Origin: a virus
Virus record (IMG/VR): IMGVR_UViG_3300045988_165521
DNA: 64,000 bases
Direction: 5' to 3' (one strand)
Of the stretch, positions 1 to 64,000 are shown in pieces. Made by a program: the position numbers and the translations under genes. How positions within the stretch are numbered: the first letter of the stretch is position 1; the number at the start of each line of letters is the position of its first letter. The notes under the pieces are model-generated. The model was not told where the DNA came from. It saw only the letters and a list, made by a program, of their open reading frames with translations, and did no database searches.

Positions 1-3000
1 CAGTAATAACAGTTTTTAAGTTGTTATAGAAATTTGCAGAAGGATATGCAATTAAAGACAATAAATAAACTGCCTGATCATAATCAGTAATCGCTTCAGT
101 ATCTCTAGCAAGCTTAGTAGGTCTTGCTGTAATTAAAGAAGTTGGTTCGAATAGTGAAGTGATGCGGTCAACTATTTCGCTATTAGATAATTTTTGATCA
201 TCTATAAGTTGATAGATTTTGGTTTCTAATCTAATAGAAGCCTCTTCAAATTCTTTAAAATTACTCTCCTTAATTTCTCCTGATGGAAAATCTGATTCAG
301 CAATTAATTGGTTAAGATCTAAGTTAAATAATGATGCAAACTTATCTTTGATTACAGAATTTTCATTATTAAGTAACAGATTTGTAAATCTCTGTCTCAT
401 ATTAATAGCAATATCTTTCTGTTCTCTAATTTTTTGTGCATTATTATTTTCTGCAATATTTATTAATGTATCAAGTCTAACCTTAATTGCTTTAAGATCT
501 GAAGACATATTAACGGCAGTTTCTGTATCAATTTCTGCAAGTAGATCTTTAGCTAATTTTTTCTTGAACTTATTAATTTGAGTGTTATATCCTCCATCTA
601 TAGAAGCAATAACAAGAGAATTTAAAATATCAATAAATCTACTGGTTTCTTTAAGTCTAGTTAAAGCATCCTTATTATTAATAATATAATCCTCTAATGA
701 ATCACTATTAAGGTAACTATTATACTCTTTTACAATCAAATTAACAATATTTTGACTAATTCCATTAGTAGATACTGCAAATTTTTCTAATAACTCATAT
801 GCAGGGGATACCTTAATTTCAGATTTAAGATCTGAAACCTCATTAATAAAATCAATAAACGTTCTTCCAGATATTCTCGGAATAATTCCAGCTAATATTT
901 CATCTGCACTTTGTCCTAAAAAGTCTGATAAATTTACTAATCCATCACTTTGTAAAAGATTTTGATATGCAGTTTTAATTTGATTTATATCTCCTTTTGA
1001 TACAATATCTTGAAAAACAGCTAAGTCATTTGCAATTCCAAGAGTCATTGACTCATAGCCTACACTATCACCTTCTGTTCTTTCTATATATGTATTAATA
1101 GCTTTTTCTCAATTAGCTGCAGCAATTCCTTCAGTAAATCCATTTACATAAAAATAACTCTTCATTAATGCAACAAGGTCTACATCTGTTACATCAGTAT
1201 ATAAAGAATTGGTCTTTAAATAGTTTAAGAAGTCAATATAGCTATTTGCATATGTATTTAAGGCAGCTTCATTATCAGCTATAAATGTATCTGGTCTAGC
1301 TAATACTTTTCTACCTTCTTCACTCAGCTCCTGAGTTAATCCAAATTCATGTCTTTTAACTAAGAAATCTTTGTAGTTTTCAGTTAATTGTAATTTAGTT
1401 TGAAGTTCAGATACTTCTTCATTAATTTCAACTCCTTCGGGAAGTTTAGAAATAGCTTCATCTATTTGTGCCTTTAGATTAGCAATTTCTTTATCAATGT
1501 TTTTAATACGATTAGTTTGAATAGTTTCACCTGGAGCATAAGCTTTACTTAAGTCTACAGTTTTTTGAGATACAGCTACTAAATCTTGTGCAATAGATTC
1601 ATTTAGACTATTAAATAAATCATACGCAGCAAACACCTTTGTTTTCTCAGTTGATTTAGAATATTTTTCATATTCTTCTTTAATCACAACTTTTTCATCA
1701 GATGTTAATTGATCGAAGTCTTTCTGATATCGAACTTTGGTAAAATTATGAATACCTAAGTCATCAACAAAAGCAGTTGCTAATGCAGGAGTAGCTGCAA
1801 ATCTTGCTTGCCCAAAATAATAGTCATTAAGTTCTCCAGAGACTATTTTATCACGTCTTGCTCTTAAATCATCAAGTTTTGCTTTTAGTCTTTGAAATTC
1901 TACATCATTTTGAGCTGCTGCTATTTTGTTATCCACATCTTTAGGAGTTTTAGGCTCAAGTTCAGTAGGAGTAATCTTAGATTCTAAAGCTACTTTAGTT
2001 TTTAAGATATCTTCTGTAAGATCATTCCAATCAGAGAATATTTTACTATAAACTCCAGTTTCAATTAACTGATTTTTAAGGCTTTCTCTCTGAATATTCT
2101 TAGCTAAATTTTCAGTTACATTAATACCAGTCATAGCTGATAATGCTTGTAACTCTTCATCAGAAATGTTTAGTCCCTCTTCATTGATAATACTATCAAT
2201 CCGATCGATGTAACTATTAATTTGGTTATAAATAACATCGTTCTGAGATTCTCCTTCTTTTGCAGATTCGTAATTAATTTTATATCCGTCAGGCTCTTTA
2301 ACAAGTTCAAACGATTTACCCGAAAGATTTCTACTTCCAAGAGCTCCTTTATCACGTAATCTTGTTAATTCTCTTTTTAAATCAGAGGTTTTGCCATTTC
2401 TTATTAAGTATATAATTTCTTGTAGAGAATCATTAGGTTTTTGAATTGCCTCATCATTTATAGAATTAATTCTTGAATCTCATTTTTCATGTAAACTAAA
2501 TACAGCACCACCAATAGCACCTCCCATAAATGCAGAAGTATAACGTGCAAACGCTTCTTCTGTACTTATACCAAAATCGAGTTGTTTATCCTTATCTACA
2601 ATACCCATTGTGTTTAACGCTGAGTAAAGTGCTTTTACCATGTCAGATGAAACTTCTTCTGCTACTTCTTCAACTCCTTCATTAACACTGTCATATAAAA
2701 TATTTCCAGGTTTCATTTTAGAGATTCGTTGCTGAATTTGGTTTTTAGTTTTCATAACCCAATTTGCAGCAGCTTTAGGAGAAACAATTCCTTTGTTGAT
2801 GTTTTCATTAGTTACTTTTTCAGCAACGTCTTTAATAACTCCTTTTACAGATGTACGGTCGAGATATGTATCTTTAAACCAAAAATCTTTAAAATAGTCA
2901 TTATTCATTAATGCAAACATTGCTCCCATTACAGATAACATTCCTAATCCTGCAACTCTATCAGATGCTCCAGCTTGCTTAAACGCATCATAGGCATCTG

Positions 3001-4174
3001 TAGAAGAGGTTCCTGCCATATAAGCTAAAGATAAAGCTCTACCTCATTTAATTGTATTTTCACTAACATTTTCTTTACCTACTATTCACTTCGGTATTTG
3101 CCCAATTACTCTTTGTTGAAATAATTGTCTTGAGCTATCTTCAACTAATTTTCCAATATTTTCTACGTTTCAGAAACTATTTCTTCCATAATCAGAAACA
3201 CTTCCATCAAATCTAGAAAACCAAGCTTGAATATCGGTAGCAGTTTGTGCTGATTTAGAGTTAGTTAAATCTCCCTTAGCAATACCTTCGATACTTCTAA
3301 ATAATACTGGGAATAATTTTCCTATTTCAACAGCAGCTGTCATACCACCATATACTTGTCCAACATATGGAATAAGCATTGGACCTACTTTAAATAAAAC
3401 CTTTGCTAAGGTACCTCCAACACTTTTATCTAATCCATCTGAATCAAAGAAATCATATTTATTCCATTTACTTCCATCAACAGTTAATGTATCAGAGATA
3501 TGTAAAATATCTTTCCCTGTAAGTGGTCTATTTCCTAATGTTTCATAAAATGGATCTCCCTCACTATTAAATTTTAAATCTCCTGCTTTATGTGAAACAG
3601 TTCTTCCATTTACTTCATGAGTTCCATCTTCATCTCATTGAGCTAATACAAGTGTAGGACGAGCTATAGCACCTAGTCCACCTCATTCATTAGGTGTTCA
3701 ATCCTCAAACTTACCAGTATCATAATTAAATATCTTATTTGTTTGTGCTACTTCACGTATCGACATAGTTGGATCAGAAGTTTCATATAGATTAACTATA
3801 CCTCGACTTCTTCTTTCAGGATTAGAGAATTTAACTAATCTTGAACTAACATCCAGTACATCGCCGCCGAGAGGTGCAAAATAATCTGCAGGATCATATG
3901 TAAATGAATCCATAGCAGTACTTGCTAAATTAGCTTCATCTGCACGATTATATAAGTCTAAAACGTCTTTATAATATGTATCGAATTTTTGATTATCAAA
4001 TTCTCCTCTATCGTTTTTAAACGCCTCTTGTATTTCTGGTATACCTTTATAATATTCTCTATCTTTAACATTAGAGTTATCAGGAGTTATTCCTAAATTA
4101 ACTAACTCTTGAACACTTTTGTCTGGCTGAAAAAATAATGCCGCCAGCCAATCATTTTTCTTCTGATCCATCAT
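1..4174 (-). CDS. giant virion-associated protein; C-terminus runs off the window start; >=1391 codons with TGA read as Trp
   Basis: ATG at 4174..4172, with an in-frame TAA just upstream (4178-4180). Track pieces 3698..4174, 3170..3379, 2480..3019 and 1109..2134 share one frame and are separated only by TGA. I checked every in-frame triplet from 4174 down to base 2 and found no TAA/TAG. Function is not recognisable. Confidence 0.7.
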
Positions 4175-4177
4175 ACT

Positions 4178-6073
4178 TTAAAAATTAGCTTTTATGCTTT
4201 GTTGTTGTTTTTTCAGATTTGCCTGATTATATATATCTCTATATTCACTAGCACTTCCAATTTCATGATTAGATGCAACAGTTGCAAGTTTAGAATCATG
4301 CATAGGCATAAATATCATTCCTTTATACATTGAATTTTTATTGCCATGAAATATTTTTCCAAAGAAGCCTGGCTTAAAGTTATCAACCTTTTTGTCTGAT
4401 TTCTTTACTACATCTCCTCCATAATTTACATAAGTTGAATAGATATCAAATATTCTATCTTTATCTGGTCCATCAACATGTCATAACCAAGGAGAATTAC
4501 TATCAAAGTCAATAGCTTTATCACTAGCATAACCTGATAATCCAAAAAATACCATCATATCTTCAGGTCTGAATTTTCATCTATTAGTTTCAGTATCAAA
4601 CTCTAAGTCTAGATCATATTCATGTAATTTTTCTATCATTCTTTGTCTAGATACATTAGGATTATCTTCAATTCATTCCTCAAATTTTGTATATCGATCA
4701 TATGCATCTAAGTCAGGCTTATAAACTCCCATTTGTTCTGCATCTCGATCTTTTGGAAGTCACATTCTACTAAGTGAACTAGAGCCATCTCACACAAGTC
4801 TATTTAAATCAATATCTGATATTCTTTGATCTCCAAAGAAAATAGAATTTTTATCAACAATATTACCTATTTCAGCCTTATCCAATACATTTTTTAATGT
4901 ATTTTGAGTTACTTGTGTGCCATTCTTATCTTGTAATGGATAATCCCTAGTTACAATTTCTAACCCTCCTTTGGCATCAGATGTTGATAAAACTGCAATT
5001 TTAGGATCTACAACTCTACCTGCAGCAATAGTTTCTAGAGAGCTTCTATTAACATCTTTATCAGTTCCTCCAGAACTTCCACTGCCTGCTTTAGATGCAG
5101 TTGAATCATAATCTAAAGCTTGTGTATTTTCTACACTATGATTTGTATGTTCAACTACAGCAATTTGTAGTAATCGTTTTACATCTTCAGGATTACTTGG
5201 ATTAAAACCTTCAGCAGCTGCTTGAGCTCTTAAAACGTTTTTCATATTTTGTGGAAGAGTCTTATATAAATAATTAACAGCTAAATCAAGACTTTCTTTA
5301 TCATGATATCCCTGATTAGATGTACTATTTGATTCTGTAACTTTATATATTCCATCTGGTCCATTAAATCCTAATAATTGTTCAAATCCTTTTTCAATTT
5401 TATTCTGATATTTAGAAGTATATCTATCAAACTGATTTGAGGATTTATTAGTTCCAAACGCTCCAATAGTAGCTTTTACATAATCTACTATAGATTTCAT
5501 TCCAACTGTATTAGATAAATCTGTAAGGATACTATTATTATATGCTAGTTCTGGACGTTCTTCTCGAAGATGAATTAATTGAGAATTAGTTAATGCTTGA
5601 TATTTTTGTGGATTTTTATAATAAGTATCTGCAGATATAGTCTTAATACTGCCGTCTTTATTATACACATATAAGCTACCTTCATTACTAATTGCAACTT
5701 CAGACCCAGATCCTTCTTTAATAATTTGTTCTGATGCAGTTTCATGTAATTCATTATTATGTTTAATTCTATTAGCTAAAGATTGTAATCTAATTAAATC
5801 AGACATATCATATTGATTACTCTGTCCAGATACAAATAATTCACCTAAGTTTTGAGATTTTCTTAAAAAACTATTAGCTCTATCTAAGAAGTAATCTACA
5901 TCATTAGGTAACCCATTCTCTTTAAGAACATTAATAATTTCTTTTTGAATAAGTTGTTCTTCTTTATTTTCACTTGTTTTAGAGGTCTGAGTAGCAACTT
6001 GTGTAGGCTCTGCAGCATCTCTAAAAAAGGGGGTATAACTAATACCCCCGTTTTGATATCTCTTTATCTTCAT
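4178..6073 (-). CDS. large virion protein, 631 aa, N-terminus MKIKRYQNGG
   Basis: ATG at 6073. The track ORF 4790..6073 ends at TGA. The same frame stays open (only TGA at 4790, 4760, 4673, 4577, 4481) until TAA at 4178-4180. Confidence 0.7.
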
Positions 6074-6075
6074 AT

Positions 6076-9000
6076 TTATGACATCATTTTTAGAAATAAC
6101 TTAATAATGTTATTATTTAGTTCTCCAACAGCCTTATTGATAGCTTTTTGCTGGTCTAGATATTGTTGCTCATCTGTTTTACGTAAATATCTACCGCCAG
6201 ATTTATAACTATAAGGTATAAATCTTTGAATAGGAATTTGCTCAGGATTAGTATAATTAATTAAATATGGTTTTGTATCTAATTTGTTTCCTCCAAGCCA
6301 AAATCTTCTTTGAGATTGCTGATAAGGATTAACTAAAGCCTCAATTCCATATTTACTTCTATTAGTAGCAATATCTCCAGAATATTTGTAATTTAAATAA
6401 TCATCGATTTTCCAACCACTATATTCTGGATTTTTACCCTCATTCTGTTGCCAATTATAGAACTCATTAATTTTACTATTTCTAAAATTAGTAAACCAAT
6501 TACTGAAATCTCCAGCAGCCTTTTGTTGTGCTAATTGAGCTTGTAAAGCTTGTTTTTCATTTAGATCCTTGGCATAGTCTCCTCTTAACTGATAAATAAG
6601 ATTCTTAACATTTTGAGTTTGTTGCGTAATCTTATTAGCATCAGCCATATCTAACTGAGCTAAACCTTGTGCTCAACGGTTTCTATTCTCATTAGTTATC
6701 TGAGTTCTAATATTAGCGTATTGTTGTTTTTGAGCAAGTAACTTATCATTATATTGATCTATCATTTGAGAAAATTTAGCATCTCTTTCTCCTTCTAATT
6801 GATCAACATTCATATCTCTCATAAGTCTTTCTGCTAATACTTTATTTGGATCACTAGTCGATGTCTTATATTGACGCATACTTTTAATGCGATCATTATA
6901 CATTCTATGCAACCCATTATCACTAAATCTAGAGTAAAACTCAGTAGGCATTTGTTGTTGAGAACCTATCATTCCTTTACGAATGGCATCTTTCATTTTT
7001 TGGGTAGTACGATTGATACCTATTGTAGAAGTAATAAAGTCTCCTATTCCCATTACCATATCAGGATTAATATTAAATCCTTTTCCTTTGCCATGTCCAA
7101 AAGCTGTATAATCAGAGTTATCTGTATTATATGAGGATCTGTTTAAATTAGACAAAGTTCTACTAGTAGAATCATTAAGTAATTCTTCTTTTGAATCTAA
7201 CCTTCCTTTAAACCCAAGATTATTATTAATTTGAGCCATTTTAGCATCATTTAAAATTGAATTATACTGATTCCTCACTACAGTATTTTGAGGTGATTGA
7301 ACAGCTTTATTTAAGCTTGTAGAAGCACGTTTAATAGGAGTTCCAACAACAGCAACTGGATCTACTTGTACATTAATCGGATTATTATTTTTATCTAGCA
7401 TATAATCAGCTACACTAGTTCAATTTTGATCTATTGGAGTACTAAATGTAGGATACTTAGTACCAGGTTGTGCTTTTATAATTTTACCGCCTTTTTTATA
7501 AAATACTGGATTATTCTCTGGTTTATAATACCAGAGATGTTGTGGTTGATTACTAAATATTCCTAAGTTAGGAGCTAAGTTAGAATAGATTGGCATTGTA
7601 ATAGGTCTCCGTTTTAGAGCTGTAACAGATGTAAACATTTCAGGTCCTCCGAAAAATCTTTGAACTTGAGAAGTTTGTTTATCTACATAGTTCTTAAAAT
7701 AAGGATTACTTCTATTAGTTTTTGCATCTCTAGTAGCAGCAGTCTTATTCCAATTTCACCAACCCATATCATCTGGATTTCTATAAGTACTAGGAAGTTC
7801 ATCATATTTAAATTGTCCTGTATTAAGTCCTTTACCTATTGAAGACTTCCAAGGTTTTCTCCAATTGAAATTTACATTAGAAGAACGTTTAATACCATAC
7901 TCAGAAAGTAAGTCAGTAACATTATCTGTTTTAGCTTTACCTAATTTTCCAATAATTATTTCCTCTAACTTTTCAGTTTTTTGATTTTTTGGAAGTGAAT
8001 TGACCGACTCAATCTCAGAACGACCTAATTTAATGGTAGGAAGATTTTTGTTATTAGTTGGTTTTAAAGTAACCATATCAGAGTTTCCTCCTTTTAATTT
8101 TGCACTTCCTGTGTTACGTTTTAAATTAGCAAAACCTCTAACTCCATTTAATACAGTACGAACATCTTTAATAGTTCATTTACCATCTTGAATATTTTCT
8201 CATGCAGTTGCTAATCCAGATGCAGCACTTCCAAAACTAACTCCTCTAGTTGCTCACTTAACAGCATTTGCGACAGCCTTAGATTTCTTTAAAGCTTTAG
8301 CTATTTTTGCTGCCTTAGCTCCTGAGCCAATCCCAGGAAGTAAAGTAGCTGCATCTAATCCTAGATTAAGTGCTAAATTACTAACATCGCCTCAATCTAA
8401 TCCATCTCTAGCAATATCTGCTCCAAAACCAGTTAATGAACCTACTGCACCAACTCCAGCTCCAGCAACATTGCCAAATCCTGGTACAAAAGTAGCACCT
8501 AAAGAAGCAGCATCTGCAACTAAAGCTGCAATTTCAGCTTTGTCAGCAGCAGTTAATTGTGTACCATCTCCAATAGTTTTTTCTTCTCCAGCAGCGCGAA
8601 GTTTTTTATCTGATTGTTGAATTGCTTGTTTACTAGCTTTTGCACTATTAACTCTATTTGCAGCAACTCCTCCAATTTGATATTTAATAACTCCTCCGTT
8701 TTTATTACTTGGAACTCTATAAGCTAAACCTAATTGTTCTAAGCCTTCAGGAGTAGTAATACTTCTTAGAGCAGAATTACCTCCTGTTCCTGAATATTGC
8801 TGTTGATACTTACCAAGCGTTTGAGTTTTAATTAAATCCTGAAATAATTGATATAAATCAGGATATTTTTGTCCAATAATTGGATTAAACTTAGCATGAC
8901 GAGTACTAATTGTAGCTATATATGGATTTCTAATAATATCACTAATATATCCCTTAACTTCTGGATCTCTTAAGATTTCAGGATGTTGCTCAATATATTG

Positions 9001-10686
9001 TCCTAAACGAGAATCAATATTCCAATAATAATTTCTCATACTATCTTCAGATCCAGGTAAACGACTATTTAATGTATAGTTATCATTTCCTGGGTTTTCG
9101 TCATGAAAATAGTATAATTGAGTTTGAGGATTATAATACAATGTAGCTCTTGTTTGAGGATTTGAAGCATCTCCAGTACTTGCTACTTCTTTATATCCTC
9201 CAGTATTTCCTATAGTATAGTAACTATTAAAAGCAGTTGTAGGATTATTTTCATAGTAAGAATTAACTATATTTGGATCTAATTGCTCTTGTAAAGTATT
9301 ATTATAATTAATTCTTTGTTTAGTTAAAGGATCAATATATACTCTTTCTGCTAAAGTTCTTAAAGGGTGTCCATAGGGATCAAACTGAGAAGAATCTTCA
9401 GGATTGTAATTAGGAAAATAATCATAAACTAAAGGATCACCTGCTTGTCTAACATAGTTACCAGTTAGATCTGCAGCATATCGATTTGGTTGAAAATACG
9501 GGGACCACATTGGATTACCTTCTGAATCAACAGAAGTACTAAACCATGGAGATCTAGAACGATTTTCATCCCAATATTGTTTAATAATTGAAGAATTACC
9601 AGCAGTTCTCTTATTATCTGCTACAAAATCTAAATACTTTTGAATTTTAGATAAACTATCTTGGTCATCACCCCTATATACTTTTCCATTAATAACAAAT
9701 AAACCAGAGTCATCTGGAATATAATCCGCATAACTTCCATATTTTCTTTTAAATTCATTATTAAGTCATGCATCTCCAGTTCCAATATATGATAATAATT
9801 CTGGATTATTTATAGTTACATTCCCATTTGAATCAACGTTAAATAGGTTATGGTACTTATCATAATCTCATCCTGCTTTACTTCAGTTTTCTTTTGTTTT
9901 CTTAAGTTCTTCTTGTGCAGGATCTACTTCTTTTTGAGCTTGAACAGGTTTACTTCCTCCTAAAAAGATACCAATATCATCTAATGCCATAGCATCTTCA
10001 TCCGTCCAATTTCCTTGTTCAAGCCTAGATATAATATCTTCTATGCCTTGCTCACCATATTTATTGTAAAAGTCTATATAAGCTTGCTTATCTAAATCAT
10101 TATAGCCTTTAAATTGATCATTATCCCCATAACCTGCAATATCTTTTAGACTACGAAGTCTTCTAGTTGCTTTTAGATTATTAGCTCCATTTATATAAAC
10201 TCTATTTCCATTTACTAATTCAAAATCTCCAGTATCTTTATTACGCTTATATTCCATAGTAATATCACTAGACCAATCTCTAATATTAATTGGATCTAAT
10301 GCTTCTACTGGCTTTTTATATTGAAAATCCTTTAAAGCATGAACTGCATTTCTTGCAGTATTTTCTTTTCCCCTTCATAGATTTCCAAAACTTCTGCCAA
10401 GTCTACTTCGACGTTTACCTAAACGTTCTGCTTGATTATTAGTAACATCAAACTGTACTCCTTCTAATCTATCGGCACTAGAATTATATGATAAATTAGC
10501 ACCTGATCTTAGAGCATCAGTTATTTTACTAAATTGATATGCAGTATCTTGATCTAATGTTTTTCCATAAGAAGACATCTGATTTAGAAAATCATCATCA
10601 ACCTGATATTGATTACCATCTATAGTAAAAGTGCCGTATTTTTGAGGAGTAGAACCACCTTGTTGATATTTAATTACTTGTGCCAT
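6076..10686 (-). CDS. giant tape-measure/ejection-like virion protein, 1536 aa
   Basis: Seven track ORFs (10375..10686, 9883..10257, 8392..9510, 7756..8076, 7420..7638, 6673..7401, 6076..6648) are in one frame. Every break is TGA and every gap was checked free of TAA/TAG. The real stop is TAA at 6076. The protein has a Gly/Ala-rich hydrophobic stretch (VPGFGNVAGAGVGAVGSLTGFG), coiled-coil-like Q-rich parts and several [YF][KQ]xGG motifs. Confidence 0.7.
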
Positions 10687-10710
10687 TTTATCACACTTGC
10701 TTTATATATA

Positions 10711-10744
10711 AAAAGGGAGATTGATCATATCAAATCTCCCTTTT
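10711..10744 (-). terminator. intrinsic terminator hairpin after 10762..11091
   Basis: Stem gggagatt (10715-10722) pairs with aatctccc (10733-10740). A-run and T-run flanks give a U-tract on the minus-strand transcript. Confidence 0.65.
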
Positions 10745-10761
10745 ATCTAATGATCATTAAA

Positions 10762-11091
10762 TTACTTTTTAGCAAAGAATTTATTTTTCATTTCCCCGCC
10801 ATTTTCTTTCTTAGCACATTTCTTGCGGCCTACCATCTTTCCACCTTTCTTAAATACAGGTTCTCCTTCAGGAACTTGTCCAACAGGACCTTGTGGTCCT
10901 TCGCTCATAGCTTGTTGTAAAAGAGCTAAGAAACCTTCACAGACTTGAGCCATTGCTTGACAGTCTTGCGTCTGTAATGCTTGAGCTGCCATTTCTGCTA
11001 ACATTTGTAGTGGATCTTGTCCACCTTGTGGACCAGCAGGTGCCGCAGGAACAGGAGCGGACCCGCCTTCTTGATACTTTTTAACTTTCAT
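10762..11091 (-). CDS. small GC-rich Ala/Gln/Pro-rich protein (109 aa) with its own promoter and terminator
   Basis: Intact ORF with no TGA. It starts MKVKKYQEGG and has FKKGG near the C-terminus. GC content is far above that of its neighbours. Confidence 0.75.
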   Translation of the reverse strand: MKVKKYQEGGSAPVPAAPAGPQGGQDPLQMLAEMAAQALQTQDCQAMAQVCEGFLALLQQAMSEGPQGPVGQVPEGEPVFKKGGKMVGRKKCAKKENGGEMKNKFFAKK

Positions 11092-11159
11092 AATTTAAAT
11101 TATTTTAATTTTTATAGATATCTCATAACTCTATGATTGTCATATATTCATTTAATGCC

Positions 11160-11191
11160 CAAAGATAACACTTTAGTTCTTAATATCCAAA
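11160..11191 (-). promoter_or_regulatory. Bacteroidota-type promoter (TTTG-N20-TAtcTTTG)
   Basis: The minus strand reads TTTGgatattaagaactaaagtgtTAtcTTTG, about 70 nt upstream of the ATG at 11091. Confidence 0.6.
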
Positions 11192-11372
11192 TAAAATTAC
11201 TAAAATTTTCATTTACACTAAATTTTTATGAAAACACTTGCTACATTAGCAATATTATATTATCTTTGTTCCACAACCCAAGAGTATAAAATGAGTCTAT
11301 TTCATTCTCTTTGGAGATGCTAGATTAAACATGAGGCAATATAGGGTTATAAAAGATAGTTAGTATCTTTTA

Positions 11373-11396
11373 AGGAGAGTAAGAAATTACTCTCCT
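11373..11396. terminator. hairpin after the DUF192 gene
   Basis: aggagagt (11373-11380) pairs with actctcct (11389-11396). The T-run lies on the plus side, so the effective direction is uncertain. Confidence 0.4.
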
Positions 11397-11406
11397 TTTT
11401 CTTTAT

Positions 11407-12009
11407 CTATTTAGGAGATTCGATAAACTCACTTGGACGATTATCCTGTTCATTTATATATTTAAAAATCTTTTTTCCAAGTTTAGCATAATCAGAATCA
11501 GCTTTACTTTTATTAGCTCTTTTTGCTAATTTTATTAAAGTTCTAGAATTTTTTCTTGAGAAAATACGTTCGCCACCAACTAAATCCATTTGAGGTTTTC
11601 CATCAGATCCAAGAATATACATTTTATCAATTTCTTTTTCATCTATATCCTCTTCAAAGTCTAATTCGTCTCCAATCTGAATTCCAGAATTAGCATTAAC
11701 TTCTAATACATATTTAGTTCTTCCTTCTTCATCTTCAGGAGTAGAAATAATTGGTTCAGAACTATGAGCTTTACCTAATACTACATTATAAACTTCATCA
11801 TCTTGATTTATAAATACTAAATCAATATCGAATTCCATTTCCTCTGTATTAAATACTACTTGACCTTGATCTTCAGGCATTATAAATAACATACCCTCGT
11901 CATCATCCATAGATTCTACATTACCTAAACCCTGAATTCTTTCTTCTTCCGTTTCTGCTATTAGAACTTTATATTCTTTATCTGCTATTTCTATTTTTAC
12001 CTCTTTCAT
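11407..12009 (-). CDS. DUF192-domain protein (200 aa)
   Basis: The N-terminal half matches the DUF192 pattern (..RIQGLGNVESMDDDEGMLFIMPE..VFNTEEMEFDIDLVFIN..). The ATG overlaps the upstream stop in a TAATG junction at 12007-12011. Confidence 0.6.
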   Translation of the reverse strand: MKEVKIEIADKEYKVLIAETEEERIQGLGNVESMDDDEGMLFIMPEDQGQVVFNTEEMEFDIDLVFINQDDEVYNVVLGKAHSSEPIISTPEDEEGRTKYVLEVNANSGIQIGDELDFEEDIDEKEIDKMYILGSDGKPQMDLVGGERIFSRKNSRTLIKLAKRANKSKADSDYAKLGKKIFKYINEQDNRPSEFIESPK

Positions 12010-13352
12010 TATTTCACACTTTTAATTAGTCCACTTCTATCATCTGTATTCTTTAATAGTTCATGACAAACTAATTTTCCAGCTTCAATTGCAATTTCGT
12101 TGGATGAATCTTCTTGATATGCTTTATATAAAGCCTCAAGTTTATCAGTAAATTCTTTTCTAAGTGTCCATTCTTCCTTTTCAATTTCTGCTGTCTGAAC
12201 AATTCCTCCTTCAGATTGTGCTACTACAGGAATTCCTTTTTTAGTAATTTGATCTTTTAATTCTGGATTTACATTTTCTAAATGATGTTTATGTGCATGT
12301 AAGTTTCCTTCAGGAATTAAATTCATCTTACCTCCGAGTTGGAATTTTTGTGTTTCTGTAGATTGTGTTGGTCGTTTCTGTAAGAATGCTCTAGCTTCAT
12401 CTAATTCAGGAAATTTCATTCCGTTTTTAGCCAAGGAATACATATTATCTAATCCATTATAAGTATTGAAGTTTTTACTAGCAAGAGACTGACCTATTTG
12501 ATTATTCAGTCGCTTTTTACCTGCATCTGTAATATCTAAAGTAGTATTTTGCATTCTTCTAGCTCTAGTTATAGCATTTTGGCCTTTTCGATGAAATCCA
12601 AAGTCAAATAATCCAGCTTTTTTATTACTATATTTATCAATACTATTACTGATAAATTTCTTTGAACCACTATATTCGTTACTAATATCAGATGTATTAT
12701 CTACTAATTTATTAATACGCTTTCCTCCAATACCATTAATTAAATTTAATGCAGCTCCAGCAGCCATTCCAATAGGGCCAAGCATACTTAGACCATCACT
12801 TACCATTCCTTGTATTTGAGAACCAGTACCTTCAACACGATCTTTAGTTCCTCCAATAAGATTTCCTATAGTTTTAGCTCCAGTATTAATCATTCCACCC
12901 ATAGGATTAAATTGACTTACTACATTGTGTCCTATGTCTTTAACTCCAGACATTACTTGAGCAGTAGATCCAGTTTTCTCATTTCCTACAAGGGCTGTGT
13001 TAAGATTTCCAATGAACTGGTCTCCCATTTGAAAAGCTCCTCCAAATTTGCCATTTAGCTTATTTACAGTTTCTGCTCCAGCAAATGTATCATTCTGTCA
13101 ATTTCTAACAGAATCTACAGTTTTTTGTGAAAACATACCTTTTGCGGTAGAGAAAGGATTCCTTTTATCTGCATCAGAATCAGATTTAGTATCTTTAAAA
13201 TTTCCAATATCTGATTTGATTTTATTCATAGAAGCACTAATGAAAGCATTATAGTTTCCTAAGTTAAGACCAAGCTGTTTTAACATATCTGGACTAATAA
13301 TATTCCCAGAACTAACTCCTCCTATTTCCATTTTTTTTATTCTTTTATGCAT
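12009..13352 (-). CDS. virion protein, 447 aa, N-terminus MHKRIKKMEIGG
   Basis: Track ORFs 13098..13352 and 12009..13028 are in frame and joined through TGA at 13098. The gap has no TAA/TAG. It contains FQLGGKMNLIPEGNLHAHKHH. Confidence 0.7.
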
Positions 13353-16300
13353 AACTTTGAGTCATTAATGTTTGTAATGCAGTAATAATAACAAGTTTAT
13401 CACCTTTATATTTAACTCTAATTCTTGCATATTTATCTCGAACTTTAGTTGCCTTTAATGGAGATTCAAAATCATTAGAGCTTGTTTGTTCATAATATAT
13501 TGGTTGTACTTGGAAATACCAAGAATCTTCACTATAGTATATATTACCTAATCGTCTTCCATATTCTTTTATATTTAAACAATCTGCATGTACATTTAAG
13601 TAATATTCATTTCGAATTGGATCTCATGTAACTTCTGTTTTATATCCTTTAGATTCTTTATCTAAATAGATTTCTGGGAAATTAGCGTTTGTAGATTCAT
13701 TTTTATTAAAAGTTTTATTTCTATAAATAGCTCTTTTACTAAATTCATATACATCTCCAGTAATTTCTATTTCAATAGAATTTGGTTCAACATTATTAGA
13801 TATTATTACTAAATTGTCAAATATTTTATGAATTCCTTTTGGTTCATTAACTATAAATTCAAACTCAAAAGGTTCCTGTTTATTATATCATTTAGTAGGT
13901 AATATTTGATTTGTTTCATCACTATCAAAATAATTTATCTCATCAATAATGTTACTTCTACCATGTACGAAAATATTATATAATAGTGCCTTATTTCAAT
14001 CATCTTGATATTTCAACATGTCGAATTCTTTTAGCACCTCATAAGGAATAATAGCTCCAGCTGTATATGATCGTTCAATTCCAAAAACAATACAATTACT
14101 CATAAGATTTCCACTCTCATCTTCAGAAGGATTATCTTCTGATGAAGTTACAACATATGGAGTATATTTTACTTCAATAGTATAATATAAATAGCCTCTA
14201 TCCTCTTTTCTGTATAGATCTTTAAATTCTATTGAAAATGGAGCCGCATCCTTCTGTTCAAGATAATTAGCATAGATTATTTTCTGACGGTCCTCTTCTG
14301 ATTCAGCATCTATAGCATTTCCAACATTTTTATTTTTAATTTCAACCCAATTCTCACTTACTTCATCCATAAGCCAGGTTTCTTCATTTGCTTTGCATTC
14401 AATAAGTGAATCAGTTTTTATTTCATCTTCGTCTCAGTAATATCCTTTTATAACGACACTATTAACATTATATCCATCATATCCATCAACTGTGAAAGTA
14501 AACTTTGAGTATTCTCTATCAGAAGTAACATATTTTCCAGTTCATTCTTCTCCTACCTTTACAAGATCATCAGTTTTCCGAAGATTATTACTTATTATAC
14601 TAAATATTTTACTCTTAAGCAAATCAAAACTAAAATATGTATTATTTATATTTTCTGATAATAAAGGAACTCACGAATATCTAGTAACTCACATGCTACG
14701 TACTTCATTATAACATATATTCCAAATTTTATCATTATTATAAAAAGTGAACATAACATCATTTTTATAAGCATTAAAGTGAGTTTTAACATTTCTCGTT
14801 CCTAATGCTACTGTTTTTTCAAGTTCCTTAAGATTTATTTCATCATTAAGGAATCTTTGAATTGTAAAATCAGATATAAGTTCAAGACCTCTATCAGAAA
14901 ATCTCCAAATTTTCTTAGTATATGTATCAACACCATATACTGCCCTAGGAGTTCTTATAATAGAGTCTTTTCATATAGAACCATACATATCAGATATAAT
15001 TGTCATTTGCTTTTGTAATACTCCAGATCCATACATATGAATATTTTGCCCAGTAATAGTTTGAATAAGAGCTTTTTCATTTATTGGAACAATAGCTATA
15101 GCATGTTCAAATACAGTTAATAGATTTCCTCCTCAAGGAAGAATTTTTACTATACCTCCATATTGTCTATCTAAATCTTCATATGATAATCCTTGGAATA
15201 CCTTATATGAGTTCTTAAAGTTTCCATCTACCTGAATATCACTAAACATTATACGAGTATCAAACTCGTCAACCTCATAAGGTACATCTATGTGCTTATA
15301 ATTTCTTTTAAATCCTAGAGTAGTACTATATCCTCTATTATATAAGTTACTTTCTGGAATTTTAGCAGAAGATTTAGTAGACATACCTTGTATAGGATAA
15401 AATCCTCTTGGATTTCCCATTAATGCAATTTCTTCTGTATTAAACTCATCAATACTTCTAAGAGAAATATTATTATTAGATAATCCTTTAAATGTTACTC
15501 AACTTCCAATAGCTACTGCATTAATATCTCCAATATTTATATCATCCCAGTTTTCAGTATTTCTAATACCTTTAAAATTATCTTTTCAAGTATTAAAATC
15601 TACTATTGTATCATTTGTAGGAACTGTTTGAGAAGTGAAGTTTCTATGTAACCTAATGGTAGTTGTATAAGTAAAGCAATCACCACGATATAATATTGGA
15701 ATCATACTCCAATTAAATTCTATAGAATTACCTTCCACGTCTTTATAATCAGTAGTACAATCTGTAATATCTTTGTCTTTTATTACACTAGTATCTGTAG
15801 CATATCTATCAGATACTGCAAAGTAAGGAGAATTATCATCGATTCTTATTTGAAAATATTCCTTATTAAATGTTTCGGAGTAATTTTTTATATAAACATT
15901 ATATAATGATGATTTACCAAGTAAAGTGTTACATCCTACAAAATCAGTAAATACTCCTCTAACTAATTGAGCATCGCTTGATTCTATATCCTCTTTTCCA
16001 AAACAGGTTTGTTGTTTAATTTCTTCTTGCATTCCTGCTCTAGTACAAAAGATATTATCATTAATAATTTTCTGAGGAATATCCGAGTCTATATATAAAA
16101 GTTCGCTTGTTGTTTCTGCATTTGTACTTTCAACATTTGTTAAATCTAAGGTATAACTTCTTCCTGATGCGTTATATTGATTAAACTTGTATGCTTCTAC
16201 TAATTTATATCTATCTGAGTTAAGTAGAGATTGCATTTGCTTATCACACTTAACATCTGCTGATAATAATCCTGAATAGCTACAATTGTTACTATATATA

Positions 16301-17865
16301 AGTTTTGAATCATAATCGTTAATCAATACCTTATTTTTATTTACAAAAGATTCTGTTACAAGCTTTGGATTTTGGCCTCCTTCAGAAAGATCAAGACAAG
16401 GAACTCCACTTACAGTGTCAACTCCTATAGATAACCCAGAGAATAAAAATGTTGGAATACGCTGTTGCCTAACAAAGTAGTATCCCTTAATATTCAGTTC
16501 TTTAAGTTTATTAATTACAAATTCAGGGATTCTAATTTTTAATCCCAATGGCTTCACAGATTTTCCGTCATGATCAATAATAGTCTTATCTTTAGTAAAT
16601 CTAAATACTCCTCTTGTATTTTCTAAAGTTTCTAAAGATATAAAATCTTTATTTTCTATAGTTTCAGGATCTCTTAAGTCTATATTATAATCATAATTAC
16701 ATTTATTACTTGATATTATCTCTCCATTATCCCCTTTTTCTTTAAAATGATAAGTTGAAAGATTAAAATCAATACCTCTAAGATTATATACAGGAGATAA
16801 ATGCTCATCATTATATATAAATACTACTCCTAGTCTATAAATTTCTCCAGGGAAATATCCAAGTCTATAATATATATTATATGGAGAATAGTATTCTGCA
16901 GCAGTAATATCCCCTTTATAAATTCCATATTTATCTGTAATATATCCTATATCATGTTCTTGACATTCTTCTACATTAATATATAACGCAAGATTACTTA
17001 AAGTGGCAGAGTCTTCTTTAAGTTTTGAAACATTTGCAAAGAATAATCTATTTTGAACTTGTGCCTGGCTTTTTACAGACTCTACATAGTTATATTGTAT
17101 ATTTAAATCTTCTGCAGTTATGTCTTCAAGTTCTTCAAATCCATTAATGGTTATTGTTTGATTGACATCAGTTATTTCATAAGTCTTTTTTATTTTATGA
17201 AAATCTGTTTTAGAAATACCATTTACATCACAACTTGTTCTACTATAATATATATTTATATAACTAAAAGACGTATCTATATTCTTAAGATAAAGTATTA
17301 TAGATTTATCAGTACGTTCATCCATATAAGCTCCAACACAAGTCTTAGGATTTGATAAATCTCCTTTAAATACAGACACTATTCCTGATTCAGCAACAAT
17401 ATCAGTTTCATTATAGTCACTATCAGAATATTTTATATAAAATATATAATTCCCTCCTTTGAGAGTTCCAAAGTAATCTACATTTTTAAATTGAATCTTT
17501 GGAATTCTAGTAACGTTTCTAAATAACCTAGTTTGTTGATCTAATTCATTTTCTGTATATAAATTAGATTGTTTAATTTGGTTTCGATTTATAATTTTAT
17601 ATCTATTATTTTCTAATAACGCTACTCTAGTATTTATTATTCTAGGAGGATTTTTATCATCGTTGAATATTAAATTTGTACTTCCATCATAAGAACTTTG
17701 ACATTCTATGTCTATAGGATTTTCTAGATCTAATTTTAATTGAGAATTACTTACTGTAAAATCATCAATCTGATCATCAGATTTTTTTAAATTACGTAAA
17801 GGATTATACTCTCAAGCAATATCTCCAGTATCCTTGTACTTTTTTACTTTCAGTTTTATATCCAT
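13345..17865 (-). CDS. very large tail/baseplate-type structural protein, 1506 aa
   Basis: ATG at 17865 (TAATG overlap with the upstream stop). Track ORFs 15586..17379, 15133..15420 and 13996..14370 share the frame. All gaps were checked and contain only TGA. TAA at 13345-13347. Confidence 0.7.
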
Positions 17866-20800
17866 TATTGCCCGTCATCATATATATTAGAAATAAACTC
17901 TCTTGCTACAGAACGCGTATTATTATCTGTCTCTCTCATAAACAATTCTAAAGTAGCATCCATATTAGATCTTACTTGATCTGTAAACACCATACTTTTT
18001 ATAGCATTAGTTAATTTCACTTTATTTGCATTCTCATTATACTCATGAATAAGATACAGGTCTCCACTTTTTATATTCGGCTGTCTTTCTAATTCATCTA
18101 CTTTAATTCTTACATCACTATTCTTATTATCTATTAACCTTTGGAGTTCATATTTAAAAGATTCATCAGGAGTAACTATACAATTAAAATTGACATTTGT
18201 ATTTGTAGATATCACATTATTGTCTGCAAAAGATACTCCATTAAATATTGAATCTATTTCATCTGGAATGTCAACTCCCTCATCCATGAAATATTTTCAA
18301 TTATATGTTCCAGAAAGATTAATAGTTTTTATATATACTGGATTTATAAGAGATTCTCTATAGTTATATAAAGAATAATAAATTATATTATTTTTAGAAG
18401 ACATACAATATCTTAAACAGTATATCATCATAAGATAGGAATATATACAAGTTTTAGAAATATAAGAAGCATCTTTCTCTGAAGGCGCCTTATTAGCACA
18501 GTAATATATACAAGGTCATGAATTTTTTGTTTCATATGACATTGCAAGACAGAAATTATTTGCAGATCCGTATCTGCTAAAGAAACCAGAATCTCCAGAA
18601 TGGCTACTATCATTACCATATTTTGCATTATAGAAATTATATATATTAAATCCATAATCATCTGCATAACTTTTTGTACTAGTTGCAGAATGGCCATTTG
18701 GTTTTCAATCTGTTCTATGCCAATTAGTTCCACTTGAAATATTTAAATCTCCAAGAACACTAGGTCAGTTCTTTTCTGGAGTGAATGCTTCTGTATTCTC
18801 ACCATAATACAACTTATTGTTTTCAAACCTAATAGTAAAAGGACCTACCTCTTTCCACCAGAAACACATTGATCATTTATCTCTTCCAGAACCGTCTTTT
18901 CTAAATTCTACATATTCAGGTCTATATTCTATTGTATGAGTATCGTCTTTATCTGTAACTTTAGTTTTAGTTTTTCCAATAGGATGATATTCATATAAAT
19001 ATTTATCACTACTACTGATTTCTTTTACAATATTATATTCAGTATTTGTAACTGTAAAAGTATTAAACAAATCAAATGAAAAAGATCCATCTATTTTATT
19101 AAAGAGTAGTGTATAAGTATTGCCTTTAGAATCTATAGCCTTGCCATTGTTAACAGTAACGCCTTTAGAAGTGATTCATCTTCATAATCTACCGTCATCT
19201 CCATTTTGGTCTTTTGGAACAGATATAGTATATACTTCAGAGTTTCCTACCTTTTTAATAGAATATGTATTGCCTTGTTTAAATATAGTCTTAATTCCAA
19301 TCTTAGAAGTATCATACGTTTCTCCAGGAGGTTCTGGATATACTAATTTAATTTCACTAAAATAGTCACTAGAATCAAATGAATAATTATTTATTTTTTC
19401 ATCTTTTGAATCTTCATTACCTCTTCGTTTTAGAAAAGCAGTTTCTGTAAACGCATAATTACCTGAATTAAGTTCGAGTTTTATATAATCAGCAAAGTAA
19501 TTTACAAGGTCTTGTCCTGTAATATCCTTAAAGTTATCTTTAACATAATATCACCTATTTACAAGTTCTGTGGCATAAATTCTATTTTCGGCAGGTTCTA
19601 TATCTCCTCTAATAGGATTTCCAGATTCAATATTAATAACATAACGAAGACTTAGAAAGTATATATCCTCTTTATTAAAATTAACTTTTTTTATCTTAGG
19701 TTCTCCAGTTTGAGTAGTATCATACTCTGCTATGTCTTCATTATTTTCAGAAAAGGGTATATCTATAATAATAGTTCCATTACTTATTATATCAGAAACC
19801 GAAGTCCAATCAATAGCAGTATAGGGGTTGTCTGAATCTGAAGTAGAATATCTTTCTAACTTATATTCAAGGCTAACTCCAGGAAAACTTTCTCAAGAAG
19901 TAAGCATTGTTAGAGAATTATCTCCTACAAAATATTTAAAATAATTTCTTCCAAAGTGTATTTCATTAGGATCTATTGTTATAGGATCTCTAGAAATTGT
20001 TTGTGTAAATTGACTATATATTATATAATTTTTCTTACCTTCATTTTCAACTAATAATGCGGGAGTAATATATTTGTAGTTTCCAAGCGTTTTTGCCTCA
20101 ATAGTATTAAATATTATAGACTGGAAATTATTATAAGATATTAATTGATTAGGCTCTAGACTTATTGGAGATAATTTACTTATATTTTTTTCATCTAAAG
20201 TATCATAATCATGTAAAAAATATACTAAATTATTTTGAATCTTATCTAAATCTCCATCAGCATAATTTACAAGATTCCAATAAGTTTGTACTCTAAGATC
20301 TCCGCCTGGATAAACTTTTATAGCATTTGAATCACTATTATCTACATATATCTTACTTTTATCAAAATATATATTAAATTGTTCTGGAACCGTAATACTA
20401 AACTTTACAGCAAGCCAACCAGGAATATCCCAAGATACAGGAATCCAATCACTTCTATTAGTTGTGGATTTATCGACTTGTAATTCAAGAAGCCCATCTA
20501 TATTATACAATTTATTTTCATCTGTAAGAATATAAGGAACTAAGTGTCTATAGTATTTATTGTTTAACTGTTCAAGTGCTTCCTTAAAGGAATATTCATC
20601 TAAATTTTCATATATAAGAAGATACTTATCTCCTGGATTTAAATAAAAATTAGGATCTTTACTAAGAAGTATGATTTTAGTTTCACCTTCTAAATCTTTA
20701 TATAAAGATGTTTTATCAATAATAATATCCTCAATTGTAGCATCCTTATTATCTACAATTGGGGTAAAGATTGTTTGTTGTGATGGAAAACTTCCAATTT

Positions 20801-21068
20801 CTACTTTGTCGTCAATTGGATTATATGAAATAATATATAATACTCCTTGGTGTTCTTTCATTCCAACAGGAACAAAACCATTACTCAAAGCTCCATTTTT
20901 AAACCCATAATTACCCATATCGTTCTGTAAGGCAAATTCATTACCATTATAAGTAATTAAAGTGCCGTTTAAACAATCAGTCATTACAGTATTTGGAACC
21001 ATTAATGGTTCTATATCCTTTATCATTCCTCCATTAAACTGATTTATTTGATTTAATTTGTTCTTCAT
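17865..21068 (-). CDS. large tail structural protein, 1067 aa
   Basis: ATG at 21068. Pieces 19893..21068, 18873..19070 and 17865..18287 are in one frame. Gaps 19071-19892 and 18288-18872 contain no TAA/TAG. TAA at 17865-17867. Confidence 0.7.
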
Positions 21069-21073
21069 AGTTA

Positions 21074-22903
21074 TTATGTAGTTATTGCTGCAGAAGGAAC
21101 CTTAACTTCTCCAGATGCAGATATAGTAATTTGAGTATCTCCACTTCCTAAAGTTGCAGAACCATCTTCATATACAATTAAAGGTCCAAACTTACAAAAA
21201 GTATCATAGTTATTAATATTATATAGATTGCCTCTCTTCAAACTACATTTACCTGTATTTTCGATACTAATTCAATTTTCTTGAGCATCATTTATTCCAA
21301 CGAATGATGTTCCTGAAGCAGATATTTTAAGATAACTCTTTTGTTCAGCACTATTGTATAGGTATATAGTTGGGTTATTTAAATAACAGTTATCACTATA
21401 AATCCCTATTCCAGAAGGATTTAGTATATCGTCTGATATTACAGATAAATTTCCAATAACTGTATTACTAGTTTGATAAAAACCGATAGATTCAGGATTA
21501 GTTTCTAGTATAATATTATAATACTCTGAAGTTTCTTCAGGCTCTTGATAATATTGTACATTAATTGAGGTAAACGGTTGTTCTTCAGTATCTGAAGTTA
21601 GATTCTCAGCTTCTGAATATGCATACAACCCAATAGATTCTGAAGAAAGAGCTAGAAAGCTTGCTTTATCTGAAATGTATGTAGTATGTACATATATTTC
21701 GTCATTATTAATACCTGTGACTATGAACTTTGCACTAATATTCTCAATCTCCTCAGATGTATCTTTTTTGTATTCATTTATAATTAATTCTCCCTCTGTA
21801 CCAGGAGTAACAAATCCTGAATCTATATATAATTTTAAAACGACACCATTAAATGTAGATTTATTTTCCTCTGGAATAATGTAAATTTTTGTTATAATCT
21901 CATTATATAGATTAGATGAACGTGCAATATTTTCTGCACTTTCAGTAATTTCTGTATCTTCTGTAATTTCTTCAGGATCTATATAATAATTATCTGCAAC
22001 AGATAATGGTATGCACGAAATATTCTTTCAAGATTCAATGTTTATTGGCTCCCAATAAAAAGATTCTGATAAAAGTTGTTTATCAAAATCTAATTGATGA
22101 GAGGTATATGTTGATGGAGTTTGTCAATTATAACTTGTATTTACAGATTTTACAAGATCTTTAGCAAACTCAACGAATGTAGTCTTACTAGTATTTATTC
22201 CTTTTACAGAATATAATTTATATAGAAGCTGTAAAATATTTATTCCAAGATCATATAGATTTCCATCAATATCTAGCTCGCTTGCTGTAACACTTATATT
22301 TCCTCCAATTGAGATATTTCCAGAAAGAGTTTCAAAACTAAGTTTTTTAATATTAGCATTACTACAAACTACTGTATTACATGTAACTTTCCCATCTTCA
22401 GCTATAAATTTTCCATCTGTAGTTTCTAATGTATTAAAAGAGATGTTCTGTTTATTTAATAATGCTTGAATATCATTTCAACTATGCCCATCAATAAACT
22501 GTGCATTAAGATTACTTATAACTTCTGAACTACTTAATTTAAATGGAGGGGTTCCATTAAATATTACAGTATTATCAAATATTATATTCCCTTCAAGAGA
22601 AGCATCTGAATTTTGAGAATCACTAAAACTAAAATAACTATTATCTAATGTATAATAAATTCCTCCGTTTAATGCAAAGATTATTTTTCTATCTCCAGGA
22701 TATTCATACTGCCCTGTCTCATATAATAATATATCGTCTACAATTATAATTTTAGACTCTATAGATTCTTCGTCTTCATCATCAGTTGTTTCTTTATCAT
22801 AATTTAACTTATAATATTTATCTCCAACTTTTACTCTTATTACCCCACTAGTTTCAAAAACTAAATTTCTTCTAGGAGACCCTATTATTTCTTCTTTTGC
22901 CAT
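21074..22903 (-). CDS. tail structural protein, 609 aa
   Basis: ATG at 22903. Pieces 22478..22903 and 21272..21628 are in frame. Gaps were checked. Double TAA at 21071-21076. Confidence 0.7.
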
Positions 22904-22904
22904 A

Positions 22905-23441
22905 TTAAATCATTATTATTTTATTTTTTACATCTCTATATGCTATATATTCAAAGTTTCTTGTTGTGATTTCACTTTTTAAAAATGTCCATCCAACATC
23001 AATTGGATAGTATAATTTAAAGAAATGTGTTCTAGATCTATCTAAATAACACTCTTCTTGTATTTTATATAACTTCAAATCTCTAAACTTTATTTTAGAT
23101 CTACGCTTTGAAGTTATCTGAGTTTTATAAAATTCTCACTCAGCTTCAGTTAGACCGAAATAGTACGCTCCGTTATATACTTCTTGAGCGTACTTATATT
23201 TCAGTCTTAATTTAATACGATGTTTAATATTATTATATCTAACTCTTTTATAATCATCAAAAAACATCTTTCCACAAAAAGCAGTATAGTTATGATTTCC
23301 TAAAACTACATCTGCTCCACTTTTAGCTAATAAATGAAAACTACTAAAACCGTGTTCTATAACTCTTTTTAACTCATCTTTTGAGATCTTTGGATATTTT
23401 TCTTGTATAATACCTAAATAATCGTCTAATTCTTTAATCAT
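22905..23441 (-). CDS. small virion/neck-region protein, 178 aa
   Basis: Track ORF 23136..23441 continues through TGA (23136) to TAA at 22905. The gap was checked. Confidence 0.6.
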
Positions 23442-23443
23442 AA

Positions 23444-23881
23444 TTAATAGTACACTTTTGCTTCTTCAGTATATTGATCTATGAGTTTTTTAAGATATTT
23501 ATCAACATAGATTGGTTTTTCCATAGTTTCTTTATTATGCTTCATATATCTATATACTAGCTGGTTTCCTGTAAATTGAGATAATACAAAATCAATATTA
23601 TTAAATTTACCTCTTCTATATGCTTGTTTAAAGTCTTCATCTGCAATTTGTTTCATAGAAATTTCTCCATAATTCCCAAAACGCAGAGGTAGTACAAAGG
23701 TAACATTATTATTTATAATATCCAATAAGATCTCATAAAAACAGTCATCAAAAATCTTAGCAGCTAGATTCTTACGATCTTTATATCTATTTTTTACTCA
23801 TCTTCCTTTTAATAACTTAGGATTTAACCCATTATATAGTTCCCTAGAGTTAAAACCATGAGGAAACATTTTTTTATTCAT
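23444..23881 (-). CDS. small virion/neck-region protein, 145 aa
   Basis: ATG at 23881 (TAATG overlap). There is one in-frame TGA. TAA at 23444. Confidence 0.6.
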
Positions 23882-24570
23882 TAGTTAACAGGTTTAAATG
23901 ATTTCTTATATTGCTTTCTATCCCAACGTGTACGAGCATCAAGAATCTCATTCATTTCATTTTGCGAGATATGTTCAGGAACTCTGGCATCACTACAAGC
24001 TCTCAATCATTCTTGTTTAACTGCTTGAGCTATTTGAAAAGAATTACTATCTCTTAATACAAGACTCTTTTTATATAAATCAATATATGCGGCATATGCA
24101 GCTAACGCAGTTAATTCTTTATCTGTTATAAGTGGCAGTCCATCATCATCTACAATTACACCATGATATAGTACAGATACATTCGAATAATCTCTATCAA
24201 ACTCTAATGCATTATTTATCTCATTATAATTTAATAGTTTTCCTGATTGGTATAATGGATCTTTATTCCATTTTCAAGCTTCATTATATCTTTCATAATA
24301 AGCATTTTGAACTAATGGGAAGATACTAGTGTCTGAAGTAGATTGAAAGTCTTCAAATGGAATTGTTACAGATTCTATAAAAGATAAATTGCAAGGTAAT
24401 TCTAGTATTCTATTTGTAGTATCTCCTACATATCTATACATTCTAGAATGTTTATTACCTATTAACTGTAAACCATTTAAAACTATATCCTCAAAATTAT
24501 CAGGATTTATTGTAACCCCATATAATATATTGGCAAGAGAATATACAGAATTTATATTATTTAACTTCAT
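23881..24570 (-). CDS. head-completion/neck-region protein, 229 aa
   Basis: Track ORF 24274..24570 continues through TGA at 24274 and 24007. TAA at 23881-23883. All triplets were checked. Confidence 0.6.
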
Positions 24571-24572
24571 AA

Positions 24573-25244
24573 TTATTTAGGAGTTTGATCGTTAGGCGTA
24601 ACAGGAGTTGCAAGTTGACGATACCAGCGAATATATTTCTCAGTCATTCTTTTAATAATTTCATCAGATAAAATTCCACAATCTAGATATACCTCAGGGT
24701 TTTCAGAACAACAATCTCATTCTAAAAGCTTTCTTGGATCTAAGAATAGTGCAATTACAGATATATATTTTACAAAAGGAACATTAAAAATATATCCGTC
24801 CATATTACCATTAGAATTAATTGCAGTATCTATATAGACATATGGACTTCCTGGTTTATTTTTTCTATACTTATGAAATCTATAAGTTTCATCTGTATAA
24901 ATATTATAACGAGTATGTCTATCTATACTGCCAACAAATCTTATTGTATCAATTCCGTTTATATAAATAATCGGTGGAATTTCAAAATGTAATGCTTTTT
25001 CTCCAACTTGCAAATTACAACATTTTGACATGTAATCACAATCAACTTCAATACAATTAATTGCTAAAAACAATTCATCTAAATTAAGAATTCCTTTTAA
25101 AAGAAATTCTCTCATTATTTGATTACGCTCTGCCACTACTTCATCCTGAAGTTGCTCTACAGATATTTTTGGATTTGAAGTGATTCCTGCTAATCCAGTT
25201 ACTGTATTATTATATACAGCACTTGCTATTGCTTCTATTGTCAT
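24573..25244 (-). CDS. head-completion/neck-region protein, 223 aa
   Basis: Track ORF 24717..25244 continues through TGA at 24717 to TAA at 24573-24575. Confidence 0.6.
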
Positions 25245-25266
25245 AAACTTCAGTTTAAAAATTAAA

Positions 25267-25296
25267 GGCAGGACAGGGAAATTACCCCGCCCTGCC
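25267..25296 (-). terminator. GC-rich terminator hairpin after 25327..26487
   Basis: ggcaggacaggg ... ccccgccctgcc, followed on the minus strand by a T-rich run. Confidence 0.65.
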
Positions 25297-25326
25297 TTCT
25301 TCTAGTGATATATGTTAAAAGGAGTA

Positions 25327-26487
25327 TTAAGCTCCTACTGTAAACTCTTGTTCTGCTACAGCATTACCATAAGAGGCTTTAACTGTAAACTTATCACCTT
25401 CTGCTGCAGTTTGTCCTTTTTTTACAGTAAGCTTACCATCGTTATCGATTTGATACTTACTATCTTCTTCTTTAATTGAATATTTAATAAGATTTGGACT
25501 AACAGCGGGACCAGATACATTTGCTTTAATTATTGCTTTTCCTTCGTTAATATCCTGTACTGAAACCTTAAGTGCAGATACGAATTCGATATTAATTAAT
25601 TCAGTATTATCAGGACTAACAACTTTAATTGAATCGTCTCCAAATACTTTTTTCAGATCCTCTTCAAACTTATCAACAAGTGATGATAATACATAGAACG
25701 TATGTGTCGTAACTGATTTAAGAGCTTGTCCTACTGTTCCCTGTCCATGAAGCCCCTTACGAGGCATGCAATATAAGAATGAGAATTGAGTATACAAACC
25801 TCCGTTTACTGGATACTCCTCTTCATTGAGAGCTGCATAACGTATATTAGGATAACTTGGGAAACGTAGATTCTCCTGAAGCCAAGCAGCAGTACCAATT
25901 TCCATTTTATTCTTAGTTACTTCTACAGCCTCATCAACCGTTACATATTGCTTCTCAGTGCAACTATCAGGACAACTAATACCTCTTTGTTCCTGAAGTT
26001 CAGCTACAGTAATGACCTGATGTGAATCAGTGCAACTTACAAGTACTTTGCCTGAATCTTCTGCAGATACTCTTACATATCTGTAGTTTTCAGGAATAGC
26101 CATTTCGATAGCCTTAATCATTTTTTCCTGAAGTTCTTTAGTCTTTTCTAAATCTTCAGCAGAAACCTCAAATTCAGCAAGTACAGCCTTACCAAAATTT
26201 GACCAAGGCATAGCGTAATCTGCAAGGTATTTACCGATTAGAGTAATACCAATTACTACTCTATAAGTACCTTCTTTCGTAGGTAAATTAAATGCTGCAC
26301 TAGCGACTTGGCCTTTTTCTGCTGGAGTTTTGTAAATAACTCCTTCGACTAAGCCTTCTTTTCTATAGTCTGCACAACGTAATACTCGAAATAATTTAAC
26401 AGGACCATCCATAACCATAAAACGAGGATTTACACCATCGTCAAGCAGGTTTGAATTAATTATTACTTCTTTTTGAAAATCAAACAT
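25327..26487 (-). CDS. abundant virion protein with C-terminal Ig-like (Big_2-type) domain, 386 aa
   Basis: Intact, TGA-free and GC-richer ORF followed by a strong terminator. The C-terminal ~90 aa (..KANVSGPAVSPNLIKYSIKEEDSKYQIDNDGKLTVKKGQTAAEGDKFTVKASYGNAVAEQEFTV) looks like a bacterial Ig-like domain. Confidence 0.6.
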   Translation of the reverse strand: MFDFQKEVIINSNLLDDGVNPRFMVMDGPVKLFRVLRCADYRKEGLVEGVIYKTPAEKGQVASAAFNLPTKEGTYRVVIGITLIGKYLADYAMPWSNFGKAVLAEFEVSAEDLEKTKELQEKMIKAIEMAIPENYRYVRVSAEDSGKVLVSCTDSHQVITVAELQEQRGISCPDSCTEKQYVTVDEAVEVTKNKMEIGTAAWLQENLRFPSYPNIRYAALNEEEYPVNGGLYTQFSFLYCMPRKGLHGQGTVGQALKSVTTHTFYVLSSLVDKFEEDLKKVFGDDSIKVVSPDNTELINIEFVSALKVSVQDINEGKAIIKANVSGPAVSPNLIKYSIKEEDSKYQIDNDGKLTVKKGQTAAEGDKFTVKASYGNAVAEQEFTVGA

Positions 26488-26513
26488 AATTTTTAATTTT
26501 TAAGTTAATAAAT

Positions 26514-27386
26514 TTATTTATTTCCAGGAACTGCTATAGTCTGATTAATAGGAACGTTTGTTTGTAATCTTGGATCACCTGCATTCTCTAATAATAGTCT
26601 AGTTACGATATTAATAATCTCGTAACAAACATAGTCTGGAAATTCCAGGGTTTGAGTATTATCTTCTGGTAATAATACATCATCCTGAGTCATGGAAACA
26701 TACATAGGAGCTTTTACATAAGTAATATATACATTATTTAAACTTCAATTCGAATCGCCACTATGTATTTCCAAATTTACAGAAGATTGATTTACAATCC
26801 TTTTATATGGTTCTTTTAATGCATAAAATCGATATTTTCCATCCTCTGTTTTAATATAATTAGGACGATAACTACCTTCTTTAATTTCATTATCCATAAC
26901 AGGATTTGTTACTGGTTGATCTTTTTCATTTCTATTAATAATATAATAATATGGCTTCTTATGTGAAGGTTTCATATAATAATTATTAATAATACCTGCA
27001 TAAAGATCTGCAGTTAATCTTTGACATGTTGAAGTAATAGTTCTTTGCACTCCATTTCCACATCTAGATTTATTTGAATCACTACCTGTAAATTCTGCAA
27101 TACAATTCAACATATGTAAGTAATCTTTAGGAAGTTGTAGCTCTCAAACAGTATCATTAAATTCCTGTCTTGGAGCAATTTTACCTACTTTAATTACTGA
27201 TGTAGTTTGTAAAAATCCTAAGTCATCTGAACTTTGTTGATTGTACTCACTTCTATTATATACACTATTTATATATTGTTGAATTGCTTTATTAAACAAG
27301 TATATGAAGTCCTCAAGTAAAACTTGAGGAGCTTTCACCTTGTTGCATTCAACTAAAATGTATTCATATGCTTGTCTAATAGTCAT
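26514..27386 (-). CDS. head-completion/adaptor-region protein, 290 aa
   Basis: Track ORFs 27144..27386, 26745..27113 and 26514..26705 are in one frame, joined by TGA at 27144 and 26745. TAA at 26514. Confidence 0.6.
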
Positions 27387-27395
27387 TATATATTG

Positions 27396-28301
27396 TTATT
27401 TATTGCTTTTCTTCTTTTCCGTCTTTTCAACTTTTTCCTCAGCTTTATCTTCAACTTTTTCCTCAGCTTTATCTTCAGCCTTTTCCTCTACTGTTTCTTT
27501 TAAACTTAGTTTCTGAAGATCAGGGTATGTCTCTAATGTAATACCCTCGTAGATAGTTTTATTTGCAGGAATCTTCAAGAAGAGTAAGATAGATTCGTCA
27601 GTTGTACCTAGACGAACATCCCCATACATCCAAACTCCACTTTGAAGGTTGATAACACGTTGTTCTTTTGCGTCAATAAGCAGCAGTTTAAGTGCTGTAT
27701 CTGATCCTGTATAAAGGTCAATAACAACCATTGGATCTTTTTCCGCTCTTTGATATAAATAGTCCTGAACATCTGAGTCAGGAGCATTTCTCATTGATTT
27801 GCCAAGTAACCTTGTTTTGGTAAGTCTTCCTTTAGCAGAATCTTGTTCAATATAAGTGAACGCTTTTGTTACAAGCTTCATACGTTCGATACGTTTTTCA
27901 GATTCAACTCCAGGTCTTTCTACATAGAATTCAGCTTGACCATAACGTTTTGGACCTCCGTCAATTAAAAGATTACCTTTTGAATCTTTAGAATCTCTTT
28001 CAGGTGCAATTAAGAATGAATCTTTAATGCAAGTCCAAATATTTCTTTCTAGAGGATTATCTAAATCAAACGTTTTACCATCATAAATCTCTATTCGTTC
28101 ATCTTCCTTAATAAAGTAATTACTATCAGGACTATTAATTTCTGCTTCACTTAAGATCATTTCTGTATCTCCACTAGCGTCTACCTGACGAACTCTTTTT
28201 ACAAAAGGATAGTTTGAACCATTTGCTTGTTTTAAAGGATTAATAAAGCAATGTGCTTTTTCCTTACCATATACATTTCTTAAAGTTACTATATTATTCA
28301 T
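27396..28301 (-). CDS. capsid-module protein with acidic repeat tail, 301 aa
   Basis: Intact TGA-free ORF immediately downstream of the putative MCP. The C-terminus is (EEKAEDKAEEKVEDKAEEKVEK). Confidence 0.65.
   Translation of the reverse strand: MNNIVTLRNVYGKEKAHCFINPLKQANGSNYPFVKRVRQVDASGDTEMILSEAEINSPDSNYFIKEDERIEIYDGKTFDLDNPLERNIWTCIKDSFLIAPERDSKDSKGNLLIDGGPKRYGQAEFYVERPGVESEKRIERMKLVTKAFTYIEQDSAKGRLTKTRLLGKSMRNAPDSDVQDYLYQRAEKDPMVVIDLYTGSDTALKLLLIDAKEQRVINLQSGVWMYGDVRLGTTDESILLFLKIPANKTIYEGITLETYPDLQKLSLKETVEEKAEDKAEEKVEDKAEEKVEKTEKKKSNK
27427..27498. repeat. 24-bp tandem repeat, about 3 copies (third degenerate)
   Basis: tcaactttttcctcagctttatct occurs at 27427-27450 and 27451-27474, with a degenerate copy at 27475-27498. 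It encodes the E/K/A-rich tail. Confidence 0.8.
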
Positions 28302-28359
28302 ATTTATTCTTATTAAATTTATCTATACCAAATAATGATATCTAAGTTTTAAATATTTT

Positions 28360-28387
28360 GTAGACTTCTCCCGAAGGAGAAGCCTAC
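28360..28387 (-). terminator. terminator hairpin after the putative MCP gene
   Basis: Stems cttctcc and ggagaag around a 4-nt loop (UUCG on the minus-strand RNA). Confidence 0.55.
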
Positions 28388-28412
28388 TAATATTCTATTC
28401 TATCTTTTTATA

Positions 28413-29822
28413 TTACTTTTCACTAACTAAGATAAAGCTACGATATGGGTTGAATACACCAACACCAGCATAACCCCAGTCAATAAGTTTAGTTGCAGCT
28501 ACTGGGCTTGCAACAGGACCACTTTCACGTCCACTTCTACGACCAACACCCTCTAACCAGTTATGGCAGAACTCATTGTTCTTGAATGTGAACATTGCAA
28601 TAGCGGGTTTTCCACTAGCAGCATCAGCAGTCAGATCAAGGAAGATACCATATTTCTTCTCAGGGAATTCGTTATCAAGAGCACGGTCAACTTTGAAAGT
28701 TACAGTATTACCTGCATACTCGTATGAGTTATAGGTTGCACCAACTTTGATATAATCATTAGCACCCTTAGAGAACATGAATGTACCAACAGTCTTCCAG
28801 TCACGAAGATATCCTGACAGACTATCTTGAATTTCAGCCCACATAGGAGTATTGCAAATAAAGATATATTTATTGCCAGTAGGATTATTTGATTTAGCGA
28901 TCATGGCAAGGATAGCGGTATTCATAACTTTATTAGTCATCTTTGAATACACATATTTACCTGCGAAACGCTCAATCTGAGGAATAATACCATCGCCAGA
29001 GATAATAGGCTCACCTGTTTCAGGATCAAAGATCTTAGGTTTACCATTCTTATCTACGTTAGTCTTACCCCAAAGCAGTGCATTTGCACGAGCAGCCATG
29101 AAGCTATCAAGACAATCTTTTTCTGCAGCATTCATTTTGTAAACAGGATCACTTTCTGTTCCTTTACCAATCTGAATGAAAACGTCCTCCATTGCACGAT
29201 ACTTAGCAGTGTAGTCTACATCTGCACGGTGTGTTGCAATAAATGTACGATGCTTTTCAACATTTGACTGATACTTAACGTATCCTTCCTCATGCATTTC
29301 AGGCTGATAGTTCGTTAAGAAACGAGTCTTCATACCTGGCTGGCAGAATTCAACATCAAGAGTAGCATTGTAATCTGAATCTTGTAGTTTACCTACAATC
29401 TCCCAGTCTCTATCTGATCTACGAACAGGACGTGACAGGAAGATAACTTGCTGACGTGATCCTTCGATGATCATTACGTCATTTCTCTGATAATAATTTT
29501 CAGGGAAGTGGAAGATGATATCGGTACCCTGAGCACCATCGCCATCAGGAACCTGTAGGAAAGGAATTCTCTTAATAAATCCTACATTAATGTCCCACTC
29601 TACCATAAATGAATTAATACTTTGGAAACTATTTTTCTTGTCTTTTTCCATTGTATATATATTCATCAGAGATTCAGTAAGGTACGATGCGGTATACTGC
29701 TCATAAAGTGATGATACAATACCAAGACGTGCAGGTTTTTCACCTAAAAATTTGTAAAAATCCTCATATGTACGAGTTGAACTCATCTGAGGACGTACTG
29801 TACTAAAACTAGAAATTCTCAT
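28413..29822 (-). CDS. putative major capsid protein, 469 aa
   Basis: Intact ORF, GC-richer than its surroundings. All 7 Trp are TGG and there is no TGA. An acidic scaffold-like gene lies directly upstream and a terminator downstream. The identity is positional and compositional, not homology-verified. Confidence 0.6.
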   Translation of the reverse strand: MRISSFSTVRPQMSSTRTYEDFYKFLGEKPARLGIVSSLYEQYTASYLTESLMNIYTMEKDKKNSFQSINSFMVEWDINVGFIKRIPFLQVPDGDGAQGTDIIFHFPENYYQRNDVMIIEGSRQQVIFLSRPVRRSDRDWEIVGKLQDSDYNATLDVEFCQPGMKTRFLTNYQPEMHEEGYVKYQSNVEKHRTFIATHRADVDYTAKYRAMEDVFIQIGKGTESDPVYKMNAAEKDCLDSFMAARANALLWGKTNVDKNGKPKIFDPETGEPIISGDGIIPQIERFAGKYVYSKMTNKVMNTAILAMIAKSNNPTGNKYIFICNTPMWAEIQDSLSGYLRDWKTVGTFMFSKGANDYIKVGATYNSYEYAGNTVTFKVDRALDNEFPEKKYGIFLDLTADAASGKPAIAMFTFKNNEFCHNWLEGVGRRSGRESGPVASPVAATKLIDWGYAGVGVFNPYRSFILVSEK

Positions 29823-29859
29823 ATTGTTTAATTTAATTGTTTATTTATAATTCGTCATC

Positions 29860-30912
29860 TCATAATGACGCGATTGATTTATCTGGATTTGATTTATTTT
29901 TCTCTTCATTAGTAGGTATTACAGTTGAAGGTTTAGGAGGCTCATTCTTAGGAGCTGCGGGCTTCCTAGTTTCCTTAATTAAACTCTTATAATACTGAGA
30001 AATACCTGAAATAGCATCTTTACCAAAGAGACGATACCAAGCGAGCTCTACAAGAACTTGTGGATCATTTAAATCTTTAAAGAACTGGCTAGCTCCATTT
30101 TCATCTTGATCTAGAATATAACTAAAGATCTCTTGTTTATCGTGATCTTCAATTTGTAAACTATCAGATTTTTCATCTTGATAGTCAAGAGAGATTTCAT
30201 TGAAATTTACTAACTGTTCCTCAAGTGTTGATTTAAATGCGTTATACTGTTCCTCTTGAGCTCTTTGTGCATCTTCTACTGCTTTATCTTCTTGTGCTTT
30301 ATATTGGTTTCGAATTGTCTCTACCTTTTTCTTAAATAAGTCTTCATTACTCTTTGCTAAGTCTAAATCTGCTTGAATTTCCTCTTCAGTCATACCTTCA
30401 AACTTAGATTTAAGATCGGCAATATACAATTCTTCATCAGAGTAGTCATCTACAGAATAAGCTTTATTAACAGGTCCATTCTGATTAATGTAGTCCTGTA
30501 CTGCTTTTTGAGAATAGTATTCAACAACATCTTGAATTGTAAGATTGTTGTTACGAAGGTACTCAATAGTATGAACTTCATCTTCAGTTAAGTCAGGTTT
30601 TGCTAATTCATTTAAAATATTTAGTTGTTCTTCCCTATCTAAAGTATTGAAATCTACTTCTTGTTCATTACCTTCTTCATCTTGATAAATTAATGTTTTT
30701 CCATCTCTTAAACCTCTTCCTTTTAAGAATTCACTAAATACATCAAGATCTTTATCTTTTGGTTCAGGATCTGAGTTAGTGTCATTAGGGATTGGTTCAG
30801 GAGTTGGATCATTTTGGTTATCAGGATTTGTATCTCCTTCGAGATTAGTTTTTGTGTCAGAATCATCTGGTTCTAGCAGATTATCCCAATGATTTTGTCC
30901 GTCGATAATCAT
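29860..30912 (-). CDS. acidic scaffold-like protein, 350 aa
   Basis: Very D/E/Q/K-rich, coiled-coil-like, TGA-free, directly upstream of the putative MCP. Confidence 0.5.
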   Translation of the reverse strand: MIIDGQNHWDNLLEPDDSDTKTNLEGDTNPDNQNDPTPEPIPNDTNSDPEPKDKDLDVFSEFLKGRGLRDGKTLIYQDEEGNEQEVDFNTLDREEQLNILNELAKPDLTEDEVHTIEYLRNNNLTIQDVVEYYSQKAVQDYINQNGPVNKAYSVDDYSDEELYIADLKSKFEGMTEEEIQADLDLAKSNEDLFKKKVETIRNQYKAQEDKAVEDAQRAQEEQYNAFKSTLEEQLVNFNEISLDYQDEKSDSLQIEDHDKQEIFSYILDQDENGASQFFKDLNDPQVLVELAWYRLFGKDAISGISQYYKSLIKETRKPAAPKNEPPKPSTVIPTNEEKNKSNPDKSIASL

Positions 30913-30964
30913 AATTCTTATTTTTCCTTATTAATTGATTATTAATGTGTTTTAATATTCGCAG

Positions 30965-30996
30965 CAAATATAATATATAAATTTCTAATTTCCAAA
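30965..30996 (-). promoter_or_regulatory. Bacteroidota-type promoter (TTTG-N20-TAtaTTTG)
   Basis: The minus strand reads TTTGgaaattagaaatttatatatTAtaTTTG, upstream of the ATG at 30912. Confidence 0.6.
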
Positions 30997-31017
30997 TAAA
31001 ATAGAATAAATTTTATA

Positions 31018-31350
31018 TTAATTCTCACTTTGAATAGCTTCTACAAAGTCTAAGATATTATCAGTAATAGATCCAGCTTTATCAAGCTTTTCAATAATTG
31101 ACTTTAAGAATCCAATTTCACTGTCTGTAAATTCAACTGTTAATAGTTCCTTTTCAGGAGACCACACAATTCTACCATCTTTATTCTCAATCTTCAATGC
31201 TTCGACTTCCTCACTTGAAAAGTCAATCTTTTTCCGAACATTTCTTTTTGAAATCATTTCAGTTACAGAACCTTGCTCAGGAAGATTCATCAGTAACATT
31301 AATCGAGTAGCTACATTTAAATCAATTTTTTTCATTTTAGTTTTATTCAT
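31018..31350 (-). CDS. hypothetical protein, 110 aa
   Basis: Intact ORF between two promoter motifs. Confidence 0.6.
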   Translation of the reverse strand: MNKTKMKKIDLNVATRLMLLMNLPEQGSVTEMISKRNVRKKIDFSSEEVEALKIENKDGRIVWSPEKELLTVEFTDSEIGFLKSIIEKLDKAGSITDNILDFVEAIQSEN

Positions 31351-31378
31351 ATTAGTTCATATTTTTAATTTGTATTTG

Positions 31379-31410
31379 CAAAGTTATAGATTATTTAATA
31401 AATAAACAAA
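31379..31410 (-). promoter_or_regulatory. Bacteroidota-type promoter (TTTG-N20-TAacTTTG)
   Basis: The minus strand reads TTTGtttatttattaaataatctaTAacTTTG, upstream of the ATG at 31350. Confidence 0.55.
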
Positions 31411-31442
31411 TTTTTATCTAATTTATTGTATATAAACAAAAA

Positions 31443-31462
31443 ATGCCGCATTTCTGCGGCAT
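31443..31462 (-). terminator. intrinsic terminator
   Basis: atgccgca tttc tgcggcat, followed on the minus strand by TTTTTG. Confidence 0.7.
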
Positions 31463-31474
31463 ATCTTGTAAAAA

Positions 31475-31921
31475 TTAATCTTTTTTATCTATTTCTTTTA
31501 TTTCTATGACTAGCTTTTGACGACAATCATCACATAAAAATCTTTTAGCTATTTTAAACATACTTTGACCAATTTCACCTGTTAAGTATTGATATTCTTC
31601 TCCATATGGTTTAATTTTCAATGCTGAACTAATATGCATTGCTAAATGACCTTTTTCATGATCAAATGTATTTTGAAATTCTTCAGCAGATGTTGTCAAT
31701 CCAATAACTACAATGGAACATTTATGTTTGAAGTTTGAATAGGTAATTCCTATATTATATTGGTTACTTCTTAATAAATTTTCTGCTTTTACAAGTTCAG
31801 ATCAACTACATCCTATTAGTTCTAATTCTTCTAGAATTTCATCTGTATAATAAGTATCTACTGCATAATATACAGTTACGTGCCAATCTCAATCCTCCAA
31901 ATAAATGTTCTGTACTACCAT
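31475..31921 (-). CDS. small HExxH (zinc-metallopeptidase-like) protein, 148 aa
   Basis: ATG at 31921. In-frame TGA at 31889 and 31802. The motif FDHEKGHLAMH is present. TAA at 31475. Confidence 0.5.
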
Positions 31922-31922
31922 A

Positions 31923-32342
31923 TTAGATCATATCTTCTCACATTATTGGAGTTCCTGAGCCTATGCAGTCTGCATAAAATCTTGTTAGAGCCTTTCCATC
32001 ATATCCATCTATATCATCTAAGTAATCTTTAACAAACTGTAATAAATACTGTTCGCTAATAATAGATGATTCAAAAAAATCTGATTTGGCCATATGGTAT
32101 ACATACATTACATCGTATCCTACACAATTATCTACTTTTATTCCATAGTTTCTAAACAATTGCTCTAATTCGCTTTTAGGAGTTAATGTTACCTCTTCAG
32201 GCTTTCCATTAGCTCCTCTTTTGCGCATTTTAGATACAGCTCAATCACATAGCTTTTTATTAAAATGCCATCCGTTTTGTGCCAGATATTCTTCCATTCC
32301 TGAAGGCATTTTGTCTCTAATATCTAGTCTATCTCTTTTCAT
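31923..32342 (-). CDS. hypothetical protein, 139 aa
   Basis: ATG at 32342. In-frame TGA at 32241 and 31938. TAA at 31923. Confidence 0.6.
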
Positions 32343-32344
32343 AA

Positions 32345-32554
32345 CTACCGACCTCCACGATATCCAGAACGATAAGATGATCTATAACCTGATCGTTCTC
32401 CCATCATTTCTTCCATAGCTTTTTCGTATCCGTCTTCATAGCCACATTCGTATGCTTCTCTTTCAGCTTTTTCCATTTTTTCTGACTTATCACGCATACC
32501 CATTCTGTAGTCCATTTCTCTGTCGCGGCCTTCTCTAATTTCCCACACTCTCAT
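32345..32554 (-). CDS. highly charged small protein with SYR/RGG tail, 69 aa
   Basis: Intact ORF ending in TAG. The C-terminus is GYRSSYRSGYRGGR. Confidence 0.5.
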   Translation of the reverse strand: MRVWEIREGRDREMDYRMGMRDKSEKMEKAEREAYECGYEDGYEKAMEEMMGERSGYRSSYRSGYRGGR

Positions 32555-32557
32555 ATA

Positions 32558-33070
32558 TTACTCCTTTTTTAATTGTAACATTAATTCTCTATTTAATTCC
32601 ATTAATTCAGTAATACTTTTAGACATTTCTCCTACTTGATTTTTTAAAGAATTTATTTCAGATTGTTGCTGTTGTTTTTCTGCAAGTTCTGGATTTAATT
32701 CTGTTAAAATGCGATCAAAGCAGGTTATCATTTCTTTGTGGAAATCTACACTACTTATAATGGCTGCACTTTTTTGTTTTAGGCTGCCAATCTCTGCATT
32801 CATCGCTTCTCTACTATCAGATAATACTATATTACTGTTATTAAAATCTGCAATATCTAAATTAGCTGGAATTTTTTGATATGTAACGTCTTGGTTATTA
32901 ACCTTAACGGTAATATCAACAACCATCTCTTGTGGCTGTCCAAACATTGGTTGAATTGGATATTTAGGGACAGGCATTGAAACACTTACAACAGAACCAA
33001 CATCTAAACGTGGAGATGCGTCTTTATATAAAATATATATCTGACTATTTGGCCTTAAGTTTGAAAACAT
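32558..33070 (-). CDS. hypothetical protein with C-terminal coiled coil, 170 aa
   Basis: Intact TGA-free ORF. Confidence 0.6.
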   Translation of the reverse strand: MFSNLRPNSQIYILYKDASPRLDVGSVVSVSMPVPKYPIQPMFGQPQEMVVDITVKVNNQDVTYQKIPANLDIADFNNSNIVLSDSREAMNAEIGSLKQKSAAIISSVDFHKEMITCFDRILTELNPELAEKQQQQSEINSLKNQVGEMSKSITELMELNRELMLQLKKE

Positions 33071-33087
33071 ATATTACAAATTATTTG

Positions 33088-33531
33088 CTAAGCAGCTGAT
33101 GCTGCTGGGTTAGTAAACTCTAAAAATCTTATTACGCCCGTACTCTTATTGATATACGCTAGACGTTGGGTATTTCCTTGTACATTTGAACCAGTAACGT
33201 TAGAACCTTGACTATCTACAACACTGATTTTAGTTTTTCCTGTAGTGTCTCCACTCGATATTGTTGAAGCTCCACTAGGAACTCCTACTAATACAGGTAA
33301 ATCTTCGCCACCAGTAGGTGCGTCAGCGTGTATTGTCAACAGTACTATACTCTCACATGGTAATTTACTATATAAACAAGGATTAATACCATAATCAACA
33401 GAGCTCTCTGTAAGAGCTACTGCATTAGTGGATAACTTATAAATACCTCCAATATCAATTCTTGGAAGTCCTTCATTTCGAACAGGTACGGGACCTAAAT
33501 TCCACCAATAAGGATCAATAATATTAATCAT
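33088..33531 (-). CDS. hypothetical beta-rich protein, 147 aa
   Basis: Intact, TGA-free, GC-richer ORF. Confidence 0.6.
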   Translation of the reverse strand: MINIIDPYWWNLGPVPVRNEGLPRIDIGGIYKLSTNAVALTESSVDYGINPCLYSKLPCESIVLLTIHADAPTGGEDLPVLVGVPSGASTISSGDTTGKTKISVVDSQGSNVTGSNVQGNTQRLAYINKSTGVIRFLEFTNPAASAA

Positions 33532-33545
33532 AATCTATATATTTA

Positions 33546-34448
33546 TTAGCAACCACATAAAGTAGTATAAGGATTAACACTAAAGTTAACAGGCTGACTA
33601 TAGCTTACAGGAACTAAATTACCCATTGCTGGGATGTAAGGAATAGTTACTGTAGCAGGCTGTTTACACTCTATTGCACCTAGTCTTGCACTTAAGTCTT
33701 GAAGAGCCGCGTTCACTGGAGCAATCGTTTGAGCTTGGAAAGCTTGAATAGCATTTGTTTGATGCTCTTGAGAAAGCTGATTGATAAGCGCAGATTTATC
33801 CTCACGTAAAGCGTCGATTTTGTTCTGCAATTCTCTCATTTCAAGCTGACAAAATTTATCACTAATAAGAGTAGTTTGCTGATCTATCTTACTTCCAAGA
33901 GTATTAGTTTGGTTCAGAGTAGCTAACTGGCCTTCATATCCCTGACGTTCAATAGCTGTACGAACATCGCAGCAGCATGATGCAATTTGTGATGCAATCT
34001 GGCAATTACCTGCTTGGATAGCATTGATAATTTGCTGTCCACTCATACCTACCTGATTACCTACAGACTGAATCTGACTTTGAACTGAATTAATAGCTGA
34101 CTGTACAGCATTAATATCGCAATTTAATGTAGTAGCTAACTGACTAATTGCATTTCCGTTTCCATTAATAGCTTGTAATAGCATCTCTCTACCATAATCA
34201 TTATTAAGCTGATTGCCTAAACCACCAGCACCATTATTACCAAATCCGTTACCTCCTCAGCCCATAAGGAAGAACAAGAAAATTACCCAGATGAACCATC
34301 CACCTTCTCCAAAACCATCATTGTTACGGCCTTGCATTGCTAATAGAACGTTTGGATCTACACCTCTTTGTGAAAGCATAGGACCTAAAAGACCTAATAT
34401 TCCGTTATTTGCGCTTTCACCAAACACATAAGTTTTTTCTTCTGCCAT
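33546..34448 (-). CDS. membrane-anchored Gly-rich / coiled-coil / Cys-rich protein, 300 aa
   Basis: Track ORFs 34257..34448 and 33546..34184 are in frame and joined by one TGA (34257). The gap was checked. Features are a TM segment GGWFIWVIFLFFLMGW, a GGNGFGNNGAGGLG stretch, a CCC triplet and a C-terminal CGC. Confidence 0.65.
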
Positions 34449-34556
34449 ATTAAAAAATACTTAAATTGTTAAACATTTTGTTTTTGTTTTGTTGATCAAC
34501 AGTACAAATTTACAATAGCAAAAGACTAAAACATAACGTTACTATTAAAATAAAAA

Positions 34557-34586
34557 ATCCCCTTAAGTTTCTCAACTTAAGGGGAT
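34557..34586 (-). terminator. strong intrinsic terminator
   Basis: A 13-bp stem atccccttaagtt / aacttaaggggat, followed by a T-run on the minus strand. Confidence 0.75.
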
Positions 34587-34615
34587 TACAAAGATCCATA
34601 ATTAGTAACTTGTTA

Positions 34616-34909
34616 CTAATTGTTTTCTATAAATTTATCTAAGTCTTTCTTATATCAAAACAATTCTTTAAAACCTATTTGTTTACGACCATTAGGAATC
34701 TTCTTTGCCTTAACATAATTGTCAAAAGTCGCTCTACTAACTTTTAAGTATTTACATGCTTGATACTTGCTAAGTTTTTCATTCTTATTAGTTATTCCAG
34801 AAAGATATTCAATTACTTCTTCGCACTCTTCTGGACTAAGATTAGAATTACCAGTATCGATATCGTTAACAATTTTTAATAAAATTTCTCTAATAATCTT
34901 TAATATAAT
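34616..34909 (-). CDS. excisionase/AlpA-like helix-turn-helix protein (~97 aa) lacking an ATG/GTG/TTG start
   Basis: An open frame encodes ..LSKYQACKYLKVSRATFDNYVKAKKIPNGRKQIGFKELF[TGA]YKKDLDKFIENN, with TAG at 34616. The only candidate start is ATT at 34909, sitting in a TAATT junction with the fibre stop. This is the same register as the TAATG junctions elsewhere. Confidence 0.4.
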
Positions 34910-36783
34910 TAACCATAAATTGCCCCATTAACTAAAACAACGCCTCTAACATAAGTTATACAGTAGCATTTGTAGTTTCCGCCAGATAAACTATCAATTC
35001 CATCCATTTTGTGATAGTTTTCTCCAAAAGTTACATCAACAGTATTCGCTACTAAGATAATAGCATCAGGATTATTTTCTGTAACATATACTTCAGTTAC
35101 ATTCACAGAGCCACTGCTAGCAAAATACAATCCTGGTTTACCTGGAGTGTCTACAGAAGGTAGTTTTTTTGCATAAATATTATCTAAATCAATAGTAGAT
35201 GCTGAAGATCCTGTATAACTTGTAGTTGAACCTCCTGCAGTAACATTTAATGCATATGGGTTTGGAAGTGCGATAGGAATTTCAGGTATATCGTTAACAT
35301 TTGCTGGAGTAAAGCCTAAAGCAGTTTTAACTGTAGTATCTTTTAAGAGAGTATAAGCAGTACCATCCTCTAAGACATATATGGCCATTTCAGCACCTCC
35401 AGACTCTGTATATCCTGTCTTAATTCCTCCTAAAACATTATTTTTAGCTACAGGCAATGTATATGAAGATCCAGGAGCACTATTAGTAATAGTTAAAGTT
35501 CCATTAGAAAATGATAGACCAATACCAGTACCATTAGCAATAGTTAATGTAGTAGAACTATCATTTAAAGTTGTACTTCCAACTTTAACTGGTCTTCAAG
35601 TATTCTCGGTGGAATATCCTTGGCCCGTAACTCAACTTTGAGTAGCATATCCACTTAAAGATGGTATTTCACTCTTTAATGCTAAATTAGAAAGTGTCTG
35701 TCCAGAATTTTTAATAGATTTAGGTCCCGCTCCAATTATAATATAATCTACAGCAAGATTTCCACTAGCCATTACATCTCCACCACCTGCTGAACCAATT
35801 TTTTCATCAATTTCAGATTGAGAATAAGTTTCAGACTTTGTATAACGATTATTTAATGCTTCAGTAACTACTTTATTTTGGACAGGATTAACAGAACTTG
35901 TACTTAAAGAAGAATCAACTACAGTTCCATCAGGTATATCAAAATTAAGATCTGATTCATCAACTTTGTCTTTATAAGCAAGAGCTCCTGCATCTGTAAT
36001 TTGAGCTAGAGGATGAGTATGTGCTGCAGGAACATAAGTTTCTGGTTTTCCTGTAACTTTATCTCATGCTATTTCTTTCTCATCAACATATGACTTTAAT
36101 GCTAAATTATTAATTAAAATACCTGAATCTTTAACAGTTTTTCCTGGACCATTAGAAGTTATTACTCTATCCGCAGTAGTAAATGCCTCTGCTGCAATTA
36201 CATCTCCTGCTCCAAAACCTGTTAACTTATCGTCAACTTCGTCTCTTGTATAATAATTAGAAAGATCAATTTCTGTATCACCAATCTTCTCTCATTTTCC
36301 ATCAACAAATACATATTCATCATGTATATCTGGAGCAGAACCAGATTTCTTAACAAGATAAATAATATTTGTCTCTCCAACACTTGGAAATTGATCAACA
36401 ATCTCAATTTGAAGATTAGCTAAATTAGCAATCATTTCTTTTAAGATTCTTCCTTGGTTTGCAGATAATGATTTATCAGCAGCAAGAGACTCTAAATTAT
36501 CTACAATTGAACTTTTTATCTGATTATTAATAGTTGTATGTACATTATCAATAGCTTGTCACACTCCTCCAGAAGTAATTAAATTTTTACTTCCTTCTGT
36601 CGGCTCTTCTTCTATTGAATTAATAATTTTTGGTATATCAGTTAATACTTTAGCATATTCTTCTTTAGTGCCTGTATACCCATTTTCTTGTGCAATAAGA
36701 TAAGCATCTTTACCAGGAGCACCAATTGTTCCAGGAAAAATAATCCATTTCTTTTGCTTTTTATCATAAATTTTTACACTCAT
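34909..36783 (-). CDS. tail fibre paralog 2, 624 aa
   Basis: ATG at 36783. Pieces 36559..36783 and 34909..35457 are in one frame. All triplets across 35458-36558 were checked and contain only TGA. Fibre motifs are HTHPLAQITD, DGK[TGA]EKIGD and SGYATQS[TGA]VTGQGY. Confidence 0.75.
35270..35319. repeat. 50-nt exact direct repeat, copy A (inside fibre paralog 2)
   Basis: gcgataggaatttcaggtatatcgttaacatttgctggagtaaagcctaa is identical to 37149..37198. Confidence 0.9.
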
Positions 36784-36802
36784 AATTTATATATTTTTAA
36801 GA

Positions 36803-38695
36803 TTATGCATATACTGCACCATTAACTGCAATTTTGCTATTTGCCATATAACTTAAGCAATAGATATATCACGTCCCAGATAAATCATCTAATCCATCCA
36901 TTTTAATAACATTACTTGCAGTAAATGTAAGTTTAGCACTACTTATAATAACTGAATCAGGATTGGTTGAAGAAAATCCATTTAAAGTTGATATAGCTTT
37001 TGATGTATCACAACTGTAACTATATCCTGCATCAACTGTTGAACTAGTCAACATTCTTACACTTAAAGGTTTTGAAGTACTAATAGATACTGCAGATGAA
37101 CCTGTGTATGAAGTTCCATTAATTGTTAATGCATATGGATTAGGTAATGCGATAGGAATTTCAGGTATATCGTTAACATTTGCTGGAGTAAAGCCTAATG
37201 CTGCAGTTACGGCTCCTTTAGTAACAGCTATATATGCTTGATTTGAACTGTTTAAAACTAAAGGTAAATTAACCCCTGAAGCAGTAGCTCCAATCTTTAT
37301 ACCTCCAGCTTCTGTTGATGTAGCTATATAATTAAATCTGCCGAAGGCGTTAAATTCAAGGGAGCTCCCAATGATAAGATCTGAAATATTAGCATCCTGA
37401 GCTGATATACCTCCCCTAAATATTTTTTCTCCTGCAAATGACTGATCTCCAGTAGTTACTACACCAGATTGTGTAGCAGAAGCTGAAGGGATTGCTCCAA
37501 ATGAAACTGTACTCATTCCAGAACCAGTTAAAGAACCTGTTGGTCCTGCTGTTGTTCCATTAGTCCAAGTAAACGTTGTTGGATAATAATTTGTATTAGT
37601 GTCTGTCCAAGGCACATTTACATAGGCTTTACCATTACTTAATTGTACAGCATAGTTTTTGTCACTTGTTGTATATCCAATTTGAATTCCTCCATAAGCA
37701 CTAGAGGTTGCGGCAGGAATACTTGTTAAATATCCTTGACTAGTTACTCAATTTTGAGTAGCATACCCCGATAAGGATGGGATAGTTGGTTTATTAGTTA
37801 AGTCATTATAAGATCCACTTGTAGCTACAGTAGCGAATGTTGGTTTACCTGTTACTCCAGACCAAGGTACACTAGTTGCACTTCCTGCTGTGAATTCTTT
37901 AAATTTAGTAGCAAAAGTAGATGCAGATTCTGATACGCAGAAGTACATAGGACCTCCTGAACTAATCTGAACAACATCTCCCTCTTGAACATCTACACTC
38001 ATTGCGGCAGATTGAGAATCTACTACAAACAGCCTTTCTAATGCAGCTGCAGGAATTTTTTCAATAGGAATTTCTGGCAATCTATCTACATTAATAATTC
38101 CAGTAAGTTTTTCAGCATTAATAGTACTTATTGTTGTGTTTATAGTCACATTTTTAGATCCATTAAACGATTCTGTAGTAGAACCAGTGACATCTCCGTC
38201 TAAAAATATATTTCTACCATACATTAATGTTTCTGCGGATGATGTTTTAGAAGCATAAGGTATAGTAAACTCTGTAGAGGTTTTATTTCCAACAGTTATT
38301 TTTATAGTATTACCATTATTAATAAATGAAGGTGCACTTGCAAGATTTGTAGCTGTAGTAGCTGTAGCTGCATTACCAGTTATGTTAACTTGTTCTGGAT
38401 GCCTATGATCTTCACGTGCATATTTTGTAGATGTTCCAACTGCTGCAGTACCTGCAATAAGTGGTGCTACTGTCGCAGGACTAATTTTTCCTGCATTAAC
38501 TAAAGCTTCAACTTCTGAAGCACTGATATCACATTTATATTCTTTACCCCAAGTACAGATCATTGGACCTTCATCAATAAAGGATATATATGCGTCAAAT
38601 ACTTTACGTTCCTCTGTTCCTGCAGTAGTTTTTGCTCTTTCGGCTTCGTATGATGCTTTAGTTTTAAAATGTAAAAATTTTGTTTTATATGCCAT
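36803..38695 (-). CDS. tail fibre paralog 1, 630 aa
   Basis: ATG at 38695. Pieces 37748..38695 and 36869..37615 are in frame, joined via TGA at 37748 and 36869. TAA at 36803. The C-terminus ..KMDGLDDLSGT[W]YIYCLSYMANSKIAVNGAVYA parallels the paralog 2 end ..KMDGIDSLSGGNYKCYCITYVRGVVLVNGAIYG. Confidence 0.75.
37149..37198. repeat. 50-nt exact direct repeat, copy B (inside fibre paralog 1)
   Basis: Identical to 35270..35319, with imperfect flanks (about 72 nt similar in total). Confidence 0.9.
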
Positions 38696-38743
38696 AGCGT
38701 CTATATTTTTATAGCACCTATAATATTATAGGTTAAAAATAAA

Positions 38744-38767
38744 GGGAATAGGGAAATCCCTATCCCC
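38744..38767 (-). terminator. terminator hairpin after 38781..40385
   Basis: gggaataggga / tccctatcccc, followed by a T-rich run on the minus strand. Confidence 0.6.
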
Positions 38768-38780
38768 TTATTATCTTAAT

Positions 38781-40385
38781 TTATTCGAATTCAACCCAAG
38801 TCATTAAACCATCAGCATAAGCTTTTACATCACTAGCTTCAGCAAGACCTTTAGCAGTTGAACTTGCACTAGCTACAGCCTGCAGCATAGAAGTAACTGT
38901 TACTGTAGTTTCACTTTTACTAGTTGCGATATAATTAGAAACAGTGCCATTAACTACCTGAATTGCAGAATCAGCTTTAGCACCTTGAGCAGAAGTTGCA
39001 TAAGCACTTGATTCGGTATAAGCTGCACTCTTAAGACCATTAACTGTACCTTTAAGCTGTTTACTAGACATGCTAAATTTAACCTGTCCATTAGTAGTAT
39101 TAGCTGTATCTACAGTAATAGCTCCAGTCTGTCCTCCAAATGATTGAACTCTAGAAGCAGCGGCAGAAGTAATTCTGCTATCCATTGCTTCAATTGCAGT
39201 TTGAAGATCATTCTCACCATATGTTCCATCACCTCCAACTAGAATATCTGCACCAGCAAGTACTACATTAGCTGATAATGGTTTACTATTAACAGTTCTT
39301 GTAGTTGGAACCTTTCCATTAAGAGCAGTATCAAGTCCAGAGATTTTAGAAATAGCTAAAGTAGGAATATCACCTGCTACAAGAGCTCTGCGGGAAACAG
39401 TAATAATACCATTAGTTTCAGAAACTGCAGAAACAACTTGTCCAGCGACAGCCGTATCAGTTTTATCTAAAGTTCCAATCTTAGTGCTAATTTCACTTGT
39501 AACTGTGGTTTTAGTAGCATAAGCAGATAGATCAATTGTTCCACCTAGCTTATCCCACATTCCTATTTTATTTCCTGCACCAGCTTTAATTGCTACAAAG
39601 TTTGAACCAGCTTCAAAAGCTTCTCCATTTAGAGTGCCTGCAGCAACTACATTATAAACATCGCCAATAACAACTCCTGTAAGAGCAGTAAGAGCTGAAG
39701 CATCATCTACAGAACCCTTCGTCTTGTATACACTACCAACAGCAGAAGCTACTTTTTTATCAACTTCTTCTTTAGTGTACGTAGTAGCTTGAGGAGCTGC
39801 TGCTTCAGCTGTAGCTTTAACTGCATTAAGAGCAGTTGTAGTAGCTTTAGCCTCAAGGACAGCTGTCAATCCAGAAACTTTACTTTGCTCAATTGTACCT
39901 ACAGCAAATGTAACAGTACTATCACCACTATCACGACTTTGTGTAATAGTAGTACCGTCTGCTCTATAAACAATAGCGGCAGGAATTTTGCCAATCTCAG
40001 TGTCTGTATATGATTTAGCTGAACTAATTGCAGACGATTTTGCTTCATCTGTATATTTCTTCAGTCCATAATAACTCTGTACAGTTGAGGCATCTCCAGA
40101 TGCTCCAATATTTAACTTCTTTGCTAGCTCTGTAGTAACTGCAGAAGCTGAGGCTACATCTGATAGATTTAGAGAAATCTCTTCTCCACTTTCGTTAATA
40201 ATTTTAAGGGTTTTAGCACTCTCATCCCAACTTGCAGACTTGACGCCATCACCGAATTTATCAACAGCAGTAGCACTTGTTGCTACTTTAATCATACCTG
40301 TTGATGTTTCAAAGTAAATTCTACCAACTACAAGACCACTTGCTGGAACTGTAGCAATTTTTTGAAAACTTAAATTTGTTGCCAT
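38781..40385 (-). CDS. fibre/spike-like structural protein, 534 aa
   Basis: Intact TGA-free ORF, rich in A/T/S/G/V, bracketed by an upstream hairpin and a downstream terminator. Confidence 0.65.
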   Translation of the reverse strand: MATNLSFQKIATVPASGLVVGRIYFETSTGMIKVATSATAVDKFGDGVKSASWDESAKTLKIINESGEEISLNLSDVASASAVTTELAKKLNIGASGDASTVQSYYGLKKYTDEAKSSAISSAKSYTDTEIGKIPAAIVYRADGTTITQSRDSGDSTVTFAVGTIEQSKVSGLTAVLEAKATTTALNAVKATAEAAAPQATTYTKEEVDKKVASAVGSVYKTKGSVDDASALTALTGVVIGDVYNVVAAGTLNGEAFEAGSNFVAIKAGAGNKIGMWDKLGGTIDLSAYATKTTVTSEISTKIGTLDKTDTAVAGQVVSAVSETNGIITVSRRALVAGDIPTLAISKISGLDTALNGKVPTTRTVNSKPLSANVVLAGADILVGGDGTYGENDLQTAIEAMDSRITSAAASRVQSFGGQTGAITVDTANTTNGQVKFSMSSKQLKGTVNGLKSAAYTESSAYATSAQGAKADSAIQVVNGTVSNYIATSKSETTVTVTSMLQAVASASSTAKGLAEASDVKAYADGLMTWVEFE

Positions 40386-40409
40386 GTTTATTTTTTTTTA
40401 AATTTTAAT

Positions 40410-40440
40410 CCCCCCCCCTCACTAAATGTGAGGAAGGGAG
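40410..40440 (-). promoter_or_regulatory. RNA hairpin whose 3' arm is a G9 homopolymer, in the leader of the 38781..40385 gene
   Basis: The minus strand reads CTCCCTTCCTCAC ATTTA GTGAGGGGGGGGG, a 13-bp stem including G-U pairs. The C9 run lies at 40410-40418 on the plus strand. An A9 run follows (40391-40399) before the ATG at 40385. Confidence 0.5.
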
Positions 40441-40459
40441 AAATTATTATTTATTCAAT

Positions 40460-42829
40460 TTATGATCAAAATATATCAAGCTTACCGTCTGTTCCAACTT
40501 GGATAGATGAACTTGTTGATACTAATTTAGACATATCTACAGCTAAACCTCTAGAAGTACCTTCACCAGTTACCTTAATAGTATTATCGGGACTAGTAAT
40601 AGATGTAATGCCACCTGCAACAGCAGTTTTAATACTATCACTAAGAGCCTGCATACCAGCAGCGATTGTTTGATCTGCACCAATTTCAGCACCACCAGTA
40701 ATGGAAACTCCAACTTTTACAGTTGAGCCTTTTATTCCACTAAGATCCAACTTAAGACCTTCGGCTGATTTTGATAGTGCTTCATTTGAAGCTGGATCTA
40801 ACTTAACATCAATAACATTTTCTTCTGTAATTGAAACTGCATTACCAGGAGTTAATTCGTCTTGCTTACCTCCAACAGATGTTTGTAAAGATTCAATGTC
40901 AGATTTATTAGTTCTGATTTGATTTAAATCAGTATCAGAAATTAAACCTGAACCTTCAACTTTATCAACTTTGTTATTAAGCTGATTAGTAACTGTAGTA
41001 ATCTGTCCTTCTAAAGCTGTATCTGCAGCCTCTAGTTCTGTTTTTGCTGCAGAAATTGCATCATCTACTTGTGACTTTGTATAGTATCCTGAAAGATCAA
41101 TTGTACCTCCCAGTGGATCCCACTTGGCACCATCCCAAGCATAATTAGTTCCAGCAGGAGTAGTTCCATGAGCTGCAACGACATTCCATACATCACCTTT
41201 CTTATTTCCAGAAGATGGAAGTTGGTCGTAACTATCTTTAGTACCTTTATAATCAAGAGCTGCAGCCACAGAAGCTTTCAGATCATCTATAAGAGTTTTT
41301 AAAGCTTTACCTTGTGCCGCAGAGAGTGCAGCATCCGTTTTATCACTTTCAAGTGAATCAATAATCTCAACTATTCCTGCTGTATTAGGAAATGATTTTC
41401 AAGCAGCTTCGAATTGTTCTTGATTGAGAGTACCACCAACAGCAATATAAGAATTGTATAAAAAGTCTTGAACTGAATATTCATCCATGGATTCATCACA
41501 AGGATCATATCAAATCTTATCGTGCTCTGGTTCGTTATTTGGAAAATCAGATTGACATCCGATTGCTATATTTTCATCACCAGGATCTCCTTTTTCTCCC
41601 TGAGGAATTCCAAATTTAAGATTTGCATCACTAATATCTGGATTTAAATCAGTTACATAAGGTTGTGCATCTGGTGCTAATTTTTCTACTTCAGAAACTA
41701 CAGTTACTGTAGCAGGTTTTCCTTTAGGAACTTTTACATTTAAAGCTCATTCTCTAGGAGCATTAGTTTTATCAATTACTAATGACGGATTTTGATCTCA
41801 CTCAACAGTTTCAATAGTTCCTGCATTAAATCTTGGAAGAACAGAACCAGTAGAAGTAATCACTTTACTTGATTCCATAGTTAATTCCAAATGACCTTCT
41901 GCATCACTAATATTAACTGATTTAATACTATCTCCTCTTAATTCTTCTAAATAGCATAGTGTAACCCATTCACTAGTAGGATCTCCTAAATATCCCCATA
42001 GAATTCTATCATCTGTTAAATTATCAGGATCTCCAAATTTTCTAACAAGTGCAGGTGTTCTTCCAGAATCTCCTTTAGGTCCCTGAGGTCCTTGTGCTCC
42101 AGTAGCTCCAGTATTTCCCTTGTCGCCCTTGTCACCTTTGGCTTGTCCTAATTTAATTCATGATTTTGGTGGATCATTCTTATCATAAGAAACAAACCAA
42201 TATCCGTCTTCAATTTTCAATTGAGGCGTTATACCATCTTCACCGTCTTCTCCAGGAATGCCAGGTGCTCCAGTAGCTCCTGTTAAACCTTCAGCTAAAA
42301 CTCTTTGTCCACTATCGTCAAATATTCATTCAGTTTTTTCATTAATAGATACTGTTCAATAATAATGATTATTAGATGTATCCTTTTTAATGCCGATAAT
42401 AGGAGTATCTCCAGCGGGGCCTTTAAGATCACTTATTGAGGTTGAACTTGGAGGAGTATTACTTTCTTTTCAAGAAAGTATTCCGTTATTAATCTCTGGA
42501 ACTCATACTTTTCCTGTAGGTCCTTCAACTCCCGCCATTACAAAAGCTCAGAAAAGATTTGGTTTAATACCAATGATTTTATCGTTTTCTCGAACTAATT
42601 CAGGCATATTTAACGAAGATGATGTATGACTTCTAATGCAAGACAATAAAGCTCCTTCAAATGATACAAAATCTACAATATATTCGTCATTAAAATAGTG
42701 AGTATTTGTTATTCATTCTCCCGCCATCTTAAAGGAAGTTCCCTTATAGAAATCTCTTGAATTATAAGCTCCAGAATACTCTCTTGAATTTTGTAGATCT
42801 ATAGTAGGTAATATATTATTTTTCTTCAT
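40460..42829 (-). CDS. collagen-like tail fibre, 789 aa
   Basis: ATG at 42829. One frame down to TAA at 40460 (..DIF[W]S). All lines from 41270 to 42829 were checked triplet by triplet. G-X-Y runs include GDKGDKGNTGATGAQGPQGPKGDSG and GLTGATGAPGIPGEDGEDG. Confidence 0.75.
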
Positions 42830-42835
42830 AGTTTA

Positions 42836-45800
42836 TTATTTTGACCCTAATATTAAAAATGGAACACTAATACTTGTTGTTGGTACTTTGCCGTCTGCAG
42901 TTCTTACATCTAAAAAAGCTCCATTAATCCTGCCTCTTGCTGAACCATAGAACATTTTTAGCATAGCTCCATCTCATATAGGTTGTGAAAAAGCTATTGC
43001 ACTTATTGATAAAGTTCTACTATTATAAATACTTGTTAAATCTAAATTTGCAGAAAAATTTCCAGATTGACTTACAGTTAATACTAAATCAGTTCTACAT
43101 CTAGAAAAACCAGATAAAGATGGTACCCCAGATGAATTAAAATAAACTTCTCCACATGCTAAAAATGAATCACTATTATAATCGTCATAACTTTTATAAT
43201 AAAGATCTGAACGTAGCGTTCCATTTTGTTTCCATGTTTTTAACTCAAAATCTGATGTATTCTCTACTCAAATTGTTCCAACATAGTAATTATTAACTAT
43301 TGAAGATGGAACAAATTTAAATTCTAATACTCCTCCAGCTGGAAGTAAAATTTGAGAAGCATTAAAAAGAATTGGTTCATCATAACTGAATAGTAATCTA
43401 CCATTATAATAACCACAAATTTTAATAGATTCATCATCGTTTCCATTATCAAATGGATATATAAATAATTGTTTATCCGACTTATTATGAATTACTCCCG
43501 AATACGAATCATCAATATTTAATTGATATTCAGAAGCATTTACTTTAAGAGTTACATCTTCGTGTATCGTTGGCGAATATATAATTTCAGAATATAATGA
43601 ATCTAGTATATGTGGATCAGATGACTGAGTAAGACTATATTGTTTAATGTTTTGAATAATAGCATTATTAATTTTAATGTTAGTTAAATCAACACTTCCA
43701 TCACTACCAAACTTAATCTTTCCAGCAGCCATATGTCCAGCTCCAGTTCTAAAATCAAATAGTATATTTGGAGTAAACTCACCTTCTGTAGGAATTTCTG
43801 GATCAAAGTTTTGATATTGTGTAGATATTTGTCCACTTGCATCAATACCTTGTTGGCTAAACATATAGTTTCCATTAAATACAGCAGATCCAATAAGACC
43901 GTTAGCGATAATCCCAATTTTAGTATACAGCGCCTCAAATGCATCTAATTTAACTCAACTATTACTAGTATCAGTGCTAGGAGATTCATTACTGTGTAAT
44001 GTTCCTTGCCAAGTTCCTACTATGTTTAAAACATAATAGTTAGCATCATTAGAATCATATACATAAGGAGTTTTATCTGCGGTTCCTTGATATACAGTAT
44101 TAACATTATAAATACCTTCAGGATAAATTATTTGTCCTTTAGAACCATTCTCTCCATTTAATCCATTAGTTCCACTTAATTTAGTAGGAGTACTTCAACT
44201 ACCTTCAATTGTACCAACTTTATCAGTGTTACTTGTATAATTTACTCTAGCTTGAATAAACCAAATATAAGGAGTCTCTTCAGTTGGAGTTGGAACCGCT
44301 AAATCCCAACCTGTTGGCTGTCTTGTTGTTCCAGGAGTACTTGTTCCTCCATAAATAGTTGTAGTTCCTAAGCAATAACGAACTTCAATACCAATTCCAG
44401 GTAACCCATCAACTCCATCTTTACCTGCTGGACCAGGATCACCAGTAATTCCAGGTTCTCCTTTTATTTTGGTTCATTTATAGTCAGAAGGATCATCACT
44501 ATCATTTATATTATAATCTACATAAATTCCAATTCAAGCACCTGGATCTTCTCCATTGTTACCTGTAAAGGTTACACCTCCATCATTAGAGTATTTAATA
44601 TGTAGATAACTTGTTTTTCCATCTTCTCCGTTAGTACCTGGGATTCCTTGTTCTCCCTTTTCTCCTTGAATTCCTTCAAATCTTGCCCAAGTATAGTCAG
44701 AGGGATCTGTACTATCTGCTTGAGTAAAATCTACATAAGTTCCAATATATGTACTTGGAGTTTCAGTCATTTGACTTGAAGAAGTAGGGTTGGCAACAGC
44801 AGAATATTTAATATGAAAATATGTAGTTTTTCCATCTTCTCCTGGAGTTCCAGGAATTCCGTCTGTACCATTCGTACCATTTTCTCCACTTATAACAACT
44901 GGAGCAGTCCAGTTTGTATTTAAAGTATCATCAGGATTAATAGTTGCTGTAGTCATCCAGAGATATCCATCTTTAGATTTTTCAGGAGGAACCACAGACC
45001 ATCCTGAAGGAGTTCTTACTGTTGCGTTTAATGTAGGAGGATTTGAATTACTTGTATTTACAGCAAATCTAAATTCTGTAAATTTGCCATCTTGAGCTTG
45101 GCCATCTCTACCATTAACTGGTATTACTTCTGACCATTCAGTTACAAGTCCTGTTTCTCCATTAACTGTTCCAATACATTGCCACCAGTTTCCACTAGTT
45201 GTAGGATAATCTTCCCATTCAGACGGACTAGGACTATTTCCTGTAGGTTTTGATGGTTTACTATCACTTAATTTATAAACGTATGTTTTCCAATTTGGTA
45301 TTACTGCATCCTGTCCCTTTTCTCCTGTCATTTGAACAGGATCTGACCATTCTCCAACAAGAGTAGAATCTCTAAAAGATGCTGTAATTGACCATATAAT
45401 TTCAGAGGATGTGTGAATTGGAACAACTGTACTTCATACAGAACCAGGATTTGCATTAGTTTTATTTACAACAGGAGGAGTATTGACACTTCCACTCTTT
45501 GCATACATTAACTTAATACCTAATCCATCCTCTCCATTAGAACCATCAGTCCCATTTGTTCCGTCCTTGCCATTCTCTCCATCTTTACCATCAGCTCCTT
45601 TAGGTAATCCAAAACTAAATTTAAATATATCTCCTTCTAAAACTACATTAGCATTAGCTTCAGTTGTTGAAGAAACACTAGCTACTTCTGCATCAAAATT
45701 AGGAATTTCTCCGCCTTCAGAAATAGTTTTTCATTCTGTATCATAATCTGCATCAGATTTTTTAACTAATGCTTGACCAGTAGTTCCTCCAGGAATTACT

Positions 45801-46309
45801 CCAATTCCATCAGAGCCATTCTTTCCATCAGTTCCATTTTGCCCAGGATCACCTGTAGCTTGGCCTATATCTTGTCAAGTTTGACCTTTATCCATTGAAA
45901 GTAGTCAACGACCGTCTTCAATTTTTAATTGTGGAGTAATACCATCAGTTCCACTTGGTCCGATAGGACCAATATCGCCTTTATCTCCTTTTTGACCTTT
46001 ACCACTATTTCCCATAATAAAAGCTCAATACGGATTAGATTCTACACCAACAATTATATCGTCTTTATAAATTAGATTCGGCTTATTTCATTCTGATGAT
46101 AAATGACCTCTTAGACAATACAATAAAGCTCCTTCACAAGATATAAAATCAATAATATGTTCATCGTTGAAATAATGAGTGTCTGGAGTTCAGGCTCCTG
46201 CCATCTTAAAAGATGTTCCTCTATAAAAATCTCTAGAACTATACATTCTATAATAGTCTTGAGAATTTATTGCATTATCTATGATTACATTAACATTAGA
46301 TCTCTTCAT
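42836..46309 (-). CDS. collagen-like tail fibre, 1157 aa
   Basis: ATG at 46309. Pieces 44534..45331 and 43268..43864 are in frame. All gaps were checked. TAA TAA at 42833-42838. There are six G-X-Y blocks. The N-terminal ~60 aa are homologous to the N-terminus of 40460..42829. Confidence 0.75.
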
Positions 46310-46493
46310 AATATTGAATTATTTTGATTATTTCATTATTAGTTGGATTACCGTGTTCAATATAATCAATTGCATTAATTAATTCGTTCATTGTAAATAA
46401 TGCTTTTTTATCAGGTAAATGCCCAATATTAATATTAATTAATTCTTGAACAAATATTTTATATAATTCATTATATAGAATTTCCACAACCAC
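46296..46493 (-). CDS. hypothetical small protein, 65 aa
   Basis: Intact ORF ending in TAA. Confidence 0.45.
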   Translation of the reverse strand: MVVEILYNELYKIFVQELININIGHLPDKKALFTMNELINAIDYIEHGNPTNNEIIKIIQYYEEI

Positions 46494-47253
46494 AACTATT
46501 ATTTATATTACCTAATTCCTCTCCACATAAAGAATTACATGAAGATAAATTATCTAATATTCTTTGTGCTTCTGTAAAGTTCCCCATATCTTTTAGATAA
46601 TCAAACACATACATAGCACTTAATAAGAAATCTCTGCGATTCCTTAAATTTTCATCTGTTTTACATTTATCATAACTACATATTTTACTGTTATTCAACA
46701 GTAATTGCCGTTGCAAATATACTAAACATCTTTGTAATTTGCAAACACTAAAGACATTTTTTATTGGACAATAGAAAGTTTGTGAAGCCTTATTTTCTTG
46801 CACAAATTCATATGCTTCTTTATAATCAATAATTTCAGAACTTTCAATTACTTCGTCTAATGTATATCCTTCCTGGTCTGTAATATTAGATTTATAAAGA
46901 TCTCCATTAAAAAAAAATAATTCATCTATTAAATTAATATATTTATCAGGCTCTTTATCGTCTTGAAAATGCATTAATTGTGGAACTACTAATTTATAAT
47001 AAGAATAAGTTCCATCAACATTTAATGTAAATTCAGATGCAAATCTACTTAAATAGTGTCCTCGATTATGTAATTCCTTTCTTATTTTTACTGATTCTGG
47101 GAGTAAATTTTCATCAGTATTATAAGATAGAAATTCTAACATTATATACTGACTTAAATCTACACCTAAATAATCACTATTATCTACAGCAATTAATTTA
47201 CAATCAGATCTAACAATTACATCAATATTTATTTTTTTATTCATATTATACAA
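46471..47253 (-). CDS. Cys-rich hypothetical protein, 260 aa
   Basis: Intact TGA-free ORF directly after the portal gene. The C-terminus is ..CNSLCGEELGNINNSCGCGNSI. Confidence 0.6.
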   Translation of the reverse strand: MYNMNKKINIDVIVRSDCKLIAVDNSDYLGVDLSQYIMLEFLSYNTDENLLPESVKIRKELHNRGHYLSRFASEFTLNVDGTYSYYKLVVPQLMHFQDDKEPDKYINLIDELFFFNGDLYKSNITDQEGYTLDEVIESSEIIDYKEAYEFVQENKASQTFYCPIKNVFSVCKLQRCLVYLQRQLLLNNSKICSYDKCKTDENLRNRRDFLLSAMYVFDYLKDMGNFTEAQRILDNLSSCNSLCGEELGNINNSCGCGNSI

Positions 47254-49790
47254 CTTGTTTTATTTTATCATTATAAGGATTAGTATCAACTGTTTCTGCA
47301 GCTTGAATTTGAACTTGTTGCTGTTTTGTTTCAATAAGTTTATCGTTATAATCCTTATCGTTTTTAACTTTTTCTCTTTCAATAGCTACTTTTTCAGCTT
47401 CAAGTTGTAGTCTAGCTTGACTATTTTGTTTAAGTTGATTTTGTGATTGACCTAATTCCCTTTGTAATTGTTCATTTTGTTTCTGTAACTGTTGCAGATT
47501 TTGTTCATATTGCTGAAGTTGTTGCTGCAACTGAGAAACACTATTATTTTCTTCCTTCTTAACAGCAGTAGCTTTAGCTACATAACGTTTAAGTTCGGAC
47601 ATACTATTGGCAGTTGCAATACTTACTGCCATATCGGGATCTGACATTCCAGCTTTAATTAATTCAATATTAAGAGCCTTTACAGTTTCCATATCTTTAA
47701 AAGACTTAGAACTATCCTCAATATGTAAATCAAAATCTGTAAGTGTATAATGTTCAGGAAGTGCAGTAAATATTCTTGAATATTTATTACCTAACACAAT
47801 AGTACCAGTAATACCATTTGGATATACTAATTTAGCTAAATTAAGCATATCATAATTAGCTTCTTTATAAATTATATCCATGGTTTCAAAATATTGTTTA
47901 GTTAATAAACCTGACATTTTAACTCCAAGTTGAACATTAGATACAGCATCTCTCTGTTCATATTGAGCTAACCTCTCAGGTAACACTCCTGTAATTGAAG
48001 AAGCTTGTTGTTCTACAGCTTGAATAGCTAATTGAATACCTTGAATAGCTTGAGCTTTAACTGTATCATCAAATCCATTAAAAATAGTATTAGGCATACC
48101 TTCATTACCTTCCTCCTTACTATTTATTAATGCTAAGCCATTCTTTTTATATGCTTGTCAAGCTTTAACTCGATCTGTTAATTTTTCACCTAAAAACGAA
48201 GGAATAAAAGAAACATCCATCCAATCTCCAACTCCTCCTGAAGAAGCAATAAGATTATCTCTAAAATATATAAGTAAATCATATTTCATTGTTTATTCGA
48301 TATAGGTCGTTAATCTATATCCGTCTTTTTGACTGCTGCATGTCACCATGCAGATTAGACTATATCATACAAATTTGATTTAAAATTAATTCAAATAAAT
48401 TCTGTTTCATTATATTTCATAACTACTTATAATTAATTTTAAATTAAACTTGTCCCCGCACTTCCACTTACTTAAGTGTACTCCTTTCGGATAGTCGTTG
48501 AACTTTCAAAGATATTTCTATCTAAGCTTAGCTGCTGATTGTCTTAAATTTACTATTATTCAATTTAAGGTTTTCCAGCAATTCACGGGGTTTATACAGG
48601 ACTCATATAATTTAATCCTGTAGGTCCATAGTATGTGCTATTAATGAATATGGATCTCCATTTTTATCTAAGAAAAACATTCCATTAACAGATAATCTGC
48701 ATCTACTAGGACAATCTGCACTTCTTACAATATACTTTGATTCTCCACGAGTAATGTATACTTCTGAACCAATTTTTACTCCTTCATGTCTTGTTAATTC
48801 TCCAGTTTTATAATCTGCTTCAATTCATTCAACTTCATATACAGGAATAAGATGATTTTTTATAGGTTCTATTGAATCATAATCTCCAGGTCATCCTGGA
48901 TGTGCTTCAAGTCCTGCAAGAATACCTGTATGTAAATTATCCGCTCGTAAATTAGGTTCAGCAGGTTTACCAACATATCTAACCAAATAAGTAGGAGATG
49001 TTGAATCAGCAGTTTGTTGCATATCTCTAATTTTCTTAGCTGCTTCTGTAGTTAATTCTGATCTGAATGTATTTAAGATATCCTCTCTTGACATTCATTT
49101 TCTAATAACAACTCTCTTAGAATCTGCAAGATAAGGAGAATTTGGATTACGTTCTATAAATGTATTAACGGGATTTAAAATTTCAATATTGACATTTGAA
49201 TTACTTTCTGTAGGTTTTACTCTATAGTAACAAGTACCTGTAACAAGTAAATCTGTAAGTAATTCTGCCATTTTACGTTTTAAATCGATGTTTCTTGATT
49301 GTCTTAAATAATCAAGAATATTTTGTGCAGCAATTTCATATTCCGAAACAAAAGATTGATCAATATCTTGTTGAATTGAGTTGATTTCTTTTTCAATAAA
49401 AGGATCATTTACAATTTCTTTATTTTCAATAATAGCTGCAATAATGTTATTCTTTAAATACTGTTGCAAATAATTAAATACTTCTGCACTAATTTTAAGT
49501 TGCTTTTCTCTCATTATATTTGAAACAGTCTTTTCATCTTTGCAAGATACTTTTAAATCTTGATTTAAACCTAGATATTCTCCAACTAATACATCAATAT
49601 GTTTCTTAATTAATGGTGTAAAACTAACTGATGTAGGAGTCCCAATTCCGTAATTTTCTTCTAGGTGTTTGAATTGATCTGCATCTCTACGACAATGATA
49701 ATATCCATAAGCTTTTCTTATAGCAACTTTATCATATACAAGATTACCTATCGCATCATTAATCTTCTTTACTTCATTCTCTATCACCAT
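47246..49790 (-). CDS. portal protein, split: exon 1 49790..48615, exon 2 48286..47246 (738 aa spliced)
   Basis: Exon 1 (392 codons) and exon 2 (347 codons including the stop) are each open apart from TGA. Joining them gives ..AHTMDLQD|KYDLLIYFRDNLIASSGGVGDWMDV.. with no frame change. The location next to TerL and the size fit a portal protein. Confidence 0.7.
48287..48614 (-). mobile_element. ORF-less group I self-splicing intron (328 nt) in the portal gene
   Basis: The 5' exon ends in U. The exon sequence ACAGGAU pairs with the intron guide GUCCUGU 12 nt downstream (6 Watson-Crick pairs plus a terminal U-G wobble, forming P1). The intron ends in G. Hairpins have GNRA loops (cugcaug-GUGA-caugcag, ucc-GAAA-gga) and there is a terminal 7-bp hairpin gauauag/cuauauc. 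Stops occur in all frames. Confidence 0.7.
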
Positions 49791-50067
49791 ATTCTAATAC
49801 TATATATTGATTTCCTTCACCTGGAGTAGTCATTTCTCCAGAATAATATTTTGTTCTATCTAGTTGTCTGTTTCTAAGTTCTTTTTCAAGAAATTCGAAA
49901 AAACCTTCTTCATCACCTTCATAGACTAAAACTAGTGGAGCTTTTCATTGATTTAAATCTAAACTTAATTTCCATTGATTACCATCTATAGTTAATGTAA
50001 AGTCTCCAGTGTAATATGCACACATAGCCTTTTCAATTATTTCATATACTTTATCAACGAGTTCCAT
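49759..50067 (-). CDS. small hypothetical protein (102 aa) between TerL and portal
   Basis: ATG at 50067. Two in-frame TGA, no TAA/TAG. It overlaps the TerL end and the portal start. Confidence 0.4.
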
Positions 50068-52360
50068 TCTTTTGCGGTATTACTCCATATTCTTTATAGC
50101 CTTTTTCATTAGTGAACCATCCAATATTTTCTCATTCTTTTGCTAATTTATCTTGAGCGGCAGGTCGTATATTCATTAGCTCTTCATCTGCAATTTCCGC
50201 CATTTCCATGCTCGCGATAATATCAAACTTTCGTTTATTTTCTCAAGAATATTTTAACAATTGCTCAAGCATTTCATCAATATCAATTGAATAACAGTAA
50301 TCATTAACAAAATTATTAATTAATTCAAGACCATGCTTGATAATAGCTTCTGTAGCTGGTACACCAATCATTTGTGAGTTGCCTCTTTTCATATCTCCAA
50401 GAGTTGAAGCAGGACGTTTCATAAATAGACTATCTTTCTTTTTTTCTTTAAAATATGTAACAATACTAATCTTAGTATGTTCAAGTAGTGCTTTACAATT
50501 ATATCATACTAATAACTTCATTGCTACATCATACGCTTCTCGAATATCTCGAGGACGATCTTTATAGATCGCAACATATTTCGCTTCTTGTAATCCATAT
50601 ATACGTTTCTTAATAACTATACAGAAATCAGATACATCTGTTGAGGTAGAAGAATCTCCAGAACCTTGGTCAATAGAGTCTATTCCTGCAACATATAAAT
50701 TTTTTAATACAAGACCATCTTCGTCACGAAGTGGCCTTTCATATATAGCAATTTTACTATTTGGATTATTTATAACTTTTACTTTTGTTAAATCAGGAGT
50801 ATCTCCAGAACGATCTCATAATAATGATACATACTCTGGTTTTAATCCTGCTTTAAATATCCTAATTTGGGTTAATCTATCTGCAATTGCAATTGAATCA
50901 AAGATATTTTCACCCTGCTTATATAATGCTTCATTTGGAATAAAACAGTGCTCTGCACAATAATCAAGTAGGTCTTTGCCACTTAATTTTTTACGTTCTT
51001 CCTCATAAAACTTTTTAAATTCTTCAGATTGTGTAACGCCTCTTGTATCTAAGAATTCTTCTCGTAAACTAAACTTATGAGCTGGAATAAAGAAAGCTGT
51101 TAATTGTGGTTTTCTATCTTCTGTATCATAGTTTTTATATGGAAGTACATTATACCCTTCTGGTTTTGCAAAAATGTTTGATAAACCTTCAAGTGCCATA
51201 TCATCACCACCTGTACCTAAAGCAATACGTGTTCCAAAATGATAACCACCAAGCTCAACAAGAGCATTACCTTGAATCCAACTTTTAGTTAAATATTTAT
51301 TAGATCCTGCTTCTTCATAGATTAATCTGTCGACACGATCACCACGAATTTTATCAGATGTATCAGCAATTACTGAATCAATTTCTGACATTCAACCATA
51401 TTCAACTCCATCAGGAGTAACTTGAGATGCACGCTTAGTATCTGCATTATTAACTTTTTGTCGTAGGTGGCGCATACCTCCATTAGTATTCATGTCTAAT
51501 CAGTTTAACTGTTTTCAACATTTAGTTTTTAAAGGAGTAAGTTTACCTTCTGCAGCACAAGTTAATAAAGAACGATAACCTCTATTAGTTATATAAGGCC
51601 TTACTGCTAAACAAGCAACAATCTCAGATAATCCAATACCACGAGCTTTTAATATAGCTACATCTTTGTGTAGTCTTTCAGCCATTTCAACATAATGAAA
51701 GAATTCATATTGTTTAGCTAGAAATGTAGGAAACTTTTCATTACGACCAGCACCACCTCTAGCTCCTTCAGAAATAACTTCCATTCTATAGAAATTTAAA
51801 AAGAAATAATGATCTCCTGTAATTCTATATTTACCAACTGTATAACCTTCAGTACAACGTTTATATTGTTCTCTTCAGAAATCATTATAAGGCTTTGAAT
51901 CTGCAGGATATTCAGTATATGATCCAGTTCTATCATAAATTTGAGCTAGTTCATTAAAAGGAGTAGGATCAAAATCTAAACCTTGAGTTTCATTAATTGG
52001 GCGGTATCCAGTTAATTCATATGATAACTCTGGATCAAAGTAAAGTACGTCTTCGGTGACCGCCACATCTCACAAACCATCTCTCTTTTTATAAAAATCA
52101 GTTGCAGTATACTCAAATTGTTCTGTAGTATCTTCTTTCTGATCTCCAAGCATTTCTTGTAATTGCTTTTTTAATTCTTCTTCAAATTTATCTGAAAAAG
52201 ATTGAGGAGTTGGTTCAGGACCTTTTATTGATTCTCTAAGCTCTTTATATTTCTCTTTAGTTGTTTTCTTTCTTTTGACTTCTGATTCTTCTTTATTTTT
52301 TATCTGTTCAAGCATTTTTTTACGTGCTTGAGACATTGAAGATTTAATTGTCTTTACCAT
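50051..52360 (-). CDS. terL: terminase large subunit, 769 aa
   Basis: Track ORFs 52070..52360, 51875..52066, 51515..51784 and 50816..51391 are all in one frame. Every gap was checked triplet by triplet and contains only TGA. TAA at 50051. TerL-like motifs are YFFLNFYRM, KARGIGLSE (Walker-A region) and GTGGDD. Confidence 0.8.
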
Positions 52361-52362
52361 AC

Positions 52363-52944
52363 TTAACTATCCATAAATCCAGGTTTTACATCACCTCTAT
52401 TTTTAGCATTGGATTGCATTTGATCTTTTTTATAATTAAGCTCAAGTTCTTTTAATTTATCTGCCATAACTCCAATACTAGCAATATCAGCTAATACATC
52501 TTTTGCCTTAAAGATAGGTTTACTATTATTATCTCTCTCTTCAAGGTCTATATTATCTAAAGATACTCTCATTTTTTCAAGAGTTCGATACGCTGTTTTT
52601 ATAAGGCTAAGTATTCTAGAAGAATCTTTGATTTCCATGTATTTTCTAACTGCTGCATGGAAGACTGGATCGTCTCATTCTTCTTGAGTTAATCCAGAAT
52701 CTTCCATAGCTGCATCATGCTTTTGTCTCTCTAAGTATTGTTGATATGGACTTTTTCAGTCACAAAACAACCATATATATTTAAATTCTCTTCAAGCTCT
52801 TAACCTCTTTGTTCCTTTTGGATCTTCTTTACATTTATTTCTTTCTATATCTCACAGCGCTGCAAACTCCTTTATTAATAGTATTTCGTATTCGTTAATC
52901 TTTAGATTACATGTTACATTATCATAAAGGAATAAATCTAGCAT
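52363..52944 (-). CDS. hypothetical protein upstream of TerL (possible small terminase), 193 aa
   Basis: ATG at 52944 (TAATG overlap). There are 4 in-frame TGA. TAA at 52363. The function is positional only. Confidence 0.4.
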
Positions 52945-54464
52945 TACTTTTTATTTAATTTTTCTTTTTCCTCTTTTGTAGGTTTGTAATTATTGTCTTG
53001 AACCCTCTGAAGCGCATTTCCTGAAGGAGTATATACTCCAGAAGTACGATAATATAAGGTATCTCCAGGCATAGTTTGAGTACCTAAGTACGGATTTTCA
53101 AAAGTTGGAGCAATTACATGTCTACGAATAGAGTCGATTAATTGATTATTTGTTCCTGGAATCGTACCTGCAATAATCATTTCTCTATCTATTACACCTC
53201 TATCTGTTAGATTACCTACATTATTAACAACAGTGTCTCGTTTTATTTTAGGAATTATTTTTCCTTCAGCAAATTTTTGTGCTCCAAACTTTGATTGGAG
53301 TTCTTTATATCTATTACTTACAGGAGACGACCGTCTCAATCCTAAAAATCCAAGAATTCCAGAATCATCTATATTACTATCTACTCTACCTCCAATGCCA
53401 TTGTGTATATAAAGAGTATCCTGTTTATTTGGAGATACTAATTCTGATGTTGTAATATTATTTCTAGTAATTTGTCTTAAACCAACACCGTTAGGTAATA
53501 CAGTTTGATTAACTCCAGGTTTTAAACTTCTAGCAACTTGTGCTCCATTATGTACTCATTTATTAGGACCATATTCAAATAAATCTACTCCATGAAATTC
53601 CTTACGAGCTTTATCAGATTTTCTTTGAGGAGTTTTACCCCCTTCTTGGAAAAATGAACCAAGGTTTCTTGGATTGATGCGGTGTTCAACAGGAATAGAT
53701 CCTAAAGTAGCATTATTTCCATAATTGACCGACATACTTCTAGGTCCTACATATCTACTATCAAACCTATTAGGATTACCTAAATTAGATGCCACTATGT
53801 AATCACTATATGAAGGATTAGTTATAACTAATTCTTCATTCATGTTTGTAGGTCTAATTCCTTTAGCTGCAGACATTCCAGCTTCTTCTGCTCCAGAAAT
53901 ATTTCTTGATCCAAGATTAGATTGTGGAAGTTTTGGTTTCTTAGGAGCAGGTCTTGTTGGAGCTAATTGAGTTCCATATAATTTTCCATTTCAAGTAAAG
54001 CTAGTAAGTCCTGCACTTCTAGCTGCTGCAAAAGCTTGATTGAAATTACCTTGGGATAAATCAGGAGTAACATTAGTTTGTACATTTACTTTAGGAGTAA
54101 TTCCAGTTTTCATAGATACTCCAAAAGATAAAGGTTGAGAAATAACTGAACCTTCAGTTTTTGTTACTTTAGGTTTAGAATTATCTCCTACAATATTTTT
54201 CATTGCAGCTGCTTTGACTTCTCTTCTACTTAATCCAAGATCTTGATCCTTAATAGCAGATTTCATATTTCTATATGCAGTGCGATTGAATTTAGAAGAT
54301 TTCTTACCTTCTTTTACAACCTTCTTATTTTCTTTACGCTCATTCTTTGCAGATCCTCCATCTTTAAATTTATTAACAAGATAAGCAAGTTTGCCTCCTT
54401 GTTTAAACATTCCTGCAGATTGCTCTTGTTTAAATTGATTAATCAATCCAGAAATAGTATTCAT
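52944..54464 (-). CDS. hypothetical protein, 506 aa, with three [F][KQ]xGG motifs
   Basis: Track ORFs 53991..54464, 53556..53876 and 52944..53339 are in one frame, joined by TGA. The gap 53877-53990 was checked codon by codon. Confidence 0.65.
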
Positions 54465-54605
54465 ACCATCTTCTGTTTGTGCTAATTCATTTAGCTTTCC
54501 TACAATTTCTTCAGGAGTTTTATTTTGGAATTCTTCTACTTTAGATGGAAGTCATTGAACAAATTGCATTAATTCTTCTTGTTCCATGATGATATTGTTT
54601 TATTG

Positions 54606-54794
54606 TTAAATATCTGTTGTAGAGCAAGTAATTTCAAATTTATTATATTTAGGGTCTAAAGGTTGCGAAGGATAAATCCAAATAGGAGTAGTATTTGGAG
54701 TAGTTGTAATTGTATAATTTTGTCCTTCTAAAAACTCTTTAATTTCAGCTACAGTACCTTCTATTATTATACCATTGTTTAAATAAGCTTTCAT
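54606..54794 (-). CDS. hypothetical small protein, 62 aa
   Basis: Intact ORF ending in TAA. Confidence 0.5.
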   Translation of the reverse strand: MKAYLNNGIIIEGTVAEIKEFLEGQNYTITTTPNTTPIWIYPSQPLDPKYNKFEITCSTTDI

Positions 54795-54796
54795 AA

Positions 54797-55054
54797 TTAC
54801 TTGTTCTTATAAAATTTTAAATCTTTTGTTGAGAATACTGCTTCACGTAAAACCATATTCTTATCAAATCATCTACATTTAATACCTTTAAAGATATTAG
54901 TTATTTCATTACCATGTTTGTATGATTGTGTAATTTTTTCTACTACATACATAACAGGAGATGTAAGATCACCATGTTTTAAAGTGACTACATCTCCTGG
55001 GTTAAAAAACGTTTTTTCAATTTCGTTTATCATATTATTCTTTGTCCTTTTCAA
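54797..55054 (-). CDS. small DUF2158/YodC-like protein, 85 aa
   Basis: PGDVVTLKHGDLTSPVMYVV motif. One in-frame TGA (54869). TAA at 54797. Confidence 0.45.
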
Positions 55055-55571
55055 TTACTCGACATATAATGTTTTGTTCACTGATAGCGTAATAACCCAT
55101 ATTATTGAATGGAACAGGTACTACAGAATTTCTGTAATATATATCCTCTCCAGGTTTTACGTATTTACATTCGGGTCCTGCAGAAATAACAGTACCACAT
55201 GCAATAAATTGTTCAGCTCTCTCCATCTCACCAGTATCATCAGACTTATATGTATCTGCAAAAAGATCTCCTGGAAGAATCAAACCTGAAGCACTTGTTT
55301 TAATTTCTCTATAAGGATTTTTTTCAAATGGTTTTATAATAACAGTATATCCAGTTGCAGCTACCTTCATTTTAGATGCATCTTTAGTACCTTTATTTAA
55401 TTCAAGTAATCTATTTGCTGTTAAAAGCTGTTCTTCCTCCATTTTTTTATTATGAGCAGCAATTTCCTCAGGAGTTAATTCCTTTGTTTCATGTTTAACG
55501 TTTGCTCCCATAAGATGAACTCCCATTTCTTGCATGTGTGCATTTCCTAAAAGATTTTTTCCCATAATCAT
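55035..55571 (-). CDS. GroES/Gp31-like co-chaperonin-fold protein, 178 aa
   Basis: The C-terminal ~100 aa follow the Hsp10 pattern (TVIIKPFE..KTSASGLILPGD...GTVISAGPECKYVKPGEDIYY...YYAISEQNIICRVIE). TGA-free. Confidence 0.5.
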   Translation of the reverse strand: MIMGKNLLGNAHMQEMGVHLMGANVKHETKELTPEEIAAHNKKMEEEQLLTANRLLELNKGTKDASKMKVAATGYTVIIKPFEKNPYREIKTSASGLILPGDLFADTYKSDDTGEMERAEQFIACGTVISAGPECKYVKPGEDIYYRNSVVPVPFNNMGYYAISEQNIICRVIEKDKE

Positions 55572-55594
55572 TTACATTTTTTAAATTTAACTTA

Positions 55595-55801
55595 TTACCA
55601 TTTATTGTTATAGCATTGTTCGTCTTCAACTCTTACTTTTGCATCTAATACGCATCCACAAAGATCACAAATATCTTGTCCACATAATTTTGTTTTATAC
55701 GAGCAAGTGCTACAAATTGCCAGTCTTTTTTCTGCTAATTCAGATTTTTTATTAAATATTTTTCTATACCATCCAATAATTATATTCTTAACTTTCTTCA
55801 T
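55595..55801 (-). CDS. Zn-ribbon (CxxC...CxxCGC) small protein, paralog 2
   Basis: MKKVKNIIIGWYRKIFNKKSELAEKRLAICSTCSY..CDLCGCVLDAKV..C..KW. The start was chosen at ATG 55801 by analogy with paralog 1. Confidence 0.55.
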   Translation of the reverse strand: MKKVKNIIIGWYRKIFNKKSELAEKRLAICSTCSYKTKLCGQDICDLCGCVLDAKVRVEDEQCYNNKW

Positions 55802-55940
55802 AATATGCTTTACAAAAATTACCTGATCCAGTGTACTTGTCATTACTTAAATCTCCAGTATGCTTGTGTTTTCCTATATAATATCTGCCACTCGGAAATC
55901 CGCAAAGAAAATGTATTTTATAAATATAATATATTACCAT
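55788..55940 (-). pseudogene. GIY-YIG homing-endonuclease remnant (50 codons, N-terminal half only)
   Basis: MVIYYIYKIHFLCGFPSGRYYIGKHKHTGDLSNDKYTGSG.. carries the GIY and YIG elements but stops before the rest of the catalytic domain. Confidence 0.5.
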
Positions 55941-56206
55941 TTCATTACTATACATTTTGCTGCAGGCAGTTTTGTTTTTCGATTAAGAGCACATCCGCAT
56001 CCTTTTCTATATCCAATTTTTGGTCTATCTGAATAGTCTGTTTTATTATTTTCATTAATATATAATCTAGGATTACATATCGGACCCATTGGTGTTTCTT
56101 TGTATAATGGACATTCTTTACAAATTGCTAATCTTTTTTCAGATAAGTCTTCATTTTTATTAATTGCTTCATTAACATGTCCACTAATAATATCTATTAG
56201 TCCCAT
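55934..56206 (-). CDS. Zn-ribbon (CxxC...CGC) small protein, paralog 1, 90 aa
   Basis: ..SEKRLAICKECPLY..C..GCGCALNRKTKLPAAKC..KW. Intact ORF. Confidence 0.6.
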   Translation of the reverse strand: MGLIDIISGHVNEAINKNEDLSEKRLAICKECPLYKETPMGPICNPRLYINENNKTDYSDRPKIGYRKGCGCALNRKTKLPAAKCIVMKW

Positions 56207-56208
56207 AA

Positions 56209-58137
56209 TTAAAATACTATAGGTTTATCTAAATCTAATTCAGATTTAATCTTAACGTCTCTTTTATAATGTTTAAGCATTCTTTCAACATCTGATTTTA
56301 AATAATCACATTCATGTTCTGAAATATGATTGTTGTGATCAATATGAATTAATACTAATTTTTTAATATTAAAGTTTGGATTAATTTTTTGTAGTAAGTA
56401 AGCATATAATGATAACTGCAACGAATAATGATAAAAATTACAATCCATAATATTATCCATTGGGAATTTCATCATAGTTCTACTTTTAGTAAATTTATTA
56501 TAAAATGATTCTTTTTCTAATTTCTTATTAGTATTATGTGTAACTATCATTGAATCACCGAATAAAAACGTGTGTGATGGACTGTCAACTTCTAAGCATT
56601 GCGTTGCTACTGTATCAACTCTTTCTACAGATATAATATTTCTAAATGTATTCTTATTTTTAGATGGGAAGTCGATATCTTGATTTCTTACTAAAAAGGG
56701 ATTTAATCCATCAGTTGAAAAACATACATCTCATCCTTTAAATATCTTTCCATTACATTTTTTATCTACTTCAAAAACAGTAGCTTTTATGCCTAATGTA
56801 CTTACTAACCTTAATAAATCTTCAGCTTGTCATTTCTGAGTAGTTCCCATTACAAATCTTTTTCTAGATTCATGATAGTAACCATCAGTATCCATTAACC
56901 CTCTAAGCAAATCAAGTCTTTGTTGATAAGAGGCTCGCATATATAAATCAGGTATAAACTTATTATTTAGTATTCCTAGATCGTTAAGTTTTTTTCTAAT
57001 ATTATATATAGTTCGCATTTCCGCAGATTTTCCGTCAGAAAGATCTCCTCCAAAAGTATATCCTCTATTTTCTATTTCTTCCCATACTTTAGAGTTTATA
57101 TTAGTGATAATTCCACATGACTTAGAGCCATCTCCTAGTCAACATCCCAGTACATAAGGATCTATAGGAAGTTCTATTTCTGGAAGATTTAGAGGATTTG
57201 CGTTCATTATTTTTGGGATATTGTACGAGGTTCTTGGTTTATCAATTAACCACTTTGCAATATCTTCTGTGGTCATAACTACTTCCCTAAATGTTTTATC
57301 TATATTCCTAAAAGAAATAAGTCATCTATGTTCATGGTCTGCCACAATCGACTCTCCGTTATCAAAAGTTATTTTAAAACATGGATTGTAATGGATATCT
57401 GATTTATGTAACACTTTAGTTATATTTCCTTCTTTATCAAATATCTCTTCTCCCTCCTTTATATCCTTAATAGTTGTCCATCCGTTTTTAGTTGGAATTT
57501 TTGTATCTAGAGGGAGTCCTTTATAATCGTATATATAAATATCATTACCGTCTTTAATAAGTAAGTCAAGTTGTCCTGCAATTCTTAATAAACCATCTTC
57601 TGATTTATAACTAATCATAAATTCAGGATAAACTCCTTTTTCTAAATCTAATTGATAATATCCTTTCTTGCAAGTAAATTTTCCTCCAAGACCAAATTTC
57701 TTAAGATCTTGTTCTTCAGATTGATAATACATATTCTCAAATTGAGCATGTATTTTTGTTCCTCTTTCACAAGATTTATTTCTTTCTACTTCATACGATT
57801 GAAGTATTTCTGCCCGTTTATTTTCAAACTCTTCTTCGTTGATATTTAACTTTTCAAGTAAAGTTGGATTTCAACGTTTTGTATTTAGTAATGTAGTTTT
57901 AACAACTTTAAAAATTTCTGGTTCTACTAAAGCTTCGCAAGCTTTATATGCAGATCAGAATGCTGAATCAAACTCATTAACATATTTATGTATCAATGTT
58001 GTTACAGATACATAAGGCTTATTATCATATTTATCTAAGTACAGATGTTTTGCATCTGAATAAATAACATCTTCTGTTTCTTTGTCTACTTGATATCCAT
58101 TAACATATTTTTCCTTTACATTACTTAATTTTGGCAT
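56209..58137 (-). CDS. PD-(D/E)XK (RecB/Cas4-like) nuclease precursor containing an intein; extein about 313 aa
   Basis: One frame from 58137 to TAA at 56209. All gaps were checked and contain only TGA. Extein motifs are ERGTKIHAQFE, GQLDLLIKDGNDIYIYDYK|TNKK (the DYKT box is restored after intein removal) and YHYSLQLSLYAYLL (QxxxY). Confidence 0.75.
56533..57519 (-). mobile_element. intein (329 aa) with LAGLIDADG homing-endonuclease domain; class-3-type signature
   Basis: It starts GLPLDTKIPTKNGW (block A with Gly1 instead of Cys/Ser). Block B is GESIVADHEHRW (His at B10, Trp at B12). LAGLIDADG motifs are LGC[W]LGDGS and LLRGLMDTDGY. Block F is TQCLEVDSPSHTF (Cys where class 1 inteins have Asp). 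Block G is MIVTHN followed by Thr+1. Confidence 0.8.
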
Positions 58138-58822
58138 TGTTTATTATATTTGGTTTTATATATTGTTCTATTATTGCTCCGTATCTAATTAAATTCTCTT
58201 TAATAGTACTATCTTCATATCCTACTTCGTTTTCTTTTTCTCAAGTGAATCCTAAAATTCCTGTTGGAGTTCCAGTATCATCTTTTAGTAGAGTACATGC
58301 TAAATATTCTACATTATTTTTTCCAAATCGATCATACATTACATGATCTATTTGTTCTAAAGTAGTTAAGTTACCGATAAACTGATTATGTGTTTTTAAA
58401 TAATCAGGAAGATTTAATCAACTAAGATGAAAATTATCATATTGTTCTTTGATTGAGTGTGCGTTTTCTCCACATAACTCAAATCGCATAGAACCATATA
58501 ATCAATCAGAAATACCATTGTGATATTGTATTACTCATACTCTATCTGCACCTGACATATATAATAGTCTTGGAAGTAAATCTTTAACTTTCTTATCATC
58601 ATCAATCCTATTTAACAATTCTTGTGAATGTTTCTGACTCATATATTCTGAATACTTATCAAATAAAAATGTTGGATCATAACATATTCTCAAAGTAATA
58701 CTTAACATAAACATGATGATTAAGGCTTTAAAGATACTACATACTCCATAATCTCTAATATACTGTAGGATAGTCCCCAGTCATGAGAGTCCTGAGCTTA
58801 AATCATGTTGTTTCTTAGCCAT
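58121..58822 (-). CDS. membrane-anchored hypothetical protein, 233 aa
   Basis: ATG at 58822. There are 5 in-frame TGA. All triplets were checked. TAA at 58121. N-terminal TM segment SIFKALIIMFMLSITL. Confidence 0.6.
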
Positions 58823-58864
58823 ATCTGTTTCTTTAAATTATTTGTATAATTTTATTTGGATGAT

Positions 58865-58896
58865 GCAAATATATAATAATTTTTTTGTATATCCAA
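58865..58896 (-). promoter_or_regulatory. Bacteroidota-type promoter (TTTG-N20-TAtaTTTG), minus-strand arm of a divergent pair
   Basis: The minus strand reads TTTGgatatacaaaaaaattattaTAtaTTTG, upstream of the ATG at 58822. Confidence 0.6.
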
Positions 58897-58911
58897 ATAA
58901 ATCAGTAAAAT

Positions 58912-58943
58912 GTTTGTATATAATTAAATAAATAACTATATTT
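58912..58943 (+). promoter_or_regulatory. Bacteroidota-type promoter (TTTG-N20-TAtaTTTG), plus-strand arm
   Basis: TTTGtatataattaaataaataacTAtaTTTG, about 55 nt upstream of the ATG at 58998. Confidence 0.6.
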
Positions 58944-58997
58944 GCAGAAATAATGTGCTAACATAATGTAAATAAAATTTTAAAAATATTATAATTT

Positions 58998-59276
58998 ATG
59001 AAGTATAACGATGAAATACTAAACAAAATTGCTGAGTCTTATAGTAAAAAGATTGATGAAAATACTAATCTAGATAATGTAATACTTGGTTATTTAGAAA
59101 TGATGAAGAATGGTAGTAAAATCCATATTAAACCAGAAAATAGAGGTAAATTTAATGCTACTAAAAAGAAGACAGGTAAAACTACTGAAGAATTAACACA
59201 TAGTAAAAATCCAGTAACCAGAAAACGTGCTATTTTTGCTCAGAATGCTGCTAAGTGAAATAAGGGTAAAAAATAA
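58998..59276 (+). CDS. small basic protein, 92 aa
   Basis: Track ORF 58998..59258 ends at TGA and continues NKGKK to TAA at 59274. The C-terminal part is IHIKPENRGKFNATKKKTGKTTEELTHSKNPVTRKRAIFAQNAAK[W]. Confidence 0.6.
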
Positions 59277-59280
59277 AGGT

Positions 59281-60381
59281 ATGATAAAACAATTTATCTT
59301 TCAAAATATAGCTGGGGGGGGGGTTACTACTATAAGTTATGTAATAGGAGCAACTCTTTTTAGTAAAGGAGTATCAGAATTAGTATACGTTGATGAAACT
59401 AATGCGCATCACCTTTTAAAGAGATGAAATAATGAGTTAATAACGAATTTTACAATTGAAGTTCCAAAAAATATATTAACTTCTAGTTGAGGTCTTCAAT
59501 TAAAGTTGATAAATCCTGATTATGATGATGATTATAAGAGTTTTATTCAATCTTCTGTATATATGGATGGAACAGACATTACAAATTATGCTTATATTGA
59601 ATCAAGCACTGCACCTGATTCACATATTAATTTTAATGTTCTAACGGATGTTGGAGTTATTAGAAAAAATCTAACTATTACAATTAATCAACTTCCTATC
59701 AATGTATTCTATTTAACTTATAATTCTATTAATAAGCCAACTAGTACATTTGTTAATTTCAACCTTAATTCTAGTCTAGGTGTTACCGAATCAACAACCT
59801 GTAAACTAACTTATGGAACTGAAGGTGCAACTACTATAAAAACTGTAACATTACCAGCTGGAGAAAATATAGTAAGAGAACAAACTGGAACATTTTTTGC
59901 TACAATTCCATTAAATATGTATATTACTCCAAAAGAGTCTTCTAATATATTAAATAGACAGAATCTTTATTCTGGATTTGTTTGTATGAATTTTGATGAC
60001 GCTTACTTATATAATTCTACACCAGATGAACTTTTAAGTTGAAAAGAGGTTAAAACTAATTTCTGAAATAATAATATAAGTAAAACTAAAGTTACATTAA
60101 CTTTAACAACTACTGATGGAGATATTGTAAGTGCTCTTACGATGTTATCTATAGATAATAAAACTTTAATGTTCTTCTTTGATCCTAGAAGTAATATATA
60201 TAACCAAGCAGTTGAATCTATGACTTTTAAAGACGAATATTTAGGGTATAATCTTAGATATGAATTCCCAAGTAGCACTTCTGCCTGAACGACCCAGATA
60301 CAATTAAATGGACAATTTATAGGCCTAACAAATATTGGAACCTTAGAACCTGTTCCATTTAGGGGAAAATATAAAATATAA
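59281..60381 (+). CDS. beta-rich N/T/Y-rich protein, 366 aa, with G10 tract at codons 12-15
   Basis: ATG at 59281. One frame through TGA at 59425, 59488, 60040, 60064 and 60286. All triplets were checked. TAA at 60379. It is a distant paralog of the minus-strand gene at 63122..64000. Confidence 0.7.
59314..59323 (+). repeat. G10 homopolymer inside a coding region
   Basis: GCT GGG GGG GGG GTT. G9 or G11 would give a stop within 4 or 17 codons respectively. Confidence 0.9.
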
Positions 60382-60384
60382 TAA

Positions 60385-60410
60385 AAAAGGAACCCAATTG
60401 GGTTCCTTTT
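60385..60410. terminator. bidirectional intrinsic terminator between convergent genes
   Basis: aaaaggaaccc aatt gggttcctttt. Confidence 0.8.
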
Positions 60411-60413
60411 GTT

Positions 60414-60602
60414 TTAAGTTCTCATTTCTACACTAAATACTTCGAAATTAATCTCTACGTTTTCTCATTTTGGAAGACTGACTGCAGTTACAAATCCTCA
60501 TGAAGAAGACATAACTAGATGACAATCAACATCATTGTGTGTTTCTATTTCGTTTGTATCTATATTTCTTATTGTAACATTAACTCTTCCTATATTATCC
60601 AT
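60414..60602 (-). CDS. hypothetical small protein, 62 aa
   Basis: ATG at 60602. Two in-frame TGA. TAA at 60414, just 3' of the terminator stem. Confidence 0.4.
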
Positions 60603-60889
60603 TCCAAGTACTTCTATACCATCCTTCTATACCACATATTGCAATAAATATAAAATAGGTCAGTTCTGGGTTTATTAATATAGGATCTTCTTCCTCTTTC
60701 GCTAAATAATAGTTTGCATTTTGTCCTCAAGATTGATATACTTGTGGTGGATAAGATACAGGTAAGAAATCAGAATACATTCCTTCATTTAAGGATAGTT
60801 CTTCAGAAATAGCTCCTCCATCTTGTGTTATTAAGTATAATTTTGCTTCTTATGTATTTGGGAATGCAGTTAAAGTTCCTTCGTATCCA

Positions 60890-61609
60890 CTATTTCTTTG
60901 TTACAATAAATGTAGCACCAACAGAATATACTGTAGCATCATTAAGAGTAGCTATATCTTGTGCAAATAGTTTAGTATTATTTCCAAGATCTTCTGATTC
61001 TGTAAATATCATAAAGAACCCTTCATTTGAATAATTCATAAGGTTCTGCATACATGTATAAGAGCTTGCATTACTAATTACAAAATGACATGTAGAAGAA
61101 CCTGCTCTTATCATTAGGTCAGACTCACCTATTCATTGATTCCAATCTGCAGGCATTATAACACATTCTTCTGAATATTTATTTCCCAGCATAAAAGTAA
61201 GTGATGCAAATGCTGCTAAAGAAGAATTCTTTGGATTTCCACTAAGGCCATTAGTGCCATTAAATAAATCTACAGGAGTATCTAATTCTTGTATAACAGA
61301 GTCTCCTGTAAAAAGAAAATTTCTAAATTCAGAATCAGGAAATTCTGTTATATTAAAAGCAATCGGATATCCAAAAATGTCTCAACTTCTTTGAATCTCT
61401 TCTATAACATTAACATTATAAGGTGCTGCAACTGCAGTTAATGTATTATAATTTCCTGAAGAATCTAAATCTGTAGGTTTTGCTAATTGTAATATGGCAT
61501 GGAACTCATCATTACCCTCATGATACGTGCAGGTAGCTACTAACACTATACTTTCAGGAAATGGTGCTAATTTAATCTTGTTTATATTTTGTGATATAAA
61601 TGTTTTCAT
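60890..61609 (-). CDS. hypothetical protein, 239 aa
   Basis: Track ORFs 61382..61609 and 60890..61114 are in frame and joined by TGA (61382, 61133). The gap was checked. It ends with a genuine TAG at 60890. Confidence 0.6.
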
Positions 61610-61724
61610 TTTCTTTTATTTTTGTTTCTTGTTCAAATTCAAGAATTTTACTATAAAACTCAAAAAAGAATTCTTCGAGTGTTATCTTGGAATTCCTTTT
61701 TGCATTTTCTAATAAATCATTCAT
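61572..61724 (-). CDS. very small ORF (50 aa) in the lysis cassette
   Basis: ATG at 61724, TAA at 61572. It overlaps the next gene by 38 nt. Confidence 0.3.
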   Translation of the reverse strand: MNDLLENAKRNSKITLEEFFFEFYSKILEFEQETKIKENENIYITKYKQD

Positions 61725-61729
61725 AGTTA

Positions 61730-62125
61730 TTACCGTTTAGGAACTCCTCCAAACTTATCAGCTTGATTTTCTGGCCAAACTGAATAATAACTTTTAGCTC
61801 TAAGTTTAGCACTAATTCTTCTAAGACCTACTCAGCAAATACTGCATAAACCAGGGCCAGGTAAATAAAGCCATCCTCATCTAATACTCTGTCTTGTGTG
61901 GCCTCATTCATGATCTTTAATGCTGTTTCTATTATATTTTCTAGCAGATTCACCCATTAGAATATATAATCCTAATGAAATACCTCCAGGAAAGTCGCCA
62001 GCATAAATTGGAATTTGTTTGTATGTTTCTTTATACTCTACATTATAGAGTTTGGTTAAGATGAGACCTAGGAGACACTGTGGGAACTCCCAGATCCATC
62101 TTAATAGTTTAATATATCATTTCAT
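61730..62125 (-). CDS. multi-pass membrane protein with HE[W]GH motif, 131 aa (lysis-cassette partner, holin-like position)
   Basis: ATG at 62125. There are 4 in-frame TGA, all triplets were checked, and TAA is at 61730. Hydrophobic segments are LLRWIWEFPQCLLGLIL, GGISLGLYILMG and GWLYLPGPGLCSIC. The KDHE[TGA]GHTRQS motif has its middle residue encoded by TGA. Confidence 0.55.
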
Positions 62126-62128
62126 ATG

Positions 62129-62560
62129 TTATGCTTTAAAAAAGTATAGTTTTTTCCCATGTGTATTTGGAGAAATATCAATGTGTAATCAAGAGATTTC
62201 ACCTTTATTGTCTCATTTTTCTACTCGTATAGGATATCTAAGTTTATCTTGATTATTTTCGAGAATTTCTCTCATCTCTTTAGCAGTTAATTTAGTTGAT
62301 ATTAAATCAAACGCTTGACCTTTATAATGATAGCCTGTAGGAGTACCAACTCCACATCCAGGTTCTCTATAACCACTATAATTTCTAGATCCTCCTGCAT
62401 ATCAATTATTGCATATAAGAGGAACATTTAGAATTTCTCTAACATTCTCTAAAGCTTCAAGAGCTTTTGGATCTAGAAATTTTATAGCATCATCACCATA
62501 TTGATTATATATTTTAGATGATACTAATTCTTTTACTTGAAAATATTTATTTGCTTGCAT
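62129..62560 (-). CDS. endolysin, peptidase M15 (VanY/L-Ala-D-Glu peptidase-like), 143 aa
   Basis: ..GGSRNYSGYREPGCGVGTPTGYHYKGQAFDL.. and ..S[W]LHIDISP.. match the M15 metal-ligand pattern (H..G.A.D and W.H.D). There are three in-frame TGA. TAA at 62129. An alternative upstream ATG lies at 62599. Confidence 0.7.
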
Positions 62561-62561
62561 A

Positions 62562-63122
62562 TTAATTAGTACATGGATTATATAAGCATGCTCATGCATG
62601 TCCTATAAAAATCTTATTTCTAATATAATTATCTTCAATTTTATCTAACATTGTATAAAGCTCTGAAATTTTATATAATCAATGCTCTCCTTTATTTGAA
62701 GATTTTATAATTAAAGGAGTAAAGTTAAGTTCTTTAGATATAGAGGCCACTATTTTGTTTGCATTCTCAGAATATTCATCAGCATCATATAAACCATAAA
62801 AATCTTCATTTATAATAATATCTTTTAGCTGAGGTTTAATTCCAAAAACTTTAAACCGCTCTCACTCTATCTGAGATAAAAATCCAGAGGACAATCTTTT
62901 TGAAACAGTATCAATATATACTCTAGCGTAGTATTCTTCTGCAACTTTGATTATATCTGGCATAGTTTCTTTTAATGATTCAAATGAACCAAAAAATAAA
63001 TCTTTACAGATTCTTTTTTGAGTAGAATGACCATCTTTCAATCTTGAAAGAATTATTACTCTTACATAATAATCTTTTTCAAAGTGAAGAATAGGTTTTA
63101 ATATCTCTAAATTATTTATCAT
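62562..63122 (-). CDS. hypothetical protein, 186 aa
   Basis: ATG at 63122 (TAATG overlap). Track ORF 62862..63122 continues through TGA (62862, 62679, 62592) to TAA at 62562. Confidence 0.6.
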
Positions 63123-64000
63123 TATTGAAGGTATGTGTTAATATCATATATGAGATAAGATCCTACCAGACTTTCGTCTATATAATTTGAATCTCCATTT
63201 ACTGCAGTTTGTCCAGTTATAATAGGTATTCTTATCTGTTCAACTGCACTAAGTATAGCATCTATTTCCCCTGCAAAATAATAAGAAAGTACTGCATAAT
63301 TTACTCCCATATACATATTAGAAGCCATTCCATCTTTATCTACACATCTTAAATCAAATTGAGGTCTTGTCATACTAGAAACTAAATCTGCACGTTTAGC
63401 TCAATTAGTTTGTAGTTTACTTATATATGGATTGCTATTTGCATTAAATTCTAAAGTCATAGGATTGTTTACTACTAATATTCCTGCACTTGAATTATAT
63501 AAATCTGCTTTAAATATTCCTTGATAACTTCCAAACTGACTAATATCCATATAAAGATTAGTGTTTACTGCAATATATTCTCCTGATGCAGAAAACTCTG
63601 TGGGAGCTATATAATCGTATTTTGGATTAGGGTTACATATTTCAATAGTTGCAGAATTAAACGTCATACGTTCTAATGAAGATATTGGAAACGATAAGTA
63701 TACAGGTATAGCAAAATTCTTATGATCGAAACCAATACCTGTATCTTCTATTGTTCCCACAGATACAGTATAGTTTACAGGTATTGGAATCTCAACTCTC
63801 AAATAAGTAAATGTTAAACTTACAGTTATTTTAAAATATTGTTCTTGATCATCATAATCTAAAGGATAATCAAATGAAACCCCAAATAAGTAATTAGCCG
63901 TGCGTAAGGGTTCAATACCTGAATCTGTAATTTTTGGAACTGTATAATTTGGGCCATAAAAATAAAAATAAGACTTATTTATTTTTTTACTCCCCCCCCC
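63122..64000 (-). CDS. beta-rich protein, partial (N-terminus beyond the window end), paralog of 59281..60381
   Basis: Track ORFs 63401..63802 and 63122..63373 are in frame and joined by TGA at 63401. The frame stays open up to base 64000, where the codons read GGG GGG GGG followed by SKKINKSYFYFYG. Confidence 0.65.
63992..64000 (-). repeat. homopolymer of 9 or more C on the plus strand (poly-G on the coding strand), truncated by the window end
   Basis: The last nine bases of the window are C. Confidence 0.85.

What the first reader, a model, noticed from the sequence alone, without database searches (positions are those of the whole stretch)
59281..59330. G10 tract 33 nt into a gene on the only plus-strand cassette: candidate phase-variable (contingency) locus
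The genome is about 30% GC and runs of more than 5 G/C are otherwise absent. Even so, codons 12-15 of 59281..60381 read GCT GGG GGG GGG GTT (G10 at 59314..59323). Loss or gain of one G gives a stop after 4 or 17 codons, which is the classic layout of slipped-strand ON/OFF switches. Hypermutable poly-G tracts are known to drive receptor-binding-protein variation in Campylobacter phages. I am not aware of an equivalent described for Bacteroidota or recoded phages. The encoded protein is beta-rich and N/T/Y-rich, and it lies in an insulated cassette with its own promoter and terminator.
Basis: partly seen in the sequence, partly recalled or inferred. Interest (0 to 1): 0.7.

Follow-up and report, generated by a model that had tools for sequence, protein, structure and literature searches.

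The report
Hypervariable poly-G switch genes in gut phage
The G10 run is real and marks a family of phage genes that all start with the same short leader followed by a poly-G run; the run's length differs between nearly identical gut phage genomes, leaving the genes in or out of frame, and it is also the breakpoint at which a 4.7-kb segment has flipped.

Summary
The G10 at 59314-59323 is real. It lies 11 codons into a 366-aa gene (59281-60381; TGA read as Trp).

In about 60 public assemblies of related human-gut phages, the same 26-nt leader (MIKQFIFQN) plus poly-G heads at least eight different gene bodies. Run length ranges from G5 to G13, with interrupted forms. About 25 copies are in frame and 30 out of frame. 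The adjacent A7 run never varies, and GGG is the rarest glycine codon (4.3%). Switching within one population could not be tested without reads.

A second gene with the same module, in inverted orientation, ends at the window edge. The 4.7 kb between the two copies is inverted in this window compared with nine of nine relatives that show both flanks. A second, independent flipped lineage has its crossover exactly inside the G run. No recombinase was found.

The encoded proteins are orphans predicted to form tandem beta-sandwich domains; their function is inferred, not shown. No description of this was found in the searched literature. The Campylobacter phage poly-G genes are the closest analogue, and they are not homologous.

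The parts
58998..59276 (+). Upstream 92-aa ORF (KIHIKPENRGKF... motif). Its homologues are annotated 'transcriptional regulator' in Crassvirales records. It ends 4 nt before the leader ATG and supplies the 'regulator-side' context of the switch.
   Evidence: Its 3' half is the only part of 58800-60500 with DNA similarity (71-82%) to GenBank Crassvirales records.
59281..59306 (+). Conserved 26-nt leader ATGATAAAACAATTTATCTTTCAAAA (MIKQFIFQ + first two bases of the N codon), shared by a family of genes. It forms part of the left inverted-repeat arm.
   Evidence: Leader variants differ mostly at synonymous positions (ATA/ATT, CAA/CAG, ATC/ATA/ATT).
59307..59313 (+). Spacer TATAGCT between leader and tract. 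Other copies carry CAG or TATCACT here.
59314..59323 (+). G10 tract, read as GGG GGG GGG G(TT). It is in frame (ON) in this window.
   Evidence: The same tract is G5-G11 in 12 aligned relatives.
59281..60381 (+). Gene A, 366 aa with five in-frame TGA=Trp codons. It is an orphan protein predicted to consist of tandem beta-sandwich domains.
60385..60410 (.). Bidirectional intrinsic-terminator hairpin between the convergent gene A and the minus-strand cassette.
59324..63991 (.). Interior of the invertible segment. It is reversed in this window relative to nine of nine relatives that have both flanks.
60414..60780 (-). Two small ORFs that together are a frameshifted remnant, lacking the leader, of poly-G gene family 'G'.
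60890..61609 (-). 239-aa protein of unknown function inside the segment. Part of it (61045-61599) is absent from the 99.9%-identical relative L054.
61730..62125 (-). 131-aa protein with a hydrophobic N-terminus, next to the endolysin gene. A role as holin or lysis accessory is inference only.
62129..62599 (-). Endolysin (phrog_894, E 8.5e-22; weak Peptidase_M15_3 match).
62562..63122 (-). 186-aa protein of unknown function.
63122..64000 (-). Gene B (about 301 aa in relatives). It is open from the poly-G run to its stop, with no in-frame ATG for 110 codons. Its leader lies just beyond the window end.
63992..64000 (-). G run of at least 9, cut by the window end. It is the start of the right inverted-repeat arm. 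In the near-identical L054 it reads leader2 + TATCAC + G9.
40410..40418 (-). Separate, non-coding G9. It is the 3' arm of a conserved 14-bp RNA hairpin 25 nt upstream of the ATG (40385) of a 534-aa fibre-like gene. It is not part of the leader family.

Best explanation
The G10 is one copy of a roughly 40-nt module that heads a family of accessory genes in a lineage of TGA-recoded, crAss-like human-gut phages. The module consists of a start codon, a conserved 9-codon leader (MIKQFIxQN), a 3-7 nt spacer and a poly-G run.

Shown:
- The run is maintained at the nucleotide level, against codon bias.
- Its length differs between otherwise nearly identical genomes. The leader ATG is therefore either in frame with a 120-366 aa body (ON) or followed by a stop after 3-13 codons (OFF).

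Inferred: the length changes arise by slipped-strand mispairing during phage DNA replication. Each burst would then contain a mixture of ON and OFF variants of each family member, as in classic contingency loci.

Shown in addition: two such modules sit in inverted orientation 4.1-4.75 kb apart. They flank a cassette holding the endolysin and other genes, with gene A at one end and gene B at the other. The interior occurs in both orientations in nature. In at least one lineage the crossover lies exactly inside the G run. The module therefore also acts as a recombination junction that swaps which upstream region and leader drives which gene body, and it has shuffled leaders among bodies A, B, D and F.

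Inferred: the exchange occurs by microhomology or template switching at the G/C runs, or by a recombinase that has not been identified.

Inferred, with weak support: the products are surface-exposed adhesin or receptor-binding accessory proteins, and their stochastic expression hedges against the phase-variable surfaces of Bacteroidales hosts.
For: - Non-random and selected tract. Three runs of nine or more G occur against 0.01 expected. GGG makes up 58 of 1361 Gly codons (4.3%), and there is no other adjacent GGG-GGG pair in 49 genes.
- The tract is coding. The leader ATG is the only ATG for 94 codons (gene A) or 110 codons (gene B) upstream of the body. Leader variants differ mainly at synonymous sites. 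Gene callers recover full-length proteins that start MIKQFI.QN.
- Hypervariability. In about 55 family copies from IMG/VR, ENA, JGI and Logan assemblies, run length is G1-G13, mostly G7-G10. About 25 are ON and 30 OFF. The window's own tract is G5-G11 in 12 relatives, and the sister tract is G4-G10 in 24. Among G/C runs of at least 7, 11 of 55 keep their length, against 160 of 171 for A/T runs. The A7 that directly follows the gene-B tract is constant. The 120 protein clusters show a scrambled junction (GGGV, GGS, GEGV, GWGG, RGGG and others) between a conserved leader and a conserved body.
- Hints of heterogeneity within a sample. The two ends of one 177,852-nt contig overlap at the same locus with C11 at one end and C9 at the other. 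Several contigs break inside the tract.
- Family. At least eight body types carry the module, and 175-kb relatives have up to five such genes within 3.5 kb. A relative with only 53% MCP identity has two G9 tracts early in two adjacent small genes, one ON and one OFF.
- Inversion. The inverted repeat is 41 nt and 80% complementary, with 4112 nt between the arms, in L054, which is 99.9% identical to the window. In nine of nine comparisons the flanks are collinear and the interior reversed. The flipped state occurs in the window, L048, L053, L054, L067 and seven protein clusters. L067 joins regulator-leader1-CAG to gene A through the G run. L054 joins leader2-TATCAC to gene B through the G run. 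L031 has a hybrid leader. The longest exact match between the arms is 8-10 nt, too short to mislead an assembler using k of 21 or more.
- Fold. An AF2 model built on the A/F/D alignment has pLDDT 70 and pTM 0.63, is all-beta, and matches only tandem FN3, Ig and macroglobulin-type arrays.
Against: - No read-level data were available. Reversible, high-frequency switching within one phage population is not shown, and the variation seen is between assemblies.
- Gene A is OFF in 9 of 13 assemblies, which would also fit a decaying, dispensable gene.
- Most flipped genomes share one spacer type (TATAGCT). Inversion may therefore be rare and historical, with at least two events, rather than a fast switch.
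- No recombinase was found in the cassette or in the 64-kb window. About 35-40 kb of the genome was not seen.
- The protein function has no homology support. Pfam, PHROGs, 1.84 billion cluster representatives and GenBank phages gave nothing informative. The structural matches are generic, with TM-scores of 0.12-0.22.
- The long A9 and T9 runs that could be compared also varied, though only three or four comparisons were available for each. The contrast between G/C and A/T runs is therefore partly confounded by run length.
Confidence: 0.65

Rival explanations
1. The leader plus poly-G is mainly a recombination site. It would be the crossover core of a shufflon-like or Mu-G-like inversion and cassette-exchange system, acting through an unidentified recombinase or through template switching. 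On this reading, frame changes at the run are a tolerated by-product rather than the selected function.
For: Crossovers map to the run. The same leader and spacer combinations occur on bodies A, B, D and F. The layout of one conserved arm, a core and one non-conserved arm resembles shufflon sfx sites (from general knowledge). The inverted arrangement is also conserved in 175-kb relatives (L013).
Against: No recombinase is present in or next to the segment. Both ends carry their own upstream region and start codon, so inversion does not switch a gene on or off in the way the Mu G segment does. Many family members are single genes that are not paired in inverted orientation (L020 cluster). A recombination core has no need to be ten G long or to vary from G5 to G13. 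This rival is not exclusive of the main explanation.
Confidence: 0.25
2. The run is only an unstable Gly linker that drifts slowly. The differences between assemblies would then be ordinary evolutionary divergence or pseudogenisation of dispensable genes, with no meaningful switching within a phage population.
For: All evidence is between assemblies. Gene A is mostly OFF. Gene C looks degenerate, with a 53-aa body. The window carries a dead family member at 60414-60780. Interrupted, 'locked' tracts exist (L004, L015, L044).
Against: The pure G run is retained against a 4.3% codon preference in at least eight gene families and in a relative with 53% MCP identity. Genomes 99% identical in their flanks differ at the tract: the window and L054 differ at the gene-B tract. 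The two ends of one contig carry C9 and C11. ON states exceed the one in three expected by chance for gene B (14 of 23) and gene F (4 of 5).
Confidence: 0.15
3. Expression is set at the RNA level. Polymerase stuttering on the G run, or ribosomal frameshifting, would produce in-frame product whatever the genomic length, so the run would act as a rheostat rather than an ON/OFF switch.
For: Long homopolymers are known slippage sites for RNA polymerases (general knowledge: paramyxovirus P gene, bacterial A/T runs). OFF consensus genomes are common yet the bodies stay intact.
Against: There is no direct evidence. There is no significant RNA structure around the tract (z = -1.5). In-frame lengths are enriched for genes B and F, which would not be expected if genomic length were irrelevant.
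Confidence: 0.1
4. The tract, its length variation or the inversion is a sequencing or assembly artefact, for example two-colour poly-G signal or a mis-join at repeats.
For: Several contigs end inside the tract, which shows that assemblers struggle there.
Against: The tract is internal and in frame. Its flanks are unique sequence in many independent projects and pipelines. Lengths span G5-G13, with interrupted forms that restore the frame. The adjacent A7 is invariant. The inverted-repeat arms share at most 8-10 nt of exact identity, too little for a de Bruijn mis-join, and the flipped state recurs in at least five DNA assemblies.
Confidence: 0.03

Closest known systems
Hypermutable poly-G tracts in Campylobacter phages (Sorensen et al. 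2021, Cell Rep 35:109214; cited in PMC12823448)
   Same: These are phage-encoded poly-G runs inside coding sequence. Their length changes turn genes on or off and create subpopulations. Each genome has several tracts, and the genomes are AT-rich.
   Different: There is no sequence homology: tblastn of gene A against 50,697 phage records found nothing. The host phylum is different (human-gut, crAss-like, TGA-recoded phage). Here all tracts sit 10-12 codons into the gene behind a shared leader, the genes form a shuffled multigene family, and the tracts double as inversion breakpoints. A receptor-binding role is shown for the Campylobacter phages and is only inferred here.
Bacterial simple-sequence contingency loci (Campylobacter, Neisseria, Haemophilus poly-G/C phasomes; e.g. 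PMC6321876, PMC4235727)
   Same: A homopolymer lies near the 5' end of an ORF. Its length is polymorphic between close relatives, it causes frame-dependent ON/OFF states, each genome has many loci, and the products are accessory or surface-related.
   Different: Here the loci are carried by a lytic-type phage genome. Switching frequency has not been measured. The shared translated leader is not a usual feature of bacterial contingency genes.
Phage Mu G segment / P1 C segment (Gin/Cin invertases) and the R64 shufflon (Rci)
   Same: Inverted repeats flank a multi-kb segment that carries two alternative gene bodies in opposite orientation. Both orientations are found. A constant N-terminal part is fused to alternative bodies.
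   Different: No invertase was found. The constant part is only 9-11 codons. Both repeat arms carry their own start codon and upstream region, so inversion exchanges contexts rather than silencing one body. The arms are only 80% identical, and the crossover lies in a homopolymer.
Diversity-generating retroelements of Bacteroides phages (Benler et al. 2018, cited in PMC12823448)
   Same: These are a phage-encoded mechanism for diversifying accessory or receptor-binding proteins in gut phages.
   Different: DGRs work by mutagenic reverse transcription, a completely different mechanism. No reverse transcriptase or template repeat is present here.

Membership tests
Slipped-strand (SSR) phase-variable contingency locus | Homopolymeric tract of about 7 or more inside the 5' part of an ORF (or in its promoter) | tested here: met
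   G10 at codons 12-15 of 59281-60381. The sister tract lies in gene B.
Slipped-strand (SSR) phase-variable contingency locus | Tract length polymorphic among closely related genomes while the flanks are conserved | tested here: met
   G5-G13 across about 55 copies. G/C runs keep their length in 11 of 55 comparisons, against 160 of 171 for A/T runs.
Slipped-strand (SSR) phase-variable contingency locus | Length changes toggle the reading frame between a full-length product and early termination | tested here: met
   ON gives 300-366 aa and OFF gives 12-27 aa. Both states are present in consensus assemblies.
Slipped-strand (SSR) phase-variable contingency locus | Tract maintained by selection at the nucleotide level | tested here: met
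   GGG is 4.3% of Gly codons, with no other adjacent GGG-GGG pair in 49 genes. The run is retained in at least eight gene families and in a distant relative.
Slipped-strand (SSR) phase-variable contingency locus | High-frequency, reversible switching within a clonal population | not testable with these tools
   No reads were available. The only hints are C9 versus C11 at the two ends of one contig and contigs that break inside the tract.
Campylobacter-phage poly-G receptor-binding genes | Sequence or structural homology to those proteins | tested here: not met
   tblastn against 50,697 phage records found no match. There were no Pfam or PHROG hits.
Campylobacter-phage poly-G receptor-binding genes | Product is a receptor-binding or virion protein | tested here: inconclusive
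   The AF2 model (pLDDT 70) consists of tandem beta-sandwiches. Foldseek hits are generic FN3, Ig and MG arrays with TM-scores of 0.22 or less.
Site-specific invertible segment (Mu G/Gin, P1 C/Cin, shufflon/Rci) | Inverted repeats flanking the segment | tested here: met
   Arms of 41 nt, 80% complementary, 4112 nt apart in L054. In the window, the left arm is 59281-59323 and the right arm begins at 63992.
Site-specific invertible segment (Mu G/Gin, P1 C/Cin, shufflon/Rci) | Both orientations observed | tested here: met
   Observed between genomes: the interior is reversed in nine of nine relatives, and there are at least two independent flipped lineages. Not tested within one population.
Site-specific invertible segment (Mu G/Gin, P1 C/Cin, shufflon/Rci) | Dedicated serine or tyrosine recombinase encoded nearby | tested here: not met
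   Pfam and PHROGs on the cassette proteins found none. Neighbouring genes in L054 include none. A motif scan of all frames of the window and six loci found none. The rest of the genome was not seen.
Site-specific invertible segment (Mu G/Gin, P1 C/Cin, shufflon/Rci) | Constant 5' gene part outside the segment fused to alternative 3' parts inside it | tested here: inconclusive
   A 9-11 codon leader is fused to body A or body B. However, both arms have their own start codon, so neither body is left without a start.

The most novel reading that the evidence does not exclude
A widespread lineage of TGA-recoded crAss-like gut phages carries its own 'phasome'. This is a multigene family whose members share a 40-nt module of leader plus poly-G. 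The module would act both as a slipped-strand ON/OFF switch and as a microhomology junction for inversion and cassette shuffling. A single burst would then yield combinatorially different virions or infection programmes, a phage counterpart to the phase-variable capsules of its Bacteroidales hosts. If so, this would be the first such system described outside Campylobacter phages, and the first in which a homopolymer serves both roles.
Probability: 0.45. Interest if true: 0.88.

Novelty: new variant of a known kind. Interest (0 to 1): 0.78.

Why it matters
CrAss-like phages coexist for years with Bacteroidales hosts that continually switch their surface structures. How the phage keeps pace is an open question. 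A phage-encoded set of stochastic switches would be a direct answer that can be tested. The genes involved are abundant in human-gut data: single protein clusters hold 600-1,700 member sequences.

There is also a practical consequence. Poly-G tracts break assemblies and produce apparent pseudogenes, and annotation with the standard code hides these genes altogether. A homopolymer that serves as an inversion breakpoint without any visible recombinase would also be of mechanistic interest.

Tried and rejected
- **Close genomes in GenBank phages.** Megablast of 24 kb of the window against GenBank phages found no close genome. Only the small upstream ORF matches Crassvirales DNA.
- **Family searches.** Pfam and PHROGs searches of genes A, B, B'', D, E, F, G, H, I and K found nothing beyond a sub-threshold PEGA hit.
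- **Exhaustive protein search.** A profile-free search of 1.84 billion cluster representatives with a gene-A homologue gave 18 hits. All were fragments of the same family except one RTX protein, rejected as a compositional match.
- **Are A and B paralogues?** BLASTP gave E = 0.3, so they are not detectably related. A, D and F are homologous to one another.
- **First structure model.** The first AF2 model, built on a shallow alignment, had pLDDT 51 and was discarded.
- **Looking up the window's own protein.** A 99.9%-identical contig, L054, was used instead.
- **RNA structure at the G10.** Not significant (z = -1.5). The 40410 tract, by contrast, is a strong hairpin and was set aside as a different element.
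- **Recombinase motifs.** A regular-expression scan found no hits. This is a weak test.
- **tRNA scan.** No suppressor tRNA was found in the window.
- **Literature.** Four searches for poly-G tracts, phase variation or inversion in crAss-like or Bacteroides phages found no description.
Full report

Positions 59314-59323 are a run of ten G. The window is 31% G+C, and only 13% of the plus strand is G. A nine-G pattern occurs at three tracts, against 0.01 expected from 100 dinucleotide-preserving shuffles.

That is wrong. There is a C9 at 40410-40418 and a C9 at 63992-64000, the latter cut by the window end. Both are G runs on the minus strand, which is the strand of the local genes.

The ORF 59281-60381 exists only if TGA is read as a sense codon. 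Treating TGA as coding raises summed ORF length from 16,370 to 27,018 aa. The 49 other genes contain 143 in-frame TGA codons. All five Trp of this gene are TGA, and they align with invariant W columns in homologues.

With G10 the leader ATG is in frame with a 366-aa product. G9 stops after three more codons, and G11 after twelve. A bidirectional terminator hairpin follows at 60385-60410.

**2. What genome is this?**

Terminase, a split portal gene, the major capsid protein and fibre-like genes lie on the minus strand. The small ORF at 58998-59276 shares 71-82% DNA identity with 'transcriptional regulator' genes of many Crassvirales. The capsid protein, in contrast, has only two GenBank phage hits, both at 53% identity and both unclassified human-faecal contigs. 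Related contigs in public data come from human gut samples and fall into two size classes, about 96-105 kb and about 166-178 kb. The window therefore comes from a TGA-recoded, crAss-like human-gut phage that has no close cultured or annotated relative.

**3. The tract belongs to a shared module.**

I first scanned IMG/VR for sequence next to the tract at the window end. In nine relatives, the gene that runs leftwards from 64000 ('gene B') is preceded by exactly the same 26 nt that begin the gene at 59281 ('gene A'). That sequence is ATGATAAAACAATTTATCTTTCAAAA, followed by a few bases and a G run.

I then scanned IMG/VR and the metagenome collection with the leader itself and surveyed every run of eight or more G in the 423 kb fetched. 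Nearly all such runs lie 30-36 nt after an ATG that opens a short conserved leader. The leaders read MIKQFI[FSTA]QN, MNKLFISQNK, MTQSFISQNLA or MAITLNTT.

At least eight different bodies follow these leaders:
- A, D and F, which are homologous to one another;
- B and its variants;
- C, E, G, H/I and K.

Relatives with 175-kb genomes hold up to five such genes within 3.5 kb (L020). A relative with only 53% capsid-protein identity (MT835470.1) has two G9 runs early in two adjacent small genes. These genes use a different shared leader motif; one is in frame and the other is not.

Several observations show that the leader is translated:
- Leader variants differ mainly at synonymous positions.
- No other in-frame ATG exists for 94 codons (A) or 110 codons (B).
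- Gene callers recover hundreds of full-length proteins that start with the leader.

**4. The run is hypervariable.**

- Across about 55 family copies, run length spans G1 to G13, mostly G7-G10. Interrupted versions also occur (GAGAGGGGGG, AGAGGTGGGG, GGGTGGGGGGG), as does one complete deletion.
- By a rough tally, about 25 copies are in frame and 30 out of frame. Gene B is 14 ON and 9 OFF, gene A is 4 ON and 9 OFF, and gene F is 4 ON and 1 OFF.
- In BLAST alignments at 90% identity or more, the window's tract is G5-G11 in 12 relatives, and the gene-B tract is G4-G10 in 24.
- G/C runs of at least 7 keep their length in 11 of 55 comparisons. A/T runs of at least 7 do so in 160 of 171. The few A9 and T9 runs that could be compared also varied, so this contrast is partly confounded by run length.
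- The A7 that directly follows the gene-B tract is constant.
- In 120 protein clusters of gene A, the junction between the conserved leader and the conserved body is scrambled: GGGV, GGGG, GGS, GEGV, GGEV, GWGG, RGGG and others.
- GGG is the rarest Gly codon (4.3% of 1361). No other gene in the window has two adjacent GGG codons. The run is therefore kept as a nucleotide feature, not as a glycine linker.
- L054 is 99.3-99.9% identical to the window, yet differs from it at the gene-B tract.

Two hints point to heterogeneity within a single sample. The two ends of one 177,852-nt contig overlap at the same locus, with C11 at one end and C9 at the other. Several contigs also end inside the tract. 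I had no reads, so switching within a population is inferred rather than shown.

**5. The 'only plus-strand cassette' results from an inversion.**

L054 extends past the window end. There, gene B is preceded by a second leader copy in inverted orientation: ATGATTAAACAGTTTATATCACAAAATATCAC followed by G9. The two arms form a 41-nt inverted repeat that is 80% complementary, with 4112 nt between the arms in L054 and about 4.7 kb in the window.

In all nine relatives for which both flanks are held, the outer flanks are collinear with L054. The interior, which corresponds to window 59324-63991, is reversed in each. In this common arrangement the regulator-side leader drives gene B followed by the endolysin cassette. 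Gene A faces them from the other side, behind its own upstream region.

The flipped arrangement of the window recurs in L048, L053, L054 and seven protein clusters whose N-terminus begins inside the regulator gene.

L067 is an independent flipped lineage. It keeps the regulator-side spacer CAG and joins it, through the G run, to gene A. In L054 the other arm keeps its spacer TATCAC and joins, through the G run, to gene B. The crossover in these cases therefore lies inside the homopolymer. L031 shows a crossover inside the leader. The same leader and spacer combinations also occur on bodies A, B, D and F.

The arms share at most 8-10 nt of exact identity. Assembler mis-joins can therefore be excluded, and classical homologous recombination is unlikely.

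No recombinase was found in the cassette, in the neighbouring genes of L054, or by a crude motif scan. About 35-40 kb of the genome was not visible.

Most flipped genomes share one spacer type. This fits a small number of historical events at least as well as it fits a fast switch.

**6. What are the proteins?**

Genes A and B have no Pfam or PHROG match. Gene A has no tblastn hit in 50,697 phage records. It has only 18 relatives among 1.84 billion cluster representatives, essentially all fragments of the same family.

An AlphaFold model built on the mixed A/F/D alignment reached pLDDT 70 and pTM 0.63. It is all-beta. Foldseek returned only arrays of FN3, Ig and macroglobulin-type beta-sandwiches, in both the PDB and the viral library, with low TM-scores. 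This is compatible with exposed adhesin-like or decoration-like proteins but proves nothing.

The cassette between A and B holds the endolysin (phrog_894). It also holds a dead, leaderless member of family G at 60414-60780.

**7. Mechanism and rival explanations.**

The best-supported reading is a family of contingency genes. Replication slippage in the G run would set each gene ON or OFF stochastically, and the module also serves as a microhomology junction for inversion and shuffling.

The rival explanations are:
- The module is primarily a recombination site. This is not exclusive of the main reading, and it is weakened by the absence of a recombinase and by unpaired family members.
- The variation reflects slow drift or pseudogenisation. 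This is weakened by retention of the run against codon bias across distant relatives and by differences between 99%-identical genomes.
- Slippage at the RNA level sets expression. This was not tested.
- The feature is an artefact. This is essentially excluded.

The G9 at 40410-40418 is a different element. It forms the 3' arm of a conserved 14-bp RNA hairpin (-24.9 kcal/mol, z = -4.6) located 25 nt upstream of the start of a fibre-like gene.

**8. Comparison with what is known, and novelty.**

The system works like bacterial poly-G contingency loci and like the poly-G genes of Campylobacter phages (Sorensen 2021, cited in PMC12823448). It is not homologous to them. It differs in having a shared translated leader, in its multigene shuffling, and in the use of the tract as an inversion breakpoint.

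It resembles the Mu G segment and shufflons in geometry. It fails the recombinase criterion for membership, and both of its arms carry start codons.

Four full-text searches found no description of poly-G tracts or invertible segments in crAss-like or Bacteroides phages. I rate it a new variant of a known kind.

Noticed in passing
window 40396-40441 (minus strand): A conserved 14-bp RNA hairpin, CUCCCUUCCUCAC / GUGAGGGGGGGGG, held partly by G:U pairs (dG -24.9, z -4.6). It lies between two fibre-like genes, 25 nt upstream of the ATG at 40385. The G-run arm varies from G7 to G11, or is interrupted, in nine relatives. It may be a terminator or a translational element.
   Followed up: partly
window 47246-48289 and 48612-49790 (minus strand): The portal protein is split into two ORFs. 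They match the C-terminal and N-terminal halves of the same PHROG portal profile and are separated by about 320 nt. This may be an intron, or a recoding or frameshift event.
   Followed up: no
window 56209-58137 (minus strand): A 642-aa protein with an internal LAGLIDADG-like region (weak Pfam hit on the identical gene in L054). This suggests an intein or homing-endonuclease insertion.
   Followed up: no
window 4178-6073, 6076-10686, 10762-11091, 12009-13352 (minus strand): Several large proteins, presumably virion or cargo proteins, share an N-terminal K(Y)QxGG motif (MKIKRYQNGG, MAQVIKYQQGG, MKVKKYQEGG, ..MEIGG). This may be a processing or targeting signal.
   Followed up: no
whole window: TGA is a sense codon: 143 in-frame TGA codons occur in 49 genes. 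No tRNA gene of any kind is present in these 64 kb.
   Followed up: partly
window 60414-60780 (minus strand): Two small ORFs together form a frameshifted, leaderless remnant of poly-G gene family G, which is intact (182 aa) in L013, L019 and L020.
   Followed up: yes
window 61045-61599: This roughly 550-nt stretch, inside the 239-aa gene, is absent from L054, which is otherwise 99.9% identical.
   Followed up: no
L054 18813-18821 (also L004 3793, L051 11591, L005 111): A G8-G9 run without a leader lies in a divergent intergenic region next to an HTH-domain gene, just beyond the window end. Its length varies (5, 8, 9) in relatives. It may be a phase-variable promoter spacer.
   Followed up: partly
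MT835470.1 112042 and 112715 (L066): A distant relative (capsid protein 53% identical) has two G9 runs 20-40 codons into two adjacent small genes that share the motif C.T.KQ..ND.L.S.GGG. The first is out of frame and the second in frame.
   Followed up: partly
window 59106-59281: The 3' half of the small 'regulator' ORF is 71-82% identical at the DNA level to genes in several Crassvirales families. The capsid gene, in contrast, has no detectable similarity to those genomes. This module appears to be unusually conserved or horizontally mobile.
   Followed up: no
L012 start / L013 end (IMGVR_UViG_3300045988_154597): The two ends of one 177,852-nt contig overlap across the same leader plus poly-G locus, with C11 at one end and C9 at the other. 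This hints at tract heterogeneity within a single sample.
   Followed up: partly
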